In this document: piece by piece, positions 1 to 64,000 of the stretch | How the letters are laid out: each line of letters begins with the position of its first letter | Position numbering within the stretch: the first letter of the stretch is position 1 | Virus record (IMG/VR): IMGVR_UViG_3300050142_000050 | Location: 96,001 to 160,000 of that record | Reading direction: 5' to 3' (one strand) | DNA length: 64,000 nucleotides | Source of the DNA: a virus | Lineage: Duplodnaviria; Caudoviricetes | Notes under the pieces: model-generated | Database searches by the model: none | Told to the model about the DNA's origin: nothing | The model's input: only the letters and a program-made list of their open reading frames with translations | Program-made: the position numbers and the translations under genes

Positions 1-2
1 CT

Positions 3-647
3 ATCAAAAACATCAAACTCAAGGTCAGAGGTGAGGCTCTAGGTACAGTCCTATCCAAACGTAGGTCCGATTGCGCAGCGATGCTCGCAGTCCACTGTAA
101 ACCAGAGAAGATCATCAAAGAGAGTAAGAGTAAGACTCTCTTCTTCGCATCATCTGTGAGACCTATGAAGCTTTTGGCTGAGAGCCTCAGATCCAAGGGT
201 TTCAAACCAGCTCTCGTATATGGAGGGACTAATACCGATCTGACTCGCATCATGCATGCATTCGAGAATGATCCTGATGTCAATCCGGTATGTGCCACCA
301 TGCAGTCTCTCTCAGAGGCTGTACCTGTCACAGCAGCTTCGACTATCGTCCTAGCAAACAGGCCATTCCGTCAAGCTACTTGGGATCAAGTAGTGGCTCG
401 TGCTGACCGTATCGGACAGATCCATGAAGTGACTGTCTATGAACTCACCCTAGACACAGGTAATGTCCCTAATGTGTCGTCTACTACTGATGACATCCTG
501 GCTATGGTCAGAGATGAGATCAGTGCTCTAATCGGTCCTGAGTTCTCAGGTCCTGAACTAGATGAACGCGATATCGAAAAGGCTATCGATCTCTCATTGG
601 AGAGTGATGAAGCCATGAAGCAACAAGAAGAGTTGGAATTGATTTGA
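3..647 (+). CDS. SNF2/SF2 helicase, C-terminal (HELICc) part; 5' truncated by the window edge
   Basis: Frame is open from base 3. Motifs VYGGT, ATMQSLSEAVPVTAASTIVL and WDQVVARADRIGQ match helicase motifs IV-VI (QxxxRxxRIGQ) of SNF2-type enzymes. Confidence 0.85.
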   Translation: MKNIKLKVRGEALGTVLSKRRSDCAAMLAVHCKPEKIIKESKSKTLFFASSVRPMKLLAESLRSKGFKPALVYGGTNTDLTRIMHAFENDPDVNPVCATMQSLSEAVPVTAASTIVLANRPFRQATWDQVVARADRIGQIHEVTVYELTLDTGNVPNVSSTTDDILAMVRDEISALIGPEFSGPELDERDIEKAIDLSLESDEAMKQQEELELI

Positions 648-648
648 G

Positions 649-676
649 GTATAGGGAGCCAGACGGCTCCCTATAC
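649..676 (+). terminator. GC-rich 12-bp hairpin after the helicase gene
   Basis: gtatagggagcc-agac-ggctccctatac is a perfect stem directly after the stop; no adjacent U tract. Confidence 0.6.
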
Positions 677-694
677 CCATCGTAAGTGAACAAA

Positions 695-709
695 TATATT
701 ACCCTTATG
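695..709 (+). promoter_or_regulatory. Putative early (virion RNAP) promoter TATATTAC-N5-TG
   Basis: Matches the phiKZ early promoter TATATTAC; the same motif recurs at 2212, 6278, 46181, 49181 and 58021. Confidence 0.65.
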
Positions 710-758
710 AAAAAACATACTTTGAGAAAAAAGCTTTCCCTTCTGAGGAATCTAGGAG

Positions 759-1385
759 ATGCGAAAAACTAAAAGACTATCGCTACGAGAAAAGACACTC
801 GAAGATCTCACCGTCAGACTCGACGTAGTCGGTATGGTGGCAGGCCATGCCCGACTGAAACCTTTGGTAAAACTGCACAAGAAAATGATCCATGGGAGTA
901 AGATCTCCTCCTCCCGCTATATCAAATTCTTAATCAAATGCGCAGACCATGTATTGGTGACGACCTATATCGGAATGGAAAATTCTGATGTGTGGGAGAA
1001 CAGTCTACCTTCAACCTCTTTCGAACAGCACGAGAATAGTGCTGTGAAACTAACGGGTCTCATCGATTCCCTCATCAGTGTATATTCGATCGAGGATCGG
1101 ACGATCTTAGATCTGCACAGAGTCAGCGGTAGGATAAAGACCTGCCTGCTCAGGATGCCCTCTCCCATGGCGGGTAATTATCTCGAGCTCAAAATCCTCT
1201 CCGCATTCGATGACATCTACATGGCCTTTGACGAATTGTTTGAAAGACCATGGGGCTCTAGGTTAGAGCATGAGGACATCCACCCCATCCTTTTGAAGAT
1301 GATAATCCTTATCAGGAAATTGAGATACCGGATCGCAGATAGCTACGGTATATTTCCTTCTACTCTCGGAGCATTCGATGAATAA
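759..1385 (+). CDS. Hypothetical protein (208 aa)
   Basis: ORF with AGGAG ribosome-binding site, downstream of a putative early promoter; stop overlaps the next start. Confidence 0.75.
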   Translation: MRKTKRLSLREKTLEDLTVRLDVVGMVAGHARLKPLVKLHKKMIHGSKISSSRYIKFLIKCADHVLVTTYIGMENSDVWENSLPSTSFEQHENSAVKLTGLIDSLISVYSIEDRTILDLHRVSGRIKTCLLRMPSPMAGNYLELKILSAFDDIYMAFDELFERPWGSRLEHEDIHPILLKMIILIRKLRYRIADSYGIFPSTLGAFDE

Positions 1386-2145
1386 TCCCGATCAAATCCA
1401 GACACCGAGCAATACCCGAATCGAGGTACCCCAGGAAGAAATCGATACCATCCTGGCAGCGGTGAACAAGATCATCTCCAATGATCGCAAGAATGATCCG
1501 ATCTATCCCATCTTCTGTGCAGTCGAATCGATGGTCGGTGATCGCAAGTTCGACAACATGCGTCATCGATCCTACACGTATTTCGTGTACTTCACAGAAG
1601 CCTACCGTCAGTATGTGTCGGCTCTCTACAGCACCGACAGTAAGATCCCTGTTAATGATGCCCGTGTCTACGGTGCGGCGCTCTGCGCGGTGTTTGAGCT
1701 GATGTCCCAACTGGTCAAACGACCGGTGGTCGGTTACATGGCCGACCTGGCTGCAACCAACATCCTCTCGACGATCGATATCATGCGATCCAGCCGACCA
1801 GCCATGGACGGTATGCTCGTCGAGTATGCAGTCGCCAAGATCACCACAGTGATGGGCAGTGTACCCACCTATCGTACAGTACCCAAGCATACGGGCCATG
1901 CTAACAACGAGGCTATGCGCTCTCTGTTCTTCATGTGGCTCGCTCAGTCGACCCTCCATGTGATCCAGTACCTCAACGAGGGTAACCTGGACTACTTCCT
2001 CGGTACGGTCAACAACCCGACTTACGATTCGGTGATTCGTCAGATCCGAGGGCATGCCCGCGCGATCGATGTATCGGCTGTATCACATGACAATCACAGT
2101 CATTCACATCGCGGCAACCGCCGCCAGCGTCGCGCTCGGCGATAA
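1378..2145 (+). CDS. Hypothetical protein (255 aa) with His/Arg-rich C-terminus
   Basis: Long ORF with typical codon usage; ends HDNHSHSHRGNRRQRRARR and is followed by a hairpin. Confidence 0.8.
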   Translation: MNNPDQIQTPSNTRIEVPQEEIDTILAAVNKIISNDRKNDPIYPIFCAVESMVGDRKFDNMRHRSYTYFVYFTEAYRQYVSALYSTDSKIPVNDARVYGAALCAVFELMSQLVKRPVVGYMADLAATNILSTIDIMRSSRPAMDGMLVEYAVAKITTVMGSVPTYRTVPKHTGHANNEAMRSLFFMWLAQSTLHVIQYLNEGNLDYFLGTVNNPTYDSVIRQIRGHARAIDVSAVSHDNHSHSHRGNRRQRRARR

Positions 2146-2158
2146 ATTGACAAAGGAG

Positions 2159-2186
2159 AGGTAGGAGGGCTCGCGCCCTCCTACCT
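2159..2186 (+). terminator. Hairpin terminator
   Basis: aggtaggagggc-tcgc-gccctcctacct is a perfect 12-bp stem. Confidence 0.65.
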
Positions 2187-2208
2187 ACTCTATTCAAAAC
2201 CTATAAAA

Positions 2209-2226
2209 CCTCATATTACCAAAGTG
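2209..2226 (+). promoter_or_regulatory. Putative early promoter CATATTAC-N5-TG
   Basis: The 18-mer cctcatattaccaaagtg is identical to 58018-58035. Confidence 0.65.
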
Positions 2227-2364
2227 TAGACTAACATCTCGATTAAAACTTTAACACTCACCGATGAGAATCGTGTGTAGTTCTTAACTCTCCAGTAAAT
2301 GGATTTGAAGAGAGATAAGGACTATCCACGGATCTTCTCTAGGTAAAACCTGAAGGAGTTCCCC

Positions 2365-3153
2365 ATGTTCTTTAAGATCGCAAACTTCATCGACAGTCTG
2401 TTCTATGTGACGACTGTCACCACCACTACCACGACTATCGTGGAAGAAGAACTTCCCATCGTGGTCACCCCTGTGTCTCACACTGGTGGTACTCCTCCTG
2501 CACCTAAGGATGAGATCCCCCATTGTCATCATGCGATTGCCGATCGTCGTGATCGCATCCGTACTTCGATGATTCCCGTGTTCATTAATGAGCATGCAGT
2601 ATCACTCACCTCGTCTGAGGAAAGCGTACGTGTACCTGCTCAGGTAGTGCGTCGTCGTCCTCTCTTCACACCCGAAGGTGAGCTCGATACCAAAGAGACA
2701 GCATCGATGCTCAACAATCCCATCTTCATGAGCATCAGTAGCGACCAGTCGAACCTCATCTTCCATGATACTTATCGCCTGACGCGTAATTGCCGTCCTA
2801 AGAACCCTGAGTTCTCTCGCACTCGTGTGCGCGACCTACTTCGTGCTCCTGGTACGAAGATCATCACAACAGCCGACAATCGCCGTATCACTCCGAGTGG
2901 TTTCGACATCGTCGGTGAGCTTACCCCTCATCACATCCGACTGGTGATCACCACCAAGACTGGTCGGAACATCATCGTCTACCACAAGAATACAGGCCAG
3001 CTCAACACTAAGCCCGACCTCGTCTTGTTCAGCTTCTGTCTGGCCCGAGTGCTCATCCTGAATCTGGCAGGGATGAACGAATATGTAGATCCTAAGTTCG
3101 AGGGTGAAATCGGTCTCTATACTGCTGCCATCCTCTCACTCCAACTCCGGTAA
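2365..3153 (+). CDS. Hypothetical protein (262 aa)
   Basis: ORF with AAGGAG ribosome-binding site and a Thr/Pro-rich N-terminal segment. Confidence 0.8.
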   Translation: MFFKIANFIDSLFYVTTVTTTTTTIVEEELPIVVTPVSHTGGTPPAPKDEIPHCHHAIADRRDRIRTSMIPVFINEHAVSLTSSEESVRVPAQVVRRRPLFTPEGELDTKETASMLNNPIFMSISSDQSNLIFHDTYRLTRNCRPKNPEFSRTRVRDLLRAPGTKIITTADNRRITPSGFDIVGELTPHHIRLVITTKTGRNIIVYHKNTGQLNTKPDLVLFSFCLARVLILNLAGMNEYVDPKFEGEIGLYTAAILSLQLR

Positions 3154-3170
3154 ATGAAAAGGAAGTTAGG

Positions 3171-3803
3171 ATGGGTAATGAGCCTATAGTGGGTGCCATC
3201 TATCACCCACTGATGGGAGAGGTGGCTATCAACCACCGACGTGGTAATAAACCACGGCTCTTTTGGAAAGTCTATATCAATCCATCCAACAACCGGCAAT
3301 TCCTCTCTATCGATGTAGGTGGGCGCGACACCCTCGTCGGTGAAGTAGGAGAGAAACAGCAGATCATGATCTCCGGATTCCGCAGACGCAGGATCGGAGA
3401 AAAGGATATGTTCTACCTTTCAGGTATCCCTGTCATAGGGACGGATGTCCTGGTGGCTATCACTCCTTTTGTCCGGAGCGAAGTGATAGAAGATGGTGAA
3501 CCTCAACGCTATACCAATGCGAGTGGTGTCATCATCCCATCATCCAGATATGACCGACTCCCTATCAGGAAGGTACCTACCCTCACTGTGAAACCGGGTT
3601 CGACGGGTCCTATCGTCAACCCTATCCTCAAGAAAGAGTATCATCGCGACAAAGCACCCAATCGATCCATGAATGTTTGGGTGGACGGGAATACCCTGAC
3701 AGATAATCCCGAGGATGTATTGATGACTATCGGTCTCAATAGTCCTAAGGACCATCGACACTTTTCAAAACTGGCATGGTGTTACGACACCTACAGGAAG
3801 TAA
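3171..3803 (+). CDS. Hypothetical protein (210 aa)
   Basis: ORF tightly packed in the operon. Confidence 0.75.
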   Translation: MGNEPIVGAIYHPLMGEVAINHRRGNKPRLFWKVYINPSNNRQFLSIDVGGRDTLVGEVGEKQQIMISGFRRRRIGEKDMFYLSGIPVIGTDVLVAITPFVRSEVIEDGEPQRYTNASGVIIPSSRYDRLPIRKVPTLTVKPGSTGPIVNPILKKEYHRDKAPNRSMNVWVDGNTLTDNPEDVLMTIGLNSPKDHRHFSKLAWCYDTYRK

Positions 3804-3826
3804 TCTCTTTCACAAGGAAGAACGCT

Positions 3827-4072
3827 ATGTTTGACCCAGACACAGTCATCGTCCAGAATGTTCATCTCATGATCACCCATTTGGGCATCGGTGATGTCGC
3901 TTGGAAACATCGTTCCAGAACTGAGCGCTACAATCCTCTGCGTTATGAGGTACGCATCAAGGTAGGGGCCATCCCCTTCCACTTTAACAAAGACGGAAAC
4001 CTGCTCCTCAAATGGTTCAAGTTCACTCGTCGCATCAAACACGCTTTCAGGATCATCGTGGAATCCTGGTAA
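3827..4072 (+). CDS. Hypothetical protein (81 aa)
   Basis: Start moved to ATG 3827, which follows AAGGAAG, within track ORF 3776-4072. Confidence 0.6.
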   Translation: MFDPDTVIVQNVHLMITHLGIGDVAWKHRSRTERYNPLRYEVRIKVGAIPFHFNKDGNLLLKWFKFTRRIKHAFRIIVESW

Positions 4073-4129
4073 GCATCCTTTTGACAAAGGGACGCCAGTA
4101 AAGCCTCCCTACCTATCTGGAGAATTCCT

Positions 4130-5629
4130 GTGATCAATCATCATTGGCTTTTCGAGAAGACCACTGAACCCAAGCGCATCTTCGTGCTCCATTCGGGCGG
4201 ACTCGACTCGACCTACATGGTCACCAAGCTCATCGCCGCCGGGCACTTCGTGACAACCGGATATGTCGTGATCGAGAACAACTACACGAAGGTCGAGCGC
4301 GAGAGGAAAGCCATCTCGCATCTGACTACCTTGTTTTACAAATATGCCGAAGAGCACCGCCCGAAGAACGTATTCCACACCGAGTGCGACCTTCTCACAT
4401 ATCGGGTGAAGGGAGAGTGGAATAAAGCACTCGGCTACAAACAGCTACCAGGATTCCTTCTCGGACTACTGGCATCGGTGGATACCCAGCGGTTCGACAT
4501 CGTCGCTATGGGCTATGCACTGGGTGATCAGATGATCTCACACATCAGTGACATCGAGTCGATCTGGAGCGCTTTCGAAGGGGTATGCGTCAGCCCGCTT
4601 CCCAAGCTCGAGTTCCCTCTGAAGACCTTCGCCAAAGCGCATATGGTCGACAACCTCCCGGATGAAGTGTTGGCTCGCATCACGTGGTGTGAATCCGAAG
4701 GTCAGTATGACTTCTGTGGAGTATGCGGCGCATGCGAACGAGCTAAAGCTGACCGCGTGTATATACCGATTAGGCGTCTACGTGATGAGGTCGCCGACGA
4801 GCCCGAAGTAGCCTCCGCTGAGAATGTTAAACTGGAGGCGGCCACCAAATCGGAGATCGATGACAGAAAGGAGTCCGAAGTCACCACTGCCCGTGACGAA
4901 GAATCCGAAATATGGTCCGTATTGGAGCCCGATCTCGATGAAGATCCCCGCCCAGTCGACTCCGAAGATCGTACACTCCTTGATGATCAGGATGACGTGA
5001 TTGTAAGAGAAGAATCACCTCCGGTCGTCGAGGGCGACATTATCATCGAAGAGCGAACTGGGTTCGAAAAATGGTGTACCAACGTCCTCGAACGACGTCT
5101 ACCCGAACCCTCAGATATCGCTGCATCGAAATCTCGTATCAGACTACAAGACGTACGGTCGGTGCGTCAGCATATTACCGAGACTCTTTCTTCACGCTGT
5201 TATACTAAGACGACGGACGAGCTCGTCGGACATTTCTTCGGTATACTACAAAGTGAAGATTTCGTGGTGGATGCCCCAGTTATCGTACAGGCAGACGATT
5301 TCTATTACACCTATAAGTCATTGAATGCGTTCATTGGCTCCCTCTTACAGGGAGATAAGGAAGTCCTCCATATCAAGTTGACAGAATCTGGATATTCGTG
5401 TCTGCATTTCGATTTCGACACGAAAGAAAAGCTCTTTGAGTTCCTCGAAGCCACCACCATCGATCGAGATTCCGTGTTTGTTAAACTCTCCAGTAGGTAT
5501 GGTTGGGGGTCTTCCTATAGGAATCTCAACGAGTTTCTTGCAGCCCATTCGGTAGAGAAGGGTAAGGAATTCCCCATCGCCAGCATTACCTCCGAGTCGG
5601 AAGGTCAGGTGAACCATGAAAGTCGGTGA
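4130..5629 (+). CDS. queC: QueC-like PP-loop ATPase fused through an acidic linker to an unknown C-terminal domain
   Basis: N-terminal FVLHSGGLDST PP-loop and WC...CGVCGAC zinc motif as in 7-cyano-7-deazaguanine synthase; about 290 extra residues follow. Confidence 0.75.
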   Translation: MINHHWLFEKTTEPKRIFVLHSGGLDSTYMVTKLIAAGHFVTTGYVVIENNYTKVERERKAISHLTTLFYKYAEEHRPKNVFHTECDLLTYRVKGEWNKALGYKQLPGFLLGLLASVDTQRFDIVAMGYALGDQMISHISDIESIWSAFEGVCVSPLPKLEFPLKTFAKAHMVDNLPDEVLARITWCESEGQYDFCGVCGACERAKADRVYIPIRRLRDEVADEPEVASAENVKLEAATKSEIDDRKESEVTTARDEESEIWSVLEPDLDEDPRPVDSEDRTLLDDQDDVIVREESPPVVEGDIIIEERTGFEKWCTNVLERRLPEPSDIAASKSRIRLQDVRSVRQHITETLSSRCYTKTTDELVGHFFGILQSEDFVVDAPVIVQADDFYYTYKSLNAFIGSLLQGDKEVLHIKLTESGYSCLHFDFDTKEKLFEFLEATTIDRDSVFVKLSSRYGWGSSYRNLNEFLAAHSVEKGKEFPIASITSESEGQVNHESR

Positions 5630-6272
5630 TGATAACATCCGCGCACAGGACGTCGGACTGATTGTTTCCCACCTTAGAGAACACTACGAGGGTTGGGTGT
5701 GGTCTATCGGTATATCCGATGAGGGTATCGAGGTGATGATTGCACCTGATGAAACTACACCCAGTGCGGTGGCCAGAATCTTTGCTCGTCATAAAGACGG
5801 ACAAGATGAATTCCGTCACCTATTCCAGCACCGAGCTGTGAACCACACCACTCTGGGTATGTTTGGACTTAATGTGCAGAACGCACTAGAGTCTTTTCTC
5901 GATAACACAAATTTGGTGTATTCTGACATCATCCCTCTGGAGCCAAATGGTCCAGATGGAGACTTTCTGTACGCCAAAATTATAGATGAGCATCAAATTC
6001 CGATGACCGTGGAACGCGCTCTGGCCAATATCCAAATCATCCAGGAGACTACCGAAGGTCTTGAGATCGAAAGACTCTACTTCGGTCAATGCTATCGCTC
6101 ATGCGATGCGTCCATCTACTGGAAGCATCCTGAGTTCGGTGAGGGAGGTTTTGACTGTGATATCAGATCACTCTCAGTATCGGGACCCCTCAAGGAGGTA
6201 ACGACCCTCCTTACTCTTGCATCACGGTGTCCTGAGGTTTTCGAGACGAACAGCTATTCTCATAAAAAATGA
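5616..6272 (+). CDS. Hypothetical protein (218 aa)
   Basis: ORF overlaps the stop of the QueC-like gene. Confidence 0.75.
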   Translation: MKVGDDNIRAQDVGLIVSHLREHYEGWVWSIGISDEGIEVMIAPDETTPSAVARIFARHKDGQDEFRHLFQHRAVNHTTLGMFGLNVQNALESFLDNTNLVYSDIIPLEPNGPDGDFLYAKIIDEHQIPMTVERALANIQIIQETTEGLEIERLYFGQCYRSCDASIYWKHPEFGEGGFDCDIRSLSVSGPLKEVTTLLTLASRCPEVFETNSYSHKK

Positions 6273-6277
6273 AATCC

Positions 6278-6292
6278 CATATCACTCTTATG
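6278..6292 (+). promoter_or_regulatory. Putative early promoter CATATCAC-N5-TG in front of the RNA operon
   Basis: catatcactcttatg matches the recurrent YATATYAC-N5-TG motif. Confidence 0.6.
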
Positions 6293-6347
6293 AATAAATC
6301 GGGATGTCCGACATTGAAAAAATGTTAGTCTGAACGAACCTTATTCT

Positions 6348-6816
6348 GTTGGAAGAGAGTCATCGATCATACCCCCTCTCTCAGAGCCGACCCCACCTCG
6401 GCGATCGGTGATTTCTCTTCCAACCTATTTGACAACCATGGACCATCCCTCCCGAAGGTCAGACCCGTCCCTCGAGGTCCATGGTTGTCAAATGGATATT
6501 CCAGTTTCACAAAGCAGTGCGGTAACGCACTCGCCCTTTTGTGGTCGCAGTCAGGACAACGATCCTGACTAGAGGGTAACCAGAGGTCGTGAGCTCCACT
6601 CGACTACTTGACATGTACACGACCCCCATGTCAGGTGGAAGAATCTTAACGACCTCTGGTTATTCTATACGAGATTCGCACGACGGCTGATGTAACCACC
6701 GGCGGTTGGGCGAAAGCTCGGTACTCGAATGATTCCTCCTGCATGTCGGCTTAGGACACTGCATGTGGGGGTTGTTCCCTCTTCCTCCTTGGAGGGTAGA
6801 GTCGATCGAGTACCGA
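6348..6816 (+). ncRNA. Candidate large structured non-coding RNA 1
   Basis: No credible ORF. Consecutive stems: 6348-6358/6414-6424, 6427-6444/6476-6493 (18 bp perfect), GTAA tetraloop hairpin 6516-6531, 6549-6570, 6577-6590/6649-6662 (14 bp), 6718-6728/6806-6816. Confidence 0.6.
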
Positions 6817-6828
6817 GTACTTATTACT

Positions 6829-6904
<76 letters not shown>

Positions 6905-6909
6905 CAGAT

Positions 6910-7328
6910 TCGGTCTGAGGAGACGCGCCTCTCATCGAGTAGTCGCTGTATATGACACTACTCGCAACAGTGATCAGCAGCTGTAGAAGTCACACCCTCA
7001 CGGTGGTCGAATCTTAGACGTGAGATTCGATAAGAGCTTCAGCTACAACCCCATGGAAACCAGTAGGGCCGCTACTGCGGTGATCGTGTCGGTACGGTAA
7101 CGATGATATAAGTCGCGTCTCTTGTCGCCAGTGCGTAATGTCGCTCTGGCGGAGTCGTGCATCATACGACCCTCCGATAATCTGGATTTCCATGGGGATC
7201 CTATTCCCTACCATTTGATGGATAGACGTAGGGGTGTACCTTATTAACCATCTAGGTCTTCCTGCTCACCGGGGTGATACCGAAAATAAGTCGATCGGTT
7301 TATCCGGTCGATTAGGGTGAGCCATTTT
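6910..7328 (+). ncRNA. Candidate large structured non-coding RNA 2 (possible pseudoknot)
   Basis: No credible ORF. Stems 6936-6942/6958-6964, 7007-7016/7021-7030, 7049-7063/7182-7197, crossing helix 6918-6927/7114-7123, and terminal stem 7264-7270/7316-7322 followed by CATTTTT. Confidence 0.55.
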
Positions 7329-7351
7329 TGAGTCTAGTGCAGGAGAAGGTT

Positions 7352-7729
7352 ATGGCCGATATCAAACTGACAGACTCCGCAGAAGCTAAACGCGAGCTGC
7401 GAAACAAGAAAACCTATGAGCTCTTCAAGAAGCTGGTCAATATGTCAGCTTCACAGATCGAGAAATTCCTCGAGACTGATGAGAGTAAGAAGGTAGGCTT
7501 CAAGAAGGAAGGTAGTGATGAGTCAGTAGGACATCAGTCTGGACGACGTATCATCAAGATCCTACGTACACCTAAGTCACAGCTCGATGAGAGTGACTAT
7601 GCCCACATGCGTAAGGTATGTGCATACATCACACGCCATCTGGCTCAAGGTGGTCCTGAGACAAAAAAGGAAACGAGCCGCTGGCGCTATTCCTTGATGA
7701 ACTGGGGACATGATCCCCTCAGGAAATAA
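7352..7729 (+). CDS. DUF3140-family protein
   Basis: LVNMSASQIEKFLETDESKKVG, ESVGHQSGRRIIKIL, DYAHMRKVCAYITRHLAQ and SRWRYSLMNWGHDP follow the DUF3140 consensus; ATG 7352 follows AGGAG. Confidence 0.85.
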   Translation: MADIKLTDSAEAKRELRNKKTYELFKKLVNMSASQIEKFLETDESKKVGFKKEGSDESVGHQSGRRIIKILRTPKSQLDESDYAHMRKVCAYITRHLAQGGPETKKETSRWRYSLMNWGHDPLRK

Positions 7730-7737
7730 ACGAATAT

Positions 7738-7825
7738 GGAGGGTACTGAGGTTGGCTCCTCACACGGATTTGAAACCCGTAGGTGCGTTAATTCGCGGAT
7801 GGTTCGATGCCATTGCCCTCCGCCA
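7738..7825 (+). tRNA. trnS: tRNA-Ser(TGA), long variable arm
   Basis: Acceptor GGAGGGT/GCCCTCC, discriminator G plus CCA, anticodon loop TTTGAAA, variable hairpin GCG-TTAATT-CGC, T arm GATGG-TTCGATG-CCATT. Confidence 0.85.
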
Positions 7826-7950
7826 CAGATAAGGATCTCGTGCTCTCCTTTTCCGTCCTTCATGTGCCTCTACGGAGGCCGTCGGGCGATGTACTTCGGC
7901 ATTACGATGCCGATGGCTTAGAGCGCTATAACGGGATTCTTTAGGGTGAC

Positions 7951-7991
7951 GGGTGAGGGCTTACGCCCTCACCCTGATCTCCTTATTTTTT
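7951..7991 (+). terminator. Terminator closing the RNA operon
   Basis: gggtgagggc-ttac-gccctcaccc followed after 8 nt by TTATTTTTTTT. Confidence 0.75.
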
Positions 7992-8039
7992 TTTATCATA
8001 TGGTGCACTCGCACCTGACAATATCGGAAGGGTATCGAC

Positions 8040-8294
8040 ATGGCTTCTTCTCCCGAAATCGATCAGCTTCAGATGCAAGTACAAGTACTCTCAGATCAAG
8101 TGAGTACCCTCGCACAACGTCTGAGCGGACTCGAAGCTGGAGCTGCGGCGGCTGACATCTCGCGCGGTGCGACCGATCAGTACATCGTCAATCGTATGAA
8201 CAATGACGATGCAGCTGACGCATCGACCTTCGCCGTGATGAGCAGCAAGATTGCTCATCTGGAAGCACGTCTCGCCGGCGCCGGTATCGCATAA
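8040..8294 (+). CDS. Small coiled-coil protein (84 aa)
   Basis: GGAAGG ribosome-binding site, heptad-like N-terminus LQMQVQVLSDQVSTLAQRLSGLE, and its own terminator. Confidence 0.75.
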   Translation: MASSPEIDQLQMQVQVLSDQVSTLAQRLSGLEAGAAAADISRGATDQYIVNRMNNDDAADASTFAVMSSKIAHLEARLAGAGIA

Positions 8295-8302
8295 TAACAA
8301 GT

Positions 8303-8348
8303 GGAGGTGGGGTAAAATCCCCACCTCCTATCACCTTATTTTTTTTTG
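8303..8348 (+). terminator. Terminator
   Basis: ggaggtgggg-taaaat-ccccacctcc followed by a displaced TTATTTTTTTTT. Confidence 0.75.
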
Positions 8349-8376
8349 TATTGATTGATCTCAAAAGTTCAATCTT

Positions 8377-8637
8377 ATGGTTCAATCCTGGACTAACTTC
8401 ATCAAAAAGTTTTCACATATGGCAATCCAGCTAGGTAGGCGATATCGCCAACGGGGGGCACCCGGCTTCGTCACAGTCAAAGCTACCCTGAATCGACATG
8501 ATCAGGACTACAAGGAAGGGTTCCGGTTCCTCGGATCGAATGGTCGTACCTATCGTGAAGATGGTACCTACAGCTCCACGCGTGGAGCTATTTCAGATCA
8601 CGACCTCATCGAGTGGGTCGATCGTCCTACTGAGTAA
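8377..8637 (+). CDS. Hypothetical protein (start at 8377 or 8419)
   Basis: Short ORF between two terminator hairpins. Confidence 0.6.
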   Translation: MVQSWTNFIKKFSHMAIQLGRRYRQRGAPGFVTVKATLNRHDQDYKEGFRFLGSNGRTYREDGTYSSTRGAISDHDLIEWVDRPTE

Positions 8638-8655
8638 CTCGATACTTTTACAAAA

Positions 8656-8686
8656 TGACAGAGGGGGCGATGAGCCCCCTCTGTCA
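8656..8686. terminator. Bidirectional hairpin between convergent genes
   Basis: tgacagagggggc-gatga-gccccctctgtca, 13-bp stem. Confidence 0.65.
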
Positions 8687-8692
8687 GTGTAG

Positions 8693-11600
8693 TTATCCGT
8701 TGAAGAAGATATCGACGAGCTTTGCTTTTCCGACCTCCATGTTCCTCTCTGCGATACCTAGGAGAGGACTCTTCACGATACGGTTGATGATCGAGGTGAG
8801 TGAGAACAGAGCACCCACAGGTACACCCGATTCCGTATAGTGCGATTCTTCGGAAACGTGTGAGATGATTGCCTTATTGGCATTACCGAAACAGAGCTTA
8901 TCTCCAGCTTCAGCCGTGAGAGTCTCTTGGATCATGTATTCCAACAAAACAGTATCCTCAGTGAACTCGATACCCTTGTAATAGGTACCAGGTGCCACAT
9001 ATCCAGGACGCTCAGAGATCTTCGAACCTGGGATAGCAGAGAGAGCAGCGTTCTGTTGACGCTCTTCTTTCTCATATACCTTCAGGATCGATTTGAGGCT
9101 GTCTGAGAGCTCATTTCGGTCACAGGCGTAAAGTATGCGCAGCTTACTTACAGTGCCTGTATAGCCCGCTGTAGGCGTCTGACGACTAAGCTTAGCCATC
9201 AGGTCCAACTTAGACTGCGTCTGGTAGAGTTCAGTCTGCACCATGACGTCATCGCTGATCACACATAGAGGAGTGGTCGTATCGACATGATCACCAGGTT
9301 TGACAGTCGATATGAGGATGGCATTCTTCTGAGTGACCACTGGACACTGGTGAGCAGGCGTCATATTCAGACGATTAGCCATAGCGCGAGTGATCTCGCA
9401 GGCGTCTTCGTGATTACTCCCTTTTTCACACAGAGCCACCGTTTCGATGATACCATGCTTGAACGTCACTTGCTTGGACATCGGATCGGGTACGAAGAAC
9501 CCATCGTTGTAGATGAGGATATCTCCTTCCTTGATCTTCTCTCCCACATGGACATTGACCTTCCTTGTTTGGAGGAGGAATGCCCCTGAGATCTGCGAGT
9601 AAGCATCCTTGTAGGAATAAGACTTCACTTCACCAGGAGTAGTGGTACCGATCAGTTCCAGACGGATGTAGTAGAGACAGCTCTCGCTACCATCTGAGAG
9701 AGCTTTCACCAACTGACTCTGCTTACGCACCAAATCACGATCAGGGATACCATCCACCGAATCACATCGTAGACGAGATACCACCTTACCATAGGTGGAA
9801 TTCGTCAGAGCGAAGATACCGTTGGCTGGATAAGAACCCAGTGACCGCTCGGTGACCAAGATACCGACGAAGTTGTGATCCTTGCGATACTTGTCGATGA
9901 TGGGGTCGGAATAAGGAAGAGTCAGCTTCCGCAAAGGATCGATAGGCTTATCAGCATATCGGACCCGCAGTACCTTAGCTTTCTCATCGATAGACTCGAC
10001 TACGCCATCTGCTTCAGCAGCGATAGCGAATGTGTCACTGACCAGATGAGGAAGAACCGCATCATACCCAGTACGCACAGAAGCTGTCTCACCATCTCCA
10101 TGGTTAGGTACATAGTGAGAGATCTGGATGCTCAGGTAGGAAGCACGCTTACCATCGTCCGTGGTACCACCAGGCATCACGTTAGTACCGATGGCGAGCA
10201 TCTGAGGAGCTTCTAGCTCATCACCCTCCTTATACGCCTTAGGGATACCGTGGACGTTGTCGATGTTAGGAGATGCCGACAGATAGGAGGTGATACCTAC
10301 CTTACCAGAGTCAGGTACAGCATCAGAGACGATACCTAAACCATCCTTGGGGTAGATACGAGACTCCTGTGTGATAGCATCCGCAGATCGACCGCCACGA
10401 CCCGTGAAGGTGTAGTTAGCAGACTGTTTCACTTCATGGATTGGATTGATCGTGTCGTTGATCGCCACAGTAGCATCCTGGACGATCTTCTGGAAGACAT
10501 CTTCAGGATTGATCGAGAATGACTTCTTACCATTGGTACGACGCCACCTGGAGAATTCCTTGAAGATAGACTCATAGACGATCCCATTCCACCGTTCAAA
10601 CTTACGGAAGCGGTGGTTAGCGATAGACGCCGTATCGATCGCGTAATAGTCGGTGACCATCATGTTTGCACGGAGTAAGAGAGCTGACCACACGGTCGGC
10701 TCGCTCATATCCCGCAGGACGGTCTCGGTGATGGGATCAACAAAGAAATCGACGAATTGTGTAACCGTCTGGATAGTCCCAGGCTTCATCTTCTTGGACA
10801 CCAGTACCTTTGTGTAAGGAGCTGGGAAGTTCAAGTCCTTGAAGTTGATATCCTTGAGATCAGCCCAAGTCAAACCGGCTGCGATCAAAGACCGCTGGAG
10901 GGGATATCGGTTAAAGACCAAGAAACCATCAGCGAAGCGGATCGAGATATCATCGATCCCGATCACGGGTCGGTTACCACTCGAATAGAAACGATACTGG
11001 AGATTGATCTTCTTGAACAGATTCTCCAGACCCATCTCATATCCCAAGGTGAATACCAGAGGGATCTTCTCACCCGGGAAACTGACGAGCGTGTATTCAT
11101 TAACCTGCTTTTGGAGACCAGCCTCACTACCCAGTACATCGACCAAGAGTTGGTTGAAGGACTTCCAATGAGAAAGCTCCTCACCCTTGTGCGATACTTT
11201 ACGAATGGAGTTCTTAAAGTCCCAGAACAGGAGCTCCATATCACTCGTGATACCGACAAAGATACCAAACTTCGATGACAGAGATGTCGCCACCTTTTGG
11301 ATAGCCGACATCCGATCAGTGATAGGTGCACCATCCTGACCGAAGTAGAAGGTCATACCTCCCACAGTGATCTCAGTGAAGCCCTTACTGATCGCTGAAT
11401 AGTCATAGGGGAGAGGCTTTACGGGATCTTCAGCCTTACCCACCTGAGCAGTGAGCATACCTTCTGCGCGCAGTTTCAGGATATGAGCGATGATCACGTG
11501 TTCGAAACTATTACGCTTCGATTCCACACGTGATACGAGCACCTTCCCGAAGTGCGAAGAGAGGGATACTTCACTATCACTGATCTTACAGATCGGAAGA

Positions 11601-13303
11601 GTGACAGCCTGGCGAGTCAGGATATACTCAGTACCACTGATCGTGATCGTACCATCCTTCGAGATGGTAGGACGAGAGAACTTGATGGTGTGAGACCTAC
11701 CATCGATATCCCGCATGGACACCTTGTAGGTGGTCGTCTTATCCATCTCAGTGCTGTGATGTTCTTCCTCGATATGAGTGATGAACAAACCATGCTTAGC
11801 CGTAGAAGCCAGTACCTTCGCCAGATCGGCATGGTACATCTTCTCCTGATAGGCCTTATCGATAGCCACCAATGTGGACTGCTTGTGAGACTCCTCAGGA
11901 GCTCCTGTCAAGAAGTCCATCTTCTTGGGCTTAAAGCTCTCAGGAGGCTGCTCCTGGATCAGCTCACTCAAAGTCTTACCACCGATGGTTACATTGAAGT
12001 GATTGTCCACTAGCTCTCGTTTACGAGCTTCCTTCTTGGGTTCGACAGCCACCTTCTCAGCGACCACCTTGTCCACATGCGTACGGATGTGATCTTCGAG
12101 CTTAGTATCCTGCTCACCCAATTCGATCGGTCTTACCACCACCTGCGATACAGGAGTGGTATGGTCGTCATGGAGATAACCACCAGCAGCATCAGCTGGA
12201 TCATGCTTTACCGCGAACTTGTCTTCTTTGGGGAGCTCTTTGACCTTCTCCTCGATAGGAGCACTCGTCTCACTGTCGATGATACCCTGCTCTTCGATCT
12301 CACCTGTCTCTTCATGAGGATCAGTCTCCATATCGATGAAGTCACCACTGGGATGACGCAGTGTCATGAAGTGTGTGTAAAGCTTCCCAAAGAAGCCAGG
12401 GTCATTAGAGAACTCGATGATGTCACCCAGGTTATAGATGACTGCCTTCCTACCCTTGTACAGGACGATGTTGATCACCTTAAGGACATCCGTCGGAATT
12501 CGCTCCAGGAGCGACGAGGAGCGCAGGTCCCGTAAGGATGGGTGATCCTTACCCAAGAGCTTAAGATCCGTCTTATACGGCGTCACATTCAACCTACGGC
12601 TACGTCCTAGGACATATCCCAAGATATGCACCAAAGGAAACAGCGTGGGATCATGACGCAGTTTAGCCATGGTCGAATTCGACAGCTCTTTTGCAGCTGC
12701 GACAAAAGCAGCCTTCGTCGTCGTGCCCTCATTCTGAGGTAGGAACAAAAAGTGCTGACATCCAGTACCGATCGATTCGATCGAGTTCAAGATAGTGCGG
12801 AAGATCACATCGAACTTGCGATACTCCTCATTGACACCCGGCGTCTTGAGATACATAATCGGCGAATAGTCGACACGCGTGATCGTCCCAGGCATGGTCC
12901 CGATAGTGCGAGGTACCATGATCTTCTTATAGTCACGGTGATGCTGATACCAATAACTGATACCCGCCATCATCGGAGTAGGACGGAAGACCAGATTCTC
13001 CTTCACTGGGAGAGGCTTCGAATGCTCATCTGCGATCTGATTGTAGATCAGGATATAGCGAGGAGCCTTAGCCTCATCGATCGGACTGAAGTGAGGAGTA
13101 GGGAGACAATCACCCTCAGGTTCGAGAGTCTCCATATTTCCGATAGTGTGGACCACCGACCCGATAGGCATGGCCAGCTCTGTGAAGTCATCGATCTTCT
13201 TAGGAGCCTGTCCTATACGCCGGGTATGAAACATCGTGTAGAAGCGCTGGTAGGAGATGCGCATAGCCTCCATACCCAGCCCGGTAAAGGGGTTAAAGTC
13301 CAT
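8693..13303 (-). CDS. rpoB: Virion RNA polymerase beta-like subunit, N-terminal part (phiKZ gp178-like)
   Basis: 1536 aa with diverged beta motifs PDSGKVGI, TTDDGKRA, GSNHEDA and AGDKL...NKAII; lacks the beta C-terminus, which is encoded separately at 55823. Confidence 0.9.
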   Translation of the reverse strand: MDFNPFTGLGMEAMRISYQRFYTMFHTRRIGQAPKKIDDFTELAMPIGSVVHTIGNMETLEPEGDCLPTPHFSPIDEAKAPRYILIYNQIADEHSKPLPVKENLVFRPTPMMAGISYWYQHHRDYKKIMVPRTIGTMPGTITRVDYSPIMYLKTPGVNEEYRKFDVIFRTILNSIESIGTGCQHFLFLPQNEGTTTKAAFVAAAKELSNSTMAKLRHDPTLFPLVHILGYVLGRSRRLNVTPYKTDLKLLGKDHPSLRDLRSSSLLERIPTDVLKVINIVLYKGRKAVIYNLGDIIEFSNDPGFFGKLYTHFMTLRHPSGDFIDMETDPHEETGEIEEQGIIDSETSAPIEEKVKELPKEDKFAVKHDPADAAGGYLHDDHTTPVSQVVVRPIELGEQDTKLEDHIRTHVDKVVAEKVAVEPKKEARKRELVDNHFNVTIGGKTLSELIQEQPPESFKPKKMDFLTGAPEESHKQSTLVAIDKAYQEKMYHADLAKVLASTAKHGLFITHIEEEHHSTEMDKTTTYKVSMRDIDGRSHTIKFSRPTISKDGTITISGTEYILTRQAVTLPICKISDSEVSLSSHFGKVLVSRVESKRNSFEHVIIAHILKLRAEGMLTAQVGKAEDPVKPLPYDYSAISKGFTEITVGGMTFYFGQDGAPITDRMSAIQKVATSLSSKFGIFVGITSDMELLFWDFKNSIRKVSHKGEELSHWKSFNQLLVDVLGSEAGLQKQVNEYTLVSFPGEKIPLVFTLGYEMGLENLFKKINLQYRFYSSGNRPVIGIDDISIRFADGFLVFNRYPLQRSLIAAGLTWADLKDINFKDLNFPAPYTKVLVSKKMKPGTIQTVTQFVDFFVDPITETVLRDMSEPTVWSALLLRANMMVTDYYAIDTASIANHRFRKFERWNGIVYESIFKEFSRWRRTNGKKSFSINPEDVFQKIVQDATVAINDTINPIHEVKQSANYTFTGRGGRSADAITQESRIYPKDGLGIVSDAVPDSGKVGITSYLSASPNIDNVHGIPKAYKEGDELEAPQMLAIGTNVMPGGTTDDGKRASYLSIQISHYVPNHGDGETASVRTGYDAVLPHLVSDTFAIAAEADGVVESIDEKAKVLRVRYADKPIDPLRKLTLPYSDPIIDKYRKDHNFVGILVTERSLGSYPANGIFALTNSTYGKVVSRLRCDSVDGIPDRDLVRKQSQLVKALSDGSESCLYYIRLELIGTTTPGEVKSYSYKDAYSQISGAFLLQTRKVNVHVGEKIKEGDILIYNDGFFVPDPMSKQVTFKHGIIETVALCEKGSNHEDACEITRAMANRLNMTPAHQCPVVTQKNAILISTVKPGDHVDTTTPLCVISDDVMVQTELYQTQSKLDLMAKLSRQTPTAGYTGTVSKLRILYACDRNELSDSLKSILKVYEKEERQQNAALSAIPGSKISERPGYVAPGTYYKGIEFTEDTVLLEYMIQETLTAEAGDKLCFGNANKAIISHVSEESHYTESGVPVGALFSLTSIINRIVKSPLLGIAERNMEVGKAKLVDIFFNG

Positions 13304-13360
13304 ACTACCCTCTTATTGTGAGATAAATATCATACGATGAGTAGAGTTAGATAGAGGATA

Positions 13361-13388
13361 TAGACTGGGGCCATGTGGCCCCAGTCTA
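13361..13388 (-). terminator. Hairpin directly after the beta' exon 2 stop
   Basis: tagactggggcc-atgt-ggccccagtcta, 12-bp stem. Confidence 0.55.
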
Positions 13389-13565
13389 TCAATCCAAACT
13401 ACCAGGTTCTGTATAGGTGAGATTGTGCAACCAAAGATCGATAAGGTAAGTACTCCCACCTGTCACGAACCTTAGGTCAGTATTGATCACACTCGAAATA
13501 CCACTGAGGTAATCCCGGTTCTCCTCATTGGCATCTTTAGTGTACAAAAACTCGATGGAAACTTT
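13389..13565 (-). CDS. rpoC: Exon 2 of the virion RNAP beta' N-terminal subunit (58 aa; not in the ORF track)
   Basis: Reads KVSIEFLYTKDANEENRDYLSGISSVINTDLRFVTGGSTYLIDLWLHNLTYTEPGSLD*. Joined to exon 1 it gives GADHDGD-KVS in frame. Confidence 0.85.
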   Translation of the reverse strand, partial: KVSIEFLYTKDANEENRDYLSGISSVINTDLRFVTGGSTYLIDLWLHNLTYTEPGSLD

Positions 13566-13936
13566 CCTGATGTTCAGCAGTGCTCGTTAGACACTACCCG
13601 TCCTTTCTTCCTTAGGAAAAGAGGACTGCTTACACTCTCGTGTAAGAGCAGACTATATCTTCACCCTCTCGTTGGAGTAGGGTGCTCCCCATTTCGGGAT
13701 CACTCGATCCCTACACCGTGGCAGGTGGTTAGTCGTTGAGCACATCGCATGACCTATAGAGGCTTTAGCGACTTCGCTGCGGATTTTCTCTATCTCTGTA
13801 ATTTTTACCATCTCGATGTGATTAGCATCGCCCCTCACTATCTAGTTTCCTAGGTGGGTTGGTATACAGAGCCTAACGAGACGTTCCCGCAATTAGAGGA
13901 GATTCACTTTACCATCTCTGATAAAGAGGACATCGC

Positions 13937-15268
13937 TTATTGCATAAAACACGACTTTACTTCAATGACAGGAAACTTCTTTAGGTCCACATGCTGGATA
14001 TTCCAACTCCTCCAGCGCATGGTACCATCACTCGACTTAAGCATCCGGGACATTACCGCCGGATCACAACGCTTCTCTCGATCCTCATTACACCACTCCG
14101 TCACACTGGTGTAATATCTCACTACTCCATCGCCCCCTACGATATTCAGAGGACGATCCGTCGCCTTAGTCCGATCGAAGATATCTAAGACCTCCTCAGG
14201 ATATACAGGCCACTTCACGAGCTCGCCTTCTTCTGCGAGGCGGAAACCCATACCCTTCCAAGGTATGACTGTCTCATACATCAACAGACGATCGAGCACA
14301 TAGTGACGCATCCCATACTTCACCGCTACCTCAGAGCGATTCCCCATGGCGAGCACTCGATGGGTCTTGAGATCCATCACCACGATTGACTTATCGGCCT
14401 TATCGCCGATACGACTCGGATTACGAGACAACTCCTCCCAACTGCGCGGATCATCAGCCTTCTTAAAGATATACCCATGGAAAGGCTTCCCATCAGTAGT
14501 CCTCCGCTCCACCGCCTGGTGAGCACTTTGAGGAGACACACCGAGGAGCCTCGCCATCTCATGGTATCCACCCACCACGAACTCCTGCCCATCACTCAGC
14601 CTCCTGAGGAGTATCTTCTTCTGAGTCTCACCCCGCACACCATCAGTGAAGGCATGCATGTTGTTATCAGAGTAAGTAGCCCACTCGAGATTTCGGATGG
14701 TGTTATTGAGCTTATTGGAGTCCTTATGGTTGACCGTAAGATGTTCAGTGTCCAGAGGATGATCCAAGAAGGTGAGAGCCAACAGTCGATGGAGACGTTG
14801 TTGCTTACCATCGATTTTAACAGTAGTCTCCATATATCCGTTTCTCGGAGAGACACCGACGGGATACTTGTCGACGTACCGTCGCAACTCAGGACCACGT
14901 TCTACAATCCTTATTTCCAAGGACACCCCAGGTACCTTGAACCACACTCCCAGTGGGATGTGTTCTCCTATCCTCTCACGGACTCTATACTGACGATAAT
15001 CCCATTCGAGATTTTCTATCCGGAGATCATCACGATTCCCATTTCGGAAAGACACCGACAACCACTCAGGATCCTTGTCGGTCGGCTTATACGTTATCAG
15101 CATCAGCCTATCGAGCGGGTGCGAAGAAGGCTTGTGACTTTTACCACGGATCTTAACTGCACGTCGACAGTGTCGACTGATGTATTCTTTCTGAACCTCT
15201 CCGGTAGATATCAGCGTGACGACTGCATCTTCGGAGATGTCATATAGAGGATTTGTTGGAATTCTCAT
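13937..15268 (-). CDS. Intron-encoded HNH homing endonuclease with C-terminal NUMOD1/IENR1-like repeats
   Basis: LHRLLALTF...VNHKDSNKLNNTIRNLEWATYSDNNMHA is an HNH core; three following repeats resemble NUMOD1 helix-turn-helix units. Confidence 0.9.
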   Translation of the reverse strand: MRIPTNPLYDISEDAVVTLISTGEVQKEYISRHCRRAVKIRGKSHKPSSHPLDRLMLITYKPTDKDPEWLSVSFRNGNRDDLRIENLEWDYRQYRVRERIGEHIPLGVWFKVPGVSLEIRIVERGPELRRYVDKYPVGVSPRNGYMETTVKIDGKQQRLHRLLALTFLDHPLDTEHLTVNHKDSNKLNNTIRNLEWATYSDNNMHAFTDGVRGETQKKILLRRLSDGQEFVVGGYHEMARLLGVSPQSAHQAVERRTTDGKPFHGYIFKKADDPRSWEELSRNPSRIGDKADKSIVVMDLKTHRVLAMGNRSEVAVKYGMRHYVLDRLLMYETVIPWKGMGFRLAEEGELVKWPVYPEEVLDIFDRTKATDRPLNIVGGDGVVRYYTSVTEWCNEDREKRCDPAVMSRMLKSSDGTMRWRSWNIQHVDLKKFPVIEVKSCFMQ

Positions 15269-15273
15269 AATTC

Positions 15274-15306
15274 ACCTAGTTGTTATTTCACCATATAATA
15301 CTAGGT
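15274..15306 (-). promoter_or_regulatory. Hairpin sequestering the HNH ribosome-binding site, with TATG in its loop
   Basis: Minus strand ACCTAGT-attaTATGgtgaaataaca-ACTAGGT-gaattATG; the 3' arm contains the AGGTG Shine-Dalgarno sequence. Confidence 0.65.
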
Positions 15307-15373
15307 AAAATTTTCACACCTTTTTACAAGGGTATTTTCCTGTCAATTATCGTGTTCTATGCACTAAGGTCAA

Positions 15374-16900
15374 ATCGCCGTCATGATCGGCACCCATAGC
15401 TGCCATCTTACTCGGATGGACCATGGCTGCATCCATGAATGCATTCTTGAGAATTGGGTATTGCTTCAGGGTGGTACTGAAACTACCACCAGAGACCAAG
15501 TCCACCAACTGCACCGCTCGGGACGGTGTCGTCGATACCACATGGACTCTACCTGGATATGTAGAACCCTGTTCAATCACCGGATAACGGGTGACTAGAC
15601 AGTGTGCTCCATTACTGCTCACCTCAGCTACGATGTAAAGCATCTCAGCATAGGTGATAGGTCTGATCTTCTTCTTGTCGATAGGACGAGGCCATCCGTT
15701 CTCCAAGTCGACGATACTGCGGAACAGTGCGATTTCATCACCCTCGTCATATACGAAGAGGAGTGCATATTTGTCACCTGTTATATCCTCGATCATGACC
15801 GGTGAACGTCGTAGTTCCACGTTTCGGAAATCGTTGAAGATATCCTCATTACCAGAGGTGGTCATCCACTTATCACGGACTGGCGAATCTACTCTGGTGT
15901 ATACCAGCTCGAAAGTCTTTGGATCACTCAATGCCACATTGGTAGTGGTCTCGGCTTTGAAGATAGGAGTCGAGAAGATCTGTCGCAGATTGAAGGCTGC
16001 GATAGGAGTGAGTCCCTTGACAGTCTGGTAGATACCCACCATCACGTCGTCAGCTCCCAGGAGCTGTACGTCTTCTGGGGAGTTGGCTAGGAAGGGAGCA
16101 GCGGTGATCACATTACGAGTACCACCAGCCACATGGCGGCGTGCGAAGTTGCTCTGGATGAAACCGCGCTTACCATCGAGGAAGTTCTCGATATATTCGT
16201 AGATCTCCTGAGCTTTGGACTGGAGCTGCCATCTCACTGGATCATAGAGAGGTGAGTTGGATCCACGAGGGATAGCTCTGGTGTACATCTGTAGGGAATT
16301 GTAGAGCTTGTTGATCTCATCCTGGATCAGTCGACCAGAACTATCATTGGCGATATCACGCAGACCTGCTGGTATCACGATATGCCGATCAAACTCTGTG
16401 ATCTTCTGATACTTGAGGATCACCTCGATGTTTTCATCTCGTTTGCTAGAACCAGTGCGAGGGAACTCGATTTCATGGAAGTGACTCATGAAGAAGGAGT
16501 AGCCAGTATCGGCTTGATCATTCTCAAGAGGATCACCTGTGAACCGAATGAAGTCATTCTTGACACGATCAAAGATCGCATACTCAGCGCCAGACATGAT
16601 GTCCTTATAGAGGCGCTTGAGCTTACAGAGGATGGCGAAGATCTTGGGATGGAGGATCCTGGTACCCAGATCGATCCACCCGAATTTGAGCATGCGATCA
16701 GGGGAACCTACTTGTCCGAAGATCTCTTCGGAGTAAAGACCTTCTGCATGGTAGATAGAAGTCGATGGTTCAAATACCATCGAGCTAGTTACCTGACGAG
16801 CTCTCTTCTCATGGATGAACTGATTGACATCCATGATTCTGATATTGACAGGATCATCGATTGTCCCGATATCCCCAGGTAGACGTTCGGTAGATACCAT
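15374..16900 (-). CDS. rpoC: Exon 1 of the virion RNAP beta' N-terminal subunit (phiKZ gp180-like)
   Basis: GKRGFIQSNFARRHV, TRYPVIE and catalytic-type MGADHDGD motifs. The track ORF runs 8 further codons into the intron. Confidence 0.9.
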
Positions 16901-17027
16901 AAATCACCTTTGTGATTGAGGCTCTCCTCAACAGAGTCGAGCATAAATGTAATGCGGCCAGGGCCGATCATACTATTGACTCCCCCCGGATAGTGATACT
17001 ATCTGAAGGAAAAAAGAAAGACGACCC

Positions 17028-17957
17028 ATGTCAGAAGAACCAAAAGCATTCGATCCTGTTTTACAGCAGAAGATCAATGACGAGCGTCTGGCTAAGACCT
17101 TCTTCACTCCAGACTTCATCTATGTCGATCTAGTCCTATTCAAGGACTTCAACCTAGGAGCTATCCTCTACGAGGGTTACCTCCAGGGACGTGGGGTGTT
17201 TGAGGAATACACCCAGGTCATCAAGGACAAGATCGAGAAATACCAGACTCGTCGCTATGACACAGTCGGTAACCTATTTGCGACGATAGGGTTCAATGAC
17301 AAGCGGATCGAGTCCCTACTCTCCGATAAATCGAAACACCTATCACAATTCATATTCGCCCCCCAGACCAACTTCCTGATCTACTTCATCAGTCATATGG
17401 CTCGCAATAAGAACCATTCGGCTCCTGCTGAGAAGTTCGAGAAAGTCAAGATCGATGAAGGTAAACACATCCGTAACTACGATGAGGTAACAGTCCTCAT
17501 CAACACATGGCCCTTGACTCTCCCTGAGAATGTGATATACGCATTCGGTGAGACGCTAGGTAGTGAGTTAAGCGTGAACATCTTGATGATGAACAAAGAC
17601 CCATCTACGTTTGATGAGGAAGATTGGACCACCTGGGTACGTAAGGTAGATTGCTTCTATAGTAATCTGATCGGTCCTATGTTGGGTAGCGATATGATGC
17701 AGAATCATCAGGCAGAACTAGACCTCTGCGGGAAGTACATGTTTGTCAGAAAGAGGTTCGAGCGTGAGTTTGCTCTTATCAATCAGAAACTGACTGAGAT
17801 TGAGTTTGAGCGCATCATCGCTGAGGACTCGTCTAAGCAGAGTATGTTGATCGACCTCGAGTGGATCGCTAATCGAGATCTGTCCTTCCCCGAATACCAA
17901 GATATACCCGACACCATTGATCCGGATGTGGAAACTACCCTCCGGAATAACCCTTAG
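17028..17957 (+). CDS. Hypothetical protein (309 aa)
   Basis: ORF divergent from beta', at the head of the tail operon. Confidence 0.8.
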   Translation: MSEEPKAFDPVLQQKINDERLAKTFFTPDFIYVDLVLFKDFNLGAILYEGYLQGRGVFEEYTQVIKDKIEKYQTRRYDTVGNLFATIGFNDKRIESLLSDKSKHLSQFIFAPQTNFLIYFISHMARNKNHSAPAEKFEKVKIDEGKHIRNYDEVTVLINTWPLTLPENVIYAFGETLGSELSVNILMMNKDPSTFDEEDWTTWVRKVDCFYSNLIGPMLGSDMMQNHQAELDLCGKYMFVRKRFEREFALINQKLTEIEFERIIAEDSSKQSMLIDLEWIANRDLSFPEYQDIPDTIDPDVETTLRNNP

Positions 17958-17967
17958 GAGATGACCG

Positions 17968-20900
17968 ATGGATCCGTCGGATTCCACACCTTCAACGAGC
18001 ATGGACTCCGAACTCTCCCAAGTACAAGTAGGACCTAAAGTAAGGCCTGAAAAGTACACGGGCGGTCTGGCTAAGTCTCATGCTAAACCCCACGCTGACG
18101 AACCTGCTCGTTCAAAGAGTATGTCAACCATCGACCGATTGGTCCAGAATGGCATCCTCCCCAATTCCAGACAGCGCCGTGATCAGTTCGGCGCCAAGAT
18201 GGATGCGAAGGACTCCTTTAAGATCAAGACTCTGACTCGTAAGCTCGAGCGTGAGATAACGATCCGGCACAAGACTGAGATAAACGATGGACCCTCGCAT
18301 ATGCGGGTACGTCGTTTCGACATAACCTCTCAGTCGATGCGGATGATCACGGCTAATGCTACTCTGGCAACACATCAGTTCCAGAAGACGCAGATGCTGC
18401 CTTATATGCGCAAGAGCCTGGCTCTGAGCTATAAGAAGGTAGAGATCCTCCGGGCAATCAATGCCAGTATCCAGACCATGCATCGCAGTAGTCTTGAGAA
18501 GCTCGAAGCTATCAAGATGAATACAGCAATGCGCGACGCAGGTAAGGGAGGCATATTCAAGAGGCTCAAGGACTCCGTCACTGATCGAGCTCTGTTCAGA
18601 GTAGGCGACAACATCGCAGCAGCGTATCTCGATCGATACGACCAGATGTATGTCAAGCATATCTCACCACGTCTCGCTCGCTTGGAGCAACTCTTCAATC
18701 GTGATGGTGCGAAAGGTACTGTCAACGGGGTAGGTCGTACCCTCCGAGGTACCCTCAATCGTCAGCGCGGTAAACTCCGCAATGTCAGTAACTCGACAGG
18801 TGACACCCATGGTAAGTGGACCAAGCGTGCGGCTGGTCTGGGTGCACGAGTCCTCGATACTGCCGTTAAGGTAGGTCAGAAGACAAAGCTTCCTGGTTTT
18901 GTAAATACCATCGCGACTGAATCTGTCAGAGATCACACTTCGGTGTGGGGATCACTACGACCTCTACAGACGAAGTTCGACCAGAACAAAGATGACGATG
19001 ATCTACATTCCAGCAATAAGGTCGTCGACGTCCTACAGCGCACTCGCGTCGACAATGAACGATACTTCGCGAAGTCTCTTACCCACTTAGCCAATCTCGA
19101 CCGCATGGTCTCTGATATCCGCAATATGGGTAAGAGTGGTATCGGACCATCCTCAGACATGACGCCTGACTTCGACCTCGGTGGAGATAAGGGAAGACCC
19201 AGTGCTTCACCTTCACAGCCAGCACAATTTGGTCCTCCTAAGCCTGGTATGTCGGTACGTGCACGTCGTCGGTACGAGAAGGCGAAGAAAGACTTCGAAC
19301 AGCGTCAGCGTGGTACAGGTGGTGCAGCGAACATTCGTAATCGCATCCACAGCGTCAACGAGACTCTCAGAGATCGTCTTGAATCCATGCGAGCCCTTCG
19401 CGAAGAACGCAAGGCTCAAGGGAATACCAAGAAAGAAGAATCTGCTGAGGATGCAGCGGCGCGTGAGCACGCTCGTGAGTTAGCAGCTGAGAAAGCCAAG
19501 GCTCGTCGTGAGCGTGAACTCGAGAAGAAGCGCATCCGCGATGAACGTCGTGCAGCTGCTGCCGAACGCACTGCTAAGGGTAAAGCTCGCAATGACTATA
19601 TCCAGACCAGTAAGGTCTCTGAGGCAACCAAGAACCGATTCAGAAACGGTTTCACCGAGACAGGTCTCAATGCCAAGAAACCACCCAAGGCTCCACGCAA
19701 GACGATAAAGCAACGAATCGGCGGTTGGGCTGCTTCTAAGTTCGAAGGACCTGGTGACGATTATGGTCTGCTAGGTAAGGCTTGGAACCTTTCATCGAAC
19801 TTGGGTATCAATCGTGCGACAGGTAGAGGCGCTCGTAAACTCGGCCGAGGACTCTGGAAGGGCACTAAGTGGGCCGGTAAGGAACTCGTCAAGTCGCCCT
19901 GGACCGCAACGAAAGGTGCATGGCGCGCCACAAAGGTCGCCGGTAAGGTGGCCGTCAGCGCTACCAAGACCGCTTGGAGCGTCGGGAAGACTATCGCTAA
20001 GTTGGGTAAGGGGGGTGTCGGTATCGGCCTCGCTGGTGCAGGCGTCAACTATCTGTCCGATAAGTATCTGACAGGTGGAGCCAAACGTGCTGGTAAGACA
20101 CTGGGTACGGCGATGGAGTATGGCTCCATCGGTTTCATGCTTGGTGGACCTGTCGGCGCAGCAATCGGTGCCTCTGCTGGTGTCCTCATCGAGAACTTCG
20201 ATGTGGTCTCCCACTATGCCAAGAAAATCGGTATCGACTTCGCAGCGATCGGTCGAGGTATCTCCAATGCAGCGTCCTATGTCTGGGAAGGCACTAAGGG
20301 TGTTGTCAAGGGGATGTGGACCGGTCTTGTAGGTCAGGATGCAGAGTACGATTGGACTGGTCGTGTTAAGAAGCAGGAGAAGCCATCCATCGTAGGTCGC
20401 ACCATCGGATTCTTCTTCGGTAGAGATGCCAAGAAGGATCGCTTCGGTAACATCGTAGATGCGGGTCAGACATCCGTATTCGGACACATTAAGAATGGTT
20501 TCACGAAAACCTTCTTTGGTGACAAGGATAAGGATGGTACGTTCAAGCCTGGTACCTCGATTATTTCGATGATCAAGGACAAGGCAGGTTCGATCCTCGA
20601 TACATTCTCACAGGCGCTGACAGGTATCGGCAACTCGATCGCCAACTCATCGGTGGGTAAGGCAGTCCAGACTGCTTATAACACCACAGCCGGTGCAGTA
20701 CAGCAGACAGCTGGGGATATCGTCCAGGGGGTACAAGGTGCCGTCGGGGCGTTTACCGGTCTGAAGCCTGGTCAGAAGGCGACACGAGCTGACCGCAACA
20801 ATAATCCGGGTAATGTGATTGCGAATAAGTGGACTGCTACACTACCTGGTTACGTAGGTAGTGATGGTAGGTTTGCTATCTTCGCTTCTCCCGAGCATGG

Positions 20901-22143
20901 GTTTGCGGCACAGATCAAAGTCATTGAGGGATATATCCGTAAGGGTACAAATACCCCACGGAAGATCATTTACAAATACGCACCTCCTCATGAAAACGAC
21001 ACCGGTGCATATGTCAACAACGTGTGTAAGTCTCTTGGGGTCAACCCCGACGAACCGCTACCTGTCGAAAAGGTGCCGGCTATGGCAGCAGCTATGGCTA
21101 AGATCGAAGGTTGGCATGGTGGTGTGGGTAGTAAGCCATCACCCGTCCCGGCCGCCGGTACCGGAACCACAGCGACTCCAGCTAAACCGGGTGCACCAAC
21201 AGCTGCTACTCCCGGTAAACCGGGATCTACCCCGACCGCACCGAAACCGACAGGTATCGCGGCAGTAGTAGCTACCAAGGGCGTCTCCTCGGTCATGGGG
21301 TCGGCTACTCCGTCTTCGACGGGTCCTACCACTGTGACTCCTGCTGCTTTTGCAGCTCTGAAGGATAAGCAGAAGGTAGGTGCAGCCAACTCGAATAACA
21401 AACCCACAACCGCTCCGGCTCAGACACCAGCGGCTAAACCTGCGGTACCTACGCCTAAGCCGGCTACCAATGACAACCGTCCTTCGGTGGCTTCCACATC
21501 CAAGCGAGGTGACGTCACTAATGCAGTGGTACCCATCCCTGTCCACTATGGTTCGGAAGAACCTTCATATGGGTCTGGGAATACACAGCAGAAGTCGGCT
21601 AAGCCTGCGGCCAGCAATGCAGCTGTCGTACCAGTAGCTTACGAGATCCCATCGTCAGTGTCGCCCAAGAGTGGTGCTGGCGACATCGGTACTCTCGTAC
21701 GAGCCCTGTTCGATAACACAGCTGCTCTGGAACGCAATACGTCTGCACTCACTGGTGAGCCTACCACTAAGTCGAAGACCATGGTGCCTTCTAACATGCA
21801 ACCCTCCAGGGTCGCTATGAAGAGTTCCACACCAGTCGTGAAGACATCGAGTGTGATCTCACCTTCAGTGGTCAATAAGACCATTCCGACAGTAGCTACA
21901 CCTGCTCCTACGACCACACCGACACCTACTACACAGATAGCAGCGGCTACCCCAGCACCTGCATCATCTGTTATCTCGAAACCTGTCACCCCAGCAGCGA
22001 CTCCCGTCTCTGCACCAGCGCCCACACCTGCACCTGTAGCTCCATCTGGTCCCCAGATGGCATTCGCCCCACCGGTACCTAGTGCGAGTAGTGGGAACTT
22101 CCCATCGCTTAAACGAGCCGGTAGTCGATCAGGTATGGCTTAA
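17968..22143 (+). CDS. Tape-measure-like tail protein with a putative lysozyme-like NNPGN domain (phiKZ gp181 position)
   Basis: 1391 aa; helical and roughly 11-residue repeats (KGLWKGTKWAGKELVKSPWTATKGAW), domain RNNNPGNV...FAIFASPEHG...KYAPPHENDT..Y, and a Pro/Ala/Thr-rich tail. Confidence 0.7.
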   Translation: MDPSDSTPSTSMDSELSQVQVGPKVRPEKYTGGLAKSHAKPHADEPARSKSMSTIDRLVQNGILPNSRQRRDQFGAKMDAKDSFKIKTLTRKLEREITIRHKTEINDGPSHMRVRRFDITSQSMRMITANATLATHQFQKTQMLPYMRKSLALSYKKVEILRAINASIQTMHRSSLEKLEAIKMNTAMRDAGKGGIFKRLKDSVTDRALFRVGDNIAAAYLDRYDQMYVKHISPRLARLEQLFNRDGAKGTVNGVGRTLRGTLNRQRGKLRNVSNSTGDTHGKWTKRAAGLGARVLDTAVKVGQKTKLPGFVNTIATESVRDHTSVWGSLRPLQTKFDQNKDDDDLHSSNKVVDVLQRTRVDNERYFAKSLTHLANLDRMVSDIRNMGKSGIGPSSDMTPDFDLGGDKGRPSASPSQPAQFGPPKPGMSVRARRRYEKAKKDFEQRQRGTGGAANIRNRIHSVNETLRDRLESMRALREERKAQGNTKKEESAEDAAAREHARELAAEKAKARRERELEKKRIRDERRAAAAERTAKGKARNDYIQTSKVSEATKNRFRNGFTETGLNAKKPPKAPRKTIKQRIGGWAASKFEGPGDDYGLLGKAWNLSSNLGINRATGRGARKLGRGLWKGTKWAGKELVKSPWTATKGAWRATKVAGKVAVSATKTAWSVGKTIAKLGKGGVGIGLAGAGVNYLSDKYLTGGAKRAGKTLGTAMEYGSIGFMLGGPVGAAIGASAGVLIENFDVVSHYAKKIGIDFAAIGRGISNAASYVWEGTKGVVKGMWTGLVGQDAEYDWTGRVKKQEKPSIVGRTIGFFFGRDAKKDRFGNIVDAGQTSVFGHIKNGFTKTFFGDKDKDGTFKPGTSIISMIKDKAGSILDTFSQALTGIGNSIANSSVGKAVQTAYNTTAGAVQQTAGDIVQGVQGAVGAFTGLKPGQKATRADRNNNPGNVIANKWTATLPGYVGSDGRFAIFASPEHGFAAQIKVIEGYIRKGTNTPRKIIYKYAPPHENDTGAYVNNVCKSLGVNPDEPLPVEKVPAMAAAMAKIEGWHGGVGSKPSPVPAAGTGTTATPAKPGAPTAATPGKPGSTPTAPKPTGIAAVVATKGVSSVMGSATPSSTGPTTVTPAAFAALKDKQKVGAANSNNKPTTAPAQTPAAKPAVPTPKPATNDNRPSVASTSKRGDVTNAVVPIPVHYGSEEPSYGSGNTQQKSAKPAASNAAVVPVAYEIPSSVSPKSGAGDIGTLVRALFDNTAALERNTSALTGEPTTKSKTMVPSNMQPSRVAMKSSTPVVKTSSVISPSVVNKTIPTVATPAPTTTPTPTTQIAAATPAPASSVISKPVTPAATPVSAPAPTPAPVAPSGPQMAFAPPVPSASSGNFPSLKRAGSRSGMA

Positions 22144-22158
22144 TACGGAGAATGAGTA

Positions 22159-24150
22159 ATGTCATCGGGAGTCAATGAAAGGGTACCAGATACAGCTTCC
22201 TGGGTCAAAGGGTGCTTTACCTTGAAGGTGGGTACCACCTTTGAAACCTACAAAGCTATGCTCGAATACTCAGAGTCCGATGAATCCTTCGGCGGGAATA
22301 TCACAAAGCCCGCCTTGGATCCAGCAGCTAAGACTATTCTGAATGAATTTTCAAAAGCTGACATGTCGGTTAGCCCTGTCCCCATCTACTACTCTAGGAA
22401 GAAGTGTCGTGATACTTCTCTTGGCGGTAACGATGCCATCAATCCCTTACCTCAGTTTGGGTATGATGATGACATCTCCTTCCCGATGTACAATGCGTAT
22501 GTCGGGGGTAATGTCGCTATGGGACAGGTCTATTCTGAAGTCTATGACGACAACCAGCAGATCCTGTATCTCAACATGGGTACCCCTGCCTTCAATGACA
22601 TGGGTGCATTCTGGGGTACAGCCGCTGACATGAAAGTGGTGGACTTCGTCAATAAGGGTAGCGGGATCACCGCCGAGAAGATCGGGTATCTGGTGGGTTC
22701 CGCTCCCTTGCGGCTCTGGAAGATCGCTACGATCCCTAAGCAGCTCATCGCTATGATGATGAACACCCTCGAGTATGTTCCGATCACGAAGTATTACGCA
22801 TTTGAATCTCAGATGCCGATGTATTTCCGATTCGTGAACCACATCCTAGTGATGCTCGCAGTGAACCTTGGGTTCATGGCCACAGACCCCGAATCCAACA
22901 CCACTGGTTCTACTACCACAAACACATCCGCGATCGACATCGAGAAGAATGGTTCCAAGGGAACAGACCTGCAAGGTCTAGGATATATCTTCACAGATCG
23001 CGGGCTGGACATCGCCAAGATCATCACTAAGCGATTCATGTTCGAGCACGGCTACCAACATCAGGTCGGTAAACGAAACACCGACGAGGCGTTGTTCGCT
23101 AAGCATAAGCCAGATGATGGTTCGGGTACATCAGCTGCACCTACATCTGATCCCACCACCGGTGCTACCACTACGGAGAACAGTAGTTCGACTGCCCGTA
23201 CTTGGAAGTCAGGTTGGGTGAACGCTTTCTTCGCTGCTTATGGAGCTACCTTCTACGACGGGCATTTGTTCATCGGATTCCGAGTGGACAAGATCGGTTC
23301 AGTTACCGAATCCTTCTCTAACTCGACAGGTGAGTCCAAGATTGCAGAGTTGGCCAATGCTAAGTTTGCAGAAGCCAATGCAGCATCATATTCAATGATG
23401 CAAGGTAACGTCGGTGACGGTATTCTCGCATCGGCGGTAGAAGGTGTATACTCAGCAGCAGCTGGTCTCATCAAGGGTGCCACCGAAACACTCAAGCTCG
23501 ATATGCTCGGTGCAGCTGCTACTGGTGCGTCCAAGATCGATATCCCTGAAGTATGGACGAGCAGTACCTTCTCTCGTTCCCAATCATTCCACGTGACGCT
23601 CATGTCTCCTTATGGCGACATCGAATCGATCTATCAATCAGAGCTGGTACCTTTAGCATGCGCTCTTGCAGCAGCACTACCTCGTGGTACTGGCGAGAGC
23701 TCACACTCGGCTCCTTTCATCTGCCAGGCCTACTGTCGTGGTGTGTTCTCATCTCCTGCATGTATCATCGAGAGTCTGGAAGTATCACGAGGTGCCGATC
23801 AGTTCGGATATAACTTCATGCGTCTTCCTCTGGAGATGAGCCTCTCGTTCACGATCAAGGATCTATCACCTACCATGAGTCTCAACCTCGGTGGTGACAC
23901 AGGCTTTGGTGAACAGATCTTCGGATCGGATGATGCCTTCCAGGAATACATGTGCACACTCTCGGCTATGAGTCTGCGAGCACGACTTGCACCATTCAAA
24001 CAGCTGGCTCGAAAGGCCACTATTTTCTGGACGAGCCTACGTCGCAATAAGCTCAGTCCCTATCTCATGGGTATGGATCGGGGTACCGATCTACCAGCTC
24101 GTGTGATCTCGTCTTTCTTCTCTGGTGGTAAGGGCCTCCAGAACAACTAA
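22159..24150 (+). CDS. Virion tail/baseplate structural protein (phiKZ gp182-like)
   Basis: Follows the tape-measure-like gene; segments YSEVYDDNQQILYLNMG and IPEVWTSSTFSRS...LMSPYGD...AALPR recall this phiKZ-like family. Confidence 0.6.
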   Translation: MSSGVNERVPDTASWVKGCFTLKVGTTFETYKAMLEYSESDESFGGNITKPALDPAAKTILNEFSKADMSVSPVPIYYSRKKCRDTSLGGNDAINPLPQFGYDDDISFPMYNAYVGGNVAMGQVYSEVYDDNQQILYLNMGTPAFNDMGAFWGTAADMKVVDFVNKGSGITAEKIGYLVGSAPLRLWKIATIPKQLIAMMMNTLEYVPITKYYAFESQMPMYFRFVNHILVMLAVNLGFMATDPESNTTGSTTTNTSAIDIEKNGSKGTDLQGLGYIFTDRGLDIAKIITKRFMFEHGYQHQVGKRNTDEALFAKHKPDDGSGTSAAPTSDPTTGATTTENSSSTARTWKSGWVNAFFAAYGATFYDGHLFIGFRVDKIGSVTESFSNSTGESKIAELANAKFAEANAASYSMMQGNVGDGILASAVEGVYSAAAGLIKGATETLKLDMLGAAATGASKIDIPEVWTSSTFSRSQSFHVTLMSPYGDIESIYQSELVPLACALAAALPRGTGESSHSAPFICQAYCRGVFSSPACIIESLEVSRGADQFGYNFMRLPLEMSLSFTIKDLSPTMSLNLGGDTGFGEQIFGSDDAFQEYMCTLSAMSLRARLAPFKQLARKATIFWTSLRRNKLSPYLMGMDRGTDLPARVISSFFSGGKGLQNN

Positions 24151-24194
24151 TCGCCTCGATTTTGATATTATGACAGGCTAAAAGGAACCGTGCT

Positions 24195-25706
24195 ATGGTA
24201 GATAAATTGACGGCGAGTGTTTACAGCGCTTACGCCAAATTCTTCATCGAAGGCTACGCCAAGCGTATGCTGATCGACACCAACTTCGCGGATGGAACAA
24301 ACGCAGCTTATCTGGCGACCTATGTCTCCAACCGTCTGCGCAACATGATCGGTGAAGGCGTGGATGTCACCCATCCCAATACCTTCTCGCTGTTCATCTC
24401 GGAGTGTGTCGATCTAGCCATCCGTTCGGGTCGTGAGAACCCTGAGTCTTATGACGTGTGGGACTGGGTCTCTGAACTCGATTCACCTCACCACGATGAG
24501 ATCCTTTCGGCTATGAACCAGGAAGTCCAGAACTTCTCTGATGCAATCCGTCTGATCATCGGCGGCAACGTCGCATCGGACGTGAAGCAGACTCTGGAGC
24601 TGATCGAACTCTCGGTCAAGAACCGTGTCAACTACGACACCATGGGTGTCACAGTCGAGGACTTCACCTGGGGTGTCCTGGCCGATGGTCGCTGGGTCAA
24701 CAACGCGATCACGATTGCACAACTCCAGTGGAACATCTTCCACGACAATCGTCCTGTGACCGCCTATTACGCAGAGATCATCAAGGTCCGTATCCGTGAA
24801 CGTCTCAACTTCGCCACGGACACTGACTTCACGAGTCACCTCGATGAAGACGGTATGGCGGCGGCTACGGTCGCTGACTTGTATCGTGCATCGTCTGCCT
24901 GGATCGAAGGTTATGATGACATCACGCGTGTGGCTGCATCTGTCCAGAAGGCATCTCAGTTCATCACCAGCTATGACAGCATCTGCGAGAAGGTCCGTAC
25001 ATCGGAGTTCATCGAAGAAGAGCAGATCGAAGAGCTCCTGGAACGCCTCGCTCATGTGAAGCTTCTGGCGACTATGGCTCTGGTCGGCTACGAAGCACTC
25101 CGTCAGACGCTGTATCGCGACAGCCTCATCCTGAACCTCAAAAAGGATGAGAGCGGCGATATCAATGTATGTGTGAACGCCGATCTCATGCGTCAGTACA
25201 CCTCCAACGGTGGTGACGAACAGGAGCTCGCTCGCTTCGCTACTTGGTTGACTCGTCGTGAGTCTGTCTTCCCTCGTGATGGTTTCACCCTCACTTGGGT
25301 CGAGTCTGTCCGTGACAATGTCAACAGTGACATCTACGAACAGTCTGAGCATCGCACTGCGGAACTCGATCTCCAGGTACAGTCTGAGACTCTCGCTCAG
25401 TTCCGTGAACATGCTGGTGGTCTGATCCTCTCCTATCTCGAAGATGGGTCGCTCACTGAACTCCCGGTGGAATATGCAAATGCCATCGGCGATGTGGCCG
25501 GCTCGATCTCGAGTGAGACTGGGTCCAGTGCGTATGACGGTCTGATGACGCTCGTCATCAAGGCTCTCAACAACGAGTTCATCTCGTCCATCTACGAGAG
25601 CTTCCGCGGTCACGCCTCTGCGGAGGATGAAACCGAGAAGGCAAATGCACTCGCTCTGGCTGTGGCCGACGTGGCAATCAACGACGCGTTGGTTTACTTC
25701 CAATAA
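24195..25706 (+). CDS. Hypothetical, probably virion protein (503 aa, acidic, helical)
   Basis: AAGGA ribosome-binding site, TATG upstream, strongly biased codons. Confidence 0.75.
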   Translation: MVDKLTASVYSAYAKFFIEGYAKRMLIDTNFADGTNAAYLATYVSNRLRNMIGEGVDVTHPNTFSLFISECVDLAIRSGRENPESYDVWDWVSELDSPHHDEILSAMNQEVQNFSDAIRLIIGGNVASDVKQTLELIELSVKNRVNYDTMGVTVEDFTWGVLADGRWVNNAITIAQLQWNIFHDNRPVTAYYAEIIKVRIRERLNFATDTDFTSHLDEDGMAAATVADLYRASSAWIEGYDDITRVAASVQKASQFITSYDSICEKVRTSEFIEEEQIEELLERLAHVKLLATMALVGYEALRQTLYRDSLILNLKKDESGDINVCVNADLMRQYTSNGGDEQELARFATWLTRRESVFPRDGFTLTWVESVRDNVNSDIYEQSEHRTAELDLQVQSETLAQFREHAGGLILSYLEDGSLTELPVEYANAIGDVAGSISSETGSSAYDGLMTLVIKALNNEFISSIYESFRGHASAEDETEKANALALAVADVAINDALVYFQ

Positions 25707-25712
25707 GAGATG

Positions 25713-25740
25713 GTGGGATGGGGCTTACGCCCCATCCCAC
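25713..25740. terminator. Bidirectional hairpin between convergent genes
   Basis: gtgggatggggc-ttac-gccccatcccac. Confidence 0.7.
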
Positions 25741-25745
25741 TACCT

Positions 25746-28700
25746 TTATGGCTTCTGTATGAAAGTGATCGTGATATCGGGGACACGATCGATCGTACCA
25801 TCATCGAGGAGCTTGAGCACCTGACCCACACTCGTGCCGGTACCCTTCTCATTGAGAGCCAAGAACCGAAGTGACGGATCATTGTTGATACCACCCATTT
25901 CCACTCGGGTAGAATCATCACTGACTGCATCATCGATAGCTTTTCCGATACGTTGGATATCGATATAGTCATCATCGACCGCGTCGTTGATCGTTGTGAT
26001 GATCGTCTGCTCCATGAGATCACGAGCATCTTCGTTGTTGTAAGTCGACTCGTCGACATAGAGTGTCACGGAGAAACCGACTGTGAGAGGGAGAGTCAGA
26101 TACTGACTATTACCCTTAGCGAAGGAGGAATACCCCATGGTCCGATAGGGACGATAAAAGGTACTGCATACCTCACGCATGTTCTCATCGATCGTAGCGA
26201 TCTGATCAGCATGTGTCGAGATGGTATCATGGATCGAACTTACCAGAGCTGTATCCTCAGGACTCTCCGAGGCAAAGATCCTACCATCGAACAAGATCGC
26301 TGGGATGCGATACTTGTTGCGAGCATAAGACTCGATCAGAGCCTTACCGTCCACACCCAGGAGGACATCTCCCTTAGCGATCTTGATCACGCCATGTGCA
26401 GTCGCATTCACGAATGTGATCAATCGACCAGCGGGGAGTACCGCCTTTGGATCGGCCGATACTGTCACTGAAGAACCCGTAACTGAGACCACGGTGGTAC
26501 CTCGATTGAAATCGATACAGTGAGCAGTCATACCAGGATAGATCCCAGTGGTATGAGCCATCGGGATGGTACGACTGATTGCTGACTGTACCGCACTGGT
26601 GCGCACCATGACCTGACTGTTGGATCCAGTGATGACACTTCCCGCAGGGATAGCCGCAGTGATCACTTTGTTGATCGTGATCAAATTACCATTCTTGGTC
26701 TGTACCGTCGCGTTGGTAGGGATGTTGAGCCCACGTACTGGCATACCGATCAGGAAGCCAGTGGCATCTACCACTTCGATGACTGTCGTAGTACCCGAAC
26801 TGGGTACGGCGATATTGCGGGCAGTCTTGGTGACGATGTCACCGGTGTCAGGCGGAGTGTCACCTGCCTCATACATCAGACAGACCTTGAGTGATCCATA
26901 TCCCAGAGGATCTGAATCTGTATAGATGATACCACTCTCATCGTACTGATAGATAGGAGCGGTAGCCTTGTGGTAGACATTCTCAGTCGCAGTCTGATAG
27001 ACATCACTACCCCATGTCACATTGACACCAGTGTAGAGCTGATCAGTCAGATCCTTACCGAATTCCATCATGACGGTCTGATAGCACATCGCAGTCGACG
27101 GAGTCTTCAGTGTGGTGGGGAGAAGCGCATTGAGTGTCGCGTCCTTAGGGATTGTCGAATCATACGAGGTCTTGAAACTGTAGATCAACTTGAACTCTTG
27201 ATTCATGTTGATGACGGCTGACGACTCGGTATCGTTCTCATCGTACATCACCAAAATGATGGTGTTCTCCGAGGTGATGCGATAGTTCGTTCCCAGGATG
27301 GCCTGCCATACATCATCACCATCAGTGGACGAGGCACAGGTCAGTGGGAGATAGTACTTCTCTCCCTTAGTGTCGATCACTGTCAGGACGACTGAGAGCA
27401 GAGAAGCATCCAAGTCCACGATGTTAGCCGAACGCTCCACATGGAGGTTGAGTAGGAAGCCACCTGTACCATTCGCACGATGCACCAGAGCACCTGCGAT
27501 AGCCGACATCTGAGGAGCAGAATGAGCATTCTCATCCTTGAACACCAGATTGGTGAAGGTAGGTGACATCATGTGGTAAATCTTCGCAGTAGGGCTGCGA
27601 GGGTCTTCCTGGAGCACGATGTGGAAGGGCTGACGTACGTAGTTGCCTTTGTTGAGCTCATCCACGATCTCCTGCTTGGACATCGTCTTGAAGTTGTTAG
27701 CTTCGGCAGTGGTGAGAGGCGTACAAACAGTCGACTCACCAGGGAGCTTATACACTGTCGTGGGGAGGATGGTGTGATAACCATCATCGAAGTTAATGAT
27801 CGTCTCAGGATCACCATCGAGCGTGTCAGCATCCAGGAGGATGCTACCACTCAAGGTAGGGATGATCATATCACTCGAGTCGCGCAGCGTCTTCCACACG
27901 AAGTAGAGACGATCGGTGACATTGTCAGCCTCACGCGTGATAGCCTCGAAACCAGCAGCGATAGCCTTCTGTTCGAGTTGAGCCATGGTGATAGCCACCG
28001 CATCGCTGAGTCGATTATTGACGACAGCATCACGCAGTTCTGCATAAGTCATCGGATCACTGCCTCCTGAGATAACCTCAGATACGGGCAATAGGCCCCA
28101 AGACGGCATCTTCTCCATAGGAGCTGAATAGACCGAGTCAGATGTCACCCAATGCGCAGCGATCGACTGGAGGTCGGTCATATTGACAGAATAGTTGATA
28201 GCACCCTTGGTCGTATAGATCATGACCTTGATCGAGTTGCGCAGCAACCCTGTGGTGAAATAGACCAGAGGGATCTTGATTCCGATCTGATTGTTATCAG
28301 GATCCAACGAGATGATCGCTGTGGGTACAGTTCGATCATAGTTCATCGTGGACAGCGAGATGGTCATCTCCGACCAGAGTCCGCTATCCAAGCGGTGCAT
28401 CACTCGGATCGCATAGAACTTGTCAGTGTAGGTCAGAGTCTTTGCAAAGCCCTGATTGGAGCTTGCATTGAACGTCTGCACATCCATCGCATATTGAAAC
28501 ATGTTGAAGCTGATGAGGAACCACTCAATACCGTCCTTCACCTCGGTGTAGGACCGCAATAGAGCATTGGACTCCAGTGTATAGAGAGGATGTGTATCAT
28601 CCAATCGATAGGTCGCGCTGAGCGCATCTGTGTTCCGATTGATCAGGAACTGGATCGGGTAGTAGGTAGCAAACCGAGTGCCAGACATCTCGATATACGA

Positions 28701-29087
28701 CTCTGCTGGGATTTCCAGCATATTGTAGTTCTCGTCATACTGCACGGAGTTCTTGCGCAGCCAATCAGAACTCATCTTCAGCGCAAAGGGCACTGTCGCT
28801 GGTTTACCCATTACCTTGGAATAGGTGAACTCTGAGAGATGGGTCAGAAGGTGCTTGGCGGTACGAGCCCTGTTCTTGTAGAGATAAGAGAGCCGATCAT
28901 CGATCTCCTCATTGAGCTTGGAGAAGATGTGGCACATGGACATCATCTGGATCACAAAACCATTGAAGGGATCGACGATTGATACTTCCTGAGTATCAGT
29001 ACTCTCCAGAGCATCGATCATCGTCGAAGCCAGGAGTGACGGAGTTCGGATGAGATCCGTTGTCACGGTGGACTGATTAATAGCCAT
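25746..29087 (-). CDS. Baseplate wedge-like structural protein (1113 aa)
   Basis: N-terminal DPFNGFV...YLYKNRARTAKHLLTHLSE and a C-terminal region resembling contractile-tail wedge subunits of phiKZ-like phages; internal beta-repeat insertion. Confidence 0.6.
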   Translation of the reverse strand: MAINQSTVTTDLIRTPSLLASTMIDALESTDTQEVSIVDPFNGFVIQMMSMCHIFSKLNEEIDDRLSYLYKNRARTAKHLLTHLSEFTYSKVMGKPATVPFALKMSSDWLRKNSVQYDENYNMLEIPAESYIEMSGTRFATYYPIQFLINRNTDALSATYRLDDTHPLYTLESNALLRSYTEVKDGIEWFLISFNMFQYAMDVQTFNASSNQGFAKTLTYTDKFYAIRVMHRLDSGLWSEMTISLSTMNYDRTVPTAIISLDPDNNQIGIKIPLVYFTTGLLRNSIKVMIYTTKGAINYSVNMTDLQSIAAHWVTSDSVYSAPMEKMPSWGLLPVSEVISGGSDPMTYAELRDAVVNNRLSDAVAITMAQLEQKAIAAGFEAITREADNVTDRLYFVWKTLRDSSDMIIPTLSGSILLDADTLDGDPETIINFDDGYHTILPTTVYKLPGESTVCTPLTTAEANNFKTMSKQEIVDELNKGNYVRQPFHIVLQEDPRSPTAKIYHMMSPTFTNLVFKDENAHSAPQMSAIAGALVHRANGTGGFLLNLHVERSANIVDLDASLLSVVLTVIDTKGEKYYLPLTCASSTDGDDVWQAILGTNYRITSENTIILVMYDENDTESSAVINMNQEFKLIYSFKTSYDSTIPKDATLNALLPTTLKTPSTAMCYQTVMMEFGKDLTDQLYTGVNVTWGSDVYQTATENVYHKATAPIYQYDESGIIYTDSDPLGYGSLKVCLMYEAGDTPPDTGDIVTKTARNIAVPSSGTTTVIEVVDATGFLIGMPVRGLNIPTNATVQTKNGNLITINKVITAAIPAGSVITGSNSQVMVRTSAVQSAISRTIPMAHTTGIYPGMTAHCIDFNRGTTVVSVTGSSVTVSADPKAVLPAGRLITFVNATAHGVIKIAKGDVLLGVDGKALIESYARNKYRIPAILFDGRIFASESPEDTALVSSIHDTISTHADQIATIDENMREVCSTFYRPYRTMGYSSFAKGNSQYLTLPLTVGFSVTLYVDESTYNNEDARDLMEQTIITTINDAVDDDYIDIQRIGKAIDDAVSDDSTRVEMGGINNDPSLRFLALNEKGTGTSVGQVLKLLDDGTIDRVPDITITFIQKP

Positions 29088-29149
29088 TATAGTTCACCTA
29101 CGGTAAGTTTCTAGGATCACATGATAGGAATGATAGTGCATAGTTAATA

Positions 29150-29175
29150 CACTCCTCCCCATGTGGGGAGGAGTG
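29150..29175 (-). terminator. Hairpin between 29182 and 29087 genes
   Basis: cactcctcccc-atgt-ggggaggagtg. Confidence 0.55.
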
Positions 29176-29181
29176 GTATCA

Positions 29182-30324
29182 TTACAATCCGATAGAATTA
29201 CTAGCGCTCGACGATGTCGAAGAAGACACCGCATTACGCAATGCCTGTGTAGCAGACTCGATGTCAGACGCCTTAGGTACCAGCGAAATCTCTTCCTTAC
29301 GAGCATAGAAGTCAAGAAAGTTCGTACCCCCGAAGAGATCGATGTATGGTACACCCATCATGTTGTATTCAGCACCATGCTCCACCTTGGTGCGAGTCTC
29401 GGTCAGATTAGAACCAGCATAACGCTCCACTAGGTGGTTAAACATGCGCAGATGGATAGGATCCATATAGGCGATGTGGTTGGCCACGAAGTTGCATGTG
29501 AACTTCTGTCCACTATGAACAAAGCTCTCACCCGGACCATAGTTGAACTTATCACCGAGAGGTACTGAGGTAGGGTAACACCCAGTGGCCTTAGCCCATC
29601 CAGTGATACGACGCTGGGTAGCATCCAGAGTGAACCGATAGATCGAACATGTATAGTTCAACCGATTGAGTTCGCGATCCTCTGGATAAGGGACGATGCG
29701 ACCTTCCATCTGGAGAATCATCGCCAGGATCCAGTAATAGAGCATGTTGATCACATACCCATTCTGGATGTCACGGAACTGACAACTCAAGTTGTAAGTA
29801 CGACGACCCAGATCACCACCACGGACCATGGTCATGTCTTCGCCGAACAGACCGGGATCGGTGGTCTTGTATTCCGCAGTCACATCAGGGAAGCCACCGA
29901 TACTCTCAATCGAGTTCGAGAGGGGGACATTGAAAGGAGATTCATCGTTGAAATAAGGAGACGCAGCAGCAAACTGTCGGATAGCTGCCGAACGTGACCA
30001 CACTGTATCGAGATTGGCCCGGATAGAAAACATCCACGAGAGAGCATCGATATCATCGAGCATCGCTAGAGTACGATCTTGACGGATAGATGTGGTCGTG
30101 AAGTTCAGTCTAGGACGAGTGAAGAAGACTAGACCTGTCTTCTCCATATTCGGTTGGATAGGGACGGTCCCATACCGATCATGCTTTGTCAGGAATCCCT
30201 GAAGTGAACTCGAGTATCCTCCTCGTCCAGACCCCACATAGGCTGACGATCTGATCGCCGATAAGAGGGCCTCTCGACTGGTGGTATCCATCCTCTGATA
30301 GTTAAAAGTGGAGATGTCTGCCAT
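29182..30324 (-). CDS. Virion structural protein, possibly tail-tube/baseplate related
   Basis: GLVFFTRPRLN and FNVPLSNSIESIGGFPD motifs recall tube-fold structural proteins of jumbo phages. Confidence 0.55.
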   Translation of the reverse strand: MADISTFNYQRMDTTSREALLSAIRSSAYVGSGRGGYSSSLQGFLTKHDRYGTVPIQPNMEKTGLVFFTRPRLNFTTTSIRQDRTLAMLDDIDALSWMFSIRANLDTVWSRSAAIRQFAAASPYFNDESPFNVPLSNSIESIGGFPDVTAEYKTTDPGLFGEDMTMVRGGDLGRRTYNLSCQFRDIQNGYVINMLYYWILAMILQMEGRIVPYPEDRELNRLNYTCSIYRFTLDATQRRITGWAKATGCYPTSVPLGDKFNYGPGESFVHSGQKFTCNFVANHIAYMDPIHLRMFNHLVERYAGSNLTETRTKVEHGAEYNMMGVPYIDLFGGTNFLDFYARKEEISLVPKASDIESATQALRNAVSSSTSSSASNSIGL

Positions 30325-30452
30325 AATTAATTCCTTAAAGGAAGTCTAATATTGGCGACTATATCGCCCGGGTCAATATTATGATAGTTTCGGCAAGGCC
30401 GTGTTTGCGGCGCTGTCTGGTCCTAGCCCTCATCATCATTCACAGGTGGAAC

Positions 30453-31712
30453 ATGACGGATATCAAGGTAAATCAATCTACCGCAGACGGTGCAGCCATC
30501 GGCACGATTTTTGGCCAGATTGCTACCGGTCTCACTCAAGCGAGTGCCCTCCTGGGTAGCCCGGGCACGATCGCCAATCAGACCAAGGCAGCTCGCCTCG
30601 AATATAACATCTTCGTCGACGAGAACTTGTCGGGCGAGCCCGTCCTCGAAAACATCCCCCCTATCTGTCACAAGTGGTACATCGCCCAGATCATGACTGT
30701 CATGCATCTGAGCCGCCTGGTGACATCCGGAGTGAAGGTCGCTGACATCCTGTCTCCCATCACCGGTCTGACCACCGTGCAGGCTCGTGCACAATCGCGT
30801 CGCTTCGGGCTGATGCGCGCAGCTTCCGGTGGAGGTCGTCGTAAAGACGACTGGCGTGATCGTCTGGACGATGATCAGTACCAGCGTGTACAAGAACAGG
30901 AGATGTTCGACCACTTCAACAAGCTGGTGGACTCGAAGAACAAGATCGAGCAGACCGTCAAGGATGCCGAAGCCAAGGCTGCTGATGACAAGTATCAGCG
31001 CGAGAGCTCGCAGATCACGATCAACTCGGTCGAAGTCGGCAAGAACCTGATCTCGCACATCGGTGAGCTCCTCGAAGTCAAGATGACGCATCCTGAGAAT
31101 GCTTCGCATCAGATCACTGTCCCGCTCTATGTCTCGATGCGTCCGAGTGTCATGAAGGCAGAGGTCGCTCCTCGCTTCATCGACCTGGGCGTGACACGTT
31201 CGTTCTGGGAACGCTGGACGATGTGGCGGCACGGTGAGATCTCCTTCTTCAAGGAGCTCCTGGGCATGCAGGACATCCTGAAGGAACGCAGGCAGGCTTT
31301 CCATGATGAGGAAACTCGTCAGGCTTTCGCCAACTTCCGCGATCTCCTGGATCAGAAGGATGTCGGCTATTTCGGTCCGCTGCTCCATGCATTTGCTACA
31401 GGCAAGGTCAAGGCCAGTGGTAACTTGGCTAACACCGTGATGATCTTCTCGGCCGACACTGTGGAACAGGCTCGTCTGGAGAGCGGTATCAATATCTACA
31501 AGAACATGCAGCGCTACTTCGATCAGACCTATTCGATGATGGTCATCATCGTCGATCCGTCACATCGCCGTGTGCAGATCTTCATCAACGGGATCAAGGG
31601 CGATATCAATCTGTCCTATGACCAGCTCAAGCCCTCGGGTAAGGGTGGATCGATCGATCTCGATGACATGATCAAAGCGATCACCGCCGGCAACATGGGT
31701 CGTATGCGCTGA
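30453..31712 (+). CDS. Virion structural (head) protein
   Basis: Start moved to ATG 30453 after AGGTGG; sequence recalls a conserved phiKZ-like structural family (FWERWTMWRHGEISFFKELL). Confidence 0.65.
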   Translation: MTDIKVNQSTADGAAIGTIFGQIATGLTQASALLGSPGTIANQTKAARLEYNIFVDENLSGEPVLENIPPICHKWYIAQIMTVMHLSRLVTSGVKVADILSPITGLTTVQARAQSRRFGLMRAASGGGRRKDDWRDRLDDDQYQRVQEQEMFDHFNKLVDSKNKIEQTVKDAEAKAADDKYQRESSQITINSVEVGKNLISHIGELLEVKMTHPENASHQITVPLYVSMRPSVMKAEVAPRFIDLGVTRSFWERWTMWRHGEISFFKELLGMQDILKERRQAFHDEETRQAFANFRDLLDQKDVGYFGPLLHAFATGKVKASGNLANTVMIFSADTVEQARLESGINIYKNMQRYFDQTYSMMVIIVDPSHRRVQIFINGIKGDINLSYDQLKPSGKGGSIDLDDMIKAITAGNMGRMR

Positions 31713-31743
31713 TCCTCAGGTAAGATATTGAAGGGATAGTTTC

Positions 31744-32697
31744 ATGGGAATTCTCAACAAGATCCAAGAGTGGCTCATGGGTACGCCCGCGCAGTCGCTC
31801 GATCGTTATAAGGTACTCGCTGAAGCGACGGGTACTCTTAACTTCCTCGACCGTGCTGACCGTTATGTCAATGCGGTCTCTTCGGATTATAACATCCGTG
31901 AACTCCTGACCGGTCGTCAGGCTCCCGATGGTACCTACAAGACCAAGGCGCTGGCCGGTTATAAGGCCTTCGTGAAGTCTGCTCCTCGCTATATTCAGCA
32001 GCTGGAAGCCAAGACTCCCATGAGTGGGGTCCTCGAATCCTTCAGGCATCTGCGCTATGAAGTGCAGGCTATCGAAGACAAGTTCGTGGAACTCTTCTCT
32101 CGTGGCGACAAGACTGTCGACATCGAAGATCTGCGAGTATCGTCTCTGATGATGTTCGGTTTCCTCAATGCAGTCGATGCTTATATCGAATGGGTGGGGA
32201 TGATCGGTGAGCTCTTGAATGGGAACTTCAAGACTCCCTACTACGCCAAGCTCGCTGAGTCGATGGCTACCCAGCATGTACCGCTCCTGCGCAACACCGA
32301 GCATAGCTCGCAGACCTATTCGGTGATCGAGGCTTATATCCTCGATATGCGCAAGCGTGGCGTGGACTTGCAGATCAAGAGTGATGACACTTGGTTCTCG
32401 ACTCTGGTCGATGATGCAGAGTTCACTCCTGCTGAACTCGATATGCTCAAGCCTCAGGTCATGGGTTTCTTCGGTGTGGTCGGTCCGATCGTCCACCTGC
32501 TGGAGCGCAAGTATCTCAAGCGTCAGCAACGCTTGAAGGACCAGATGGAACTGATGGAAGCCCGCATCGTCTTGGTCACCCGCAAGTTGGAAGGTCTCGA
32601 TCCTGAATCTCCCGAATACATTCGGTTGAGTAAGGTTATAGCGAGCTACGCTGACAGCATCGCAAAGCTCGATCAAGAGATCGATCGCTCTCACTGA
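31744..32697 (+). CDS. Probable virion structural protein (317 aa), C-terminal coiled coil
   Basis: Co-oriented in the structural operon, biased codon usage. Confidence 0.7.
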   Translation: MGILNKIQEWLMGTPAQSLDRYKVLAEATGTLNFLDRADRYVNAVSSDYNIRELLTGRQAPDGTYKTKALAGYKAFVKSAPRYIQQLEAKTPMSGVLESFRHLRYEVQAIEDKFVELFSRGDKTVDIEDLRVSSLMMFGFLNAVDAYIEWVGMIGELLNGNFKTPYYAKLAESMATQHVPLLRNTEHSSQTYSVIEAYILDMRKRGVDLQIKSDDTWFSTLVDDAEFTPAELDMLKPQVMGFFGVVGPIVHLLERKYLKRQQRLKDQMELMEARIVLVTRKLEGLDPESPEYIRLSKVIASYADSIAKLDQEIDRSH

Positions 32698-32707
32698 GGA
32701 TCAAACC

Positions 32708-33640
32708 ATGCGACAGCATCATCATCACAACCTGCGCCAGGTGTTGCCCAATACACAGGCGCTTGGTACGATGTTTATTCCGACACACAATCGGTTCTTT
32801 TGGGCAGTCGAGAAATATCTCGATCTGATCACCGCTCGAGACCGTCTCGAGTTCGGTAAGGGGACGAAAGTCCTTTATGCAGTACTCCAGGGTACCGGTA
32901 GGTTTGATTACCAGGACACGATCGCGGTCGCCGATAAGGCCATCCGCCTGGGCATCATCCCTGATGACATCTCGTCGTTCGGATATGCCCAGGTGCGCAA
33001 CAATATCCAGTTGTATGGTACCGAGCTCATCCGCCTCATCAGTGAACGAGTCTCGCTCATCATCAATGGGAATGTGAGCAACCCTCGACCATTCAGTGGA
33101 AACAACCAGGGTCGCGTGCGTCGCAACTTCTATACGCCACCGCTCACCCTGGTGACTGGTTTACAGAAGGTAGCGGATGCCTGCTTCCGTCCTGAGTTCG
33201 CAGAAGATACTCTACGAACAGCTGAGTTCGATGCACTGTCCTGTCTAGCGCATGTCCGGGATTCCCGCAGTTTCTCGGCTGAGTCTCAGACTTCGTGGGG
33301 TGCTCTATTACAAGCGCTCAAGGTTCTTTCATGGCATCTCTCGATGCCCTGGACGGATCACATCGCATGTTCTCGAGTGTTGCGCATCCTCTGGGTGATC
33401 GCCAAGATGGTCTACGGCGATGTCATCGCCAGTCCTCTCCTGCGCGATATGAATGTCGGACTGCGGATGAACAAGTGCTTCGTCACTGATGGTACGGCAG
33501 CAGCACTACCGTGGCCGACAGCCAACACCATGCGCATGTATGTCGAAGAGTACACTCGTGGTACCTCTCCGCGTGCTAAGGCGTATCTGGACGCAGTCAG
33601 CTTGGACATCGACCCTTCGCAAGGAAACTTTGATGCATAA
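32708..33640 (+). CDS. Hypothetical protein (310 aa)
   Basis: GAGGA ribosome-binding site; overlaps the next start. Confidence 0.75.
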   Translation: MRQHHHHNLRQVLPNTQALGTMFIPTHNRFFWAVEKYLDLITARDRLEFGKGTKVLYAVLQGTGRFDYQDTIAVADKAIRLGIIPDDISSFGYAQVRNNIQLYGTELIRLISERVSLIINGNVSNPRPFSGNNQGRVRRNFYTPPLTLVTGLQKVADACFRPEFAEDTLRTAEFDALSCLAHVRDSRSFSAESQTSWGALLQALKVLSWHLSMPWTDHIACSRVLRILWVIAKMVYGDVIASPLLRDMNVGLRMNKCFVTDGTAAALPWPTANTMRMYVEEYTRGTSPRAKAYLDAVSLDIDPSQGNFDA

Positions 33641-34640
33641 GTCACATATGCTCCCCTTCGTCATCGACCGAATGTCGAACATGCTCCTGCGCATGAATCA
33701 GCTGACGTCGTCCGGAACAGTACTCGCCAACAAGGCGGCTCATGCTCGCACTATGCGCGATGTGGTGGCTCAGTATGGCGCATCACGGCAGTTGGTGGCA
33801 CTGGCTACCGAGTCGATCTCCGGACTGACTGATATGCCTGAGCTGCGCCTCCTGGGGGCTTACTCGGAACATCGGTGGTCTGCTCACAATGTGAAGGCTC
33901 TGGAATCTCTGGAAAACGCAGTGGTATGTACCACTGACGAAGAGAACAAGAACCTGGGTGAGACCATCACTATCCTGCGACAACTGTTCGAGGATGCGGA
34001 CCAGTCTCTGGACGTACTCTCCTCGAGCGTCGCTAAGACCCGTGCAGACGTTTCGATCGTCAAGGACACATATTCCTATGGTCGTATCATGAGCCTCTCC
34101 AGTGAGGCTTATAATCGATTTTTGGATACATTGACGAGCTATCTGACAGCGTTCCTGTCGATCGACATGACTCTGACCGAAAAGACAGCTTCGGAGCTGG
34201 AGTCTGAAGCTGATTCCACCACCGAGGAAATCTCTTCGGTATCAGGCATGTTCGGTTGCAACGTGACATACTGCGGGATTCACTCCGTCGACCGCGATGC
34301 CGACTTCACTCCCAAAACAACGACGATTGCCGATGCTGGCCTTTCTCGTGAAGTCCTGACTGATCTCCTCACCAAGAACCTCGATCTCCTCGAAAAGATG
34401 TCGACGGTAGCTTGGCATGGTGATGTTGTTGTGCAGGCTCTAGAAAAGCTCGTCGAGCAGTACAACGAGCTGATGGCTTCGGAAGAAGAGCAGAGTCGTG
34501 TTTATGCGGCTTCGCATCGCCGGATGGTCGAGATCATCGCTGGAGCGATCGTGCACTTCTTCAATGAGGGCATGTCGATCACGAATCGTCTGGTTTCGGT
34601 GAGCGATCAGTTCGTCGACTCCGAGATCAAATGTCTTTGA
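33633..34640 (+). CDS. Probable internal head protein (335 aa)
   Basis: Start moved to ATG 33633 after AAGGA; ATE/ALE/SLE motifs of the S/A/G-X-E type cut by the phiKZ prohead protease. Confidence 0.6.
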   Translation: MHKSHMLPFVIDRMSNMLLRMNQLTSSGTVLANKAAHARTMRDVVAQYGASRQLVALATESISGLTDMPELRLLGAYSEHRWSAHNVKALESLENAVVCTTDEENKNLGETITILRQLFEDADQSLDVLSSSVAKTRADVSIVKDTYSYGRIMSLSSEAYNRFLDTLTSYLTAFLSIDMTLTEKTASELESEADSTTEEISSVSGMFGCNVTYCGIHSVDRDADFTPKTTTIADAGLSREVLTDLLTKNLDLLEKMSTVAWHGDVVVQALEKLVEQYNELMASEEEQSRVYAASHRRMVEIIAGAIVHFFNEGMSITNRLVSVSDQFVDSEIKCL

Positions 34641-34650
34641 TCTGATTGAT

Positions 34651-34678
34651 TAGGGAGAGGGCTCACGCCCTCTCCCTA
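34651..34678 (+). terminator. Hairpin terminator
   Basis: tagggagagggc-tcac-gccctctcccta, then cttcattttat. Confidence 0.7.
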
Positions 34679-34720
34679 CTTCATTTTATGCTTTGTTACT
34701 CGAATTAGAGGATAGCCCAC

Positions 34721-36106
34721 ATGTTCTCCGTTATGTCCACCGAATCTCTGGCGTTTCAGCCTCGCAGTAAGCTCTACAACCAAGTCTCCGCACTGTGTCA
34801 GGAAGCACTCGACATCATCCAACCTAAGATCAAGGTTGTTCAGCTCTCGGACAAGATGGCTCGTGACGAACTGATGAAGATGAGGTTCCCTCTCCGCCTA
34901 GTGGAGATTGCCAATGAGGCGATGGGCCCCATTTTCAATCGCTGCTTCATCGAATCATCCCCCATGGGGGTGAACGCCTACTGCGGTATTGATGATGTAA
35001 CGATGCGAGGTCGCGGTGACTCTCTGGGCACACTCCTGGAGAAGTATAATCGGGACTACGATGATCACTCGGGTAAGCTCAATCCGAAAGATGACGTCAA
35101 GGTCAAGATGTTCATGGGCATCTACACCGGCTTCTTCGTTCTCAAGACTCCGGGTGGTGAACCTTACTTCACTGCCGACGAGATTGCCGCGATCATGCTT
35201 CACGAAATGGGGCATGCCGACGACTTCATCCGCACATCGCTGCGTACCATCAAGGTCACCACCGACAGTGCCGAGATCGTACGCTACGTGCAGGATCATC
35301 CCTCGGCAGAGAACGCTATGGCGGTCATCGAGACCTTGAAGAAGAAGAATCACCTCGACCGCACTTGGACGGTAATGCTCGCACGATGTGAGGAGTATTT
35401 CAAGAACAATCCCGAACCCTCTGACCCCTACTTCTTCGAGGCATTGGGAGCTCTATGTAATTCGATGAACTCCTCTTCTTTGTTCAACTGTGCATATATA
35501 TCGGAGATGTATGAAAGCGGGGAGAAGCAGAATCGCCGGTGGACCACCGAAACCCTCGTCGATATGGAACGCCAGGCCGATGAGTTTGCGACCCGCAATG
35601 GTGCCGGTGCGGCAGCGGTTAGCGGTCTTCACAAAATGTATCAGCAGTACAATAGTCTGAGTGGGACCCTCGCAGAAATGCGTCGTAGCCCTTTCCTCGC
35701 ATATGAGATTTTCGCTATGACGCTCACATCTCGCATCAATGAATTCATTAATCCGTCAATCGACACGTCGGTTACCGCATACGACCCACTATGGCGTCGC
35801 ATGGAGCTCATCGTCGAGACTATGAAACACTCTTTCTCTAAGGATCCTAGCGAAGAAGTGAAGGTTCACTATCGTAAAGAGATCGAGATCGCTGAGAATA
35901 TTATCCGTCGCTACAAGAGCTCCGCGGCGGCAATCACGCGCAAGGCTATCCTTACCTCCACGAAACTTGTGTCAGTACCTTTGGGGGTACTCTTCTCTCC
36001 ATTCCTGACTTGGTCACGCCGGAGTGACGATTACACCAAGCTGAGTCATTCGACTCGTCATCTGACGCGAAACGACTTCAGCTACATCGCCGACACATTG
36101 CGATAA
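34721..36106 (+). CDS. Zinc metallopeptidase-like (M48-type motifs) probable virion protein
   Basis: EIAAIMLHEMGH (HEXXH) plus downstream ERQADEFATRNG; N-terminal STE-S processing-like site. Confidence 0.7.
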   Translation: MFSVMSTESLAFQPRSKLYNQVSALCQEALDIIQPKIKVVQLSDKMARDELMKMRFPLRLVEIANEAMGPIFNRCFIESSPMGVNAYCGIDDVTMRGRGDSLGTLLEKYNRDYDDHSGKLNPKDDVKVKMFMGIYTGFFVLKTPGGEPYFTADEIAAIMLHEMGHADDFIRTSLRTIKVTTDSAEIVRYVQDHPSAENAMAVIETLKKKNHLDRTWTVMLARCEEYFKNNPEPSDPYFFEALGALCNSMNSSSLFNCAYISEMYESGEKQNRRWTTETLVDMERQADEFATRNGAGAAAVSGLHKMYQQYNSLSGTLAEMRRSPFLAYEIFAMTLTSRINEFINPSIDTSVTAYDPLWRRMELIVETMKHSFSKDPSEEVKVHYRKEIEIAENIIRRYKSSAAAITRKAILTSTKLVSVPLGVLFSPFLTWSRRSDDYTKLSHSTRHLTRNDFSYIADTLR

Positions 36107-36110
36107 GGAT

Positions 36111-36142
36111 GTACGGTACCACCCTCGCGGGTGGTACCGTAC
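36111..36142. terminator. Bidirectional hairpin between convergent genes
   Basis: gtacggtaccaccc-tcgc-gggtggtaccgtac, 14-bp stem. Confidence 0.7.
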
Positions 36143-36144
36143 CT

Positions 36145-36555
36145 TCACGATATGATTTTGCAGAGGTAGCCGGCAGATGCCAACAGAGCGACCACGTTCT
36201 CGATATTCCCATCGGGGATATCGACTTTGATAGTCTTGGAGACACCTTCGGTGATGACCGAGAGGCTACCGGCCGTGATCCACTCGTTGGCGAAGATCCG
36301 CGTCACGGGATTCTCAGCACCATTGTCGATCTCGACCATGAAGTAAGTGAGCTCAGTGACATCAGAAGTCACCGTAGCATCCACCTGACGCACCGCGTTG
36401 TTGTACGGGATGGGATTGGACAAGAACGCCTTATACCCACGATAGGAACCGCGTGAGAGGAGGGTGCCTACCCATACAGTCTCATCACTCAGGTTCTTGG
36501 AGCGGAAGCGAATCTTGTCCCCGATGTCGACATCATTGATTGTCAGGTTTGGCAT
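36145..36555 (-). CDS. Hypothetical protein (136 aa), SH3-like beta-rich N-terminus possible
   Basis: GAGGA ribosome-binding site; overlaps the chaperonin stop by 23 nt. Confidence 0.7.
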   Translation of the reverse strand: MPNLTINDVDIGDKIRFRSKNLSDETVWVGTLLSRGSYRGYKAFLSNPIPYNNAVRQVDATVTSDVTELTYFMVEIDNGAENPVTRIFANEWITAGSLSVITEGVSKTIKVDIPDGNIENVVALLASAGYLCKIIS

Positions 36556-38404
36556 CTCGGTTCCTCATGTCGATGATCTGACCAGTATTGGCCAACTTCG
36601 GAAGGATGTCCTTGAACCGACGGAACTGCTCATCATAACCGATGAAAGCTTGGATGAGAGCATGCTCGCCATCACAGTCCAGAAACCCTTTCATAACATC
36701 GGGATTGGCCAGATCGCCCTTCTGGATGACGGCTTCATCATCCTTGAGGCGACTGATGCGATAGACGAACTTACTGAAGCTATCTGTGGTCAGAGGGAGA
36801 GGTGCTCGAGTAGCAGCCATCAGGATCTCGACCAAGGTGGTCTGGAGATCGTGAATGACATGCGTCGGATCACTCTTCTCGACACGACCATTGATGATAC
36901 CCAGCATGTGATCATAGCCCGAAAGCACGAAGCCATCGAAGACTGCGCTGGTAGCCGCTGTGATGGCATCCTGGAACACGGTCAGGTTCGAGGCCTGCTC
37001 ATGCCGGGTATCGCCCAGTGTGATCTCATAGAGCTTCTGCGTCGTCGTATGACGATAAAGATCGGTAAGGTGTGCCAGATCTTCGGGATCCAGTGGAGGA
37101 TTGACCGGATCGTTCTGACACTTCTGGATGGTATCGAGCATCTCATCGACCACCGCATTGTAGAAAGGATGATCGGGAGAATTCAAGAAAGGATGGTTAC
37201 TCCCACCATCACGATGGTAGAGACCACTCAGTTCGACAGTGCCACCATGTTGGAACACACTCACACCACCATCGAGACCGATCAGGAGATCACTCGCGGA
37301 CTGCGTGAAGTTACGCTCGAACTTACCAGCACCGGCCACGGCCTTGATGGCTGATACCACCGAGTAGAGAAGACGAGGACGAGCGTGGAACTGGATGCGG
37401 ATGATCCGACCACCCTTCGTCTGCTGATTGTAGGTGTCGATGACCTGATTGAGACGCGATGATTGGAACGAAGGTGCCAAGATCACCAGATCTCGCGTCA
37501 ATCCTTCATTGAGCTTCTTCCAAGGTGTCATACCACCCAGATCCTGCATGGTAGCTGGATCATCACCGACGATGAGTTCGGTGAGGAAGAGCTCTTCCAG
37601 AGAGCTGTCAGCGATCACCTGCTCAGCCATATATAGGACGCAATCTTCCGACAGCATCTGTGTACCAGACTGGTGATTGAGGTCATAGTGAGATTCACAA
37701 CGACCTTCCAGGATGAAGTCGTAAGGGACCTGCTTCAGGATGAAGGGGTCAGAGATCTCAGTGGTCTCAGGACGCACCTTGAAGACTCGTCCACCCTTCT
37801 CAGGGAGACTGGACACCACGGTAGCGATCTTCTCGGACAGATCGCGGTTACCCTTCGAGCTGACCATGGCCATATTCCAGGCCACTGCATACTTGATGTC
37901 CTCACGGGAGTATTCACCCGCCAGATCCATCGTACCGATCAATTCCTCCAGATCATCGATCGTGATCTTGGTCTTCTCGAATTCCTGCCAAATGGACTTG
38001 AGCGTTTCAGCCAGTTGGATGGAACGAGCGATATTCTTAGTACCGATGATGTTCTCATCGAGACCATTGAGGATGTGGCGCATGCTCAGTGCCAGGAACA
38101 ACATCGATGTCGTGGTACCATCACCACAGCGCTGATCCACTGCATGGCCCACGAAGCGGCACATACGCGACAGACTGCGCTCCACCGGACATTCGGATGA
38201 GTAGAGCGATGTCAGGATGCGGATACCATCCTTGGTGAATTCCTCGACATCATTGTTCTGACGATATTTCGAGGAGATCAGGGCACTTGCCGCATAAGGA
38301 CCAGTGTGCAACTTGAGGATGTCGATGATCCCATCGAGTACCTTGACGCCCTTGGTCTTGAGATCTGCGATCGAAGACTGATTGTAATAGATTTTATCCG
38401 ACAT
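36533..38404 (-). CDS. groEL: GroEL-like chaperonin
   Basis: HTGPYA, FTKDGIRIL, CGDGTTTS and FQDAITAATSAVFDG correspond to GroEL nucleotide-binding motifs; ATG 38404 follows AAGAGGA. Confidence 0.85.
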   Translation of the reverse strand: MSDKIYYNQSSIADLKTKGVKVLDGIIDILKLHTGPYAASALISSKYRQNNDVEEFTKDGIRILTSLYSSECPVERSLSRMCRFVGHAVDQRCGDGTTTSMLFLALSMRHILNGLDENIIGTKNIARSIQLAETLKSIWQEFEKTKITIDDLEELIGTMDLAGEYSREDIKYAVAWNMAMVSSKGNRDLSEKIATVVSSLPEKGGRVFKVRPETTEISDPFILKQVPYDFILEGRCESHYDLNHQSGTQMLSEDCVLYMAEQVIADSSLEELFLTELIVGDDPATMQDLGGMTPWKKLNEGLTRDLVILAPSFQSSRLNQVIDTYNQQTKGGRIIRIQFHARPRLLYSVVSAIKAVAGAGKFERNFTQSASDLLIGLDGGVSVFQHGGTVELSGLYHRDGGSNHPFLNSPDHPFYNAVVDEMLDTIQKCQNDPVNPPLDPEDLAHLTDLYRHTTTQKLYEITLGDTRHEQASNLTVFQDAITAATSAVFDGFVLSGYDHMLGIINGRVEKSDPTHVIHDLQTTLVEILMAATRAPLPLTTDSFSKFVYRISRLKDDEAVIQKGDLANPDVMKGFLDCDGEHALIQAFIGYDEQFRRFKDILPKLANTGQIIDMRNRDAKPDNQ

Positions 38405-38423
38405 AAGTCCTCTTTTGAAAATT

Positions 38424-38450
38424 GAGCTGGGGGTCAAATGCCCCCAGCTC
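38424..38450 (-). terminator. Hairpin at the boundary upstream of the chaperonin
   Basis: gagctggggg-tcaaatg-cccccagctc. Confidence 0.5.
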
Positions 38451-39021
38451 GTAAACTCATCATTTCTTTGACGAGGAGCATGATTGTTTCATTAAGCTCC
38501 CCTTCTTTCCTCTTGGGCATCACCTTAGCTCGATCGTAGAGCTTTACCCATTCGTCATGCGGCATGTGGTGGTACACATCGGATACAGTGACACCGAACA
38601 CACTCTCGATCGGGTGTGACTCGAATGCCTCACAGATCTGGGTGAACAGATCTTTCCGTCTTAGATGAGCAGCTGTAGGCTCAAAGAAGCCTAGCATCTT
38701 TTCCAATGGGTTTGTGACGCCTTCAGGATAGATTCCCAAGATGCGAGCATTCATATCCTTACGGAAGAAGTCCCACTGGAAGTTCTCAGCTATACGGTTG
38801 GGGTCAGATACCCCTCGGTACGACTGAGACCTTCTCATCTCGTCATAAGTGTTCCACCACTCTTTCTCGGTATCAGCATTTACCTCTTTCGAGAATACTG
38901 TACCGCTGCGGTAAAAAAAGCGGAGAACGGATCGAATGTCAGGAGGCCAGAGGGAGTGTCCTCGGAGTGACCGCACTTGGGGCAGGCCATCGAGGGATAA
39001 CCGACATAGGTGATCTGACAC
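38434..39021 (-). CDS. Hypothetical protein; true start uncertain, probably downstream of 38880
   Basis: The C-terminal roughly 135 aa look coding; the first 47 codons overlap the upstream gene. Confidence 0.55.
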   Translation of the reverse strand: MSDHLCRLSLDGLPQVRSLRGHSLWPPDIRSVLRFFYRSGTVFSKEVNADTEKEWWNTYDEMRRSQSYRGVSDPNRIAENFQWDFFRKDMNARILGIYPEGVTNPLEKMLGFFEPTAAHLRRKDLFTQICEAFESHPIESVFGVTVSDVYHHMPHDEWVKLYDRAKVMPKRKEGELNETIMLLVKEMMSLRAGGI

Positions 39022-40439
39022 TTGTCGACATACTCGCGCATCCTGTTGCGCACTTCATCGCCGTAGCGGTCATCCGCCTCGAGGAGTGCGTATGCGACAG
39101 CTTCACGAGTATCGACCGAGATCCAGCGCGGAGGCTGTTGCTCACCACGGATGACCTCTTCGACCTTCTTCTCAGCCTTCTTCACCCAGGGACCATAAGC
39201 CCGAATGGCTCGCAGGTTGATCAGAGTGTTGAGCGCAGCTGCGTTGTCACCACGGACTTCCTGGACCACCTGAGTGAGGAAAGATTCACCATCCTCCAGA
39301 TGCTCGCGTACGGAAGGTACACGCATCGTGAAGCGATGATTGCCAATCTCGATGACTTCTCCATCGAAGGGATACTTCTTCTGAGCATCGAGAATCTCAG
39401 ATGAGGTATGCTTCTTCGACGAGAAGTGAGCACCCGACATGAACGTGATGACCTCAGGAGGAATCGCCGTATGACGAGTCAGGATCATCTTGCGCAGATC
39501 GGCCTTCAGTGAATGAACGTGATCGCACGCTGGGATATCCTTCTCAGGATCACCCCGATTCGTACACGGAATACGCCAACCATCATAACCGTTGGGCCAC
39601 ATCGCATCGGCCATCGCCATGTAGAGATGTGCCAAATCCGGCATACGAATCGTGCTCAGCAGTAGCTCACGTTGGTTGGCCTGATTGAAGCTCGATGCGA
39701 CGATCTTGTCCAGGATCCAACGTACGCCGATCTCACGACCGAAGAAGCTATTGTAGAAGTGGTAGTAGAGACCATCTTCATTGGCGAACGTGCGCTCCTC
39801 ATTGGCCAGATTGATGACCAATGCATCCGACTCAGAAGGCACTGGGACACGGATGTCCACAGTCATCGCCGAGTTCCATAGAGGCACACGACGGACGACT
39901 CCCTTCTCATGGAGCATCCATGCGGTCAGTGCATCTTCAGCAGCCGGCTGATAGATACCCTGCTCAGAGAAGCGAGACACCAGATCCTGGATACCGATGT
40001 TGCGGCCATCCGACGACACTCGACTCGTGGGAGCGGCTTCGCCATCGGCCTTGATCTTGTTCAGGAAGTCTCGCTGACGTCCTTCCTCAGCACTCTCGTC
40101 ATCGATCGCCTGAGCGATGATGTTCTCGTGACTACCCGTCACCAGGACACGTGCGGCGACAGTCTCGGGTGACGTACGCGCCGCTGCTATATCCAGGATG
40201 TTGGCCAGAGTCTCAACAGAGACATTGGTGAGTACGATGACAGACGGATCGTAGGCGGAAGTACTGCGAGATTGTTCAGTGATCTCCTCTTCAGGTTCTT
40301 CCTCCTTCTTTTCAACAGGAGAAGTACCCAGGTCGAGCTCTTCGTCATCGACATACCCAGGAGTGGGTTCCGGCGCAGGAGTAGCGCTGACATTCAGAGC
40401 ATCCTGCTCTTCAGGAATGCCCTCTTCATTTACGTTCAT
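38880..40439 (-). CDS. Baseplate hub assembly-like protein with Cys clusters
   Basis: ATG 40439 overlaps the previous stop (ATGA); acidic N-terminus, IPCTN...CDHVH and CPKCGH motifs as in T4 gp26-like hub assembly proteins. Confidence 0.55.
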   Translation of the reverse strand: MNVNEEGIPEEQDALNVSATPAPEPTPGYVDDEELDLGTSPVEKKEEEPEEEITEQSRSTSAYDPSVIVLTNVSVETLANILDIAAARTSPETVAARVLVTGSHENIIAQAIDDESAEEGRQRDFLNKIKADGEAAPTSRVSSDGRNIGIQDLVSRFSEQGIYQPAAEDALTAWMLHEKGVVRRVPLWNSAMTVDIRVPVPSESDALVINLANEERTFANEDGLYYHFYNSFFGREIGVRWILDKIVASSFNQANQRELLLSTIRMPDLAHLYMAMADAMWPNGYDGWRIPCTNRGDPEKDIPACDHVHSLKADLRKMILTRHTAIPPEVITFMSGAHFSSKKHTSSEILDAQKKYPFDGEVIEIGNHRFTMRVPSVREHLEDGESFLTQVVQEVRGDNAAALNTLINLRAIRAYGPWVKKAEKKVEEVIRGEQQPPRWISVDTREAVAYALLEADDRYGDEVRNRMREYVDKCQITYVGYPSMACPKCGHSEDTPSGLLTFDPFSAFFTAAVQYSRKR

Positions 40440-41299
40440 TCCATCTGATCCTTTTTCATAGGAGCTATATAAACAGCATTGGGACGCAGGAGTATCATGC
40501 TCCATCCCTCACCGATGACTCGGTGTAATAACCGATAGGCACTACCGCTATCGTGGACGACGAGTAGTTCTTCACGGATGACGGGATGGGGTAACTTCTC
40601 CATGTCCTTGGTGTAGATGGTGTCCACACCTCTTGTTAATCTGGGAGAGCATGTGAAGGAATCATCCTCTGCGAATTTGACTTCGACAGGGATAGTGTTC
40701 TCTTCATCATTGTGTTTGAGAGCCATCACCTTATCAGTTTCACGAGGCTCGAGATAGGGGCGATACATAGCGCACCATGCTCTCACCATCTGAAAGTGAT
40801 AGAGACTATCGATAGCTAGTGAGTAGCGAGTGATGACCTCTCTTCCCACTTTGTTAAACTTCCGAGTATAAGCGCCACCGTATTTGTCAGTGATGACTTC
40901 ATCCTCGAAACTCTCACCTTTAGTCTTACCCAAGGCAGAGATCTGATCACGGATGTTCACGACGAGAGACTGCTCCTCATCATGACTCATGCCGTATATC
41001 TTACTCATGTACTTGTCGACTGTTTCCTGCAAGACAGGATCTGTGATTTTGATCATAGCGATCGTGTGGTCAGAAGCTCCATAGGTGAAGCTCTCCTCCG
41101 GTGATGATGACATGAAGTATAGATCATGATCAGCACCTAGATTACGAAGGATGTAAGGGATACGTCGCTGCGTGGTGCGCTGGAAGATAGTGCGGAAGAT
41201 ATCGAAGTCATCACGCTTGGGGACTTTAGGTTCCTTAGGAGTGGTAGACTTCTTCTTTTTGGAGGAGACGACAGGGGTCTCACTGATGAGTTCTTCCAT
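40436..41299 (-). CDS. Hypothetical protein (about 287 aa)
   Basis: ORF in operon; start 41299 or 41329. Confidence 0.7.
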   Translation of the reverse strand: MEELISETPVVSSKKKKSTTPKEPKVPKRDDFDIFRTIFQRTTQRRIPYILRNLGADHDLYFMSSSPEESFTYGASDHTIAMIKITDPVLQETVDKYMSKIYGMSHDEEQSLVVNIRDQISALGKTKGESFEDEVITDKYGGAYTRKFNKVGREVITRYSLAIDSLYHFQMVRAWCAMYRPYLEPRETDKVMALKHNDEENTIPVEVKFAEDDSFTCSPRLTRGVDTIYTKDMEKLPHPVIREELLVVHDSGSAYRLLHRVIGEGWSMILLRPNAVYIAPMKKDQME

Positions 41300-41361
41300 C
41301 GGTCGAAATGCCTTTGTATGAATGTCCAATCAAAGGATCCCCTACCGAGGATTAAATACCT

Positions 41362-41613
41362 TTAGTCGGACTGATTCTCGATGATCTGTTCGACATTCAG
41401 ACGAATGGTCTCAGTACGTGCGTTGAAGTCAACCAGATCCAAGGTCGATGGGACAGATGTCGTGGTGATGCTGGCACTCAGGAGAGTGATGTCGCTATGG
41501 ATACGCGATAGCGCACCGTGAGCGTCCGTCGAGAAGGTATGCCCTTCGAGATTCTTTCTCATCTTGTTCAGGGAATCGATGAGACCTCGTACCTCTTCAT
41601 CTACATAGCTCAT
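41362..41613 (-). CDS. Small helical hypothetical protein (83 aa)
   Basis: Start MSYVDEEV at 41613 within track ORF 41362-41727. Confidence 0.55.
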   Translation of the reverse strand: MSYVDEEVRGLIDSLNKMRKNLEGHTFSTDAHGALSRIHSDITLLSASITTTSVPSTLDLVDFNARTETIRLNVEQIIENQSD

Positions 41614-41813
41614 AATCTTTAGGCTCTTGCTTAGGGTTACGGTTGACTCATGTCTGACAGGAAGCGACAATGATAAGCCCACTCGAAGCCCTCGCCTGTC
41701 ATAGTGTATAAACCACCACATTTTCACATTTTAACTCGTGGTATATTGAGAGGTAAACAAACTTGATTTGAGGACCACCATCATTTGATAAGAATTTGAA
41801 TAGGACTGATCCC

Positions 41814-43979
41814 ATGACTTACTTTAGAGAAGCTGATTACAGCGATGTCAGAGCACGTCCTAAACTGCTCACCAACTATGTCGAATCCCTCAAGACACAC
41901 CTATGTCTGATGCATCCCAATGAGAAACCGGATGTCATCGAGGGTTTCATCAAGAACATGGTCCGGGAGAAGATGATCGTCCCGGATATCAACTTCGTAC
42001 ACCACCCAAGAGAGGGTATCAGCGAAGTTAAGGATATGAAGCTTACAGAGTTTGTACCCAAGATTGTCGCTGACAACAATCTGTCACCTTCGGGTACGAT
42101 GTATTACCCTGTGTCCAAGAAGGAGTCTTTCCTCCGACAGTCATTGGTGGAAAAGGTAGCAGAGCGCAATAAGTACAAGCATCTCTACCTCGACAATGAA
42201 GCCCAGGGTAACGTCCGTGAGGCTCAGTATTACTACCACTCTCAGGCTAATGCGAAGATCTTCAATAATGCCATCGCAGGCGGTATGAACATCATCCACT
42301 TCATCCTGGGATGTAAAGCAGGTTTCAATGCGATTACCTCGATCGGCCGTATGTGCGTGAAGCAAGGTTATAGCTTCATCGAACGTGCATTGGTGGGTAA
42401 CATCTATCTTCCCACCAACGAGTCGGTGGTTTCATATATCGTGACGGCTATCCGTCATATCCACCCTGACTTCGAAGCCATGCTTGCGCAGTACAACATC
42501 TATCTGCCTACAGCTGAAGATGTGTTTAAGTATCTGACCAAGTCCCTCCTGCATTATACCTTCAAGGTAGACCATGCTCTGGTGATGGGAACCATCCAAG
42601 CTCTTAACGCCACACAACGCGCCTATGTGTTCTATCTGGGTGCATTGAGTAACATGTGCCGTTTCAATCCAGAACTGATGCGCAAATTAATCGATGATTG
42701 TTTTGTACATGGTGATATCACTGAAGCGATGTACGAGCAGTTCAAACCTGAAGATGTCAAATCCTTCCGAGGAGACATCGTGGCTGCTGTACTCTCGGTG
42801 AACTACTCTGTCTTGGGTACCAAGGGAATGAAGGATGGTAAACCCCTCTATAACTCCCTCAAGGATGCCAAGGAGTCCAACCCTACTGGGCTCAGGGTGT
42901 TTGCTTACTGCTGTCAGACATTCAAAGATGGGTTCGAAAAGATGGTCCCCATCCTAAAACCCATCCTTCAAATCAAATCCACATTTGCTAAGATGACCTT
43001 CCAGGATAGGATTGCTCGTGAAGCAGTCATCCTCTCGGACACCGACAGTAACATCTATACAGCACAAGAAATCGTACAGTGGAAACGTGGTGGTCAGGAC
43101 TTCTCACAGGAGTCCTACCAAATGAATGCTCTTGCTACTTACATCCTCTCACAATCGTTGGAGCATGTTTTTGCCAGACTCTCAGCAGGCTTTGGGGTAG
43201 AGTCCAATGACGTATACATGATCTCGATGAAGAACGAGTTCCTGTATCCTGTCTTGGTATCGACGAGTCTTGCTAAGCACTATCTGGCAATCGCCACTAT
43301 GCAGGAAGGTTCACTCCTACCTTCTCCTAGAAGGGACATCAAAGGTGTGGGCTTTAGATCCTCTGCTTATCCCAAGAAGGTGAAGCAAGGCTTTGAAGAC
43401 TTCTATGTGAAGTTTGTAGAGATGGTCATGAGTGGTGCTCCCATTTATGCATCCTATCTCCTCGACCATGTGGCGAAACTGGAACGAGAAATCGAACGAT
43501 CAATTCGGGATCGTGAGTCCGACTATCTCCAGACGGTGGCTGTACGTCTCAAGGAAGACTATGAGGAACCTGAGTCCTCTAACTACTTCTACCACATTTT
43601 GTGGAATGAGGTATTCGCACAGGACTTTGGAGAAATGGTCCTCCCCAACAAATGCTTCAAGATCCCTCTCTTGGGTGGTGATAAGTTCATAAAGAACAAG
43701 GCACTCCACAAGTTGATCGCAGATAAGTATCCAGAGATCTGGAAACGACTCTCTGCTTTCATGGAGAGGAACCCACAGCGTAAGTTCTCCTCATTCCTCA
43801 TACCTCCCTTCAAGGGAAGTACCAATGAGTTCTTCATGGATGTGATGGACATGAGGTCTCATATTTCACAAGCACTGACTTCCTACTACCATCTTCTCGA
43901 TGGTCTGGGTATCGGTACTGTGGATAGGCGTCAGGAGAGCCTGGTATCTGACTATTACAAACCTTCTGGTCAGTGGTGA
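41814..43979 (+). CDS. Split family-B DNA polymerase, polymerase subunit (phiKZ gp82-like)
   Basis: AKIFNNAIAG (motif B-like), ITSIGR, LSDTDSNIY (motif C), AKHY and DIKGVG; no exonuclease domain is evident. Confidence 0.85.
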   Translation: MTYFREADYSDVRARPKLLTNYVESLKTHLCLMHPNEKPDVIEGFIKNMVREKMIVPDINFVHHPREGISEVKDMKLTEFVPKIVADNNLSPSGTMYYPVSKKESFLRQSLVEKVAERNKYKHLYLDNEAQGNVREAQYYYHSQANAKIFNNAIAGGMNIIHFILGCKAGFNAITSIGRMCVKQGYSFIERALVGNIYLPTNESVVSYIVTAIRHIHPDFEAMLAQYNIYLPTAEDVFKYLTKSLLHYTFKVDHALVMGTIQALNATQRAYVFYLGALSNMCRFNPELMRKLIDDCFVHGDITEAMYEQFKPEDVKSFRGDIVAAVLSVNYSVLGTKGMKDGKPLYNSLKDAKESNPTGLRVFAYCCQTFKDGFEKMVPILKPILQIKSTFAKMTFQDRIAREAVILSDTDSNIYTAQEIVQWKRGGQDFSQESYQMNALATYILSQSLEHVFARLSAGFGVESNDVYMISMKNEFLYPVLVSTSLAKHYLAIATMQEGSLLPSPRRDIKGVGFRSSAYPKKVKQGFEDFYVKFVEMVMSGAPIYASYLLDHVAKLEREIERSIRDRESDYLQTVAVRLKEDYEEPESSNYFYHILWNEVFAQDFGEMVLPNKCFKIPLLGGDKFIKNKALHKLIADKYPEIWKRLSAFMERNPQRKFSSFLIPPFKGSTNEFFMDVMDMRSHISQALTSYYHLLDGLGIGTVDRRQESLVSDYYKPSGQW

Positions 43980-44005
43980 GAGATGGGTCCATCTGGACCC
44001 ATCTC
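43980..44005 (+). terminator. Hairpin after the DNA polymerase gene
   Basis: gagatgggtcca-tc-tggacccatctc. Confidence 0.55.
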
Positions 44006-44042
44006 TATCCTATGTCACATCACTCTAGCAGGAATTGTCCTT

Positions 44043-44417
44043 ATGTCCGAACCATCCGGCGAGATAGAAACTACCCAAGGAGGGGGTAGTGACCATGATG
44101 CCAAATTCGATCGTCTGTGTAACGCATTCGATTCTCTGGTAGAACGCATGGATCGAGATCGAGATGCGATCTTCGCACAGCTCGAGCAGATGAACGATCA
44201 TCATCATAAAACTCAGACAAAAATTGTCGAAGAGTTCAGCAGTGCAATCAGCACTCTGCGAGAAGGACAACGATCCATCGATGAGAATCAATCCAAGATT
44301 CTCTCCTCACAGGGCATGTTTGTGGGTGTGGTGGTGATTGCTGTGGCATTGGTGGTATCGAGTGTTAAGGGCGTACTCGAGATCATCTTCGATGTGTTCG
44401 ATATATTTGGACGATAA
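44043..44417 (+). CDS. Coiled-coil protein with C-terminal transmembrane helix
   Basis: AGGA ribosome-binding site before ATG 44043; hydrophobic MFVGVVVIAVALVVSSV. Confidence 0.65.
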   Translation: MSEPSGEIETTQGGGSDHDAKFDRLCNAFDSLVERMDRDRDAIFAQLEQMNDHHHKTQTKIVEEFSSAISTLREGQRSIDENQSKILSSQGMFVGVVVIAVALVVSSVKGVLEIIFDVFDIFGR

Positions 44418-44425
44418 AAGAGATG

Positions 44426-44457
44426 TATAGGGAGTGGCCAGATGGCCACTCCCTATA
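44426..44457. terminator. Bidirectional hairpin between convergent genes
   Basis: tatagggagtggcca-ga-tggccactccctata. Confidence 0.7.
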
Positions 44458-44461
44458 TAAC

Positions 44462-45550
44462 TTATGCTGCTTTCTGACCAGCCTCTTCGGCCTGCTTCTT
44501 GAGCTTGCGACGAGTGACCTTATGGATATTCTTGACCAGCATCGCAAAAGCACCGGCCATGAAGCCGATAGCAGCTGCACATATGACCAACACCGCCTTC
44601 AGTGCAAACCCGAGAGACTTACGGATGAGCTTGGCAGCGACACGACGCCACAGCTTCTGACGGAAGTCATTCTCGATTCGGGATGCCGCGATAGAAGCCA
44701 TAGTGAAACGCTTCGTGAGATTGGTCACGAAACTATTCCCCGCGAGGAAACCTCCTACCTTCTTCAGGAGTTCTCCCAGTTTCGATTTGAAATCAGTGAA
44801 GACCTTGGTGAGCGTTTCCTTGTTCCAACCCAAAGCCGAAGGGGTACCGACTTCCTTGAACACGCCGTCACCGCCATCGACTTCGATAGTACCGGTGAAG
44901 ACAGTCTCAGTGCCCTGCACCTTCACATCCACATTGACCTTGCGTCCTGGGAACTTGATATTGCGGAGCTTGTCACGCAGATCATAGAGGACCTTCTGGA
45001 GCATGTTCCCATTGGCATACTCTGTCTTGGTCATAGCCAGTGTAGTACCGACCACTGCGGTCAGTGCCACAATCGAACCGATCACTCGGATCGCAGTACC
45101 ATGGCCAGTACCATCGATCTTCTCATCGATCTTACCCTTCACACGAGCCAGTGCATCGATAGCCGGCTTCAGGAAGGTGCCGACAGTCTCAGTCGCCTTC
45201 TTGAAAGAAGTGATGAGTTTGGCGATACCACTGGCGATCCAATCGACCACTTTGTTGGCAGCCTTCTTCGCAGTATCTGCGATAGCCTGCATGATACCTT
45301 CCATGGCCATGATCTTCTCATGCTCACCCATGCTCTCGAGAGCCACACCCGATTCCAGGAGTGTCCCATAGGCAGTACCGGCCAGGAGACTATTGCGGAT
45401 GATGGTACCACGCAGGATGGAGGTCAACTCCTCATTGGGGAGAGTGTCCTCCAGATGGTAGAGGGTATCGAGTTTACGTTCGAGATCATCGATCCCAGGA
45501 CCTTTGGTGAACATGTCCGAATTCCTTGCCTGTGAGGGGGTGACTTTCAT
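44462..45550 (-). CDS. Probable internal head (ejection) protein, 362 aa
   Basis: GVALES and AME processing-type motifs, then a Lys/Ala-rich body with hydrophobic segments, as in phiKZ-like internal head proteins. Confidence 0.6.
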   Translation of the reverse strand: MKVTPSQARNSDMFTKGPGIDDLERKLDTLYHLEDTLPNEELTSILRGTIIRNSLLAGTAYGTLLESGVALESMGEHEKIMAMEGIMQAIADTAKKAANKVVDWIASGIAKLITSFKKATETVGTFLKPAIDALARVKGKIDEKIDGTGHGTAIRVIGSIVALTAVVGTTLAMTKTEYANGNMLQKVLYDLRDKLRNIKFPGRKVNVDVKVQGTETVFTGTIEVDGGDGVFKEVGTPSALGWNKETLTKVFTDFKSKLGELLKKVGGFLAGNSFVTNLTKRFTMASIAASRIENDFRQKLWRRVAAKLIRKSLGFALKAVLVICAAAIGFMAGAFAMLVKNIHKVTRRKLKKQAEEAGQKAA

Positions 45551-45561
45551 AAAATGTAATG

Positions 45562-45586
45562 GGAGAGGGGCGTAATGCCCCTCTCC
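45562..45586 (-). terminator. Hairpin after RNase H
   Basis: ggagaggggc-gtaat-gcccctctcc. Confidence 0.6.
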
Positions 45587-46114
45587 TCAAATAGGGTCAT
45601 ACTTCCCATTCTTAATGGAACTATCGGTGAGCATACGTCGCGTCAGATCGGTAGCTAACTTGTCGGCCATGTCATTGAGTTTGTCTCCACTATGAGATTT
45701 CACCTTGACATAACGACATGACTTTAGCTTATCGATCTTTGCTCCGATCTCTCTGATGAGATCGGCATTCTTGATGGGCTCCCCATTGACCCCTATCCAT
45801 CCACGCTTAGCCCACATCTTCCTCCACACAAAGAGGGAAGCAAGCGTATAAGCACTGTCACTATAGATGACCACTGTCTCCAGATCAGGTAAATCCAGAG
45901 CATAGTTGACGGCCATCAATTCCATCTGGTTGATGGTAGCTCCACGGTGAGCATAGGCAGCAGTATGGACGATCTTCTTATTGATATCGTCCCACACTAC
46001 ATAAGCGCATGATGATGCATCGGGTCGTCTGTGCGATCCGTCAGTGTAAATGTGGACTACAGATGGAATCTTCTTGGGGAGATCTGCATCTTTGGTTTCC
46101 ATGGTGATCTCCAT
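45587..46114 (-). CDS. rnhA: Ribonuclease HI
   Basis: IYTDGS, TINQMELMAV, IYSDSAY, NADL and VKSHSG...NDMADKLA include the D-E-D-D catalytic set. Confidence 0.93.
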   Translation of the reverse strand: MEITMETKDADLPKKIPSVVHIYTDGSHRRPDASSCAYVVWDDINKKIVHTAAYAHRGATINQMELMAVNYALDLPDLETVVIYSDSAYTLASLFVWRKMWAKRGWIGVNGEPIKNADLIREIGAKIDKLKSCRYVKVKSHSGDKLNDMADKLATDLTRRMLTDSSIKNGKYDPI

Positions 46115-46153
46115 TCATTCTCTATCAAACCATGGTCGCCCTATAGGGAAAAT

Positions 46154-46196
46154 AAAACCAGAATCAATTATTTTCAACACTATATCACCACAGTGA
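46154..46196 (+). promoter_or_regulatory. Putative strong early promoter with upstream AAAACCAGAATCAA element
   Basis: aaaaccagaatcaa-N6-tcaac-N2-tatatcac-N5-tg, duplicated at 49154-49196. Confidence 0.75.
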
Positions 46197-46248
46197 AGTT
46201 AAGGTAATGAATAGTTCGTTATCTCAATTTCATCAAGGAGAATGTCCC

Positions 46249-46458
46249 ATGAAGATTCTGCACAAGCTCTCGATGAAGGCCAACATCGCAACGCACTCGC
46301 TGATCTCGAGCACTAAGACTGTGGTGTCGTCCTACAAGAACGATCCCACGTTCCGCTCCAATGTGAACATGATGGGTATCGCCTTCATCTATGGCGCCGC
46401 GACATCACACAACTACCACACTCGCAAAGCCCGCAAGGCTGCGAAGAACAAAGCCTGA
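46249..46458 (+). CDS. Small basic early protein (69 aa)
   Basis: AAGGAG ribosome-binding site before ATG 46249. Confidence 0.7.
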   Translation: MKILHKLSMKANIATHSLISSTKTVVSSYKNDPTFRSNVNMMGIAFIYGAATSHNYHTRKARKAAKNKA

Positions 46459-46469
46459 TCAAACTGGCG

Positions 46470-46509
46470 TCCTACGTGGTGTGGGGATATTCCCCACACC
46501 ACTATTGAA
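46470..46509 (+). repeat. Internal-loop hairpin element 1
   Basis: TC-CTAC-gtggtgtgggga-tat-tccccacaccac-TATT-GA. Confidence 0.8.
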
Positions 46510-46538
46510 ATCAGTTATACACCTCAAGGAGAATCAAC

Positions 46539-46727
46539 ATGTTTGGTATCAAGAAGGCTATAGTCAACGCCTCGCAAGTCAAGAATCACATCAGAGGTGA
46601 CATCGAACTCCGCATCAGAGCCACTGATGCATTTGCTGCCTTCGGTGAAGGCTTCGGTGTCGGTCTCATCGCATCGATCCCAGTAGCGATCGCATTCATC
46701 ACCATCGCCAAGAAAGCCATCAAGTGA
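46539..46727 (+). CDS. Membrane microprotein (62 aa, C-terminal TM)
   Basis: AAGGAG ribosome-binding site; FGVGLIASIPVAIAFITIA-KKAIK. Confidence 0.8.
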   Translation: MFGIKKAIVNASQVKNHIRGDIELRIRATDAFAAFGEGFGVGLIASIPVAIAFITIAKKAIK

Positions 46728-46732
46728 CTATC

Positions 46733-46775
46733 TTCCTACGGACTGTGATCTTGTCCTAATCACAGTCCTATTGAA
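46733..46775 (+). repeat. Internal-loop hairpin element 2
   Basis: TTC-CTAC-ggactgtgat-N9-atcacagtcc-TATT-GAA. Confidence 0.8.
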
Positions 46776-46805
46776 CATAGTTATCAAAAATCAAGGAGAA
46801 CACCC

Positions 46806-47237
46806 ATGTCCACCATCGCCTGCTTCTCACCCAAGATCGTCCGTCAGGGTAATAAGCATATCGTTATCATGAACCCCTTCGCGAAGCCCGCTAATGTGGG
46901 TCGTCGATTCGTCGAAACAATCGGATACACCGAAACGAAGGATCTCCTCTCGCTCAACTCGTACGATATCGAAGAGCGTGAGTTCGAATACTTCTCGCCC
47001 TCCTACCAGTACGCTTATGCTGAGTTTATGGAGCGTCCGGATGCTAAGGAGATCCTGGGTCGTATCATTGAAAATGCTATCCACCTCAACGCCAAAGAAG
47101 CTCGTGCTCACATGACTCACAACAACGCCAGTGAACCGATATACAACACCGACTGGTCGCAGTTCACGATCTCGATCGACACTCTCTACCAGATCCATGC
47201 ACAGACTGCCGAAATGGTAGTCGACTCATTCAAGTAA
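46806..47237 (+). CDS. Early hypothetical protein (143 aa)
   Basis: AAGGAG ribosome-binding site. Confidence 0.8.
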   Translation: MSTIACFSPKIVRQGNKHIVIMNPFAKPANVGRRFVETIGYTETKDLLSLNSYDIEEREFEYFSPSYQYAYAEFMERPDAKEILGRIIENAIHLNAKEARAHMTHNNASEPIYNTDWSQFTISIDTLYQIHAQTAEMVVDSFK

Positions 47238-47245
47238 ACACTATT

Positions 47246-47285
47246 TTCCTACGTACTGCGGGTATTAACCCGCAGTACTATTGAG
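47246..47285 (+). repeat. Internal-loop hairpin element 3
   Basis: TTC-CTAC-gtactgcgggt-atta-acccgcagtac-TATT-GAG. Confidence 0.8.
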
Positions 47286-47305
47286 CATAGTTTAAGGAGG
47301 TCCTT

Positions 47306-47668
47306 ATGAACTTCATCATTCATACCGTTGTGGCCATGTTTATCACTCAGCTAATTATGGTAGTCTTCACCTTCTCGAAATTGACACGTCCGTACAAGGA
47401 CATCCCACTCAAGAACAAGGTGATCTTTGTCCTGGCCAACGTCGGCGTACTGCTGACCCTATCTACGCCGATTCTGATCTTCGCTTTGACGAAGGTTCTG
47501 TTTCTCGGGGTCGTTGCGATTATCGCGTCATTCACTGTATTTTCAGTCGTCATCGTAATGGATGTCGCGGGTCATGACCTGGGCGTTGATGTGAAATCAG
47601 ATTTGATGCGTTGCAACCGCATCTCGTACATTCTCAGCTGCGCATCATTCGGTCTCATCGGCCGGTAA
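47306..47668 (+). CDS. Small multi-pass membrane protein (120 aa)
   Basis: AAGGAGG ribosome-binding site; three to four hydrophobic stretches. Confidence 0.8.
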   Translation: MNFIIHTVVAMFITQLIMVVFTFSKLTRPYKDIPLKNKVIFVLANVGVLLTLSTPILIFALTKVLFLGVVAIIASFTVFSVVIVMDVAGHDLGVDVKSDLMRCNRISYILSCASFGLIGR

Positions 47669-47693
47669 CCCAACTCCAATAAGGAATATCACC

Positions 47694-48056
47694 ATGTCTC
47701 ACCCTGACGTCGACCTGCGCACTGCGCGTGATGTATTCGGCAAACATGCCAAATCGATCTTCAACAAGGAAACCTATTATCCTTCGATCGATGAGAAGAC
47801 AGCTTCTCGCTCGGGTATTCCCGAATGCGATCGTGTCCTCTTCAACAAGTTGACCAAGCGGATCATCGATGATCCCGATTGCGATATCACTAAGGCTGAG
47901 CTGGCGGTCTTCATGTCCGTCCGTAAGACCTTTCCTGAGATCGGTGTCGAAATCGACTACATCGTCAAGACCAACAAGTATCGCAAGCCCATACTGGGCG
48001 GTATCATCGGAACCCTGATTACGGCCGTGGGTGTCCTGGCCTTCATCAATCGCTGA
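47694..48056 (+). CDS. Tail-anchored membrane protein (120 aa)
   Basis: C-terminal ILGGIIGTLITAVGVLAFI-NR. Confidence 0.8.
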   Translation: MSHPDVDLRTARDVFGKHAKSIFNKETYYPSIDEKTASRSGIPECDRVLFNKLTKRIIDDPDCDITKAELAVFMSVRKTFPEIGVEIDYIVKTNKYRKPILGGIIGTLITAVGVLAFINR

Positions 48057-48057
48057 C

Positions 48058-48095
48058 CTCTTACATGGGTAGGAATATTCCTACCCATCATTGAG
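48058..48095 (+). repeat. Internal-loop hairpin element 4
   Basis: CTC-TTAC-atgggtagga-atat-tcctacccat-CATT-GAG. Confidence 0.8.
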
Positions 48096-48126
48096 CTCAA
48101 TGAAAAGCTCTCCAAGGAGAATACAC

Positions 48127-48306
48127 ATGTCTGACAACAATACCAACAAAGAGTCCATCGAGTCCATCCGCGAAAAGACCCAGCTCTATGAAAAGCTGGC
48201 TGAAGCTCATCGCGAAAAGCGCCAGCTCAAGGAAGAGGTCGCCAAGGGCACCATCCTGACGGCAGTCGCATGCTCGCTCTATTTCATCTTCGGTCTCAAG
48301 AAGTAA
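48127..48306 (+). CDS. Membrane microprotein (59 aa, C-terminal TM)
   Basis: AAGGAG before ATG 48127; GTILTAVACSLYFIFGL-KK. Confidence 0.75.
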   Translation: MSDNNTNKESIESIREKTQLYEKLAEAHREKRQLKEEVAKGTILTAVACSLYFIFGLKK

Positions 48307-48320
48307 GAAAGGTTTTCACC

Positions 48321-48500
48321 ATGACCCCCCAGAACAATCAGTCGGAACTCGACATCGCCAACGAAAAGCTCGAAAAGGCCAAGGCCGCTTTCACCGAAGC
48401 CGCTTCTGACAGCGAGCGCACCTCCAAGCGCGAAGTGGTGGCCGGCGCTGCTTCGATCACGGCCTTCGGGATCCTGATCTATCGGGCCTTCTTCTCGTAA
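48321..48500 (+). CDS. Membrane microprotein (59 aa, C-terminal TM)
   Basis: AAAGG before ATG 48321; VVAGAASITAFGILIY-R. Confidence 0.75.
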   Translation: MTPQNNQSELDIANEKLEKAKAAFTEAASDSERTSKREVVAGAASITAFGILIYRAFFS

Positions 48501-48508
48501 CAACATTC

Positions 48509-48550
48509 CTCTTACATGCATAGGGGCATTTGTCCCTATGCATCGTTGAG
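48509..48550 (+). repeat. Internal-loop hairpin element 5
   Basis: CTC-TTAC-atgcataggg-N8-ccctatgcat-CGTT-GAG. Confidence 0.8.
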
Positions 48551-48575
48551 TGATGTAACAACTCAGGAGTGAAAA

Positions 48576-48740
48576 ATGGATAACGAACAACTCAATGAAA
48601 TTGAAGAGCATGACCGCTACAACAAAGCAGCCATTCGCTTCAACACCACACTCGACGCCGCCGGCGCGGTACTGATCACCGCCGCAGGTCTCTGTCTCTC
48701 CGCAATCGCGATTCTCGCGACCAAGCGAATTTCCAAGTGA
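48576..48740 (+). CDS. Membrane microprotein (54 aa; not in the ORF track)
   Basis: AGGAG ribosome-binding site; MDNEQLNEIEEHDRYNKAAIRFNTTLDAAGAVLITAAGLCLSAIAILATKRISK. Confidence 0.75.
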   Translation: MDNEQLNEIEEHDRYNKAAIRFNTTLDAAGAVLITAAGLCLSAIAILATKRISK

Positions 48741-48748
48741 GGACTACC

Positions 48749-48880
48749 ATGGACAACAACGAACCCGCCTACACCCCCGAGCAGCTCAACTCCAAGACCG
48801 CGGCGATCTACATCGGTGCCGCATGGGGAGCGATCTGCTTCGCCATCGGATACTTCGGTGTCCGCGTCATCAATAAGTAA
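48749..48880 (+). CDS. Membrane microprotein (43 aa; not in the ORF track)
   Basis: GAGGA ribosome-binding site; MDNNEPAYTPEQLNSKTAAIYIGAAWGAICFAIGYFGVRVINK. Confidence 0.75.
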   Translation: MDNNEPAYTPEQLNSKTAAIYIGAAWGAICFAIGYFGVRVINK

Positions 48881-48896
48881 TCGGAGAGGATTACAC

Positions 48897-49025
48897 ATGG
48901 AAGATCGTGCAGAAGAAAAAGCTCCCAATCCCGACAACCGGGACAAGGAGTTCGTCCTGGGGCTGGGTAGTGTGGTAGCACTCCTCGCATCCATCGTTTG
49001 TCTCACCTCGGTATTGCGGAGTTAA
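48897..49025 (+). CDS. Membrane microprotein (42 aa)
   Basis: GAGAGGA ribosome-binding site; MEDRAEEKAPNPDNRDKEFVLGLGSVVALLASIVCLTSVLRS. Confidence 0.7.
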   Translation: MEDRAEEKAPNPDNRDKEFVLGLGSVVALLASIVCLTSVLRS

Positions 49026-49030
49026 ATACC

Positions 49031-49150
49031 ATGGAAGAAGCACCAAAGAAGACCCTCGAGGTCGTCGTCAATGTCTCGAACAAGGCCGTGATCCTGGGTA
49101 GCCTGTCTGCCCTGGTGACTGGCGTGATCTACGGGATTCTCAATCGCTAG
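49031..49150 (+). CDS. Membrane microprotein (39 aa; not in the ORF track)
   Basis: GGAG ribosome-binding site; MEEAPKKTLEVVVNVSNKAVILGSLSALVTGVIYGILNR. Confidence 0.7.
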   Translation: MEEAPKKTLEVVVNVSNKAVILGSLSALVTGVIYGILNR

Positions 49151-49153
49151 ATC

Positions 49154-49196
49154 AAAACCAGAATCAAAAAATATCAACCTCATATCACAACTGTGA
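49154..49196 (+). promoter_or_regulatory. Second copy of the putative early promoter
   Basis: aaaaccagaatcaa...tcaacct-catatcac-aactg-tg, near-identical to 46154-46196. Confidence 0.75.
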
Positions 49197-49249
49197 ATGG
49201 GGAAAACAATCCTGTTCTTTTCAATCATCTTTTTTGAGTGGAGCTCAAC

Positions 49250-49609
49250 ATGTCTATCACCAACAACGATTCCGCCGACCTGAACAACAACGGCGACAAC
49301 AACAGCCGTGCCAACAAGAAGGTCGAGTCGAAGACCACGACCGCCAAGAGCGAAGACGGCTCGAAGACCACCACCACGACGGTGGAAACCGAAACCGAAG
49401 TCAAGCCCGGTCTGTTCGGTCGTCTCTTCGGCACCATCGCCCGCAACCCCGTCAAGTCGACCGTCGTGGTCGCTGCTGTGGGCACGGGTGCATACTTCGG
49501 CTACAAGCACTTCCAGTCGGCCGGCGAAGTCGTCGTGGCCACCTCGGATGTCGTCGAAGAATCGGCTGAAGTGGCCGTCGAAACCGCGGCTGCCTTCTTC
49601 GGCCGCTGA
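49250..49609 (+). CDS. Single-TM protein (119 aa) with polar N-terminus and acidic Ala/Val tail
   Basis: GGAG before ATG 49250; strongly GC3-biased codons; TVVVAAVGTGAYFGY. Confidence 0.8.
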   Translation: MSITNNDSADLNNNGDNNSRANKKVESKTTTAKSEDGSKTTTTTVETETEVKPGLFGRLFGTIARNPVKSTVVVAAVGTGAYFGYKHFQSAGEVVVATSDVVEESAEVAVETAAAFFGR

Positions 49610-49660
49610 TACCTCTACCACAATAACCGTGGGTCGCATCACTAATAGGAGGTAATCGAC

Positions 49661-49723
49661 ATGATTGCCATGATGATCAATCTGCTGATGAAAACCTCTT
49701 CGGTTATCACCGGTAAGAAATAA
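49661..49723 (+). CDS. Putative 20-aa peptide MIAMMINLLMKTSSVITGKK
   Basis: Preceded by AGGAGGT at good spacing. Confidence 0.45.
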   Translation: MIAMMINLLMKTSSVITGKK

Positions 49724-49733
49724 GGAACGAACG

Positions 49734-49856
49734 ATGGAGAAGACTTCCTCTATTGTCGGAACCATCGTCGTATTCGGCCTCGCCATTTATGGCGCGATCG
49801 ATTTGGGCTACAAGATCCTCACGATGTCGCGCAAGCTCAGCGAATACGACGAGTGA
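49734..49856 (+). CDS. Membrane microprotein (40 aa, N-terminal TM; not in the ORF track)
   Basis: AAGGA ribosome-binding site; MEKTSSIVGTIVVFGLAIYGAIDLGYKILTMSRKLSEYDE. Confidence 0.7.
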   Translation: MEKTSSIVGTIVVFGLAIYGAIDLGYKILTMSRKLSEYDE

Positions 49857-49860
49857 TAGA

Positions 49861-49903
49861 GTGGTGGGGGCATATGCCCCCACCACCTTATCCTTTATTT
49901 TTT
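49861..49903 (+). terminator. Terminator closing the early cassette
   Basis: gtggtgggggca-ta-tgcccccaccac followed by a displaced TTTATTTTTT. Confidence 0.75.
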
Positions 49904-49940
49904 GTCTTCATTGTATGTCACCCGATAGAGGGAACCTATA

Positions 49941-50915
49941 ATGGATAGCTTAGAAGCGGCATCTATCGATGCTATTATCACTCTCATGGCTACACTCTCC
50001 CCCAAAGCGAGAGACAATGTGGAAGGTGAGCTCTATCGAGCTACTGCTTCCTCTGATGAAGCCACACCTGCTCATATCCTCGAGACGGTCTTCTCCGATT
50101 TTGTAGATGACCTCAAGGAAGTGGGTATCACTCTCTCCTTGGATCTCAATGAGATTCTCAACACACCCTCTCTCTTGGGTGAGTTTGTAGAGCTCAGCAG
50201 CTACATCTTACCCAACAACCTTTATGCCCACGTGAAGGGTAACCCCAGGATCCGTAGTCTGATCAACTCCATCCTGGAGGGATCAGCGGCTGAGCATGAG
50301 ACCACCATCGAAGCCTACCTGACAGGACTGGCTGGTCTGGAGACAGACAATCCGATCCTACCTGACCTGGTGTATTTCATCGATGCCAATCATTCCAAGA
50401 TCGGTCAGACTGGTATTTTCACAGATTATCTCCACGAGATCAAATCTCTGGCTGATGATGAGCGACTCTCAGTCGACTCCGATGATGAAACCCATATGGC
50501 TTTCTCTCAGAGGATCAAGGATATCGCAGGTCGCTTCAAGAATGCATTGTTGGTCTATGAGGATGATTCCCTCTTCAGGATCTTCAACATCTTCTTGCGA
50601 GACCTCCTGTCTCCCATGAATTTCATTCACTATTCCTACCTCTTCTTGAACAAAGCAGAAGATCTCCCTGAGGAGATCGGTGAGTTGTTCAGACGCAGGT
50701 GGTATCAGTTCTATGTCACCCATCAGATCTTCCCTGAGTACTATACAGTGCGCCCAGGGATGTCTCCGAGTGAGAATATGGCCAAAGCCATGGTAGCTGC
50801 GGCCTACACCTTCTCTCCGGATGTGGAAGCCTTCGACCGACGGATGCGCGATATCAATGAACTCATTCCCGTCGAGGGTGGTCTGATCCGATCGCTTTAT
50901 GAGGAGATCAACTAA
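49941..50915 (+). CDS. Hypothetical protein (324 aa)
   Basis: GAGGG ribosome-binding site; stop overlaps the RNAP subunit start (TAATG). Confidence 0.8.
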   Translation: MDSLEAASIDAIITLMATLSPKARDNVEGELYRATASSDEATPAHILETVFSDFVDDLKEVGITLSLDLNEILNTPSLLGEFVELSSYILPNNLYAHVKGNPRIRSLINSILEGSAAEHETTIEAYLTGLAGLETDNPILPDLVYFIDANHSKIGQTGIFTDYLHEIKSLADDERLSVDSDDETHMAFSQRIKDIAGRFKNALLVYEDDSLFRIFNIFLRDLLSPMNFIHYSYLFLNKAEDLPEEIGELFRRRWYQFYVTHQIFPEYYTVRPGMSPSENMAKAMVAAAYTFSPDVEAFDRRMRDINELIPVEGGLIRSLYEEIN

Positions 50916-52303
50916 TGCAACGTCCTCCTATCGTGGAGCACATCATCCGGCATCCTGAATCCTTGATCTATATCGGATTCAACAAGGAGATCTGGATGAT
51001 ACCAGATCGCCTCCTGGCCGATGTACGGACATCTCCCACCGAACTCAAGTTCGAACTCGCCATGCGAGTGGCTCCCTATCGAGGGAAGCTATTCGTCCAT
51101 GACGGTATGTTCTATGCCATTACATCTTGGGAGCGGACTGACGATAGGTCGACTGACAGTCGGACTTATACCGTCGAAGCGATCGAGACGGGAGTCCCTC
51201 ATGATTCCAGCGAAAAGTTCCCTCTCCTGCGTCCCTCCGATGTGATCGAGATCCGTCCTGGAGAAATCATGAATTACAAAGGTGGTGAAATCATCAAGAC
51301 GACCGTGGGTCGTTTTGTGGCTAACTACCTCCTCTTGTGTTATCCATTCGGCGAAACGGTGGATTACATCAATGAGGAATTCTCGGCAGGTAAGCTTGAA
51401 GGTCTCATCTCCAAGCTGATCCTCAGTAAGAAGATCTCGCCTCGAGTCTTCAAGGACAAATTCGTCAATACCCTGACACTCCATGGTCATACGACCGAGA
51501 TGTTCTGTCCGGGTATCTCGGCGAAGGTGATCACCGTCCCAGATCATGTCAAGAATCTCCTCATAAGGCTCGTAGAAGAGAATAAGGAAGCTTTGGAGGC
51601 AGGTGACTCATCTGTGATGAGTGACATCGAGAAGGCCGTTATTTCGGCTTACAAGGACTACCTCAAAGGAGACTCATCACTTCACTTCCTCCTCAAGAGC
51701 AAGTACTTTGCAGTGACCCTCAAGAAGCTGTTCCTGACACATGGGATGGTAGAAGTGTTCGGTCAACCTGGGAAGTTCGTCTGGGTCACACAGGCCATGG
51801 GTTCTGGGTGGAAGAAGAAGGACTTTTCTGTCATCTGTAATGAGACCAGACAGGGCTCATTCTCACGAGCTGTGGAAACTCAGTTCGGTGGTGTTATTGC
51901 GAAGATGATTCTGCGTGTGTTCCAGGATGTCATCATCGGCCTTGCTGATTGTGGTACATCTCATGGTGAACCTATGCTCGGTACACCTGCCCTGGCCAAA
52001 GAGATCGAGAACTCTTATCAGATCCTACCGAGTGGCGAAAGCTCTCTCATCGATGCGTCTACCGCAAAGAGTCTGGTAGGTAAGAAGTTCTATCTCCGCA
52101 CACCTGGGTATTGTGAAGCAGAAGGTGGATATTGCTCCAGATGCTTCGGTTATATCTACGAAGAACACGGCCAGAGATCCTTCGCTACCCTAGCGAATGA
52201 CTTTGCTCGAAATCAAACGACTGCATCACTCAAAAAGATGCATGGTGTCAGCCACAGTACGGTGGATGTGTCCGACTTGAATAAATTCCTAGTCGCGACG
52301 TAA
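50915..52303 (+). CDS. rpoC: Virion RNAP beta' C-terminal subunit (phiKZ gp80-like)
   Basis: GSFSRAVETQFGG bridge-helix-like segment, DCGT, zinc motif RTPGYC...CSRCFG, and trigger-loop-like SLKKMHG. Confidence 0.85.
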   Translation: MQRPPIVEHIIRHPESLIYIGFNKEIWMIPDRLLADVRTSPTELKFELAMRVAPYRGKLFVHDGMFYAITSWERTDDRSTDSRTYTVEAIETGVPHDSSEKFPLLRPSDVIEIRPGEIMNYKGGEIIKTTVGRFVANYLLLCYPFGETVDYINEEFSAGKLEGLISKLILSKKISPRVFKDKFVNTLTLHGHTTEMFCPGISAKVITVPDHVKNLLIRLVEENKEALEAGDSSVMSDIEKAVISAYKDYLKGDSSLHFLLKSKYFAVTLKKLFLTHGMVEVFGQPGKFVWVTQAMGSGWKKKDFSVICNETRQGSFSRAVETQFGGVIAKMILRVFQDVIIGLADCGTSHGEPMLGTPALAKEIENSYQILPSGESSLIDASTAKSLVGKKFYLRTPGYCEAEGGYCSRCFGYIYEEHGQRSFATLANDFARNQTTASLKKMHGVSHSTVDVSDLNKFLVAT

Positions 52304-52330
52304 ATCGTATAGACAGCACAGGGAAGAATT

Positions 52331-53137
52331 ATGTCACGTCGTAAATCTCGTTATCGTGGGGTCCAGTCGGATTCCTCTGTCCCTCCGGTAACCGGTGCGG
52401 AGCAGGAAGACGTCACCAATACTGGTGATGAAGAAACCCAGGAAGATGAATCCCAGGAGGAAGAAATGACCGAAGAAGAACAGCAGCAAGAGTCGACCTC
52501 TCAGACTCCTGTCGAAGAAGTCACCGAATCGACCACTCCGGCTGAAGAGATCGCTCTGGAAGAGTCGCAGCAGGAGCCCACTCCTACGGTCGAGCAGTCG
52601 GAGGAAGCTCCTCAGGAGGATACTCCTTCTGAACCCGAGCAGACGTCTGAGGAACCGGCTTCTACCGAGGTCGTCGAATCGGACGATGATGTCGAGGTTC
52701 CCACCGATGACGAACAACCGACTGTCGTCGTCGTCGAAGATTCCAAGCAGCTCGCCAAGGTCAAGGAGATCCTCGGTAAGATCAAGGACGCCATCGCTAC
52801 CGATACTGGTGGTGAGATCTCGTACATGCAAGATCTTGCAGACCTGCTGGCCGGCTTCTTGTTCGTCTTCCGCAACAATGCCACACCTCAGATCCTGGAC
52901 TATGTGGTGGACTTCTTCAAGGAGAACCTCGAGGGCGTGTGTGCACCTGAGAAGTTCCTCCAACCGATTTCGCTCCTCGATCGCCAGTCGCAGCGTCGTC
53001 TGTCGCACATCTATACTCTGTGGTATTCGATGGCCAGCGGCCAGAAGACCCGCGTCGACAATGGTGCCTCGACTACCATCATGGGTAAGAGCACGTTCTA
53101 CCTCTATTACCGTCGATTCTTCCGCGAGATCGATTAA
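52331..53137 (+). CDS. Hypothetical protein with very acidic disordered N-terminal half
   Basis: About 130 Glu/Thr/Pro-rich residues followed by a helical domain. Confidence 0.8.
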   Translation: MSRRKSRYRGVQSDSSVPPVTGAEQEDVTNTGDEETQEDESQEEEMTEEEQQQESTSQTPVEEVTESTTPAEEIALEESQQEPTPTVEQSEEAPQEDTPSEPEQTSEEPASTEVVESDDDVEVPTDDEQPTVVVVEDSKQLAKVKEILGKIKDAIATDTGGEISYMQDLADLLAGFLFVFRNNATPQILDYVVDFFKENLEGVCAPEKFLQPISLLDRQSQRRLSHIYTLWYSMASGQKTRVDNGASTTIMGKSTFYLYYRRFFREID

Positions 53138-53150
53138 AAAATAAGGATAG

Positions 53151-53180
53151 TAGGTAGTGTCCCGCGAGGGACACTACCTA
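53151..53180. terminator. Bidirectional hairpin between convergent genes
   Basis: taggtagtgtccc-gcga-gggacactaccta. Confidence 0.7.
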
Positions 53181-53188
53181 TATCTCTA

Positions 53189-53653
53189 TCAGTCCGAAAG
53201 GTCGTTGTTGTTGGCGCGCAGTTCGCCTTCCTTGATGGTATCACCGATCTGGTCCCGCAGGATATCTTCCAGATTGTAACCATCCAAGGAAGTGTCTTCG
53301 ATACGAGCAGTACGGGCTGCCAGGACCATAGCTGCGATGCGGTCTTTGGAGGCACTCGCATTCTGCGTAGCGATCTCGTGATTACGCAGCTTGAGGTTGG
53401 CCGATGCCACAGTGGACTTATCGACTTCACCCAGAGCCTTGAGTGTGGTGGTGATCAGATTGAGATCATCCTCTTTGACATTGGGTCTACCCTCATCATC
53501 GACCAAGGATATACCTTTGACAGCCTCCATGAGCTTAGTGGTAATAATACCACGTGCACTCGAAGTTGTCTCAAAGGACTCCTCGGACATGACCAATTCG
53601 TCTTGAAGCGACCGGAGTACTCTCCCTCGCTTATCACCTTCGATATTCGACAT
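53189..53653 (-). CDS. Hypothetical protein (154 aa)
   Basis: GAGGA ribosome-binding site with TATG just upstream. Confidence 0.75.
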   Translation of the reverse strand: MSNIEGDKRGRVLRSLQDELVMSEESFETTSSARGIITTKLMEAVKGISLVDDEGRPNVKEDDLNLITTTLKALGEVDKSTVASANLKLRNHEIATQNASASKDRIAAMVLAARTARIEDTSLDGYNLEDILRDQIGDTIKEGELRANNNDLSD

Positions 53654-53766
53654 AGAGCAATCCTCATATTACCTACAAGATAGACGAAATAGGGTGTACC
53701 GCCTTACAAAATAAAATATTTTAGATCGTCCATCAAATGGATCTCTGTCAATTATGGGGTTTATAA

Positions 53767-54660
53767 ATGAAAAAGAAATCGACCAGCATCTGCTTTAACG
53801 AAGACGGACCCATCAATAGCCGATGGGCCAGTTTCCTTGCAGAAAATCAATCGGAGGAGATCTTCCTTATTCCCAATGGGACTAAGGCGGCTTCTGATCT
53901 GGCTGAACAAATGACACAAGCAGACTTCCAGTCTTCTGTGAAGAAGATCGTCTGCATGAAAGCACCCGAATTCGAAGTCAGGGTACTACCCATCGTTTCG
54001 GGACAATCCATCTCGAGTCCCTATTACGCGTGGGACATGGATACCATCCACAGATGGGCATGCACCAAACTAGCAGCACCCCTGCTGGATATGGCATCAC
54101 GCGAGATCGGTAAGCGAACGCTTCCTATCAAGATGGACGAAGAGCAGACTTCGGCTGCATGTTACATGGCTCTGCGTATGTGGAACATACTCATATTGGT
54201 CGAAGAAACCAATGCGATACCTGCATCCATCATGGCTCTCATTATCCCCCACACTGTATACATCACCGAAGAAGGTGTGAACACAGTGGCCCTCAACCAT
54301 GCTATCGGGGGTGATTATTTCTCGTTCCATCGCCTGACACGGCAGCTCATGATCGATGTCGGCTCTGAAACATTCACAATCGGACTACCGCGCCTCCTGC
54401 GAATCCTGACAGAAGCCGTCCTTCCCTTCTACCGGACCATCAAGACACGTAAACTTGAATGGTTCATCAAGGATAATTCAGGAGACTATGCGCAACATTC
54501 ATTCTTCGAGTTCGGCATCATCGTCCACCAGATCATGAGCCGTCTCTCCATCCGCCATATCACTGAAGAGAACCCTGTCCCAGACAGTGACCTCATCATG
54601 CTCGGCAAGAAGGCAGAGTTCTTGGAGTCTCATGCCTCCATGATCAAGAAGATTGACTGA
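53767..54660 (+). CDS. Hypothetical protein (297 aa)
   Basis: Long ORF after an AT-rich divergent intergenic region. Confidence 0.75.
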   Translation: MKKKSTSICFNEDGPINSRWASFLAENQSEEIFLIPNGTKAASDLAEQMTQADFQSSVKKIVCMKAPEFEVRVLPIVSGQSISSPYYAWDMDTIHRWACTKLAAPLLDMASREIGKRTLPIKMDEEQTSAACYMALRMWNILILVEETNAIPASIMALIIPHTVYITEEGVNTVALNHAIGGDYFSFHRLTRQLMIDVGSETFTIGLPRLLRILTEAVLPFYRTIKTRKLEWFIKDNSGDYAQHSFFEFGIIVHQIMSRLSIRHITEENPVPDSDLIMLGKKAEFLESHASMIKKID

Positions 54661-54747
54661 TCACACGGTGAGTCGTCCTAATCCAGGGACAGTCCAAAAG
54701 GACAAGCTCATCTCCCATAACACCACGAATTACATAAGGGTGTCACC

Positions 54748-55173
54748 ATGGCTAAGCAAGATAGGTCCGCACGTTTCTTCACCGTAGAGAATATACGGCA
54801 AACCTCGGACCCGCTCCCCAGATTGATCCGTCTGATCTTCCATTACTTCCAGATCACGAATGATTCGTTCGCTGATCGCTATCATCGGTTCTATACCCAT
54901 ATCTACGGCACTGATCGTCAGGGTGTGTCGCAGATCAACATGAAGAAGAACATCGACAAGAATGCCCTCATCAATGGGCGTCGAAACCTGACCATCAAGT
55001 CCTTCATCAATGTCCTAAAGGTATTTGGGTTTGACATCGTCGAAATGACGGTTACCCTCAAAGATTCTACTTCAGGAGAACTGCACACATTTTCCACGAC
55101 GCAGTCTGCTGAGGAGATCGATGCCGTAATCCTCAAGAAACAAGAGGAAGAAGCATCGCAAGGCTTCCTTTAA
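54748..55173 (+). CDS. Hypothetical protein (141 aa)
   Basis: AAGGG ribosome-binding site. Confidence 0.75.
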   Translation: MAKQDRSARFFTVENIRQTSDPLPRLIRLIFHYFQITNDSFADRYHRFYTHIYGTDRQGVSQINMKKNIDKNALINGRRNLTIKSFINVLKVFGFDIVEMTVTLKDSTSGELHTFSTTQSAEEIDAVILKKQEEEASQGFL

Positions 55174-55189
55174 CAAGAGGTGATTTCAC

Positions 55190-55486
55190 ATGGCTAAGAT
55201 CACTGATTTTGATGGCAACACCATCCTTACGACAACGGGTCTGGAAAGCTTCCTCTTTGTGGTCATCCACAATGGCGGTACTGTATCCATCTTCAAGGAT
55301 GAACGACCGATCGACCCCACAGTCGATCTGATCGGTGTCCATCAGCTCGATATCGAGAAGCTCCCTGATCCGATTACCACGGTGAAGCTGGATGAGGACC
55401 AGAAGGTCGCGATGGTCAAACTCGGCTTCCATGTCGATGAGATCGTCGTACCTGACGTACCACAGGAGGAAACCTCCGGTGAGTGA
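55190..55486 (+). CDS. Hypothetical protein (98 aa)
   Basis: GAGGTG ribosome-binding site. Confidence 0.75.
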   Translation: MAKITDFDGNTILTTTGLESFLFVVIHNGGTVSIFKDERPIDPTVDLIGVHQLDIEKLPDPITTVKLDEDQKVAMVKLGFHVDEIVVPDVPQEETSGE

Positions 55487-55724
55487 GGACTTAGGCCTCC
55501 GACTCGATGTGGTGGATGAGAAGGGTCAAACCCGGACTTACACTCGGGAATGGAACATCGATCCTCGTGTCGATCTGATCGGAATGAACATCAGTCAGAT
55601 CTTCGGTATCGCTACTCTACCCTATCCACATACGGCGGTCCATTTGAAAGGACCAGAGTATCGGGTGGTTAAGGTAACCGATGCCGTCAATGCGTCATCT
55701 AGTTTCTATATCGGACTAGGTTGA
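55479..55724 (+). CDS. Hypothetical protein (81 aa, GTG start)
   Basis: GTG 55479 follows AGGAGG and overlaps the previous stop. Confidence 0.6.
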   Translation: MSEDLGLRLDVVDEKGQTRTYTREWNIDPRVDLIGMNISQIFGIATLPYPHTAVHLKGPEYRVVKVTDAVNASSSFYIGLG

Positions 55725-55738
55725 TCTTAAATCTGAGT

Positions 55739-55782
55739 ATGAGTGGAGGGCTAACGCCCTCCACTCATGTCTCTTTATTTTT
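55739..55782 (+). terminator. Terminator
   Basis: atgagtggagggc-taac-gccctccactcat followed by a displaced TTTATTTTTT. Confidence 0.75.
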
Positions 55783-55822
55783 TCTGATTTTATGATCTGA
55801 ACTCCTAGAAAGAGAAGTCACC

Positions 55823-56488
55823 ATGAACCCTCGTCGTAAAGCAGCGGAGGACTTCGTCTTCGATTTGATGAATCGACAAGATCCATCCGGCTATAACACC
55901 AACTACTACCGCAAGATGTTTGAAGGTATGGATGACGAGACCTTCACTAAGTGGATGACCCAGATGCGTGACAATCCTCACGCCAAACTCATCCTCTACA
56001 CGATCCCCCTCAAGGTAGAGATCGATGTGCAAGCATCTCTCGACACAGCTAAGTTCTTGGGGATCGAAGTGTTCGAGCGACTGCGTATCTGGGACCCTAT
56101 AGAACAGCGTCACGTGTTGACTCCTGAACGATATATGATCCTACGTATGTATGTACGTCGCCTTAAGCAGTATCTGATGGACGGTCTGTCCGTACCTGAT
56201 TCAGATCGTCGTCTGAACCCTCTCACCAATCAGGTTGTAGGTGTCGACAAGGCCTCAGCATTCTCCTATCCACAGGCCCAGATGATCGCAGAGAAGGGTC
56301 TTAATAAAACCCTTCATGAGATCATGACCATCCGTGGGGGTAACATCGAAGCTTATGCTAAGATGAAAGGTCAGATCGAAGAGAATGGTGAAGCATCGAC
56401 TGATGTGATCGATGACACTTCTGGTGTTCAATCTGCCCAGACCCTGAGGACATTCCTCGAAGGTATGCATCTGGTAACTAACCTCTAA
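55823..56488 (+). CDS. rpoB: Virion RNAP beta C-terminal subunit (phiKZ gp149-like)
   Basis: KASAFSYPQAQMIAEKGLNKTLHEIMTIRGGN aligns with the beta C-terminal GGQRFGEME...TLQEMLTVKSDD region. Confidence 0.75.
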   Translation: MNPRRKAAEDFVFDLMNRQDPSGYNTNYYRKMFEGMDDETFTKWMTQMRDNPHAKLILYTIPLKVEIDVQASLDTAKFLGIEVFERLRIWDPIEQRHVLTPERYMILRMYVRRLKQYLMDGLSVPDSDRRLNPLTNQVVGVDKASAFSYPQAQMIAEKGLNKTLHEIMTIRGGNIEAYAKMKGQIEENGEASTDVIDDTSGVQSAQTLRTFLEGMHLVTNL

Positions 56489-56499
56489 GGAGACAGTAG

Positions 56500-57933
56500 A
56501 TGCCTTTTGTAGACACTTCTTCACTGACATCCGGTCTCGCATCCTCCAAAGCATCGGTAGTGGCCGATGTACAGAACTATGCAGCAAAGACAGTCCCATC
56601 CATCCCCACGAATGCGGCATCGGCCGTATCTGGTGCTGTGTCGGGAGCTGCCGGTAAACTCTCCAGCACCGCAGGATCTATTACATCCTCGATCGGGGGT
56701 GTGACATCGGGCCTCACTTCTGCGGTGGGTTCTATCAACTCCAAACTTACCGGCGTGGTGGGTAAACTCACGAGTTCTGTATCGGGTACTCTCAATAAGG
56801 CATTTGCGAGTATCACCTCCAAGGGAGGTAGTACGAATACCACAGGTGTCTCTGACCCCACGGCTTCCACTATACCCACAGCCAATCCTACCACGACCGG
56901 CTTCACCATCTCAACTGATGCAGTGACACCAAAGGCTGCCGGTACGGGATCTGATTCTAGTTGGATCGGTACGTTGTCGACCAATATGTCGTCGACGGCG
57001 CTGACCACAGTGGTGGACCGTTATAAACTACCTGACTTCAATAAGCTGGGTAAGACACTGACATCCAGCAGTGGACTCTCTTCAGCAAAAGGTCTACTGT
57101 CCTCTGTGAAGAGCATCACCAACACGGTGACCTCTCCTATCAAGACAATCCGCTCGACGATCTCGACAGCGGTAGGTACCATCAATCAAGTCAAGAGCGG
57201 TGTTAGCTCTGTCGTATCTCTGGCTAAGAACACCACCGCTTCGATCAGTCGCGATGTGGCTTTGTTCAAGTCAGCCACATCCAGTGTCCAGAACGTACTG
57301 GGGACTAACTCCCTGAATGGGCTGTTCAGCGGAAAGACTCCCACTCTTACCGGGAGCACTGCGACAGTCGATGCCACGATGGCCAACTCCATCAGGACTC
57401 TGGCCAAAGCCGCTGGTTGTACGATACCTAACGATGAGTATACCTCCTCCAACGTACAATCGGCACTATTCGGATCAGCTCTGTCACTAGCTATCGCTCA
57501 CGGTATGACTGACATGGTAGCATCTCTTCTGAACTGTGAAACTGCATCGTCCGATAAGACTGCGGTCAGTACCGCTTTCGAAACTGCTGCCAACACCAAC
57601 ATCTCTCTGGCTGGTGATGTATTGGACAAGCTCGATGGGAGCTATGATGGACTGAGTGCCGATATCGACAAACAGCTCGTCACCAACAGTAGCCTCAAAT
57701 CCAGTGACGCTACTACCGCCAGTAGCATCCTATCCCGTCTGGGTACGACACCACTCACCACTCTATCGGTGGCAAAGATCGACACGGATTCATTACCGAT
57801 CATCGATCTGGGTACTGTGTGTAACTGTAACCCATCTTTCCTCGATAGTCTGACTGGAAGTAGCACTCTGAGTAAGTTCTCGAATGCTTCGACCATGACG
57901 ATGAACAGCACTGGAGCCCTCGCTTGGGCTTAG
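56500..57933 (+). CDS. Ser/Thr/Gly-rich probable virion protein (477 aa)
   Basis: AAGGAG ribosome-binding site; amphipathic low-complexity repeats. Confidence 0.75.
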   Translation: MPFVDTSSLTSGLASSKASVVADVQNYAAKTVPSIPTNAASAVSGAVSGAAGKLSSTAGSITSSIGGVTSGLTSAVGSINSKLTGVVGKLTSSVSGTLNKAFASITSKGGSTNTTGVSDPTASTIPTANPTTTGFTISTDAVTPKAAGTGSDSSWIGTLSTNMSSTALTTVVDRYKLPDFNKLGKTLTSSSGLSSAKGLLSSVKSITNTVTSPIKTIRSTISTAVGTINQVKSGVSSVVSLAKNTTASISRDVALFKSATSSVQNVLGTNSLNGLFSGKTPTLTGSTATVDATMANSIRTLAKAAGCTIPNDEYTSSNVQSALFGSALSLAIAHGMTDMVASLLNCETASSDKTAVSTAFETAANTNISLAGDVLDKLDGSYDGLSADIDKQLVTNSSLKSSDATTASSILSRLGTTPLTTLSVAKIDTDSLPIIDLGTVCNCNPSFLDSLTGSSTLSKFSNASTMTMNSTGALAWA

Positions 57934-58017
57934 ATGATTTATAAAAAGAACGAGATATATTATCCTAGGGTCCCCATAAGGGGCCCTAGGGTCCTCGATA
58001 TATCGAAAGAGTTGTGT

Positions 58018-58035
58018 CCTCATATTACCAAAGTG
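58018..58035 (+). promoter_or_regulatory. Putative early promoter upstream of the nvRNAP-subunit operon
   Basis: 18-mer identical to 2209-2226. Confidence 0.65.
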
Positions 58036-58103
58036 ACTTAGGGTATCCAAATTGATCGTTTTGGCCAACGATCACCCTGTCGCTAACTATGAGGAACTAG
58101 AAC

Positions 58104-59441
58104 ATGGCTGATATTCCAGGACACTACGTATTCCATCGTATCGGTCCTGGCAATAGTCAGGACGTGCGCTACTCTTATTCGGATAGCGTCAGCTCTCCCT
58201 CTCACACGTTCATGACATCGGAGGGTGAACACATCTATGCAAACATCATGAACGGTAGTGGTGAGGATTTGATCTTCGGCAATAGCCTGAGAGCCAAACC
58301 CAAACTAGTACCACCATCCACAGCCTCTCGTTTCCTACACAGTCACGGCGAGATCGTCGTGACAGTATGGCGTCGTGCAGGTACAGTCGTCACCCCAAAC
58401 CCCAATGTGAAACCTATCGTAAAGCCCATCCAGCAGGAAACCGTCAACATCCCTTATCGTCGTCTCGTGGACGGCGTGGTGTGGATCGAAGGTTTGGGTG
58501 GCTATCTCACACTGGCTGCCAACATCAATGCGCTGATCTCAGCTATCCGTGAGGATACCATCGATCCGACATGGGGTCCCATGTCCGTGAGCATGTCCCA
58601 CTATCTTCGAGACCCAAGTGAAGTATATGCTGATGGTCGTATCAAAGTGGATAGAGCTGTAGTCAACTCGGATAGTTTCTGGATCACATCGAGTGAACCA
58701 GAGCGTCTCGGGACAGTCCGGTTGTGCATCATGGATGTCCCTATCAATCCGAGCCTGAGCAATCGGGTATATGGGTCACTCAGTGTACCGCCAGGTATGG
58801 TGGAGATCCACTATGGTTCTCGTGGGAGTGAAGAGACAGCTCTGGTGAGCATCGATGTACTCATGCGTGATCGTGTAGTGCACTTTGACACGAGGCTGTA
58901 TGATACGATGTCTGGTCCATTCTTCGGAGGTGTGATCACTTGGGATCGAGATGCGCTGGTGGATTACATCCACGATCGTAAAGCGCGGTTCAAGTTCACA
59001 CGCGAGAAGGCAGCCCTGGCAGAGATGACAGCTGACTTTGCAATGAGTGAGAAGATCAAGGAGACTAATCAGATCATCGCAGACCGCGATGTGACGATTG
59101 CAGATCTCACTGAGCAACTCGAAGAGATGCGCAGTATCAACTCCAAGCTTGAGAAGCGTCTCAAGTTACAGCGTGAACAGGTCAAAGCTATCACCGATGG
59201 TGACGCACTCGGTATCGTGGCAGAGACCATCACCACAAAACTGGAGACCGAACGTCTCCAGGCACTCAATGATCGTCAGGAACAGATCAATAAGGAGAGT
59301 AAGAGTAAGATCGAGAATAGTGCAGTCAAGGTAAAGTTCGGTTTCGAACTGATCAAGAGCTCCATCGGTTTGATCGTAGCAGCGATCGGACTGGCGACAG
59401 CTGTATTGGCCTTTACTGCAAAGAAGAAAGGAGGCAAGTGA
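58104..59441 (+). CDS. Hypothetical protein with C-terminal coiled coil and TM anchor (445 aa)
   Basis: Heptad region followed by IGLIVAAIGLATAVLAFTA-KKK. Confidence 0.8.
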   Translation: MADIPGHYVFHRIGPGNSQDVRYSYSDSVSSPSHTFMTSEGEHIYANIMNGSGEDLIFGNSLRAKPKLVPPSTASRFLHSHGEIVVTVWRRAGTVVTPNPNVKPIVKPIQQETVNIPYRRLVDGVVWIEGLGGYLTLAANINALISAIREDTIDPTWGPMSVSMSHYLRDPSEVYADGRIKVDRAVVNSDSFWITSSEPERLGTVRLCIMDVPINPSLSNRVYGSLSVPPGMVEIHYGSRGSEETALVSIDVLMRDRVVHFDTRLYDTMSGPFFGGVITWDRDALVDYIHDRKARFKFTREKAALAEMTADFAMSEKIKETNQIIADRDVTIADLTEQLEEMRSINSKLEKRLKLQREQVKAITDGDALGIVAETITTKLETERLQALNDRQEQINKESKSKIENSAVKVKFGFELIKSSIGLIVAAIGLATAVLAFTAKKKGGK

Positions 59442-59482
59442 GCCTATGTCCTACATCCATGAAACCAGGAGGACGAGTATCC

Positions 59483-61039
59483 ATGTCAGTCACGAGTCTG
59501 GTGGCAAAGATTTCCACGCTCATGCCACAAATCAACCACCGAGCCATGAAGTATGCCACCGAAGAGGCCATCGATAACTCACACGAGTTCCCCGATGCAA
59601 TCTTTCGGGAAGCCATCAAGATCGTACCCGCCAATATCGAATATCTGGGTTACACGATCCTCGGTGCAAAACAACAGGCTAAGCATGAGATGGATCCTCG
59701 GACTGCAAAGCCCAAGATCTCTACTTGTGCGGTGACTGAATCTCACCTCAGACTGGTCTCCTATCGCTTCCGTTTCAACGGCGAGTATTACGAGGCTATC
59801 ATGTCTGTCCCGTATATGCACAACGGGATGTTGCATGTGAACGGTAAGCGTTCGATTGTCAACAAGGTACTCCTGGAGAAGACCTTCTTCAGGCAGAGTG
59901 ATAATGGGAAAGACGGGATCCAATTTACAACGACCCAATTACCGATTCCCTTCAATCGTAAATCGCCTGTGCGGATCAAGTCTTTGACCTCCTTCGCGGA
60001 ATATCAGGCAGGCATGATCACGACGAAGTTGTTCAGTGGTCAAATCACAGGGAAGTGCGGTGATACCACCATCGTACTTTATCTGATGGCTAAGTTTGGG
60101 GCCATCAAAACATTCCGGAAGATGGGTATCTCTCCGGACGATCTCTTCTTTGTCGATCACATCAATCGTGCCGATAAGGATCAGTTCGAGTATTTCTCGG
60201 CACTGAACTTCACGATCATTGGGGATGAGACTCCTCCTCTCCTCCTCAAGGTTCGCAAGAACGTCCTCGAGAACGAGGCTACAAAGAAGTTCGTGGTCAA
60301 CCTCCTCAAGGTCATGGGCTACTTTGACTTCCAAGATGTGAACAACGTCTATGACGCTGACGCTACCACTTGGAAGGTCATGTTAGGATTCACATTGAGC
60401 GCAGAGCGTTCGATGCCCAAAGCATGCAGCCTCGCAGACGCCAACCTGAACTCCGTGGACGTATTCATCGATCCTGCATCGAGGCGTCGTCTGGCCGAGT
60501 CCGGTATCATCGTGACGGACACATATGACCTGATGGCTCATGTGTTTGTCCACCTGGACTACTACCTGGTTAATCTCCGGGTGGAAGATCTCTACAACTA
60601 TCGACTCGATTCCAAGAGTGGTATCTTGATCGAGTTCTTTGCAAAGCGCATCTTCAATGCCATCTACGAGTTGGCTCATCGTTCTAACATCCAGGCCAAG
60701 GATGTGAACACGATGATCAAGAGGTGCTCTCGCAAATTCACGACAGCATCGTCCAGGAAGGACGATGATCAAGTGATCGTACCCCAAGAAATTGTGGGTG
60801 ACAATCTCCTCCTCTGCGGAGGATTGACGAAGGTACGTGTAGGCGGTAAGCCCGAGCATCGACTCGACCCATCGTGGCTTGCCGTAGAATCAATCGGAGC
60901 GTTTGGCGGTAACACGGTGAATAGGACTGGTTATATCAATCCTTACATCCCCACCGATCCAGACTCCGAGTTTGGGGCAATCATGATCCCCTCGTATGCT
61001 GAGGAAGTCGCAAGACTTAGCGAAATCCTTCCTCGGTAA
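59483..61039 (+). CDS. Non-virion RNAP beta-like subunit (phiKZ gp123-like)
   Basis: ATG 59483 follows AGGAGG; VPYMHNGMLHVNGKRSIV resembles the beta N-terminal GxFxINGxERV region; C-terminal SIGAFGGNTVNRTGYINPY. Confidence 0.65.
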   Translation: MSVTSLVAKISTLMPQINHRAMKYATEEAIDNSHEFPDAIFREAIKIVPANIEYLGYTILGAKQQAKHEMDPRTAKPKISTCAVTESHLRLVSYRFRFNGEYYEAIMSVPYMHNGMLHVNGKRSIVNKVLLEKTFFRQSDNGKDGIQFTTTQLPIPFNRKSPVRIKSLTSFAEYQAGMITTKLFSGQITGKCGDTTIVLYLMAKFGAIKTFRKMGISPDDLFFVDHINRADKDQFEYFSALNFTIIGDETPPLLLKVRKNVLENEATKKFVVNLLKVMGYFDFQDVNNVYDADATTWKVMLGFTLSAERSMPKACSLADANLNSVDVFIDPASRRRLAESGIIVTDTYDLMAHVFVHLDYYLVNLRVEDLYNYRLDSKSGILIEFFAKRIFNAIYELAHRSNIQAKDVNTMIKRCSRKFTTASSRKDDDQVIVPQEIVGDNLLLCGGLTKVRVGGKPEHRLDPSWLAVESIGAFGGNTVNRTGYINPYIPTDPDSEFGAIMIPSYAEEVARLSEILPR

Positions 61040-61065
61040 CTTTAACACAACCCACAGAGGTTCCC

Positions 61066-62922
61066 ATGTACCAGACACAGCCAAACCCTCCACTCATCAA
61101 CGCGCTTTACAATTCGTTGGTGGCCATCGGTCACCAGTACGTGGCATCGGGTCACATCGGTCGCCAAGCGTACGATGTCATGACACGGCTGTTTCAGCCC
61201 GGCGTCGGCGCAGAATGCGACCGCAATGTTCTTCGCATGCAAGGCGAGTTTGAGCACTATGCGCGCTCCACGCCAGGAGCCATCGTCAATGGCGGGGGTT
61301 ACACCGAACAGACGATTGCGATGTTCCTTTCGAACTGGATGCTGCCGACAGCGTCTACTATCTGTCAGCAAATGAATATCCCGCTGCACGGCCATCCTCA
61401 GCAACATATGCCACAGCCGGTAGGGGTCGGAATGATTCCATCCAATACCGGCCCTGCCGTGGGATTCATCAACCCGTCGAATGCTCCACAGACTGTGCAA
61501 CCACAACCGCACCAACCGGCTCCGCCACCCCCACAACCGCCAGTGGCTGCTCCTCAACAAGCAGCCACTCCGGCCCAACCGACAGGAGGTCAGACCGTGG
61601 GAAAACGAAAGACACCTCTATCGCTGATCCCAGTCGATAATCGGTCCGAGCATGACTTCATGAACGCGCCTGTCCCTGGCGCTCCGCATAACAGCATGGT
61701 AGGTCGTTGCTACGACTTGTACGAACACATGCGCTTCACCTACAACAAGAATACCGACATCTACTTCGATGTGGCTATGGGCAACATCGATGAGATCGAG
61801 GCCAGTGATGAGGATGCTCTCCGATCGTTCACGAGTAGTATGCCATCATCGATGATCAACCAAGCTTTTGTTGCACATCTGGCTTATAACCATGTGGAAC
61901 GAATCGCTGTCCCGATGAAATCCTTCCTTGAAGCACGTGACGTTATCTGGGGGGCCATCAATGACCCATCCATCGCGGGTATCGATATCGCGTTCTCTGA
62001 GCGCATCTGGCGCGCTGCCATCAAGGTCGTCGGCATGCTCCCTCGTGGACCCAGCATCGCGCTCGACCGCTATCTGACAGCAGCCGTCAATCGTGCTCTC
62101 TGGGTATCGATGCGCAACTCCAGTGCGACGAATGCATCGATCGTCATCGAAGAGCTGGCGGACTTGGTGGATGTGGTAGGTCCTGCCGCCGCCCTCAATC
62201 TCCCTCGCACTATCAATGGCGGTAAAGGCCTCCTGGCGAGGATTGTGGATGTAGCCATCGTCAATGCACTGGGCGGTAACACGGGCGTGATGTTCACATC
62301 GCCCGAGACGACCCCTCTGGAGGAGATCCGTACATCACGTGCATTCCCATCCTGCATCAAGGGGGTATATCCGTCCAAGCTGTTCATCCCTGACATCATA
62401 GATGGTGACTACGTCGAGAAGTTCATCCAGCGTATGCAGGATGGACCTGGTAAGGAATACACGTATCTGCTGTCTCGCCGGAAGATCATCGTGACCAATT
62501 CGCTCGATGAAGACATGGCTTATGGCGCCCCGGTACATCCGACTACATTTGTCGGTATCACTCCGAGGGTCATCGGTAAGTTCAAGCAGAACTTTGTCCT
62601 ACCTCATGATGGAATGCCTCTCGAGTTCTACTTGAGGGATTATCGCATCAATCTACCGATGGATGAGAAGAAGGCCAATCGTCGCCATATCCTGAGCACC
62701 TATTACGACGGTACGCAGGAGGAGATCGATGTCCTCAATATCACCTACAATAAGCTCACTGTCAAGCGCGTCCTCAAGAAGGACGAACTGGTCCGTGACA
62801 GCGTCGTCTTCTCGCTCCCATTCGGTGCGGGAAATGGCGCGCAATATACGAAGCTGGATCTGTTCTGCATGCAGGACGATAACGAGTCTGCGGGTATCAC
62901 CCACTTCGCAGCACACCGATAA
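61066..62922 (+). CDS. Hypothetical protein (618 aa) with Gln/Pro-rich linker
   Basis: GAGG ribosome-binding site; PQTVQPQPHQPAPPPPQPPVAAPQQ linker. Confidence 0.8.
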   Translation: MYQTQPNPPLINALYNSLVAIGHQYVASGHIGRQAYDVMTRLFQPGVGAECDRNVLRMQGEFEHYARSTPGAIVNGGGYTEQTIAMFLSNWMLPTASTICQQMNIPLHGHPQQHMPQPVGVGMIPSNTGPAVGFINPSNAPQTVQPQPHQPAPPPPQPPVAAPQQAATPAQPTGGQTVGKRKTPLSLIPVDNRSEHDFMNAPVPGAPHNSMVGRCYDLYEHMRFTYNKNTDIYFDVAMGNIDEIEASDEDALRSFTSSMPSSMINQAFVAHLAYNHVERIAVPMKSFLEARDVIWGAINDPSIAGIDIAFSERIWRAAIKVVGMLPRGPSIALDRYLTAAVNRALWVSMRNSSATNASIVIEELADLVDVVGPAAALNLPRTINGGKGLLARIVDVAIVNALGGNTGVMFTSPETTPLEEIRTSRAFPSCIKGVYPSKLFIPDIIDGDYVEKFIQRMQDGPGKEYTYLLSRRKIIVTNSLDEDMAYGAPVHPTTFVGITPRVIGKFKQNFVLPHDGMPLEFYLRDYRINLPMDEKKANRRHILSTYYDGTQEEIDVLNITYNKLTVKRVLKKDELVRDSVVFSLPFGAGNGAQYTKLDLFCMQDDNESAGITHFAAHR

Positions 62923-62929
62923 GGTAAGG

Positions 62930-62973
62930 GAGGTGGGGCAATGCCCCACCTCCTCTATCCTCTTATTTTTTTG
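62930..62973. terminator. Terminator between convergent genes
   Basis: gaggtggggc-aat-gccccacctc followed by a displaced TTATTTTTT. Confidence 0.7.
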
Positions 62974-62974
62974 A

Positions 62975-63823
62975 TCAGACACTCGTGTCCGTCAGCTGGC
63001 GCATTGATACGTTGACCTGACGGGTGAACTGAGCCGCCGATGTGGAGAAGGTGAAGCCGGCCTCGGTGACGTGTTCCACCAAGTGAGCATTCACGAGTTC
63101 TTCGTAGGTGAAGAACTCACCATCAGCACCCTCGACAGTGATGCTCTTGGTCGACGCGTAGATGTGACCATACTCACTCAGAGTAGCATAGCGAGCATCA
63201 CCACCATCGATGGCACCGACTGCTTCATACACTTCTTCACCAGTCACGACGATCGAGAGGGGGAGGTTGATCGAGATCGAGTCACCCAGATCCGTCACAG
63301 CACCGTTCGCGTCGGCAGTAGGCGGTGTAGGAGTCAGGTAGTCAGGAGTAGGCGTATAAGCCGTCACCACACCTGTGGAGGGATCCTTCTTGACATAGGA
63401 CACCTGTGAAGCCAAACGCGTCATCTTCTTGGCATAGTAGTGAGCATGCGGTACACCATCGATGTCCTTGACCACACGCAACGCATAGTTGGCGCGTTCT
63501 TCGGTCGTCAGCTCCGACTCCAGTGGTACCACACGGAAAGGACGCAGACCATAGAGGTTCTGGTTCAATGCCGAGACAGGCTGTGCCGACGACAGGATTT
63601 CCGAGTCATTCCTACGACCCTTGTTGCCGTAGACAAACCAGCCGATGTAAGGTGTGGTCTCATGATCTTGGTCTTCCAAGATACCCAGATGAGCATTGAG
63701 CGATGTGTTGAGCTCAGGACGAGGAGTGCAGTTGTACAGACGCTCCACTGCAAATGCAGCACCGCGCAGCGTGCCGCGAGCATTGATCACCGTGGCATTG
63801 ATAGCAGAAGAATTGGTAGTCAT
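62975..63823 (-). CDS. Probable virion (baseplate/tail) structural protein (282 aa)
   Basis: GAGGT ribosome-binding site; IGWFVYGNKGR and RPFRVVPLESELT...YALR...YYAKK recall a conserved phiKZ-like structural family. Confidence 0.6.
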   Translation of the reverse strand: MTTNSSAINATVINARGTLRGAAFAVERLYNCTPRPELNTSLNAHLGILEDQDHETTPYIGWFVYGNKGRRNDSEILSSAQPVSALNQNLYGLRPFRVVPLESELTTEERANYALRVVKDIDGVPHAHYYAKKMTRLASQVSYVKKDPSTGVVTAYTPTPDYLTPTPPTADANGAVTDLGDSISINLPLSIVVTGEEVYEAVGAIDGGDARYATLSEYGHIYASTKSITVEGADGEFFTYEELVNAHLVEHVTEAGFTFSTSAAQFTRQVNVSMRQLTDTSV

Positions 63824-63839
63824 GATTACCTCTTTCTAT

Positions 63840-63998
63840 TTAGGGAGCATAGTGGTGCATACCGAAGATCGGTAGCGAGATAGTCTGCACACTGTTAACT
63901 GTGACTGTACCTGGGTCACTCACGACAGCACGTTCTGGCGGCATACCTGCATCCATCACATCCATGATCGTCAGGACGGATTCGTGATAGGTACCCAC
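63840..63998 (-). CDS. C-terminal end of a gene starting beyond the window
   Basis: Open frame VGTYHESVLTIMDVMDAGMPPE...PIFGMHHYAP* ending just before the next ribosome-binding site. Confidence 0.6.
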   Translation of the reverse strand: MGTYHESVLTIMDVMDAGMPPERAVVSDPGTVTVNSVQTISLPIFGMHHYAP

Positions 63999-64000
63999 TG

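Follow-up and report, generated by a model that had tools for sequence, protein, structure and literature searches.

A predicted tRNA-coupled hairpin-array RNA with C-rich loops in a chimallivirus-like jumbo phage

Closest described RNAs

The cuckoo RNAs of Alphaproteobacteria (RSs0680a-d/CcsR1-4, alpha-r14) consist of two to four neighbouring hairpins, each 24-50 nt long and free of multiloops, and every hairpin loop carries CCUCCUCCC (PMC4615179). C-rich loops are an established mark of sRNAs that pair with ribosome-binding sites, of which S. aureus RNAIII and the cuckoo RNAs are examples (PMC4615179). We analysed a 64,000-nt stretch of phage DNA (the window) that contains a hairpin array reminiscent of these RNAs: like the cuckoo RNAs and RNAIII, it consists of adjacent hairpins with C-rich, anti-Shine-Dalgarno (SD)-like loops and is predicted to be co-transcribed with a neighbouring gene. 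Unlike the cuckoo RNAs, the array has loops that differ from one another and main hairpins of 71-103 nt with stems of 18-21 bp, and it comprises seven domains over ~480 nt, is phage-encoded and is coupled to a tRNA. Membership of the cuckoo family was rejected: CCTCCTCCC occurs 0 times in 6290-6828, and the seven domains measure 22-103 nt, two of them being branched, compared with the 24-50-nt hairpins of the family. No Rfam covariance-model match to cuckoo or AbcR RNAs was obtained for 6200-7400 at E up to 10. The array may function as cuckoo-type RNAs do, though it is no member of the family.

GOLLD and ROOL are large (0.5-0.8 kb) non-coding RNAs of phages and prophages, which are encoded beside tRNA islands, adopt multi-junction pseudoknotted folds and self-assemble into multimeric RNA cages (PMC12286853). 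The array is likewise phage-encoded (249.6-kb record) beside a tRNA gene, tRNA-Thr lying 11 nt downstream, and this tRNA is placed between two structured segments, as tRNAs are in the linker of GOLLD (PMC12286853). Unlike GOLLD and ROOL, the array is predicted to fold as hairpins like beads on a string and not as a multi-junction structure. Membership of these families was rejected, as no covariance-model match was obtained at the gathering threshold in the window or at E up to 10 in 6200-7400.

The tRNA gene cluster of phage T4 encodes small stable RNAs (species 1 and 2, or RNAs C and D). In the jumbo phage 201phi2-1, an sRNA is encoded immediately upstream of a tRNA (PMC11512511). Judged by context, these RNAs are the closest putative functional analogues of the array, which is also a non-coding RNA candidate next to a phage tRNA and could also be released by tRNA processing enzymes; it differs from them in being several times longer and in having long stems and C-rich loops. 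Early transcripts of phages are processed at RNase III hairpins of the T7 R1.1 type. The array similarly presents double-stranded stems of ~20 bp between functional units of a predicted early transcript but, unlike the R1.1-type hairpins, its seven hairpins follow one another directly, uninterrupted by coding units.

The host phage and the predicted transcription unit

The window corresponds to bases 96001-160000 of a 249,638-bp record from an uncultured virus of leaf litter, the DNA of which is present in ~20 leaf-litter metagenome runs. By its sequence, this virus is a chimallivirus-like jumbo phage. It encodes a split multisubunit RNA polymerase (RNAP), with matches to the PHROG 'RNA polymerase beta subunit' at 8693-13303(-) and 15347-16900(-) and a group I intron between the two matches; such split subunits are typical of phiKZ-like, nucleus-forming jumbo phages. 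It shares ~35% identity in one RNAP subunit with the nearest cultured phages, and 48-56% identity in another core RNAP subunit with the nearest metagenomic or sequenced relatives.

No ORF-free gap of the genome is larger than the one that contains the array (6273-7327, 1,055 nt), and no ORF of at least 60 aa was found in it. The second-largest ORF-free gap (7730-8692) comes directly after, and 92% of the remainder of the genome is coding according to a rough gene call. The GC content of the hairpin-array region is 51%, similar to that of the genome. The gene upstream of the array (218 aa) is an orphan, as IMG/VR, GenBank phages and a set of 5.8 billion proteins yielded no relative.

Phage-wide signals were found by k-mer enrichment in intergenic regions. 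The promoter motif, tCATATTAC-N5-TG, has 18 exact CATATTAC cores, every one of them on the genome + strand, and most precede a gene start by 17-500 nt; a PWM derived from these 18 sites gave scores of at least 13 bits on the + strand only, the - strand maximum being 11.7 bits. An early-type variant of this motif, CATATCAC-TCTTA-TG, is present at 6278-6293 on the + strand (PWM 18.0 bits), 55 nt upstream of the first hairpin domain, and places the predicted transcription start near 6292. In jumbo phages that encode their RNAP, an AT-rich motif conserved near -10 upstream of operons is the early promoter of the virion RNAP (vRNAP), and middle and late promoters are not predictable bioinformatically (PMC7598289). 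Since the shared, conserved AT-rich motif at 6278-6293 matches this rule for vRNAP early promoters (PMC7598289), we infer that the array RNA is an early transcript. In two related phages, TATATTAC heads tRNA/non-coding islands (L010, position 1681; L003, 23055, on the tRNA strand). Another gap of the window with a promoter variant at its head (46115-46805) was rejected as a similar RNA, as it contains two small ORFs with AAGGAGAA ribosome-binding sites.

The promoter variant is followed by an A/U-rich, weakly structured 5' leader (6294-6347, + strand; fold z = -1.45), which ends in a CCUUAUU box (6339-6345). In terminators of the phage, CTATCCTTATTTTT comes after a GC-rich hairpin whose 5' arm is of the GGAGGGG type and whose 3' arm is of the CCCCTCC type. 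The first full terminator of this type past the array is found at 7948-7994 on the + strand (GC hairpin, then CTCCTTATTTTTTTTT). Because there is no full terminator between 6293 and 7948, the array, tRNA-Thr, a second structured segment, the DUF3140 gene, a tRNA-Ser-like sequence and a third short structured piece look like one transcription unit. CTTATT, the core of the terminator tail, occurs at 6340, 6820 and 7240 in the 1,055-nt gap (0.17 expected, P ~8e-4), and the first two CUUAUU boxes (6340, 6820) exactly bracket the hairpin array. These boxes are taken as candidate punctuation, that is, as putative pause, weak termination or cleavage signals.

The second box is contained in the 10-nt spacer ACUUAUUACU (6819-6828, + strand), as read from the sequence, which separates the array from tRNA-Thr(UGU) (6829-6904, + strand; ARAGORN; Rfam RF00005, 69.6 bits), a tRNA with an encoded CCA. 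Since the tRNA starts 11 nt past the final hairpin of the array, RNase P would generate the 3' terminus of the RNA; this terminus is predicted at the spacer, by RNase P cleavage at 6828/6829 or by a weak terminator. Downstream of the tRNA, the second structured non-coding segment occupies 6905-7327 on the + strand (z = -4.8 on the + strand, -2.7 on the - strand; loop C 17%). The DUF3140 gene (7352-7729, + strand; Pfam PF11338, E = 9e-36) is the sole protein gene of the unit, and its product has its best bacterial matches in Sphingomonas and Methylobacterium (~60%). It is followed by a non-canonical tRNA-Ser(UGA)-like sequence (7738-7825, + strand), detected by relaxed ARAGORN only, the 3' end of which (GGTTCGATGCC...CCACAGAT) parallels the 3' end of tRNA-Thr. 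An origin of the array from decayed tRNAs was rejected, as its alignment to tRNA-Thr and to the tRNA-Ser-like sequence was no better than that of shuffles (47% and 23%, respectively, were as good); no extra tRNA model match was found in 6200-7400 at E up to 10.

Searches for relatives of the array were made in several collections. Rfam gave no RNA-family match for the array at the gathering threshold over the whole window, and cmscan of 6200-7400 at E up to 10 returned only the tRNA and three chance-level matches. When 6280-7330 was compared by blastn (word size 11) with 50,697 phage records, the tRNA part alone matched; an exact 17-mer of the stem of the second hairpin was absent from IMG/VR, and the exact tRNA-Thr sequence was found in none of the representative genomes. 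The phage DUF3140 protein has its closest counterparts in Sphingomonas and Methylobacterium, and for this reason 301 Sphingomonadaceae genomes and one Methylobacterium genome were searched; they gave nothing beyond chance matches of 21-26 nt. Related phage contigs (L002-L005 and L010-L017) were fetched via relatives of DUF3140 and of the vRNAP; nhmmer aligned DUF3140 and its 3' flank in these contigs and found no array-like sequence. Contigs L010-L015, the DUF3140 of which is 68% identical, contain long gene-free folded stretches around tRNAs (z = -6.3, -6.7), with loops that are not C-rich, and the L010 tRNA (3836-3912) is enclosed by a 12-bp helix of its flanks. A relative whose DUF3140 is 85% identical is present in the ENA sample ERZ27249320. 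The tRNA/DUF3140 module differs in position among related phages, QueC being directly next to the vRNAP gene in L002 and L003, which suggests that the RNA/tRNA/DUF3140 module is mobile within the clade. Four contigs (L006-L009) are identical to the window across the array region, 19 further places were grouped as similar, and two DNA runs showed no difference in 6348-6816. RNA runs that share words with the query (two, 5% of sampled words) do so in tRNA parts only and are thus silent on expression of the array.

Fold, strand and loops of the array

The + strand fold of 6340-6825 forms seven adjacent domains (H1 to H7) with hardly any spacer, in agreement with a first-pass annotation of this DNA, which had proposed at least six stems, and has an energy of -224.1 kcal/mol. 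That annotation had also suggested a comparison with dinucleotide shuffles: these reached -152.6 +/- 6.1 kcal/mol, which gives z = -11.75 for the array, and none of 100 was as stable. When domains were folded separately, z was -5.4 to -6.8 for H1, H2, H4, H5 and H7, -2.9 for H3 and -3.3 for H6. Genome-wide folding in 200-nt windows was uninformative because such windows cut through long hairpins, and a global fold of 6290-7995 was rejected, as it contained implausible long-range pairs and disrupted the tRNA.

H1 (6348-6424, + strand) has a basal stem of ~21 bp (12 bp, a bulge, and 9 bp including a U.G pair) and two small arms with the loops AUACCCCC and CCCCACC. An interrupted helix of ~20 bp had been proposed here, and it is present, 6348-6358 pairing with 6414-6424 and the helix running onward to ~21 bp with one bulge. 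Its energy is -35.8 kcal/mol (z = -6.6) on the + strand and -31.5 kcal/mol (z = -2.95) on the - strand. H2 (6425-6495, + strand; -35.9 kcal/mol, z = -6.5) is a perfect 20-bp stem (6425-6444/6476-6495), which contains and extends the 18-bp helix initially described, 6427-6444 being 100% complementary to 6476-6493; its apex of 31 nt is mostly open and contains UCCCUCCC and GUCCCUC. The next two domains are smaller: H3 (6507-6544, + strand; -16.9 kcal/mol, z = -2.9) ends in a GUAA tetraloop, and H4 (6549-6570, + strand; -11.5 kcal/mol, z = -5.4) has 8 bp and a 6-nt loop. H5 (6573-6666, + strand) is made of a basal stem of ~21 bp, an internal loop CUCCAC, an upper 12-bp stem and the loop UACACGACCCC, with energies of -46.1 kcal/mol (z = -6.8) on the + strand and -36.9 kcal/mol (z = -3.6) on the - strand; the 14-bp helix reported earlier at 6577-6590/6649-6662 proved to be the core of a 21-nt, 86% complementary pairing (6570-6590/6649-6669). 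H6 (6675-6714, + strand; -18.4 kcal/mol, z = -3.3; -14.1 kcal/mol on the - strand) is interrupted and has a UAAC loop. Finally, H7 (6716-6818, + strand; -52.5 kcal/mol, z = -5.5; -41.8 kcal/mol on the - strand) is formed by complementary arms (6717-6735/6799-6817) and has a 13-bp closing stem, an extension and two arms, of which the CCCUCU/GGAGGG arm presents the 8-nt apical loop UCCUCCUU (6783-6790). H1 and H7 are branched, and domain sizes range from 22 to 103 nt. Four basal helices are ~20-21 bp long (H1, 12+9; H2, 20 perfect; H5, 18+3; H7, 13+6), so that H1, H2, H5 and H7 each present about two helical turns (~20 bp) of mostly uninterrupted dsRNA, the length typical of RNase III substrates.

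The - strand of the array also beats its shuffles (z = -5.9) and is 27 kcal/mol weaker than the + strand. The + strand is favoured by 4-11 kcal/mol in each of H1, H5, H6 and H7, and H2, H3 and H4 are equal on the two strands. There are 20 G.U pairs in the + strand fold. In the helices common to both strands, the wobble positions in register number 12 for the + strand and 6 for the - strand, a difference that is not significant (p = 0.12); the assignment to the + strand therefore comes mainly from context, the neighbouring genes, both tRNAs, the promoter motif and the terminators being all on the + strand.

The predicted loops contain 35% C (0.354) and 9% G. Because MFE folding leaves surplus C unpaired whenever C exceeds G, loop C was compared with that of shuffles, which was ~3 sd lower (0.305 +/- 0.017). 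Runs of at least three C are about twice as frequent as expected from the genome (9 versus 4.4), and CCTCC occurs at about five times the genome rate (3 versus 0.6 expected). The loops of structural RNAs are usually A-rich, which makes loops rich in C uncommon. Loop C was 12-19% in 6905-7327, in 7826-7995 and in the structured segments of a related phage, the array having about twice as much, which indicates that the C bias belongs to the array and not to the folding method. The enrichment of the loops in C is thus real and moderate in size.

Among the unpaired runs, seven have CCC, CUCC or CCUC in them (unpaired probability 0.79-1.0); these include AUACCCCC, CCCCACC, AUCCCUCC, AGACCC, UACACGACCCC and UCCUCCUU. 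Most of the C-rich stretches that the first-pass annotation had placed in loops and junctions are therefore predicted to be open. Two exceptions were found: UUCCUCCU (6733-6740) has an unpaired probability of 0.04, and only part of UUCCCUCUUCCUCCUU (6775-6790) is open, its first half being the stem that presents UCCUCCUU, itself unpaired at 0.94. The same annotation had called the loops anti-SD-like, and this description holds for UCCUCCUU, which contains CCUCCUU and has 7 nt in common with the 16S anti-SD; it is complementary to AAGGAG, which precedes genes of this phage more often than any other SD hexamer. The C-rich loops are also similar to the 3' arms, likewise C-rich, of terminators of this phage, and CCCCACCTC is common to the loop at 6391-6399 and to the terminator at 8303-8328 (at 8318-8326). 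This likeness could fit two opposite readings, either decayed half-terminators (junk) or pairing with the G-rich 5' arms of terminators.

Proposed function and rival explanations

The description that best suits this element is a new, tRNA-coupled RNA built as a hairpin array, encoded by a jumbo phage under a predicted early promoter and unique so far; its fold is unusually stable. The stability of its fold, the composition of its loops, the lack of coding potential, the match to the promoter motif and the adjacency to a tRNA are direct observations, and it is likely that a real non-coding RNA is transcribed from the + strand together with the tRNA. Regarding its role, the best explanation, to which we give a probability of about 0.3, is tentatively that of an early non-coding RNA, cut from a tRNA precursor, which would act via its C-rich loops on G-rich, SD-like sequences. 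In the model that we infer, which comprises transcription, two processing steps and action in trans, a non-coding RNA gene of ~535 nt (roughly 6292-6828, + strand) would be transcribed from the early-type promoter variant, presumably by the injected virion RNA polymerase, as the 5' part of a unit running to the terminator at 7948-7994. The RNA would fold co-transcriptionally into seven independent hairpin domains. It would be released by RNase P cleavage at the 5' end of the tRNA, perhaps with help from a pause or a termination event at the CUUAUU box after H7, and the four basal stems of ~20-21 bp would be long enough for RNase III to convert it into single hairpins. Acting in trans, the freed RNA would pair through its C-rich loops with G-rich, SD-like sites in host and/or phage mRNAs, and would thereby occlude or titrate ribosome-binding sites early in infection. 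By analogy with known sRNAs, pairing of the loops with ribosome-binding sites is a plausible role.

Targets were predicted by computing duplexes between the loops and 256 phage start regions, with shuffled loops as a control. Two of the seven loops beat shuffled loops: the loop at 6443-6456 reached -24.9 kcal/mol with the start region of gene 38880-40505(-), a value matched by 0 of 100 shuffled loops, and the loop at 6388-6400 reached -21.9 kcal/mol with the gene at genome 25380-26300(-), matched by 1 of 100; start codons are uncertain for both genes. Complementarity of the loops to phage translation-initiation regions is thus weakly suggestive, and we treat the two outliers as leads, not as support. 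Several observations count against the proposed model. Complements of 9-10-mers of the loops are scattered genome-wide and are not enriched at start sites; no single motif is common to all loops; and UCCUCCUU would bind phage SDs as well as host SDs, which raises a problem of selectivity. Base-pairing sRNAs do not usually have perfect stems of 18-20 bp, which would be a target for RNase III; the wobble count (12 to 6, p = 0.12) gives the + strand little advantage, and the apex of H2 pairs better on the - strand. In addition, no homologue turned up in the collections searched, and all recovered phage copies are identical.

In another reading, the array is a cis-acting leader or processing scaffold of the tRNA/DUF3140 precursor with no role in trans, the ~20-bp stems would be RNase III entry sites, the 5' structure would shield the precursor from decay and the C-rich loops would be incidental. 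The position of tRNA-Thr 11 nt past H7 with no full terminator before 7948, the four domains with basal stems of RNase III substrate length (~20-21 bp) and the CUUAUU boxes that punctuate the unit at 6340, 6820 and 7240 are all consistent with such a scaffold, as are, in L010, the tRNA (3836-3912) held inside a 12-bp helix of its flanks and the structured non-coding stretches that flank tRNAs there too. However, a leader or a processing site would require far less than 480 nt and seven domains, and the C bias of the loops is absent from the other structured segments of the unit and from those of the relative, so that a purely cis-acting role is possible but doubtful. It is rather unlikely that the array is neutral spacer DNA, rich in hairpins, which belongs to a variable tRNA island and is transcribed by read-through only, and in which inverted duplications, decayed terminators or scars of mobile elements would have accumulated. 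This would agree with the uniqueness of the array, which had no homologue in any search made, with the variable position of the tRNA/DUF3140 module among related phages, with the young appearance of the perfect 18-20-bp helices, with the likeness of the C-rich loops to terminator 3' arms (CCCCACCTC, for example) and with the non-significant wobble asymmetry (p = 0.12); it accounts poorly for a gap filled by seven adjacent domains almost without unstructured spacer, for a promoter-type motif and CUUAUU boxes that bracket the unit exactly, for the 27 kcal/mol by which the + strand is more stable, and for such a gap in a genome that is otherwise 92% coding (rough gene call).

Phage RNAs that act on host defences are known, such as RNA anti-CRISPRs and pseudo-ToxI. 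With this precedent, an early-type promoter, four ~20-bp helices and many C-rich, G-poor single-stranded patches might point to a decoy, the stems or loops of which would sequester a host factor early in infection (RNase III, a dsRNA- or RNA-sensing defence, or a C-binding protein such as Rho); as the array has no repeated unit, mimics no known RNA ligand, has no Rfam match and offers no nameable partner, we consider a decoy improbable. We regard as similarly unlikely that the array is an early, tRNA-coupled RNA that traps G-rich RNA elements multivalently: once freed by RNase P, with or without RNase III, it would use its varied loops to soak up SDs, leading to translation takeover, or alternatively, given the likeness of these loops to terminator 3' arms, to invade the 5' arms of nascent GGAGGGG-type terminator hairpins and cause antitermination in trans. 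That the sequence works as DNA and not as RNA, be it in replication initiation, in packaging or as hairpins for recombination, is highly improbable: inverted repeats are present on both strands and the - strand also folds stably (z = -5.9), but there are no iterons and no AT-rich unwinding tract, GC is 51% like the genome, the + strand fold contains 20 G.U pairs, and the array sits between the promoter motif and the tRNA within a predicted + strand transcription unit.

Nucleus-forming jumbo phages run their own transcription, and their post-transcriptional RNA handling is little known; to our knowledge, only few small RNAs have been mapped in the cultured ones. Whatever the role of the RNA, the promoter and terminator grammar (CATATTAC-N5-TG; GC hairpin, then CTATCCTTATTTTT) can be used for annotating the clade. 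If the early, trans-acting reading is true, a large, early, tRNA-coupled RNA with stems of RNase III length displaying anti-SD-like loops would join this picture, and phage tRNA islands would be linked to translation control.

Promoters, terminators and CTTATT boxes

A promoter-like motif, tCATATTAC-N5-TG, occurs genome-wide as 18 exact cores, all of which (18/18) lie on the genome + strand. Sites within the window include those at 2212, 53665 and 58021, and variant sites are found at 6278, 46181 and 49181. This motif is probably the early promoter of the phage, used by the virion RNA polymerase (vRNAP). In related phages its counterpart is TATATTAC. In one related phage (contig L010), the tRNA island is headed by a TATATTAC promoter that lies inside an inverted repeat of about 25 bp (L010 1651-1752); this repeat is a DNA-level palindrome around the promoter, because one arm would fall upstream of the transcript.

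Terminators follow a phage-specific grammar throughout the genome: a GC hairpin with a 5' arm of the GGAGGGG type and a 3' arm of the CCCCTCC type, followed by CTATCCTTATTTTT. Terminators of this type are present in the window at 7948-7994, 8303-8347 and 53146-53185 (-). The core of the terminator tail, without the T-run, constitutes a CTTATT box. Three such boxes are present in the RNA operon, the predicted + strand unit that ends at the 7948-7994 terminator (6340, 6820 and 7240; 0.17 expected), and two of the three bracket exactly the hairpin array, the structured RNA with C-rich loops. The CTTATT boxes appear to punctuate the RNA operon.

tRNA genes and the second structured segment

The tRNA-Thr gene (6829-6904) is identical over 76/76 nt to a 556-nt contig from a freshwater metatranscriptome, and no exact match to it was found among 185,579 representative genomes. 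The tRNA-Ser(UGA)-like gene (7738-7825) escapes detection both by ARAGORN with default settings and by Rfam when the gathering score is applied; it resembles tRNA-Thr in its 3' end and trailer (CCACAGAT). In L010, a tRNA (3836-3912) is enclosed by a 12-bp helix made from flanking sequence (3819-3928), which looks like an rRNA-style processing stem.

Immediately 3' of tRNA-Thr, a second non-coding segment (6905-7327) is structured (z = -4.8 on the + strand, -2.7 on the - strand), and its loops are not C-rich. This segment has no match in Rfam, where ribozymes or processing elements would be the nearest candidates.

Other window features, genome ends and host lineage

The seemingly ORF-free stretch 46190-46810, downstream of a promoter variant, contains two small ORFs, each roughly 70 codons long, that have AAGGAGAA ribosome-binding sites. 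Downstream of these ORFs, hairpins of the ACTATCTTCCTAC... type recur at 46727, 47240, 48054 and 48503.

A group I intron (13629-13968, -; Rfam, 75 bits) lies between the two large vRNAP ORFs and adjoins an HNH endonuclease ORF (13937-15268). Outside the window, the two contig ends (88-140 and 249586-249638 of the genome) have about 50 nt in common, among them a terminator. This similarity points to a terminal overlap, so the contig probably represents a complete or nearly complete phage genome.

The DUF3140 gene (7352-7729), embedded among the RNAs, occupies other genomic positions in relatives of the phage. Among bacteria, it is matched best (about 60%) in Sphingomonas and Methylobacterium, a hint at the host lineage of the phage.

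Follow-up and report, generated by a model that had tools for sequence, protein, structure and literature searches.

Why does a phage genome that is ~91% coding (by simple ORF tiling) keep 1,079 nt in which no ORF is found, and does this DNA encode a structured RNA? The phage in question is a jumbo phage present in many leaf-litter metagenomes, and the gap (6273-7351, + strand) is the longest gene-free stretch in its 249.6-kb genome. All coordinates, unless another record is named, are those of the window, i.e. the whole 64,000-nt stretch analysed here, which corresponds to bases 96,001-160,000 of the IMG/VR record (CheckV completeness 89%); features lie on the + strand unless indicated otherwise. 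The second half of the gap, 447 nt that span from the CCA end of a tRNA-Thr gene to the start of a DUF3140 gene (6905-7351), had been described in an earlier note (for 6910-7328) as a compact tertiary RNA with two crossing helices, resembling a ribozyme, riboswitch or scaffold, whose terminal hairpin could attenuate read-through into the DUF3140 gene. We asked which of these features differ from chance, whether the stretch has relatives, and which type of element it most resembles.

The gap and its tRNA genes

The gap is flanked by a 218-aa orphan ORF (5616-6272) and by the DUF3140 gene (7352-7729; 125 aa; Pfam PF11338, E 8e-36). For the DUF3140 protein, we found neither a relative of solved structure nor an NCBIfam name, and a full-text literature search for 'DUF3140' retrieved no paper. 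A tRNA-Thr(UGU) gene with an encoded CCA (6829-6904; ARAGORN; 69.6 bits with Rfam) sits in the middle of the gap, immediately 5' of the structured stretch, and is the sole tRNA found genome-wide by ARAGORN with default settings. A second tRNA, a non-canonical type II tRNA-Ser(UGA) with CCA (7737-7825), starts eight bases after the DUF3140 stop; it misses both the Rfam gathering threshold (47, tRNA-Sec) and default ARAGORN, and was recognized by the Rfam tRNA-Sec model (45.4 bits, E 4e-8) and by ARAGORN with a relaxed threshold.

The phage tRNA-Thr is 100% identical to the tRNA-Thr on two bacterial metagenome contigs and 75/76 or 76/77 (98.7%) identical to that of Sphingomonas antarctica and other Sphingomonadales genomes, which suggests that the phage captured it recently from a Sphingomonadaceae host. 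The bacterial tRNA-Thr genes have flanks unrelated to the 447-nt stretch. The closest bacterial DUF3140 proteins are those of Sphingomonas and Methylobacterium; together, the tRNA-Thr identity and the bacterial DUF3140 matches make a host from the Sphingomonadaceae probable.

Upstream of tRNA-Thr, the first half of the gap carries four stem-closed modules in a row (6348-6817), 67-101 nt each, with closing helices of 11, 18, 21, and 19 bp. The folding z-score of this half (6273-6800) is -9.6, far stronger than that of 6905-7351. The last of these modules (6717-6817) holds scrambled copies of the acceptor, T-arm, and D-arm motifs of tRNA-Thr, with a partial copy at 6744-6801. We found no iterons or direct repeats in the gap, nor any anomaly of composition or skew.

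Helices and folding strength of the 447-nt stretch

Reading the sequence bears out the two helices described in the earlier note. The first, H1, pairs 6918-6927 (AGGAGACGCG) with 7114-7123 (CGCGTCTCTT) over 10 bp including one G-U pair, and the second, H2, pairs 7049-7063 (CCCCATGGAAACCAG) with 7182-7197 (CTGGATTTCCATGGGG) through 11 perfect pairs, a 1-nt bulge, and 4 further pairs, closing a 149-nt domain (duplex energy -24.5 kcal/mol). The H1 5' arm precedes the H2 5' arm, followed by the H1 3' arm and then the H2 3' arm; the two helices do cross. The terminal stem is likewise confirmed: GCTCACC (7264-7270) pairs with GGTGAGC (7316-7322), encloses an inner 10-bp hairpin (7289-7313), and is followed by CATTTTT (7323-7329), the whole forming a branched hairpin (7264-7329) whose outer stem has a pairing probability of 0.96-0.99 in the nested ensemble. 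From CATTTTT to the DUF3140 ATG (7352) there are 22 nt, not the 24 nt given previously, and these include a Shine-Dalgarno-like sequence, CAGGAGAAGG (7340-7348), which is predicted to pair mainly with the first DUF3140 codons rather than with the leader (mean unpaired probability 0.38).

Several local hairpins complete the picture. One at 6936-6964 has an 8-bp perfect stem (CGAGTAGT/ACTACTCG) and a 13-nt loop, one at 7006-7031 an 11-bp stem and a 4-nt loop, and one within the H2 domain (7126-7151) a stem of 6 bp plus 3 bp. Another, at 7206-7245, consists of CCCTAC paired with GTAGGG (7206-7211/7228-7233), then GTGTA, CCTTATT, and AACC; it is a weak look-alike of a terminator, identified with low confidence, and its likeness to the phage motif (see below) hints that part of 6905-7351 may be a decayed terminator.

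In order to compare these helices with chance, we generated 200 dinucleotide shuffles of 6905-7351. A perfect Watson-Crick run of 11 bp occurred in just 1.5% of the shuffles, so that H2 is significant (p ~0.015 for its core). H1, by comparison, is at chance level, because ~0.5 helices of 10 bp with at most one G-U pair are expected per sequence of such length (analytic estimate) and G-U-tolerant helices of at least 10 bp are common in the shuffles (~4 per shuffle, versus 6 observed). Because H1 does not exceed chance, the crossing topology should be regarded as a possibility and not as a finding: of the two crossing helices, H2 alone beats chance, and the proposal of a compact tertiary RNA or pseudoknot is not supported, in that it depends on H1. 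Among all the helices described, only H2 and the terminal hairpin carry weight. The energies point the same way. Forcing H1 gave -164.1 kcal/mol and forcing H2 -164.9 kcal/mol, each with a probability of ~0.5 in the nested ensemble, and adding the second helix as a duplex to a fold in which its arms are left unpaired gave ~-171 to -173 kcal/mol, i.e. a gain of ~6-9 kcal/mol before any pseudoknot penalty. According to these models, a fold containing both helices would bring no clear energetic gain.

H2 is also uncommon with respect to the rest of the genome. Perfect inverted repeats of at least 11 bp with long spacers occur five times in the non-coding DNA of the whole genome, and 5/5 are in the gap (four upstream of tRNA-Thr, plus H2); a sixth, mostly non-coding, is located at 49765-49852. 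Other intergenic hairpins, genome-wide, nearly all have G-rich stems and loops of 3-7 nt, mostly tetraloops. A strand bias of these G-rich hairpins was considered and rejected, given that a perfect palindrome reads purine-arm-first on both strands.

As a whole, the + strand of 6905-7351 folds at -163.5 kcal/mol (RNAfold; z -4.5) and the - strand at -142.9 kcal/mol (z -2.8). This difference of 20 kcal/mol in favor of the + strand indicates that part of the pairing depends on G-U pairs which only the + strand RNA has. For comparison, 40 random 300-nt segments of coding sequence gave a mean z of -1.7 (sd 1.2, minimum -4.0), versus -3.9 to -4.65 for three 300-nt segments across 6905-7351, beyond or at the edge of the coding set. 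The excess of structure is real but modest, ~2-2.4 sd over the coding background. The tetranucleotides GATC (2,546 occurrences) and TCGA (2,544) are each ~2.6-fold over-represented genome-wide relative to the 975 expected, and the mean z of -1.7 in coding regions probably reflects this excess of palindromes. Folding better than shuffled sequence is therefore a genome-wide property that inflates the apparent structure of 6905-7351. The stretch is non-coding, lies on the sense strand of the tRNA/DUF3140 unit, and is more structured than the genome background; to this extent, the earlier interpretation is supported.

Relatives and known RNA classes

A cmscan of 6200-7400 against Rfam 15, on both strands with permissive filters and E ≤ 10, returned tRNA-Thr and three noise matches, all of them outside the stretch, which excludes recognizable GOLLD, ROOL, group I/II introns, riboswitches, small ribozymes, Y RNAs, and tmRNA. 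At the gathering thresholds, the scan of the whole window retrieved nothing but the tRNA and a group I intron (13629-13968, - strand; 75 bits), the latter in a 633-nt gap between the RNAP beta-like gene (8693-13303) and an ORF at 13937-15268.

Other gene classes were tried and rejected. No Intron_gpI match was found in the 6273-7351 gap at E ≤ 10, and whereas the 5' strand of P7 immediately precedes the 3' strand of P3 in a group I intron, here the H2 5' arm and the H1 3' arm are 50 nt apart. ARAGORN, with introns allowed and a relaxed threshold, detected no tRNA-like or intron-bearing tRNA in 6905-7351; the same setting does detect an insert-bearing tRNA-Ser in one relative (L021). The small ORFs of the stretch had no PHROGs match, and tblastn of all ORFs from five related or DUF3140-bearing loci against the gap matched DUF3140 alone, so that the stretch is not a decayed protein gene known from relatives.

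We searched for relatives of the phage via the DUF3140 protein, the 218-aa neighbor, a QueC-like protein, and RNAP-beta. Among 5.8 billion clusters, the nearest relatives of RNAP-beta are 48-56% identical, with none above 56%, and the 218-aa protein lacks any homolog. By these comparisons, the phage is isolated.

The stretch itself was compared with several collections. Apart from the tRNA, nothing in the gap matched any of 50,697 phage records by blastn; a self-comparison against the whole phage genome revealed no paralog; and blastn and nhmmer with both halves of the gap found nothing in the loci of relatives. Three single-sequence covariance models, R1 (7045-7201, the H2 domain), R2 (6905-7048), and R3 (7198-7335, the 3' domain), with the phage's own genome as the positive control, gave self-matches alone and none in the closest complete relative (G001, 307 kb) or in the fetched loci L002-L032; R1 had no match in 151 Sphingomonadaceae genomes. 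With the 3' half of the tRNA as an anchor, searches of IMG/VR, JGI metagenomes, and GTDB genomes led to nothing but tRNA-Thr loci of bacteria, whose flanks are unrelated. As far as sequence comparison can tell, the 447-nt stretch is a singleton: none of the collections searched contains a homolog, nor the phage genome a paralog. All contigs of the phage (at least 25) are 100% identical across the gap, and four further DNA runs have no differing letters in 6905-7351. The listed holders of the stretch are all DNA runs of leaf-litter metagenomes.

The DUF3140 gene occurs elsewhere without this stretch. In L002 (a 307-kb relative) and L019, DUF3140 is packed tightly against the preceding ORF; in the L008 phage, where the protein is 68% identical, the gene is preceded by a terminator of its own, a box resembling a promoter, and a short leader; and in two Sphingomonadales genomes (L033 and L034) the gene is tightly flanked by other ORFs. 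A conserved DUF3140 leader was rejected on this basis. A phage in ENA sample ERZ27249320 has a DUF3140 that is 85% identical; its contig, 556 nt in length, ends 14 nt before the gene. L008 also has, upstream of DUF3140 (2990-4000), ~1 kb that codes poorly, is rich in hairpins, and contains two terminators, with tRNAs still further upstream; this is a different phage, and the region has no sequence relation to the 6273-7351 gap.

The tRNA regions of three relatives (L021, L008, and L022) contain chains of stem-closed modules of 70-220 nt, located between or beside tRNAs, and L021 has seven long-range closing helices within 1.8 kb. These chains are analogous, not homologous, to the 447-nt stretch. 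As they show, structured spacers are a habit in the tRNA regions of this phage group. L021, a 289-kb relative, has an ORF-poor gap of its own (19600-23115, - strand), which contains a tRNA-Ser (20581-20717) whose anticodon loop carries a 52-nt insert, a tRNA (22554-22629) with a group I intron beside it (22695-22941), and a chain of 130-157-nt modules whose closing stems are perfect over 10-13 bp.

The probable transcription unit and its competing readings

A search of 5500-8800 revealed neither a canonical terminator on the + strand nor, on either strand, a sigma-70-like promoter. Given that there is no room for a promoter in the 22 nt between the T-run and the ATG, and that none was found upstream, DUF3140 must be read from upstream. 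The usual terminator of this phage is a G-rich tetraloop hairpin followed, after 6-8 nt, by CCTTATTTTT, with seven occurrences in the scan. The first such terminator on the + strand after the gap lies beyond the second tRNA, at 7951-7994 (GGGTGAGGGC-TTAC-GCCCTCACCC, 6 nt, CCTTATTTTTTTTT), and is the probable end of the transcription unit.

Two further motifs were seen in the genome. A promoter-like box, TGGTAATATGAGG, is present in ~15-20 copies, nearly always on the - strand ahead of genes (e.g. at 2218, 53671, and 58027 of the window, - strand). The two ends of the phage record (G000, ~93-140 and 249591-249638) are nearly identical, with 1 mismatch in 48 nt, and each consists of a terminator hairpin and CCTTATTT, which points to either a terminal repeat or an assembly closed into a circle, though the record is classed as linear without end repeats.

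The reading that we prefer, with a probability of roughly 0.45, is that the 447 nt would be a structured spacer and 5' leader within a tRNA-mRNA co-transcript ending at 7951-7994. The unit would comprise, in this order, the leader hairpins, tRNA-Thr, the 447-nt stretch, DUF3140, tRNA-Ser(UGA), and the terminator. Host RNase P and 3'-end processing would excise the tRNAs, leaving the 447 nt as a long 5' leader of the DUF3140 mRNA; alternatively, a cut near 7330 would release the stretch as a separate stable by-product. Its core would be the 149-nt domain closed by the 15-bp H2, with the very stable branched hairpin directly before the ribosome-binding site, and its likely role would be structural, setting the processing sites and shielding the downstream mRNA from decay at its 5' end. 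We infer co-transcription, processing, and stabilization from this arrangement, and a stabilizing or processing role would be a generic one. Counting against a spacer are the singleton status of the stretch, the zero variation among the contigs, and the fact that the genome folds well overall.

A functionless remnant is the alternative that survives best, although we consider it rather unlikely. The gap would then be a decayed, once busier tRNA region, with lost tRNAs, dead terminators, and insertion scars, and its helices would stem from palindrome-rich composition and leftover hairpins rather than from selection on structure. The lack of any homolog or paralog fits this idea, as do the chance level of H1, the background z of -1.7, the terminator-like relic at 7206-7245, the scrambled partial tRNA-Thr copy in the same gap, and the comparison with the tRNA regions of relatives, which hold 3-8 tRNAs versus two here. 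Nevertheless, 1 kb of junk would rarely persist in a genome that is 91% coding; H2, like the four long-range helices upstream, is perfect, and all five are confined to the gap; the strand asymmetry points to pairing at the RNA level; and the searches left no trace of a protein pseudogene and, at relaxed thresholds, no tRNA-like match.

It is unlikely that the stretch is an independent, stable non-coding RNA with its own function, which would be released from the tRNA precursor and have its 3' end near the hairpin and T-run at 7329. Such an RNA would be analogous, by context, to GOLLD, ROOL, or the species 1 and 2 RNAs of the T4 tRNA cluster. It would have a defined 5' end (the tRNA CCA), a very stable 3' hairpin with T5, excess structure, and one significant long-range helix; moreover, GOLLD and ROOL are often found near tRNA islands, and here a tRNA lies between two structured halves. 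On the other hand, no Rfam family including GOLLD and ROOL matched at E ≤ 10, the stretch is not conserved, being absent from G001 and from every fetched piece of other relatives, and an efficient end at 7329 would leave DUF3140 without a transcript, as no promoter fits in the 22 nt that remain. In an extended form of this idea, the whole 1.08-kb gap would be one large ornate RNA with an embedded tRNA, GOLLD-like but independently arisen in a Sphingomonad-infecting jumbo phage. Its structured 5' half would be the chain of hairpins (6340-6828), its linker would hold tRNA-Thr, and its structured 3' half would be the 447 nt, which include the H2 domain and might form an H1/H2 pseudoknot. The positive support for this GOLLD-like RNA is its context alone, and we judge it improbable.

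A sensing leader, i.e. a riboswitch, ribozyme, or bistable switch in which H1 and H2 are alternative or pseudoknotted and the terminal hairpin attenuates transcription into DUF3140, is highly improbable. The H1 and H2 folds are isoenergetic, which would suit a switch, but H1 is at chance level and near-degenerate alternative folds are usual for an RNA of such length. The Shine-Dalgarno sequence is partly paired in the prediction, but mainly with the coding start. The proposed ribozyme or riboswitch lacks an Rfam match at E ≤ 10, and the leader is absent upstream of DUF3140 in 3 phage lineages and 2 Sphingomonadales genomes (L002, L008, L019, L033, and L034), where the upstream regions are short or unrelated. 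Overall, the stretch does not appear to sense a ligand. As for attenuation, the earlier proposal keeps some ground: the terminal stem is solid (pairing probability 0.99), its T5 begins 2 nt after the 7-bp outer stem, and the whole stands 22 nt before the start codon. An attenuator is possible but weak, however, since the hairpin is branched, 59 nt long, and followed by five T's, unlike the usual terminator of the phage, and the consensus terminator scan of 5500-8800 did not pick it up.

Lastly, a DNA-level element (a protein-binding palindrome, a replication or packaging site, or a recombination hotspot) is barely tenable: H2 and an upstream 18-bp inverted repeat do have perfect palindromic arms, both with CCATGG, but iterons, direct repeats, and anomalies of composition or skew are missing from the gap, G-U pairs favor the + strand fold, and the position is inside a tRNA/mRNA unit.

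In summary, the stretch is probably transcribed as part of a tRNA-mRNA unit, in which it would be a structured spacer, and a pseudoknot, ribozyme, or riboswitch is not supported. As a by-product, the analysis provides a picture of an RNA-rich phage locus with two tRNAs, one of them identical to a host tRNA, and of a likely Sphingomonadaceae host.

Operons in which tRNA and protein genes are mixed, and whose transcripts are processed by RNase P and RNase E, are well established, e.g. thrU-tyrU-glyT-thrT-tufB of E. coli. The locus resembles such operons (the thrU-tufB type and the T4 tRNA cluster) in that a tRNA directly precedes a protein gene, with neither a promoter nor a canonical terminator found between them, a second tRNA directly follows the gene, and the spacers are hairpin-rich. 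It differs in the unusual length of its spacer (447 nt) and in the 149-nt domain, closed by a 15-bp helix, within this spacer, and transcription and processing are here steps that we infer. Attenuator and riboswitch leaders share with the stretch a long 5' leader and a stable hairpin with a T-run just before the Shine-Dalgarno sequence; unlike them, the stretch has no conserved aptamer, its terminal stem has no recognized anti-terminator partner, and it is not conserved along with the gene family downstream, and unlike the hairpin of an attenuator, its terminal hairpin is branched, with 59 nt and five T's. The T4 species 1 and 2 RNAs (rnaC and rnaD) are small, stable RNAs of ~120-140 nt that are co-transcribed with the tRNA cluster. 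They are comparable, by description, as RNAs co-located with tRNAs in a large virulent phage, at ~120-140 nt versus 447 nt here.

[quoted passage not shown] Like them, the 447-nt stretch is encoded by a phage, lies beside tRNAs, has a length of hundreds of nucleotides, and forms multiple hairpins. In contrast, GOLLD and ROOL have widely conserved pseudoknotted folds, whereas the stretch has no family match and a single long-range helix that beats chance. To our knowledge, no function has been assigned to the large structured RNAs beside phage tRNA genes (GOLLD, ROOL, and the T4 stable RNAs), and another tRNA-adjacent structured RNA, in a jumbo phage of soil Alphaproteobacteria, would, if true, widen the puzzle that they pose.

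Follow-up and report, generated by a model that had tools for sequence, protein, structure and literature searches.

Among the closest described systems is the phiKZ gp180/gp179 intron (PMC11512511, PMC12676376, PMC10914365, after Mesyanzhinov 2002 and Ceyssens 2014), for which long-read transcriptomics reportedly yielded no spliced reads (PMC10914365). In PhiPA3, the intron nuclease gp210 nicks the intron-less allele of a competitor and acts in phage-phage competition (PMC11620839, Birkholz et al. 2024). Further introns target the same 15-nt DxDGD-coding stretch of the beta'-N gene in EL (gp184-185-186), vB_pir03, VP4B and 201phi2-1 (gp273/274). EL and the Vibrio phage vB_pir03 are interrupted at DxD/GD (the slash marks the insertion point), and the Vibrio phage VP4B carries an ORF-less intron after DxDGD whose core is only 41% identical to the one described here. 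Compared with our locus, these jumbo-phage virion RNA polymerase (RNAP) introns either differ in their insertion point or lack an ORF.

All positions given below refer to the window, the 64,000-nt stretch of DNA that was analysed. It derives from an uncultivated giant phage from leaf litter.

The locus resembles phiKZ in its host gene and gene order (gp181-like, beta'-N, HNH, core, exon 2, beta gene), in a group I core that is ~60% identical (92 bits against Rfam in phiKZ), in an ORF located 5' of the core, in a homologous HNH protein (gp179, 26% identity over 246 aa, E 2e-7) and in an identical 3' tail, GAACAUAACG. In contrast, phiKZ is interrupted at GAD/FDGD, 12 nt upstream of the DHDGD/K position used here, and gp179 comprises ~357 aa compared to 443 aa. 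We refer to the position after DxDGD, occupied by the present intron, as site A, and to the phiKZ position after the first D as site B. The first-pass annotation had correctly placed gp179 between gp178 and gp180, an incomplete description since gp179 itself lies in a homologous intron of gp180. PhiPA3 gp210, which the first-pass annotation cited for its role in competition, likewise belongs to an HNH-bearing putative group I intron of a phiKZ-like phage, placed among codons for the catalytic region of a virion RNAP gene; however, the PhiPA3 intron resides in the beta gene, the homolog of gp178, where it follows two conserved Asp at D1072 (PMC11620839), and not in beta'-N.

With its ribozyme core, exact exon junction, orthologous introns, an ORF with HNH fold and motif, and a patchy distribution, the locus very probably represents a mobile IA-type group I intron in the beta'-N gene that splices out and is spread by its HNH endonuclease. 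Introns of this kind have been described in phiKZ-like phages before, and the locus adds a member to a known kind of element rather than defining a new one. What is new is the location of the guide downstream of the nuclease gene, so that the gene sits in the P1 loop, and a stop codon inside P1.

The beta'-N gene is interrupted directly after its catalytic motif

15374..16900, minus strand, exon 1 of the virion RNAP beta'-N gene, 509 codons, ending GAC GGC GAT (DxDGD)
15347..15373, minus strand, read-through tail of the unspliced ORF, 8 codons (LTLVHRTR) and stop
13566..15373, minus strand, group I intron assigned to type IA, 1808 nt, 5' splice site after U15374, terminal G at 13566
13389..13565, minus strand, exon 2, 58 codons (KVSIEF...GSLD, KVSIEF included) and stop
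8693..13303, minus strand, adjoining gene for a virion RNAP beta-like subunit, 1536 aa, phiKZ gp178 homolog (phrog_3148, 8e-218)

Exon 1 lies in an ORF (16900..15347, 517 aa) whose protein reads ...GADHDGD, with the GAT codon ending at 15374. We identify the interrupted gene as the beta'-N piece of the virion RNA polymerase because exon 1 matches phrog_2986 (4e-141, profile positions 7-490 of 539), Erwinia phage RAY gp163 carries the annotation "vRNAP beta' subunit 1", and the locus is syntenic with phiKZ gp181-gp180-gp179-gp178. For exon 1, 732 homologs were found. Since read-through adds only LTLVHRTR and a stop, the unspliced protein would end eight residues past the DxDGD motif, as the first-pass annotation had stated. 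That annotation had also recognised an exon 2 that the ORF track misses. Exon 2 begins with AAA GTT TCC ATC GAG TTT (KVSIEF) directly after G13566, and its 5' end has neither a start codon nor a ribosome site of its own.

Aligning the predicted product with uninterrupted homologs, a check proposed at that stage, supports the junction. Against a profile of 53 such homologs the spliced product scores 824.7 bits, with the alignment running gap-free across DGD/KVS, compared to 763.9 bits for the unspliced ORF, so that predicted splicing adds 61 bits; exon 2 by itself reaches 43.7 bits (E 1.7e-15). With the exons joined, a conserved gene is again in frame, and as judged from these alignments the match at the junction is far beyond chance. 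The nearest uninterrupted homologs read DHDGD-KVSIEY or KCSLEY, followed by TDLRF[IV]TGGS.YLIDL, the same as exon 2. A tblastn search of phage records with exon 2 alone returned nothing at E <= 1, because the exon is too short and too diverged, and its homology emerged only by profile. Megablast of the locus against phage records gave no match, and a scan of IMG/VR for related loci found none. The adjoining gp178-like gene is uninterrupted, consisting of a single ORF, and an Rfam scan revealed no second intron in the window.

The intron contains a complete group I core

Orthologous introns occupy the position after DxDGD in four metagenomic relatives. Three of these (L011, L013 and L016) are 1.76-1.83 kb long, and the fourth (L015) is a 392-nt intron without an ORF, whose core is 75% identical to that of L013. 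All five introns, including ours, lie at a GGCGAT/AAAGT junction and end in G.

The first-pass annotation had located a group I intron exactly after DxDGD, from an exon end GAC GGC GAT (15374) to a final G (13566) and with all P, Q, R and S elements, and every one of these positions was borne out. The minus strand matches Rfam RF00028 at 13968..13629 over the full model (1-253) with 75.2 bits (gathering score 50; E 2.9e-17), and the four boxes read AAUUGCGGG, AAUCCGCAGC, CAACGACUAA and AAGAUAUAGUCU.

13629..13927, minus strand, ribozyme core (Rfam alignment and RNAalifold on five introns)
13927-13906, minus strand, P2
13901-13896 / 13690-13685, minus strand, P3
13891-13886 / 13783-13778, minus strand, P4
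13881-13878 / 13790-13787, minus strand, P5
13871-13794, minus strand, P5 extensions
13777-13740, minus strand, P6
13734-13730 / 13655-13651, minus strand, P7, read from the intron alignment
13729-13715, minus strand, P7.1, with compensatory changes
13711-13696, minus strand, P7.2, with compensatory changes
13684-13662, minus strand, P8
13646-13629, minus strand, P9
13566..13626, minus strand, peripheral hairpins P9.1 (13626-13600) and P9.2 (13598-13576), then the 3' tail UGAACAUCAGG ending at G13566

RNAalifold on the five orthologous introns recovered P2-P9 together with P7.1 and P7.2, with 94 pairs of which 52 show compensatory double changes. P7 contains one compensatory pair, L011 having GGCCA/UGGUC and the others GACUA/UAGUC. 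Based on the presence of P7.1 and P7.2 between P7 and P3', we assign the intron to subgroup IA, the phage type. A tail motif, GAACAU..(A/G)G, is common to this intron, its relatives and phiKZ. RNAalifold also proposed a UCC/GGA pairing at the 3' junction, which we set aside as an artefact because the alignment lacked exon 1.

A long P1 helix carries the nuclease gene in its loop

15328..15376, minus strand, 5' strand of P1: exon GAU (15376-15374), then ~46 intron nt as P1 extension
15373-15371, 15368-15365, 15363-15349 and 15345-15336, minus strand, P1 5' stems (duplex and mini-hairpin folds)
15273..15306, minus strand, hairpin ACCUAGU/ACUAGGU, MFE -12.8 kcal/mol, z -2.3
13937..15268, minus strand, HNH_3 endonuclease ORF of the I-HmuI type, 443 aa, within the P1 loop
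13929..13975, minus strand, 3' strand of the P1 extension and guide (stems 13975-13966, 13955-13941 and 13939-13933)
13931-13929, minus strand, internal guide sequence GUC, downstream of the endonuclease gene

A GUC is found immediately 5' of P2 in all five site-A introns. As this guide is downstream of the nuclease gene, the gene occupies the loop of a long P1 helix, and its stop codon UAA (13939-13937) falls within that helix. The mini-P1 of the window folds with a z-score of -6.1, and none of 200 shuffled sequences folded as well; z-scores across the introns are -6.1, -5.8, -5.1 and -2.0. Four relatives share the P1 layout with unrelated sequences, each having its own complementary arms that flank the ORF, and in the ORF-less L015 the arms form a simple hairpin. 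MFE folds of four relatives contain the GAU/GUC pairing with a U-G wobble at the splice site, and we therefore adopt this canonical register for the window, where the mini-P1 MFE favours a register shifted by two (GGCG/UGUC). A GUCGU at 13955-13951 was also considered as guide and rejected, as it belongs to the 15-bp P1 extension helix and the relatives place GUC right before P2. Exon 2 offers no evident P10 partner for the guide region. Upstream of the ORF, the Shine-Dalgarno sequence AGGUG (15277-15273) is located in the 3' arm of the ACCUAGU/ACUAGGU hairpin, 4 nt upstream of the HNH start codon.

The intron ORF encodes an I-HmuI-like HNH protein

The first-pass annotation's intron-encoded HNH nuclease is confirmed at the level of domain and fold. 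The protein matches Pfam PF13392 (HNH_3) at residues 175-204 (1.4e-11; 44.3 bits, cut-off 24.8) and phrog_59 (6.9e-32). I-HmuI from the SPO1 DNA polymerase intron (PDB 1U3E) is the sole solved structure that matches (phmmer 2.7e-5): using an AF2 model (pLDDT 84.6), Foldseek retrieved 1U3E at 5.8e-6 with probability 1.0 and nothing else below 1e-3. NHKDSNKLNN..NLEW of our protein aligns with DHKDGNKDNN..NLRW of 1U3E, and N180, H181, N193 and N202 do not vary among 27 relatives, so that the catalytic His and the metal-binding Asn of the beta-beta-alpha-metal motif are kept. The orthologs are full length and 44-60% identical.

I-HmuI, which nicks one strand, is likewise intron-encoded and of the HNH_3 type. 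In contrast to our protein it has 174 aa and comes from another host gene and another phage group. The 443-aa protein is longer by two parts. Its extra N-terminal domain contains a repeat of the NLEW half-motif that lacks the histidine, and its extra C-terminal region of ~220 aa is without a match; Foldseek gave no match for either part.

Occupied and empty alleles are scattered over the gene tree

Among 119 homologs, whose intron states were mostly read from called protein ends and checked on DNA at 12 loci, 57 look uninterrupted, 23 end after DxDGD, 35 after the first D and 2 after DxD. A tree of 49 close homologs (18 uninterrupted, 15 with site A and 16 with site B) requires 22 changes of intron state, compared to a mean of 23.6 for shuffled states; the distribution of these states on the tree is thus close to random. 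The window's sister on this tree is uninterrupted (support 98), and this sister locus, L009, has neither a nuclease ORF nor an Rfam match. The Gly codon of the motif is GGC in five of five intron-bearing alleles versus GGT in four of four close empty alleles. GAT, with U at -1, had appeared exclusive to intron-bearing alleles; this was dropped, as three more empty alleles have GAT.

In one relative, the same HNH/intron family is inserted after NADFDGD of the non-virion beta' paralog, with an identical exon end, GACGGCGAT. L018 (site B) and vB_pir03 show core-like sequence or exon 2, with no Rfam match at the gathering score. In L011, L015, L016 and L021, exon 2 is followed by an additional gene in opposite orientation, and the L011 copy matches an HNH family. 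Contigs of four leaf-litter DNA runs, compared with positions 13000-16000, contained no intron-less form of this phage, so that the presence/absence polymorphism is known only between species-level relatives; one unrelated contig from these runs has only the conserved core boxes in common. Among the sequencing runs listed as containing this sequence, none is an RNA run.

A model for splicing and homing

Splicing, nuclease activity and the nuclease target are deduced here from sequence and structure predictions. In the pre-mRNA, the final exon bases GAU would pair with the guide GUC, placing U15374 opposite G13931. The guide is 1.44 kb downstream, and the long P1 extension bracketing the nuclease gene would join it to the splice site. 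After folding of the core (P3-P9), guanosine would attack after U15374 and the terminal G13566 would be exchanged. Exon ligation would then yield GGCGAU-AAAGUU and an mRNA for a 567-aa protein, GADHDGD-KVSIEF..., the form found in intron-less relatives. The 443-aa HNH protein would be made from unspliced or excised intron RNA, using a ribosome site of its own. Translation up to the stop inside P1 and splicing should be mutually exclusive on one RNA. In co-infecting relatives that lack the intron, the I-HmuI-like protein most likely nicks or cuts the allele close to its DxDGD codons, a reasonable reading that fits the patchy distribution, and repair of the nicked allele would copy the intron in.

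It is also conceivable, if unlikely, that the ribozyme splices and the HNH protein no longer promotes homing, being inactive or kept for another use, for instance as a weapon against competitors, whose polymerase gene it would damage without intron spread, as for PhiPA3 gp210. The HNH protein of the window is more diverged from its orthologs (44-50% identity) than exon 1 (60-64%) and has an 8-aa C-terminal extension reaching into P1, and interference by a related intron nuclease has been shown in the neighbouring gene (PMC11620839). On the other hand, interference and homing can coexist, both the catalytic motif and the full length of the protein are conserved in 27 relatives, and the near-random scatter on the gene tree is the outcome expected of active homing with loss.

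We regard it as very improbable that the intron is a dead relic which does not splice, with beta'-N working truncated after DxDGD, with or without a separate 52-aa exon 2 peptide starting at TTG 13547, as one further split in an already split enzyme. The RNAP genes of jumbo phages are indeed naturally split, an intron origin of such splits has been proposed (PMC7598289), VP4B exon 2 is a separate CDS in GenBank, and no spliced phiKZ reads were reported (PMC10914365). However, KVSIEF, the first six codons of exon 2, lies upstream of any start and yet matches the uninterrupted homologs; exon 2 codons abut the terminal G in every relative; and TTG 13547 has no Shine-Dalgarno sequence upstream. 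In addition, the core clears the Rfam threshold by a wide margin and shows compensatory changes among five orthologs, and splicing of the 201phi2-1 vRNAP intron is supported by proteomics and two spliced reads (PMC11512511). A free-standing HNH gene between two genes with an incidental Rfam match, a type of gene common in these phages and recalling the extra HNH-like copy of L011, is already contradicted by the bracketing of the ORF by both P1 strands, the ORF-less intron of L015 at the same site and the empty L009, and has a negligible probability.

Implications for RNAP introns of jumbo phages

The mobile-intron reading adds a well-resolved RNAP intron with four orthologs, one of them ORF-less. 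Of the environmental alleles of this gene, about half seem to be interrupted inside a stretch of five codons, with two or three alternative points of insertion. Together with the occurrence of the same nuclease family in both polymerase paralogs, this makes the locus well suited, as a natural system, to the study of retargeting of and competition among homing endonucleases.

A broader reading, in which the 15-nt DxDGD stretch is a contested landing strip, is possible but, with all its parts taken jointly, rather doubtful. At least three insertion points (D/xDGD, DxD/GD and DxDGD/) may be in use, with turnover nearly as fast as the tree resolves. One HNH/intron family may hop between virion and non-virion beta' paralogs that share little beyond the motif. 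An intron at one point may destroy the targets of nucleases for the other points, and ORF-less introns, such as the one in the non-virion beta' gene of this phage, may persist as immunity against the nucleases of competitors. The stop codon in P1 may render nuclease translation and splicing exclusive, and such exclusion would suit a phage whose transcription takes place in a ribosome-free compartment.

For this essential virion enzyme, the analysis corrects the gene model to a predicted 567 aa instead of 517 aa. Public records, such as those of VP4B, vB_pir03, EL and phiKZ, contain the same error and list the exons as separate genes.

A hidden exon of the virion RNA polymerase gene

The stretch under study covers bases 96001–160000 of an IMG/VR virus record of 249,638 bp, and all 24 of the sequencing runs listed as containing it are leaf-litter metagenomes. 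The locus comprises the following features, in minus-strand order.

Layout of the locus (window positions)
16900..15347, minus strand: ORF of 517 aa
16900..15374, minus strand: exon 1
15373..13566, minus strand: intron, 1808 nt
15268..13937, minus strand: ORF of 443 aa, next after the 517-aa ORF
~370 nt, minus strand: segment without a long ORF, between the 443-aa ORF and the KVSIEF frame
13565..13389, minus strand: exon 2, a short frame beginning KVSIEF, with its stop at 13389
13303..8693, minus strand: ORF of 1536 aa, last in the series

The Rfam group I intron model (gathering score 50) matched 13968..13629 on the minus strand over the full model with 75.2 bits (E 2.9e-17). The 517-aa protein matches phrog_2986, ‘RNA polymerase beta subunit’ (4e-141), only at profile positions 7–490 of 539, indicating that a C-terminal piece is absent. 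Among its 732 metagenomic homologs, the uninterrupted proteins are about 560 aa long, up to 69% identical, and continue past DHDGD with KVSIEY, KCSLEY or similar and then ...TDLRF[IV]TGGS.YLIDL.LH.LT, the same sequence as is encoded by the 58-aa frame in the window.

The first-pass annotation had proposed a group I intron inserted after the DxDGD motif of the virion RNAP beta' gene, hiding a second exon; the Rfam match and alignment to a profile of 53 uninterrupted homologs bear this out. Spliced conceptually, the protein has 567 aa and reaches 824.7 bits against this profile, running without a gap through DGD-KVS into the KVSIEF peptide as anticipated, compared to 763.9 bits for the unspliced ORF; exon 2 by itself reaches 43.7 bits (E 1.7e-15). 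No alternative pair of splice points yields this spliced sequence, and the junction is therefore GGCGAU-AAAGUU. The originally proposed boundaries are exact, with GAT ending at 15374, G13566 as the last intron base and AAA GTT thereafter, as is the truncation eight residues past DxDGD in the absence of splicing, where the 517-aa ORF reads GADHDGD-LTLVHRTR-stop.

Introns at the same site in relatives

The window's layout recurs on contigs encoding a close homolog that breaks off after DGD.

Introns of relatives at the same insertion point
L011/L012: intron of 1803 nt, HNH protein of 449 aa
L013: intron of 1758 nt
L016: intron of 1832 nt
L015: intron of 392 nt, ORF-less

All of these match the Rfam model with 76–90 bits, and in each of the five introns at this site the last base is G and the flanking sequences are GGCGAT and AAAGT. 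P0006, to which the window's gene is most closely related, is uninterrupted, and no Rfam intron match was found at its locus, L009.

RNAalifold, run on the five introns starting at the guide sequence and ending at exon 2, predicted 94 pairs, of which 52 show one or more compensatory double changes, and recovered P2, P3, P4, P5 and its extensions, P6, P7.1, P7.2, P8, P9 and P9.2. The pseudoknotted P7 was read directly from the alignment as GACUA/UAGUC in four of the five introns and GGCCA/UGGUC in L011. The presence of P7.1 and P7.2 assigns the intron to subgroup IA, the usual phage type. One other contig, in three leaf-litter runs, matches the window intron at the conserved core boxes (13646–13704 and 13886–13904) and nowhere else, with 3 differences, which points to a related intron in a different genome from this habitat.

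The endonuclease gene in the predicted P1 loop

A plain hairpin opens the ORF-less intron (L015): exon GAU pairs with GUC, with U-G marking the splice site, and a 14-bp stem follows. Where an ORF is present (four introns), this GUC is found immediately 5′ of P2, downstream of the endonuclease gene, and the first 30–50 intron nucleotides are complementary to the 40–60 nt preceding GUC, with a sequence that is different in every intron. When the two arms were joined by a tetraloop and compared with dinucleotide shuffles, these mini-P1 helices gave z-scores of −6.1 (window), −5.8, −5.1 and −2.0. Thus, in the predicted fold an extended P1 has the HNH gene in its loop, and closure of the 5′ splice-site helix would have to span 1.4 kb.

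Predicted elements around the ORF (window positions)
15363–15349 with 13955–13941, minus strand: P1 extension, 15-bp stem
15345–15336 with 13975–13966, minus strand: P1 extension, 10-bp stem
13931–13929, minus strand: guide sequence GUC
15273–15306, minus strand: 7-bp hairpin sequestering the HNH Shine-Dalgarno sequence, loop containing TATG

In all four ORF-bearing introns, the ORF stop codon falls within the 3′ strand of the P1 helix (UAA at 13939–13937 in the window). The minimum-energy fold of the window alone moves the last P1 pairs by two (GGCG/UGUC), so that the canonical GAU/GUC register is supported by the relatives and not by energy. A search for P10 in the window intron found none. 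The Shine-Dalgarno sequence of the HNH ORF (AGGUG, 15277–15273) is part of the 3′ arm of the 7-bp hairpin (z −2.3). By eye, the ribosome sites of the L011 and L013 ORFs are also paired, with differing sequences.

An I-HmuI-like HNH protein

The 443-aa ORF carries an HNH_3 domain (1.4e-11) and matches phrog_59 (6.9e-32). By sequence, the only solved structure that it matches is 1U3E (2.7e-5), the SPO1 phage intron endonuclease I-HmuI. An AlphaFold model (pLDDT 84.6), for which 27 relatives served as input, was searched with Foldseek and again matched I-HmuI alone (5.8e-6, probability 1.0). The motif NHKDSNKLNN...NLEW is retained, and all members of the family share N180, H181, N193 and N202. 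Residues 1–130 repeat the half-motif ...N..D....NLEW, with the histidine absent, and nothing recognisable matches the C-terminal 220 residues. Same-site orthologs are full length and 44–60% identical; exon 1 is somewhat less diverged (60–75%). The nuclease activity of the HNH protein and its target are putative.

Turnover of insertion points

Intron state was judged from the ends of called proteins in the 119 best metagenomic homologs, with 12 loci checked on DNA. Of these 119, 57 are uninterrupted, 35 stop after the first D of the motif, 23 after DxDGD and 2 after DxD. On a tree built from the 49 closest homologs, 22 changes among three states are needed, versus a mean of 23.6 with shuffled labels; its well-supported branches by themselves force at least 7 changes per occupied state, and the window's sister is uninterrupted (support 98). 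Such a near-random scatter would be expected if mobile introns were gained and lost repeatedly. In this small sample, the Gly codon is GGC in five of five intron-bearing alleles versus GGT in four of four close empty alleles, which is compatible with co-conversion of the flanking exon or a difference in recognition.

One homolog, P0111 (746 aa), is about 200 aa longer than the near-identical P0108, with an unreadable DxDGD and a normal tail. The extra length may be an intein, or an insert at the motif that is read through in frame.

Introns in other polymerase genes

On the L013 contig there is a second HNH protein of this family, P0143, with 55% identity to the one in L013. Two further group I introns, both ORF-less, lie outside the window in its own genome.

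Group I introns in non-virion RNAP genes
L022 (same contig as L013), 2619–6266: HNH paralog P0143 in a group I intron, beta'-N gene
L003, G000:C1:41251–41567, plus strand: ORF-less intron, 76.5 bits, beta'-N gene (phrog_2987)
L004, G000:C1:58658–58968, plus strand: ORF-less intron, 76.4 bits, splitting the beta gene

The P0143 intron (79 bits) interrupts the non-virion beta'-N gene (phrog_2987) after ...LPNADFDGD. Its exon end, GACGGCGAT, is identical to that at the virion-gene site, and its tail is similar; the element therefore follows the motif and not the gene. The L003 intron lies after ...LPNAD, with exon 2 starting YDGDTLAG (NAD-YDGD), a phiKZ-type point within the motif. The ORFs flanking L004 cover positions 8–403 and 403–687 of phrog_3295, meeting at 403. 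Thus, all three introns of the window's genome interrupt RNAP catalytic subunits: virion beta'-N, non-virion beta'-N and non-virion beta.

Several relatives have an extra gene (158–192 aa) on the other strand, located between the beta gene and either exon 2 or the end of beta'-N; it is absent from the window.

Extra opposite-strand gene
L011, 7544–8122, minus strand
L016, 7608–8135, minus strand
L015, 6570–7046, minus strand
L021, 3323–3835, minus strand

The L011 copy matches the HNH family phrog_99 (6e-12), with a weak AP2 match, and the gene probably encodes an endonuclease that is free-standing and occupies a second hot spot.

Comparison with known phage introns

The window intron is of a known kind. 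Phage phiKZ has the same gene order, with gp179 as the best-covering phage match of the window HNH protein (26% identity) and a group I core (92 bits) downstream of gp179. Since gp180 ends ...LGAD and phiKZ exon 2 begins FDGDTVSF, the phiKZ intron lies 12 nt upstream of the window's insertion point. The cut point is DxD-GD in phage EL and Vibrio phage vB_pir03, and Vibrio phage VP4B has an ORF-less intron after DxDGD, with exon 2 annotated as a separate gene. Introns of phiKZ in gp55 and gp180 are mentioned in PMC11512511, after Mesyanzhinov 2002 and Ceyssens 2014; for the vRNAP intron of 201phi2-1, proteomics and two spliced reads lend support (PMC11512511). In phiKZ, a study with long reads saw none that were spliced (PMC10914365). 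PhiPA3 gp210 nicks the intron-less allele and confers a competitive advantage; it lies in the beta gene (phiKZ gp178 homolog, at D1072) and not in beta'-N (PMC11620839), so that the first-pass analogy with gp210 concerns the neighbouring gene.

What we add is descriptive: an ORF that the predicted fold places in the P1 loop and whose stop codon falls within P1; two or three alternative points of insertion inside a five-codon stretch, which turn over rapidly; and one nuclease family in both polymerase paralogs.

In the public records of VP4B (L001), vB_pir03 (L008), EL (L007) and phiKZ (L006), the beta'-N exons appear as separate genes or exon 2 is unannotated, and the vB_pir03 record has three tiny ‘hypothetical’ CDSs inside the apparent ribozyme part.

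Follow-up and report, generated by a model that had tools for sequence, protein, structure and literature searches.

The window, a stretch of 64,000 nucleotides from an uncultivated giant phiKZ-like jumbo phage of leaf litter, carries at positions 46154-49903 a cassette of 13 genes, all co-oriented on the plus strand, whose products measure, in order, 69, 62, 143, 120, 120, 59, 59, 54, 43, 42, 39, 119 and 40 aa. The count represents the agreement of a manual reading, a caller based on codon usage and ribosome-binding sites, and independent public gene calls taken from six JGI and Logan contigs, the public set being identical to that of the caller. The in-frame codon score is the highest of the six frames in 13 of 13 genes, 10 of the 13 possess a ribosome-binding site of the GGAG- or AAGGA-type or better, in keeping with the good sites noted in a preliminary description, and the genes are tightly packed. 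These results confirm that the cassette genes are real. The preliminary description counted about 15 genes; the co-orientation holds, yet the number is lower. A possible open reading frame of 20 codons (49661..49723, plus strand) with a strong Shine-Dalgarno sequence, TAGGAGG, is called by none of the gene callers and is uncertain, therefore the total is 13 or, including it, 14.

The first 11 genes form unit 1. The 69-aa product (46249..46458) has a basic C-terminus and a hydrophobic stretch below the transmembrane threshold, and the 62-aa product (46539..46727) ends in a helix (residues 39-57) followed by KKAIK. A soluble orphan of 143 aa (46806..47237) is followed by two proteins of 120 aa, one with three predicted transmembrane helices (47306..47668), the other with a helical N-terminal domain and, at the C-terminus, a helix (residues 100-118) that precedes NR (47694..48056). 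Next come two proteins of 59 aa, the first (48127..48306) with a charged, helical N-terminal part and a C-terminal helix followed by LKK, the second (48321..48500) with a C-terminal helix and an Arg within its final stretch (YRAFFS). C-terminal helices are likewise predicted in the 54-aa protein (48576..48740; acidic N-terminus, TKRISK after the helix), the 43-aa protein (48749..48880; glycine-zipper-like, then RVINK), the 42-aa protein (48897..49025; acidic N-terminus) and the 39-aa protein (49031..49150; then NR), with which the variable part of the locus ends. Unit 2 consists of a 119-aa gene (49250..49609, family A1), whose product has a Thr-rich N-terminus and a PGLFGR...NP motif, and a 40-aa gene (49734..49856, family A2), whose product has an N-terminal helix.

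Promoters, terminator and structured intercistronic elements

Each unit is headed by a promoter. P1 (46154..46197, plus strand) comprises an upstream element AAAACCAGAATCAA and a core TATATCAC-N4-GTGA, leaving a 5' leader of about 55 nt, and P2 (49154..49197, plus strand) begins 4 nt past the preceding stop codon, hence read-through from P1 into unit 2 is likely. The two had been described as near-identical, and indeed they share 80% identity across 44 nt and are copies of a conserved motif; their joint pattern occurs twice in the window versus 0.00 expected, with a third copy at genome position 91609. The shorter motif YATATYAC-N4-RTG occurs six times in the window versus 0.23 expected, every copy being intergenic and on the plus strand, and about 20 copies genome-wide precede operons, including those of chimallin-like and tubulin-like genes. 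This genome has a single conserved promoter class, and P1 and P2 are both members of it. The motif is retained at syntenic sites in relatives: the extended form of P1 is kept at the equivalent site in L007, and in L009, L014 and L015 the orthologue of the 119-aa gene has a promoter of this class ahead of it. The core, (C/T)ATAT(T/C)AC, resembles the early core of phiKZ. In jumbo phages encoding their own RNA polymerases, the motif detectable by bioinformatics is the early promoter of the virion RNA polymerase (PMC7598289). By analogy with phiKZ-like phages, the P1/P2 class would be the early class of the virion polymerase (PMC7598289), and both units are probably transcribed early, a timing read from promoter likeness; no RNA run proved to contain this phage. 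Both units are closed by a terminator (49861..49903, plus strand), a strong GC-rich hairpin followed by CTTATCCTTTATTTTTTG, of the type of the conserved hairpin-plus-TTAT terminators of phiKZ (PMC10914365).

Five intercistronic structured elements on the plus strand, E1 (46463..46518), E2 (46727..46782), E3 (47240..47292), E4 (48052..48105) and E5 (48503..48556), form hairpins, in RNA or in DNA, that share a conserved internal loop, and divide unit 1 into six modules. Their folding z-scores range from -5 to -6 (E1, -27.7 kcal/mol, z = -6.0). The genome holds 10 copies, each in a region of small genes; 13 of 16 base pairs covary and 97.5% of the alignment cells are paired, a result matched by 0 of 500 shuffles. 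Rfam contains no family matching the element, and the promoter motif is not recognisable within it. It probably serves as an attenuator or as an RNA-processing or stabilising site.

Predicted membrane helices

Kyte-Doolittle hydropathy with a 19-residue window indicates a clear hydrophobic helix in the products of the genes starting at 46539, 47694, 48321, 48576, 48749, 48897, 49031 and 49734, a borderline one at 48127 (1.59) and three helices at 47306, as the earlier multi-pass reading of that protein had it. The Wimley-White octanol scale picks the same ten proteins, namely nine with a single helix, counting the borderline one, and the three-helix protein. At least ten single-helix proteins had been proposed; nine of them stand, whereas the 119-aa protein drops out, as its Gly/Ala-rich stretch is weak (Kyte-Doolittle 1.13) and unfavourable by Wimley-White. 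The position claimed for the helix, usually C-terminal and followed by Lys/Arg, is borne out: eight single-helix proteins have it at the C-terminus and one, the 40-aa protein, at the N-terminus, and seven of the eight C-terminal helices run into a short Lys/Arg tail (SVLRS in addition to those given above). Flanking charges fit an N-out/C-in, Pf3-coat-like arrangement for several proteins and are ambiguous on orientation overall.

This density sets the cassette apart from the rest of the genome. Helices of any kind occur in 10 of 13 cassette proteins versus 15 of 66 other genome proteins of up to 125 aa (Fisher p=3e-4), and C-terminal helices in 8 of 13 versus 7 of 66 (p=2e-4). Gly/Ala/Ser account for 37% of the cassette helices versus 22% (p=3e-4), with 2.0 small-xxx-small motifs per cassette helix versus 0.7. 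Most cassette products are probably small, single-helix proteins located in a membrane, as hydropathy predicts.

A hypervariable island followed by a conserved unit

Unit 1 is a hypervariable island bounded by an RNase H gene on one side and a virion RNA-polymerase gene on the other, the far flank running through a conserved pair of small genes and a gene of about 330 aa to the gene for the beta' subunit of the virion polymerase. Variable content in relatives had been named as a check, and we find the same synteny with unrelated, mostly soluble genes in L007, L008, L009, L014, L015 and L016; none of these six carries any of the 11 island genes. Helix proteins make up 9 of 11 products in the island versus 6 of 59 in the syntenic islands of these relatives (p=3.5e-6). 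Pfam, PHROG and NCBIfam return no match to the island proteins, nor do the cassette proteins show detectable paralogy to one another. Individual searches with the 143-aa and three-helix proteins yield no relatives in cultured phages, the 143-aa protein matches no PDB sequence, and the 120-aa tail-helix protein (47694) has no relative among 5.8 billion clusters. Clade-wide conservation is confined to the two genes behind P2. Among cultured phages, PHROG gives no consistent match to either family; the ten matches examined for the 119-aa family are all metagenomic, and the 40-aa family is not matched by PHROG 8574 (SPN3US gp66).

Strain variation bears on selection. Of 18 coding SNPs that distinguish a co-occurring strain, 12 are synonymous, where 24-34% would be expected (binomial p of at most 0.005); the 18 represent one haplotype and all lie within 47900-49817. 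In the 120-aa gene at 47694, five of six are synonymous, the single SNP in the 20-codon open reading frame is synonymous, and the sole substitution affecting a helix replaces I by V. The 143-aa gene is disrupted in the contig of one sample (L003), and the 119-aa gene has an in-frame deletion of 39 bp in another contig. A strain variant has the tip of the E5 hairpin (48526-48533) in inverted orientation, and among the near-clonal contigs no module is seen to be gained or lost at an intercistronic element.

Discussion

On balance, and with fair rather than firm confidence, we regard the locus as an early accessory island of orphan inner-membrane microproteins joined to a conserved second unit in a phiKZ-like jumbo phage. 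Unit 1, read from P1 (46249-49150), would be a lineage-specific, 'hyperplastic' accessory island of 11 orphans in six modules, dispensable and of fast turnover, with nine of the 11 products being small inner-membrane proteins (eight with a single C-terminal Gly/Ala/Ser-rich helix, one with three helices); unit 2, read from P2 (49250-49856), would supply two small clade-conserved proteins. The injected virion RNA polymerase would transcribe both early, and the microproteins may enter the host cytoplasmic membrane post-translationally or via YidC, where helix-helix packing could direct them to membrane-embedded host machinery, defence effectors or incoming competitor phages. In this way they may serve in superinfection exclusion, host takeover or anti-defence. 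Because none of the cassette proteins is related to a protein whose function is known, these roles are a prior from other phages, by whose analogy an anti-defence or exclusion role is plausible. Timing, insertion, topology and function are what we infer; the genes, their predicted helices and the enrichment of these, the orphan status, the island's variability, the promoter class and the structure of the element come directly from the analysis.

Are these proteins functional at all? The region could instead be an 'ORFanage' of young genes with little or no function, most products lacking a specific target because short open reading frames with a hydrophobic end easily arise and persist in a region tolerant of insertions. 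Such an origin would account for the orphan status of every island gene, the undetectable paralogy, the extreme turnover among relatives, and the broken 143-aa gene and shortened 119-aa gene. We nevertheless consider it unlikely, given the synonymous excess among strain SNPs, the strong ribosome-binding sites and tight packing, a helix composition common to proteins that have no detectable homology, and the strong enrichment of a single architecture that neutral birth does not predict. Less probable still is a lysis-timing set, in which the small Gly-rich one-helix and three-helix proteins act as holin-, antiholin- or pinholin-like pore formers or regulators. Their size, their one to three helices, the glycine-zipper-like sequences and charged ends suit such a role, and the third promoter copy heads a sister mini-cassette that adjoins a signal-anchored endolysin gene (genome 93569-94135). 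That endolysin, however, lies about 48 kb from the cassette, no holin family in Pfam, PHROG or NCBIfam matches, eight or nine candidates far exceed the need of a lysis system, the promoter class is common to genes expected early, and the content is not conserved among relatives.

The interpretation offered in the preliminary description holds in part. It tied a membrane-remodelling toolkit to the early vesicle, so that microproteins in this EPI vesicle or the adjoining membrane would remodel it, form transport channels or pass the genome to the nascent nucleus. The probably early promoter class, tail-type helices able to insert post-translationally from the cytoplasmic side, the clade conservation of both unit-2 genes behind that class, and channels for nucleotide import and mRNA export that the literature calls unidentified (PMC12908238) speak for it, but we judge it very improbable, since the vesicle arises at injection, earlier than any expression of phage genes (PMC12908238; 10.1101/2023.09.20.558163), six syntenic relatives that should share the vesicle stage lack the 11 island genes, and the unit-2 families, metagenomic in all ten matches of the larger, lack a consistent PHROG match among cultured phages. 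The unrelated, mostly soluble genes that relatives hold at this site mean that the island is not conserved early-vesicle machinery. Nucleus formation itself is only weakly indicated in this phage, by a faint Pfam match to chimallin, which counts against the vesicle reading as well, and a sub-threshold match to tubulin.

As an accessory island, the locus is a familiar kind of phage region. It shares with the hyperplastic regions of T4-type phages, marked by PeSLs (PMC2839356, PMC4122927), clusters of small non-essential orphans at fixed sites between core genes, genes or modules flanked by a repeated composite motif with a stable stem-loop, copies of that motif across several such regions, which give homology for shuffling, and early expression, here inferred from promoter class. 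The present element may likewise supply homology for shuffling modules, as PeSLs do in T4-type phages; its recombination is our proposal. T4, however, joins a sigma-70-type early promoter to each stem-loop, whereas here all of unit 1 is served by a single promoter, transcription presumably relies on a polymerase that the phage itself encodes, and the element is three-tiered with a conserved 4x4 internal loop; the analogy is partial because the element has no recognisable promoter copy. The early mRNA of T7 carries RNase III processing hairpins, which are alike in having a stem, internal loop and stem of about 55 nt that separate cistrons within a polycistronic early transcript and in lacking a U-tract. 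Their sequences are unrelated, and our element is equally a candidate attenuator of the phage polymerase or a DNA-level site.

Early operons of phiKZ (PMC7598289, PMC8244752, PMC10914365) likewise place an AT-rich motif of about 10 nt, read by the virion RNA polymerase, ahead of many operons, including the chimallin gene, and have many GC-rich hairpins with a TTAT-type tail, as here. Two promoter features, the extended AAACCRAGATCAA element upstream and the RTG downstream, are peculiar to the present clade, the intercistronic elements have no T-rich tail, and the units of the present phage are predicted from sequence. Single-span proteins of the Pf3-coat type are inserted by YidC, and the cassette proteins are short enough to require post-translational or YidC-type insertion, several having an acidic N-tail and a basic C-tail. 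With bacterial C-tail-anchored proteins (PMC3426401) they share a single helix near the C-terminus and the lack of a signal peptide; their flanking charges differ in suggesting mixed orientations.

Imm and Sp of T4 and members of the SPO1 host-takeover module, gp56 among them, are small membrane proteins by which phages block superinfection or functions of the host. The likeness lies in small, early, dispensable inner-membrane proteins of one or two passes, whose genes are small, clustered and provided with strong ribosome-binding sites. The cassette differs from these systems in showing no sequence or profile similarity to them and in the unusual density of one architecture, eight C-terminal helices among eleven consecutive genes.

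A lineage-specific island beside a conserved gene pair

A preliminary description had treated 46154-49903 as a single early cassette of about 15 genes and had proposed that relatives be searched for variable content. In six relatives the gene order is the same, with RNase H on the - strand followed by a block of small + strand genes, a gene of ~330 aa and the RNA polymerase (RNAP) beta' gene; the blocks themselves, of 4 to more than 20 genes, are unrelated in content to the cassette and mostly encode soluble proteins. In five relatives the block ends, on its 3' side, with members of two gene families, A1 and A2. Given that the blocks are unrelated and that this pair recurs, the cassette is best read, on sequence comparison, as a composite of a lineage-specific accessory island of 11 genes (46249-49150) behind promoter copy P1 (46154-46197) and a clade-conserved pair of genes behind promoter copy P2 (49154-49197). 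P2 begins 4 nt past the last island gene, so that read-through from P1 into the second unit is likely, and a strong terminator at 49861-49886 closes both units.

Family A1, which includes the 119-aa gene (49250-49609), has a Thr/Ala-rich head, a PGFFGR...NP motif and a Gly-rich stretch, whereas members of family A2, which includes the 40-aa gene (49734-49856), are 40-49 aa long with an N-terminal helix. Of 1.8 billion proteins searched with an A1 profile, 42 cluster representatives matched; ten were looked up, all of them from metagenomes and none with an informative name. Neither family has a consistent match in PHROG. A search of IMG/VR for relatives of the phage with back-translated patterns found none. 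Just 5' of the cassette, 44043-44417 encodes a 124-aa protein with a C-terminal helix. For the 350-aa gene next to it (44462-45514, - strand) blastp finds three paralogues at other places in the genome (1e-10 to 2e-5), and a similarly placed 361-aa gene at the locus of one relative, L007, has a weak Pfam hit to a phiKZ inner-body protein.

Coding capacity and constraint

Manual reading, scoring of codon usage and ribosome-binding sites, and public calls on six other contigs yield the same set of 13 + strand genes (46249-49856), and in 13 of 13 the annotated frame outscores the other five on codon usage. The genes, several of which had been described as lying under an ORF cutoff, are thus co-oriented and real as first reported, and their number is 13, or 14 with a possible 20-codon ORF, rather than about 15. 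This ORF (49661-49723, MIAMMINLLMKTSSVITGKK) lies 3' of a strong TAGGAGG Shine-Dalgarno site between two conserved genes; it is absent from every gene caller's output, and its one SNP is synonymous.

A second haplotype, present in three runs, differs at 24 positions. Among its coding differences 12 of 18 are synonymous, as against a random expectation of 24-34% (p=0.005 or lower), and the sole change within a predicted helix replaces Ile with Val. The cassette genes are real and under constraint, with a selection signal that is small and confined to 47900-49817. All 24 differences fall in this right-hand 1.9 kb, the left-hand 1.7 kb (46183-47899) being identical, a pattern that looks like a recombination mosaic between co-occurring strains. 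Two near-clonal contigs from other samples carry altered alleles, each seen in one sample and each possibly an assembly error: in L002 (7557-7877) an in-frame 39-bp deletion in the Thr-rich part shortens the 119-aa protein to 106 aa, and in L003 (5119-5544) small indels split the 143-aa gene into 61 and 69 aa.

Predicted membrane topology

Helices were called on the Kyte-Doolittle (KD) scale with a 19-residue window. Nine proteins have a single predicted helix, C-terminal in eight (62, 120, 59, 59, 54, 43, 42 and 39 aa) and N-terminal in one (40 aa); the other 120-aa protein has three. In the eight, a window scoring at least 1.59 ends no more than 8 residues from the C-terminus. A second scale, Wimley-White with provisional values, selects the same ten proteins and gives the eight C-terminal helices energies of -3 to -6.5 kcal/mol. 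The 69-aa protein falls under the helix threshold, and the 119-aa protein has a weak Gly/Ala-rich stretch only. The earlier count of at least ten single-helix proteins plus one multi-pass protein (47306) therefore stands for nine and for the multi-pass one, and fails for the product of 49250, while the accompanying remark that the helices are usually C-terminal and followed by Lys/Arg agrees with eight of nine single helices being C-terminal and with a positive C-flank in seven of those eight.

This is a marked bias within the genome. Any helix is predicted in 10 of the 13 cassette proteins and in 15 of the 66 other genome proteins of 125 aa or less, and a C-terminal helix in 8 of 13 as against 7 of 66 (p=2e-4 to 3e-4). 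The bias also separates the island from its syntenic counterparts, since 9 of its 11 proteins have a predicted helix compared with 6 of 59 in the relatives' blocks (p=3.5e-6). Gly, Ala and Ser make up 37% of cassette helices and 22% of other helices predicted at the same threshold (p=3e-4), with about two small-xxx-small motifs per cassette helix, a composition that suggests helix-helix packing or self-association. Paralogy among the microproteins was sought by blastp, which returned nothing, and by local alignment against segment-wise shuffles, in which the best of 45 pairs reached a z of 3.5, not significant.

Like tail-anchored proteins, eight of the products combine a single helix near the C-terminus with no N-terminal signal. 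Net charges range from 0 to +3 in the C-flank, the neutral case being the 59-aa protein at 48321, and from -1 to +2 in the N-flank. Several acidic N-tails fit the N-out/C-in orientation of the Pf3 coat protein and others fit true tail anchoring, the charges thus favouring no single orientation.

The phage and its clade

The source contig, of which the window covers bases 96001-160000, measures 249,638 bp with 50.6% GC and is classed in IMG/VR as a linear virus, ~89% complete. It recurs nearly unchanged in 24 leaf-litter metagenome runs, probably from one campaign; all 24 are DNA runs, with no RNA run among the listed holders. Megablast with the cassette found no match among cultured phages, none of which is close at the DNA level. 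Just 3' of the cassette, 50915-52303 encodes a fragment of a multisubunit RNAP beta' subunit, with 27-30% identity to phiKZ-like phages, some of which annotate the match as a virion RNAP (vRNAP) subunit; against the best of these subunits E is 1e-30 to 2e-33. Uncultivated contigs give ~55 further matches to the fragment (45-56% identity), and several of these contigs measure 250-310 kb. The phage thus falls within a clade of phiKZ-like jumbo phages that is as yet unsampled. In Proteus phage 10, which among cultured phages matches the RNAP gene best, there is no comparable island at that site.

By way of the beta' fragment the genome has the split multisubunit RNAP expected of Chimalliviridae, the nucleus-forming phages, in which the PhuZ tubulin is an optional feature. 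A tubulin-like gene scores under the Pfam cut-off (PF00091, E=3.4e-6), and a 561-aa gene (genome 37823) has a faint precomputed hit to PF25677 (Chimallin_Phikzvirus). Further tests of this gene, with local Pfam, by tblastn to phages, in PDB sequences, in the atlas and by a metagenome pattern scan, gave nothing. The two hits point weakly to nucleus formation.

Promoters and timing

The two promoters described earlier as near-identical are indeed alike, being 44-nt copies with 80% identity, and their core belongs to a genome-wide motif. YATATYAC-N4-RTG occurs six times in the window, where 0.23 are expected, always on the + strand and between genes; across the genome there are ~20 copies, each 40-190 nt 5' of a gene. 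Two precede the chimallin-like and tubulin-like genes, the former lying 161 nt 5' of the 561-aa gene, whose chimallin assignment is the faint PF25677 hit only. In model phages the chimallin and nvRNAP genes are early ones. Relatives have the same core at syntenic sites, several also with an upstream AAACCRAGATCAA element. These are sequence features of an early vRNAP promoter, a conserved AT-rich motif of ~10 nt repeated on the coding strand before many operons, from which transcription would start ~10 nt further 3' early in infection and without the host RNAP. According to reviews of RNAP-encoding jumbo phages, bioinformatic searches before operons detect a single motif, which is the virion polymerase's early promoter, and do not detect the middle and late ones (PMC7598289; see also PMC8244752). 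Because a detectable motif is in such phages an early one, we reasonably infer that the cassette is expressed early.

A third promoter copy (genome 91609), just 5' of the window, includes ~30 nt of shared leader, identical in sequence, and stands before a sister mini-cassette (L011:609-2520, genome 91609-93519) whose genes encode 210 aa, 106 aa (three helices), 73 aa (C-terminal helix), 54 aa and 93 aa. The sister 73-aa protein starts MFGF and the island 62-aa protein MFGI. The mini-cassette contains two intercistronic elements and converges on a signal-anchored endolysin gene. Genome-wide there are also ~80 intergenic GC-rich tetraloop hairpins of the GGAGGG...CCCTCC type, typically followed by CTTATCC and a T-run, several of them directly 5' of a YATATYAC promoter. 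This terminator-promoter grammar is much like that of phiKZ, whose conserved hairpin-plus-TTAT terminators (PMC10914365) the ~80 hairpins resemble.

A covarying intercistronic element

A repeat of ~55 nt occupies five gaps of the island, and two other small-gene regions have five further copies; all ten lie between small genes on the + strand, in three accessory regions of the genome. The five island copies divide it into six modules, [69], [62], [143], [120+120], [59+59] and [54+43+42+39] (aa), within which genes are 5-25 nt apart. Each element has an outer stem of 5 bp (ACTAT/ATAGT), an invariant middle stem of 2-3 bp, a conserved 4x4 internal loop (CUAC / UAUU) and an inner stem of 10-13 bp whose sequence varies. 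Both sides change in 13 of 16 tested pairs and 97.5% of cells pair, a level reached by none of 500 shuffles and lost in slid controls; single-sequence folds have z-scores of -5 to -6. The elements are unlike the ~80 ordinary terminators with their GGAGGG-type stems and CTTATCC-T-run tails. Rfam gave two chance-level hits in 45500-50500, neither on an element. The TTGA within the element was not accepted as part of a sigma-70 promoter, since transcription would then start 3' of the ribosome-binding site.

The element with the commonest stem has no exact match in IMG/VR, and the covariance model found no full copy at the six relatives' loci, returning the training copies and one weak full-length match in the window, on the opposite strand (38399-38472, - strand; 23.6 bits, E about 0.003), which may be a diverged copy or chance. 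The relative L014 (1165-5215; ~51% RNAP identity) has repeated TTAC-hairpin-TTGA elements of its own between island genes that the model misses; the element type may be older than the sequence family modelled here. The third of the small-gene regions, at 190-206 kb, has three copies (L017, L018 and L019; genome 194781, 198368 and 204474) among its orphan genes and also encodes several small multi-pass membrane proteins. The stem GTGGTGTGGGG is common to four copies and ATGGGTAGGA to two, so that distant regions share 25-45 bp of homology. The fifth island element (48503-48556) is altered in the second haplotype: its tip (48526-48533) is replaced by the exact reverse complement, GGGGCATTTGTCCC becoming GGGACAAATGCCCC, a hairpin-tip inversion by which a G-U pair becomes an A-C mismatch on the + strand.

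Possible functions of the island

The 11 island proteins match nothing at or above any curated cut-off in Pfam, PHROG or NCBIfam (best E-values 0.03 or weaker), the two proteins of the second unit have nothing at or near the cut-offs of Pfam and PHROG, and no profile of a known superinfection-exclusion or holin family is matched in the three libraries. The 143-aa protein has no counterpart among PDB sequences, and tblastn against cultured phages found none for it or the three-helix protein. For the 120-aa protein the ESM Atlas returned only unnamed viral clusters below 0.9, and a word-indexed search of 5.8 billion clusters its own strain variant only. AlphaFold2 without an alignment gave a pLDDT of 38 for the 143-aa protein and 56 for the 120-aa protein, and the latter model has no Foldseek match in PDB at E of 0.001 or less. 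The island proteins are orphans in family libraries, solved-structure sequences, clusters, cultured phages, the atlas and low-confidence folds; the functional reading therefore rests on architecture and context. We favour, with somewhat better than even confidence, the view that the island supplies dispensable early proteins of fast turnover that would insert in the host inner membrane and act on membrane-embedded targets. Any single activity, be it superinfection exclusion, interference with host machinery or interference with a membrane-bound defence effector, is less likely than not. A conserved membrane role, if the locus has one at all, would fall to the P2 pair.

Other readings fare less well. 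That the island is an ORFanage, a largely functionless collection, is improbable in view of the excess of synonymous changes, the strength of the translation signals and the marked bias in architecture. A role in lysis timing is a still poorer prospect: holins are linked to an endolysin and expressed late, whereas here the endolysin gene (PHROG 7, E=1e-16; genome 93569-94135, - strand) lies ~48 kb from the cassette, no holin family is matched, there are more candidates than lysis would call for, and presumed early genes have the same promoter class. We give very little weight to a more specific proposal, in which the microproteins would be an unrelated, convergently built repertoire of shuffleable membrane effectors, with a polar head, a glycine-zipper-like C-terminal helix and a basic tail, inserted post-translationally at the cytoplasmic face of the host membrane or early vesicle, their cassettes exchanged at the structured element and the P2 pair a fixed membrane component; if true, the phage would encode a tail-anchored proteome of its own and a system of cassette exchange that is undescribed for jumbo phages. 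Least probable for the island is a role in the early vesicle, one reading of the membrane-remodelling or anti-defence toolkit that was first proposed, since six relatives are without the island genes and the vesicle forms at injection (PMC12908238; 10.1101/2023.09.20.558163). The comparison with relatives corrects a tempting over-reading, the cassette not being conserved early-vesicle machinery.

Relation to known systems

Jumbo phages have hundreds of orphan early genes. For the membrane-acting ones among them the island is a compact, well-delimited test set, with nine predicted membrane microproteins of common architecture, without common ancestry and lacking from the relatives' islands. This contrast could reveal selection for membrane-targeted accessory genes, for example by membrane-bound host defences or heavy co-infection in leaf litter.

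The intercistronic element, with its stem, internal loop and stem and no U-tract, is reminiscent of the sites at which RNase III processes T7 early mRNA, which have this shape. Its closest described analogue is the T4-type PeSL, a composite of promoter and stem-loop that recurs beside the orphan genes of hyperplastic regions and by which these genes are shuffled (PMC2839356, PMC4122927). In both systems copies of a stem-loop lie to either side of orphan genes in hypervariable regions; each PeSL, however, has its own early promoter, whereas no YATATYAC core is found in or adjoining the five island elements. Among near-clonal contigs no end points of indels or replacements were seen at elements, and some contigs of the same samples share the hairpin with foreign flanks, a weak hint of exchange. 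Clusters of small early orphan genes, some of them encoding membrane proteins, are familiar from the variable regions of large phages, as in the hyperplastic regions of T4 and the host-takeover module of SPO1. New here are the prevalence of a single architecture in neighbours that are unrelated, a small-protein pair conserved in the clade, and the extended promoter and covarying intercistronic element, which add concrete regulatory motifs for an unsampled phiKZ-like clade.
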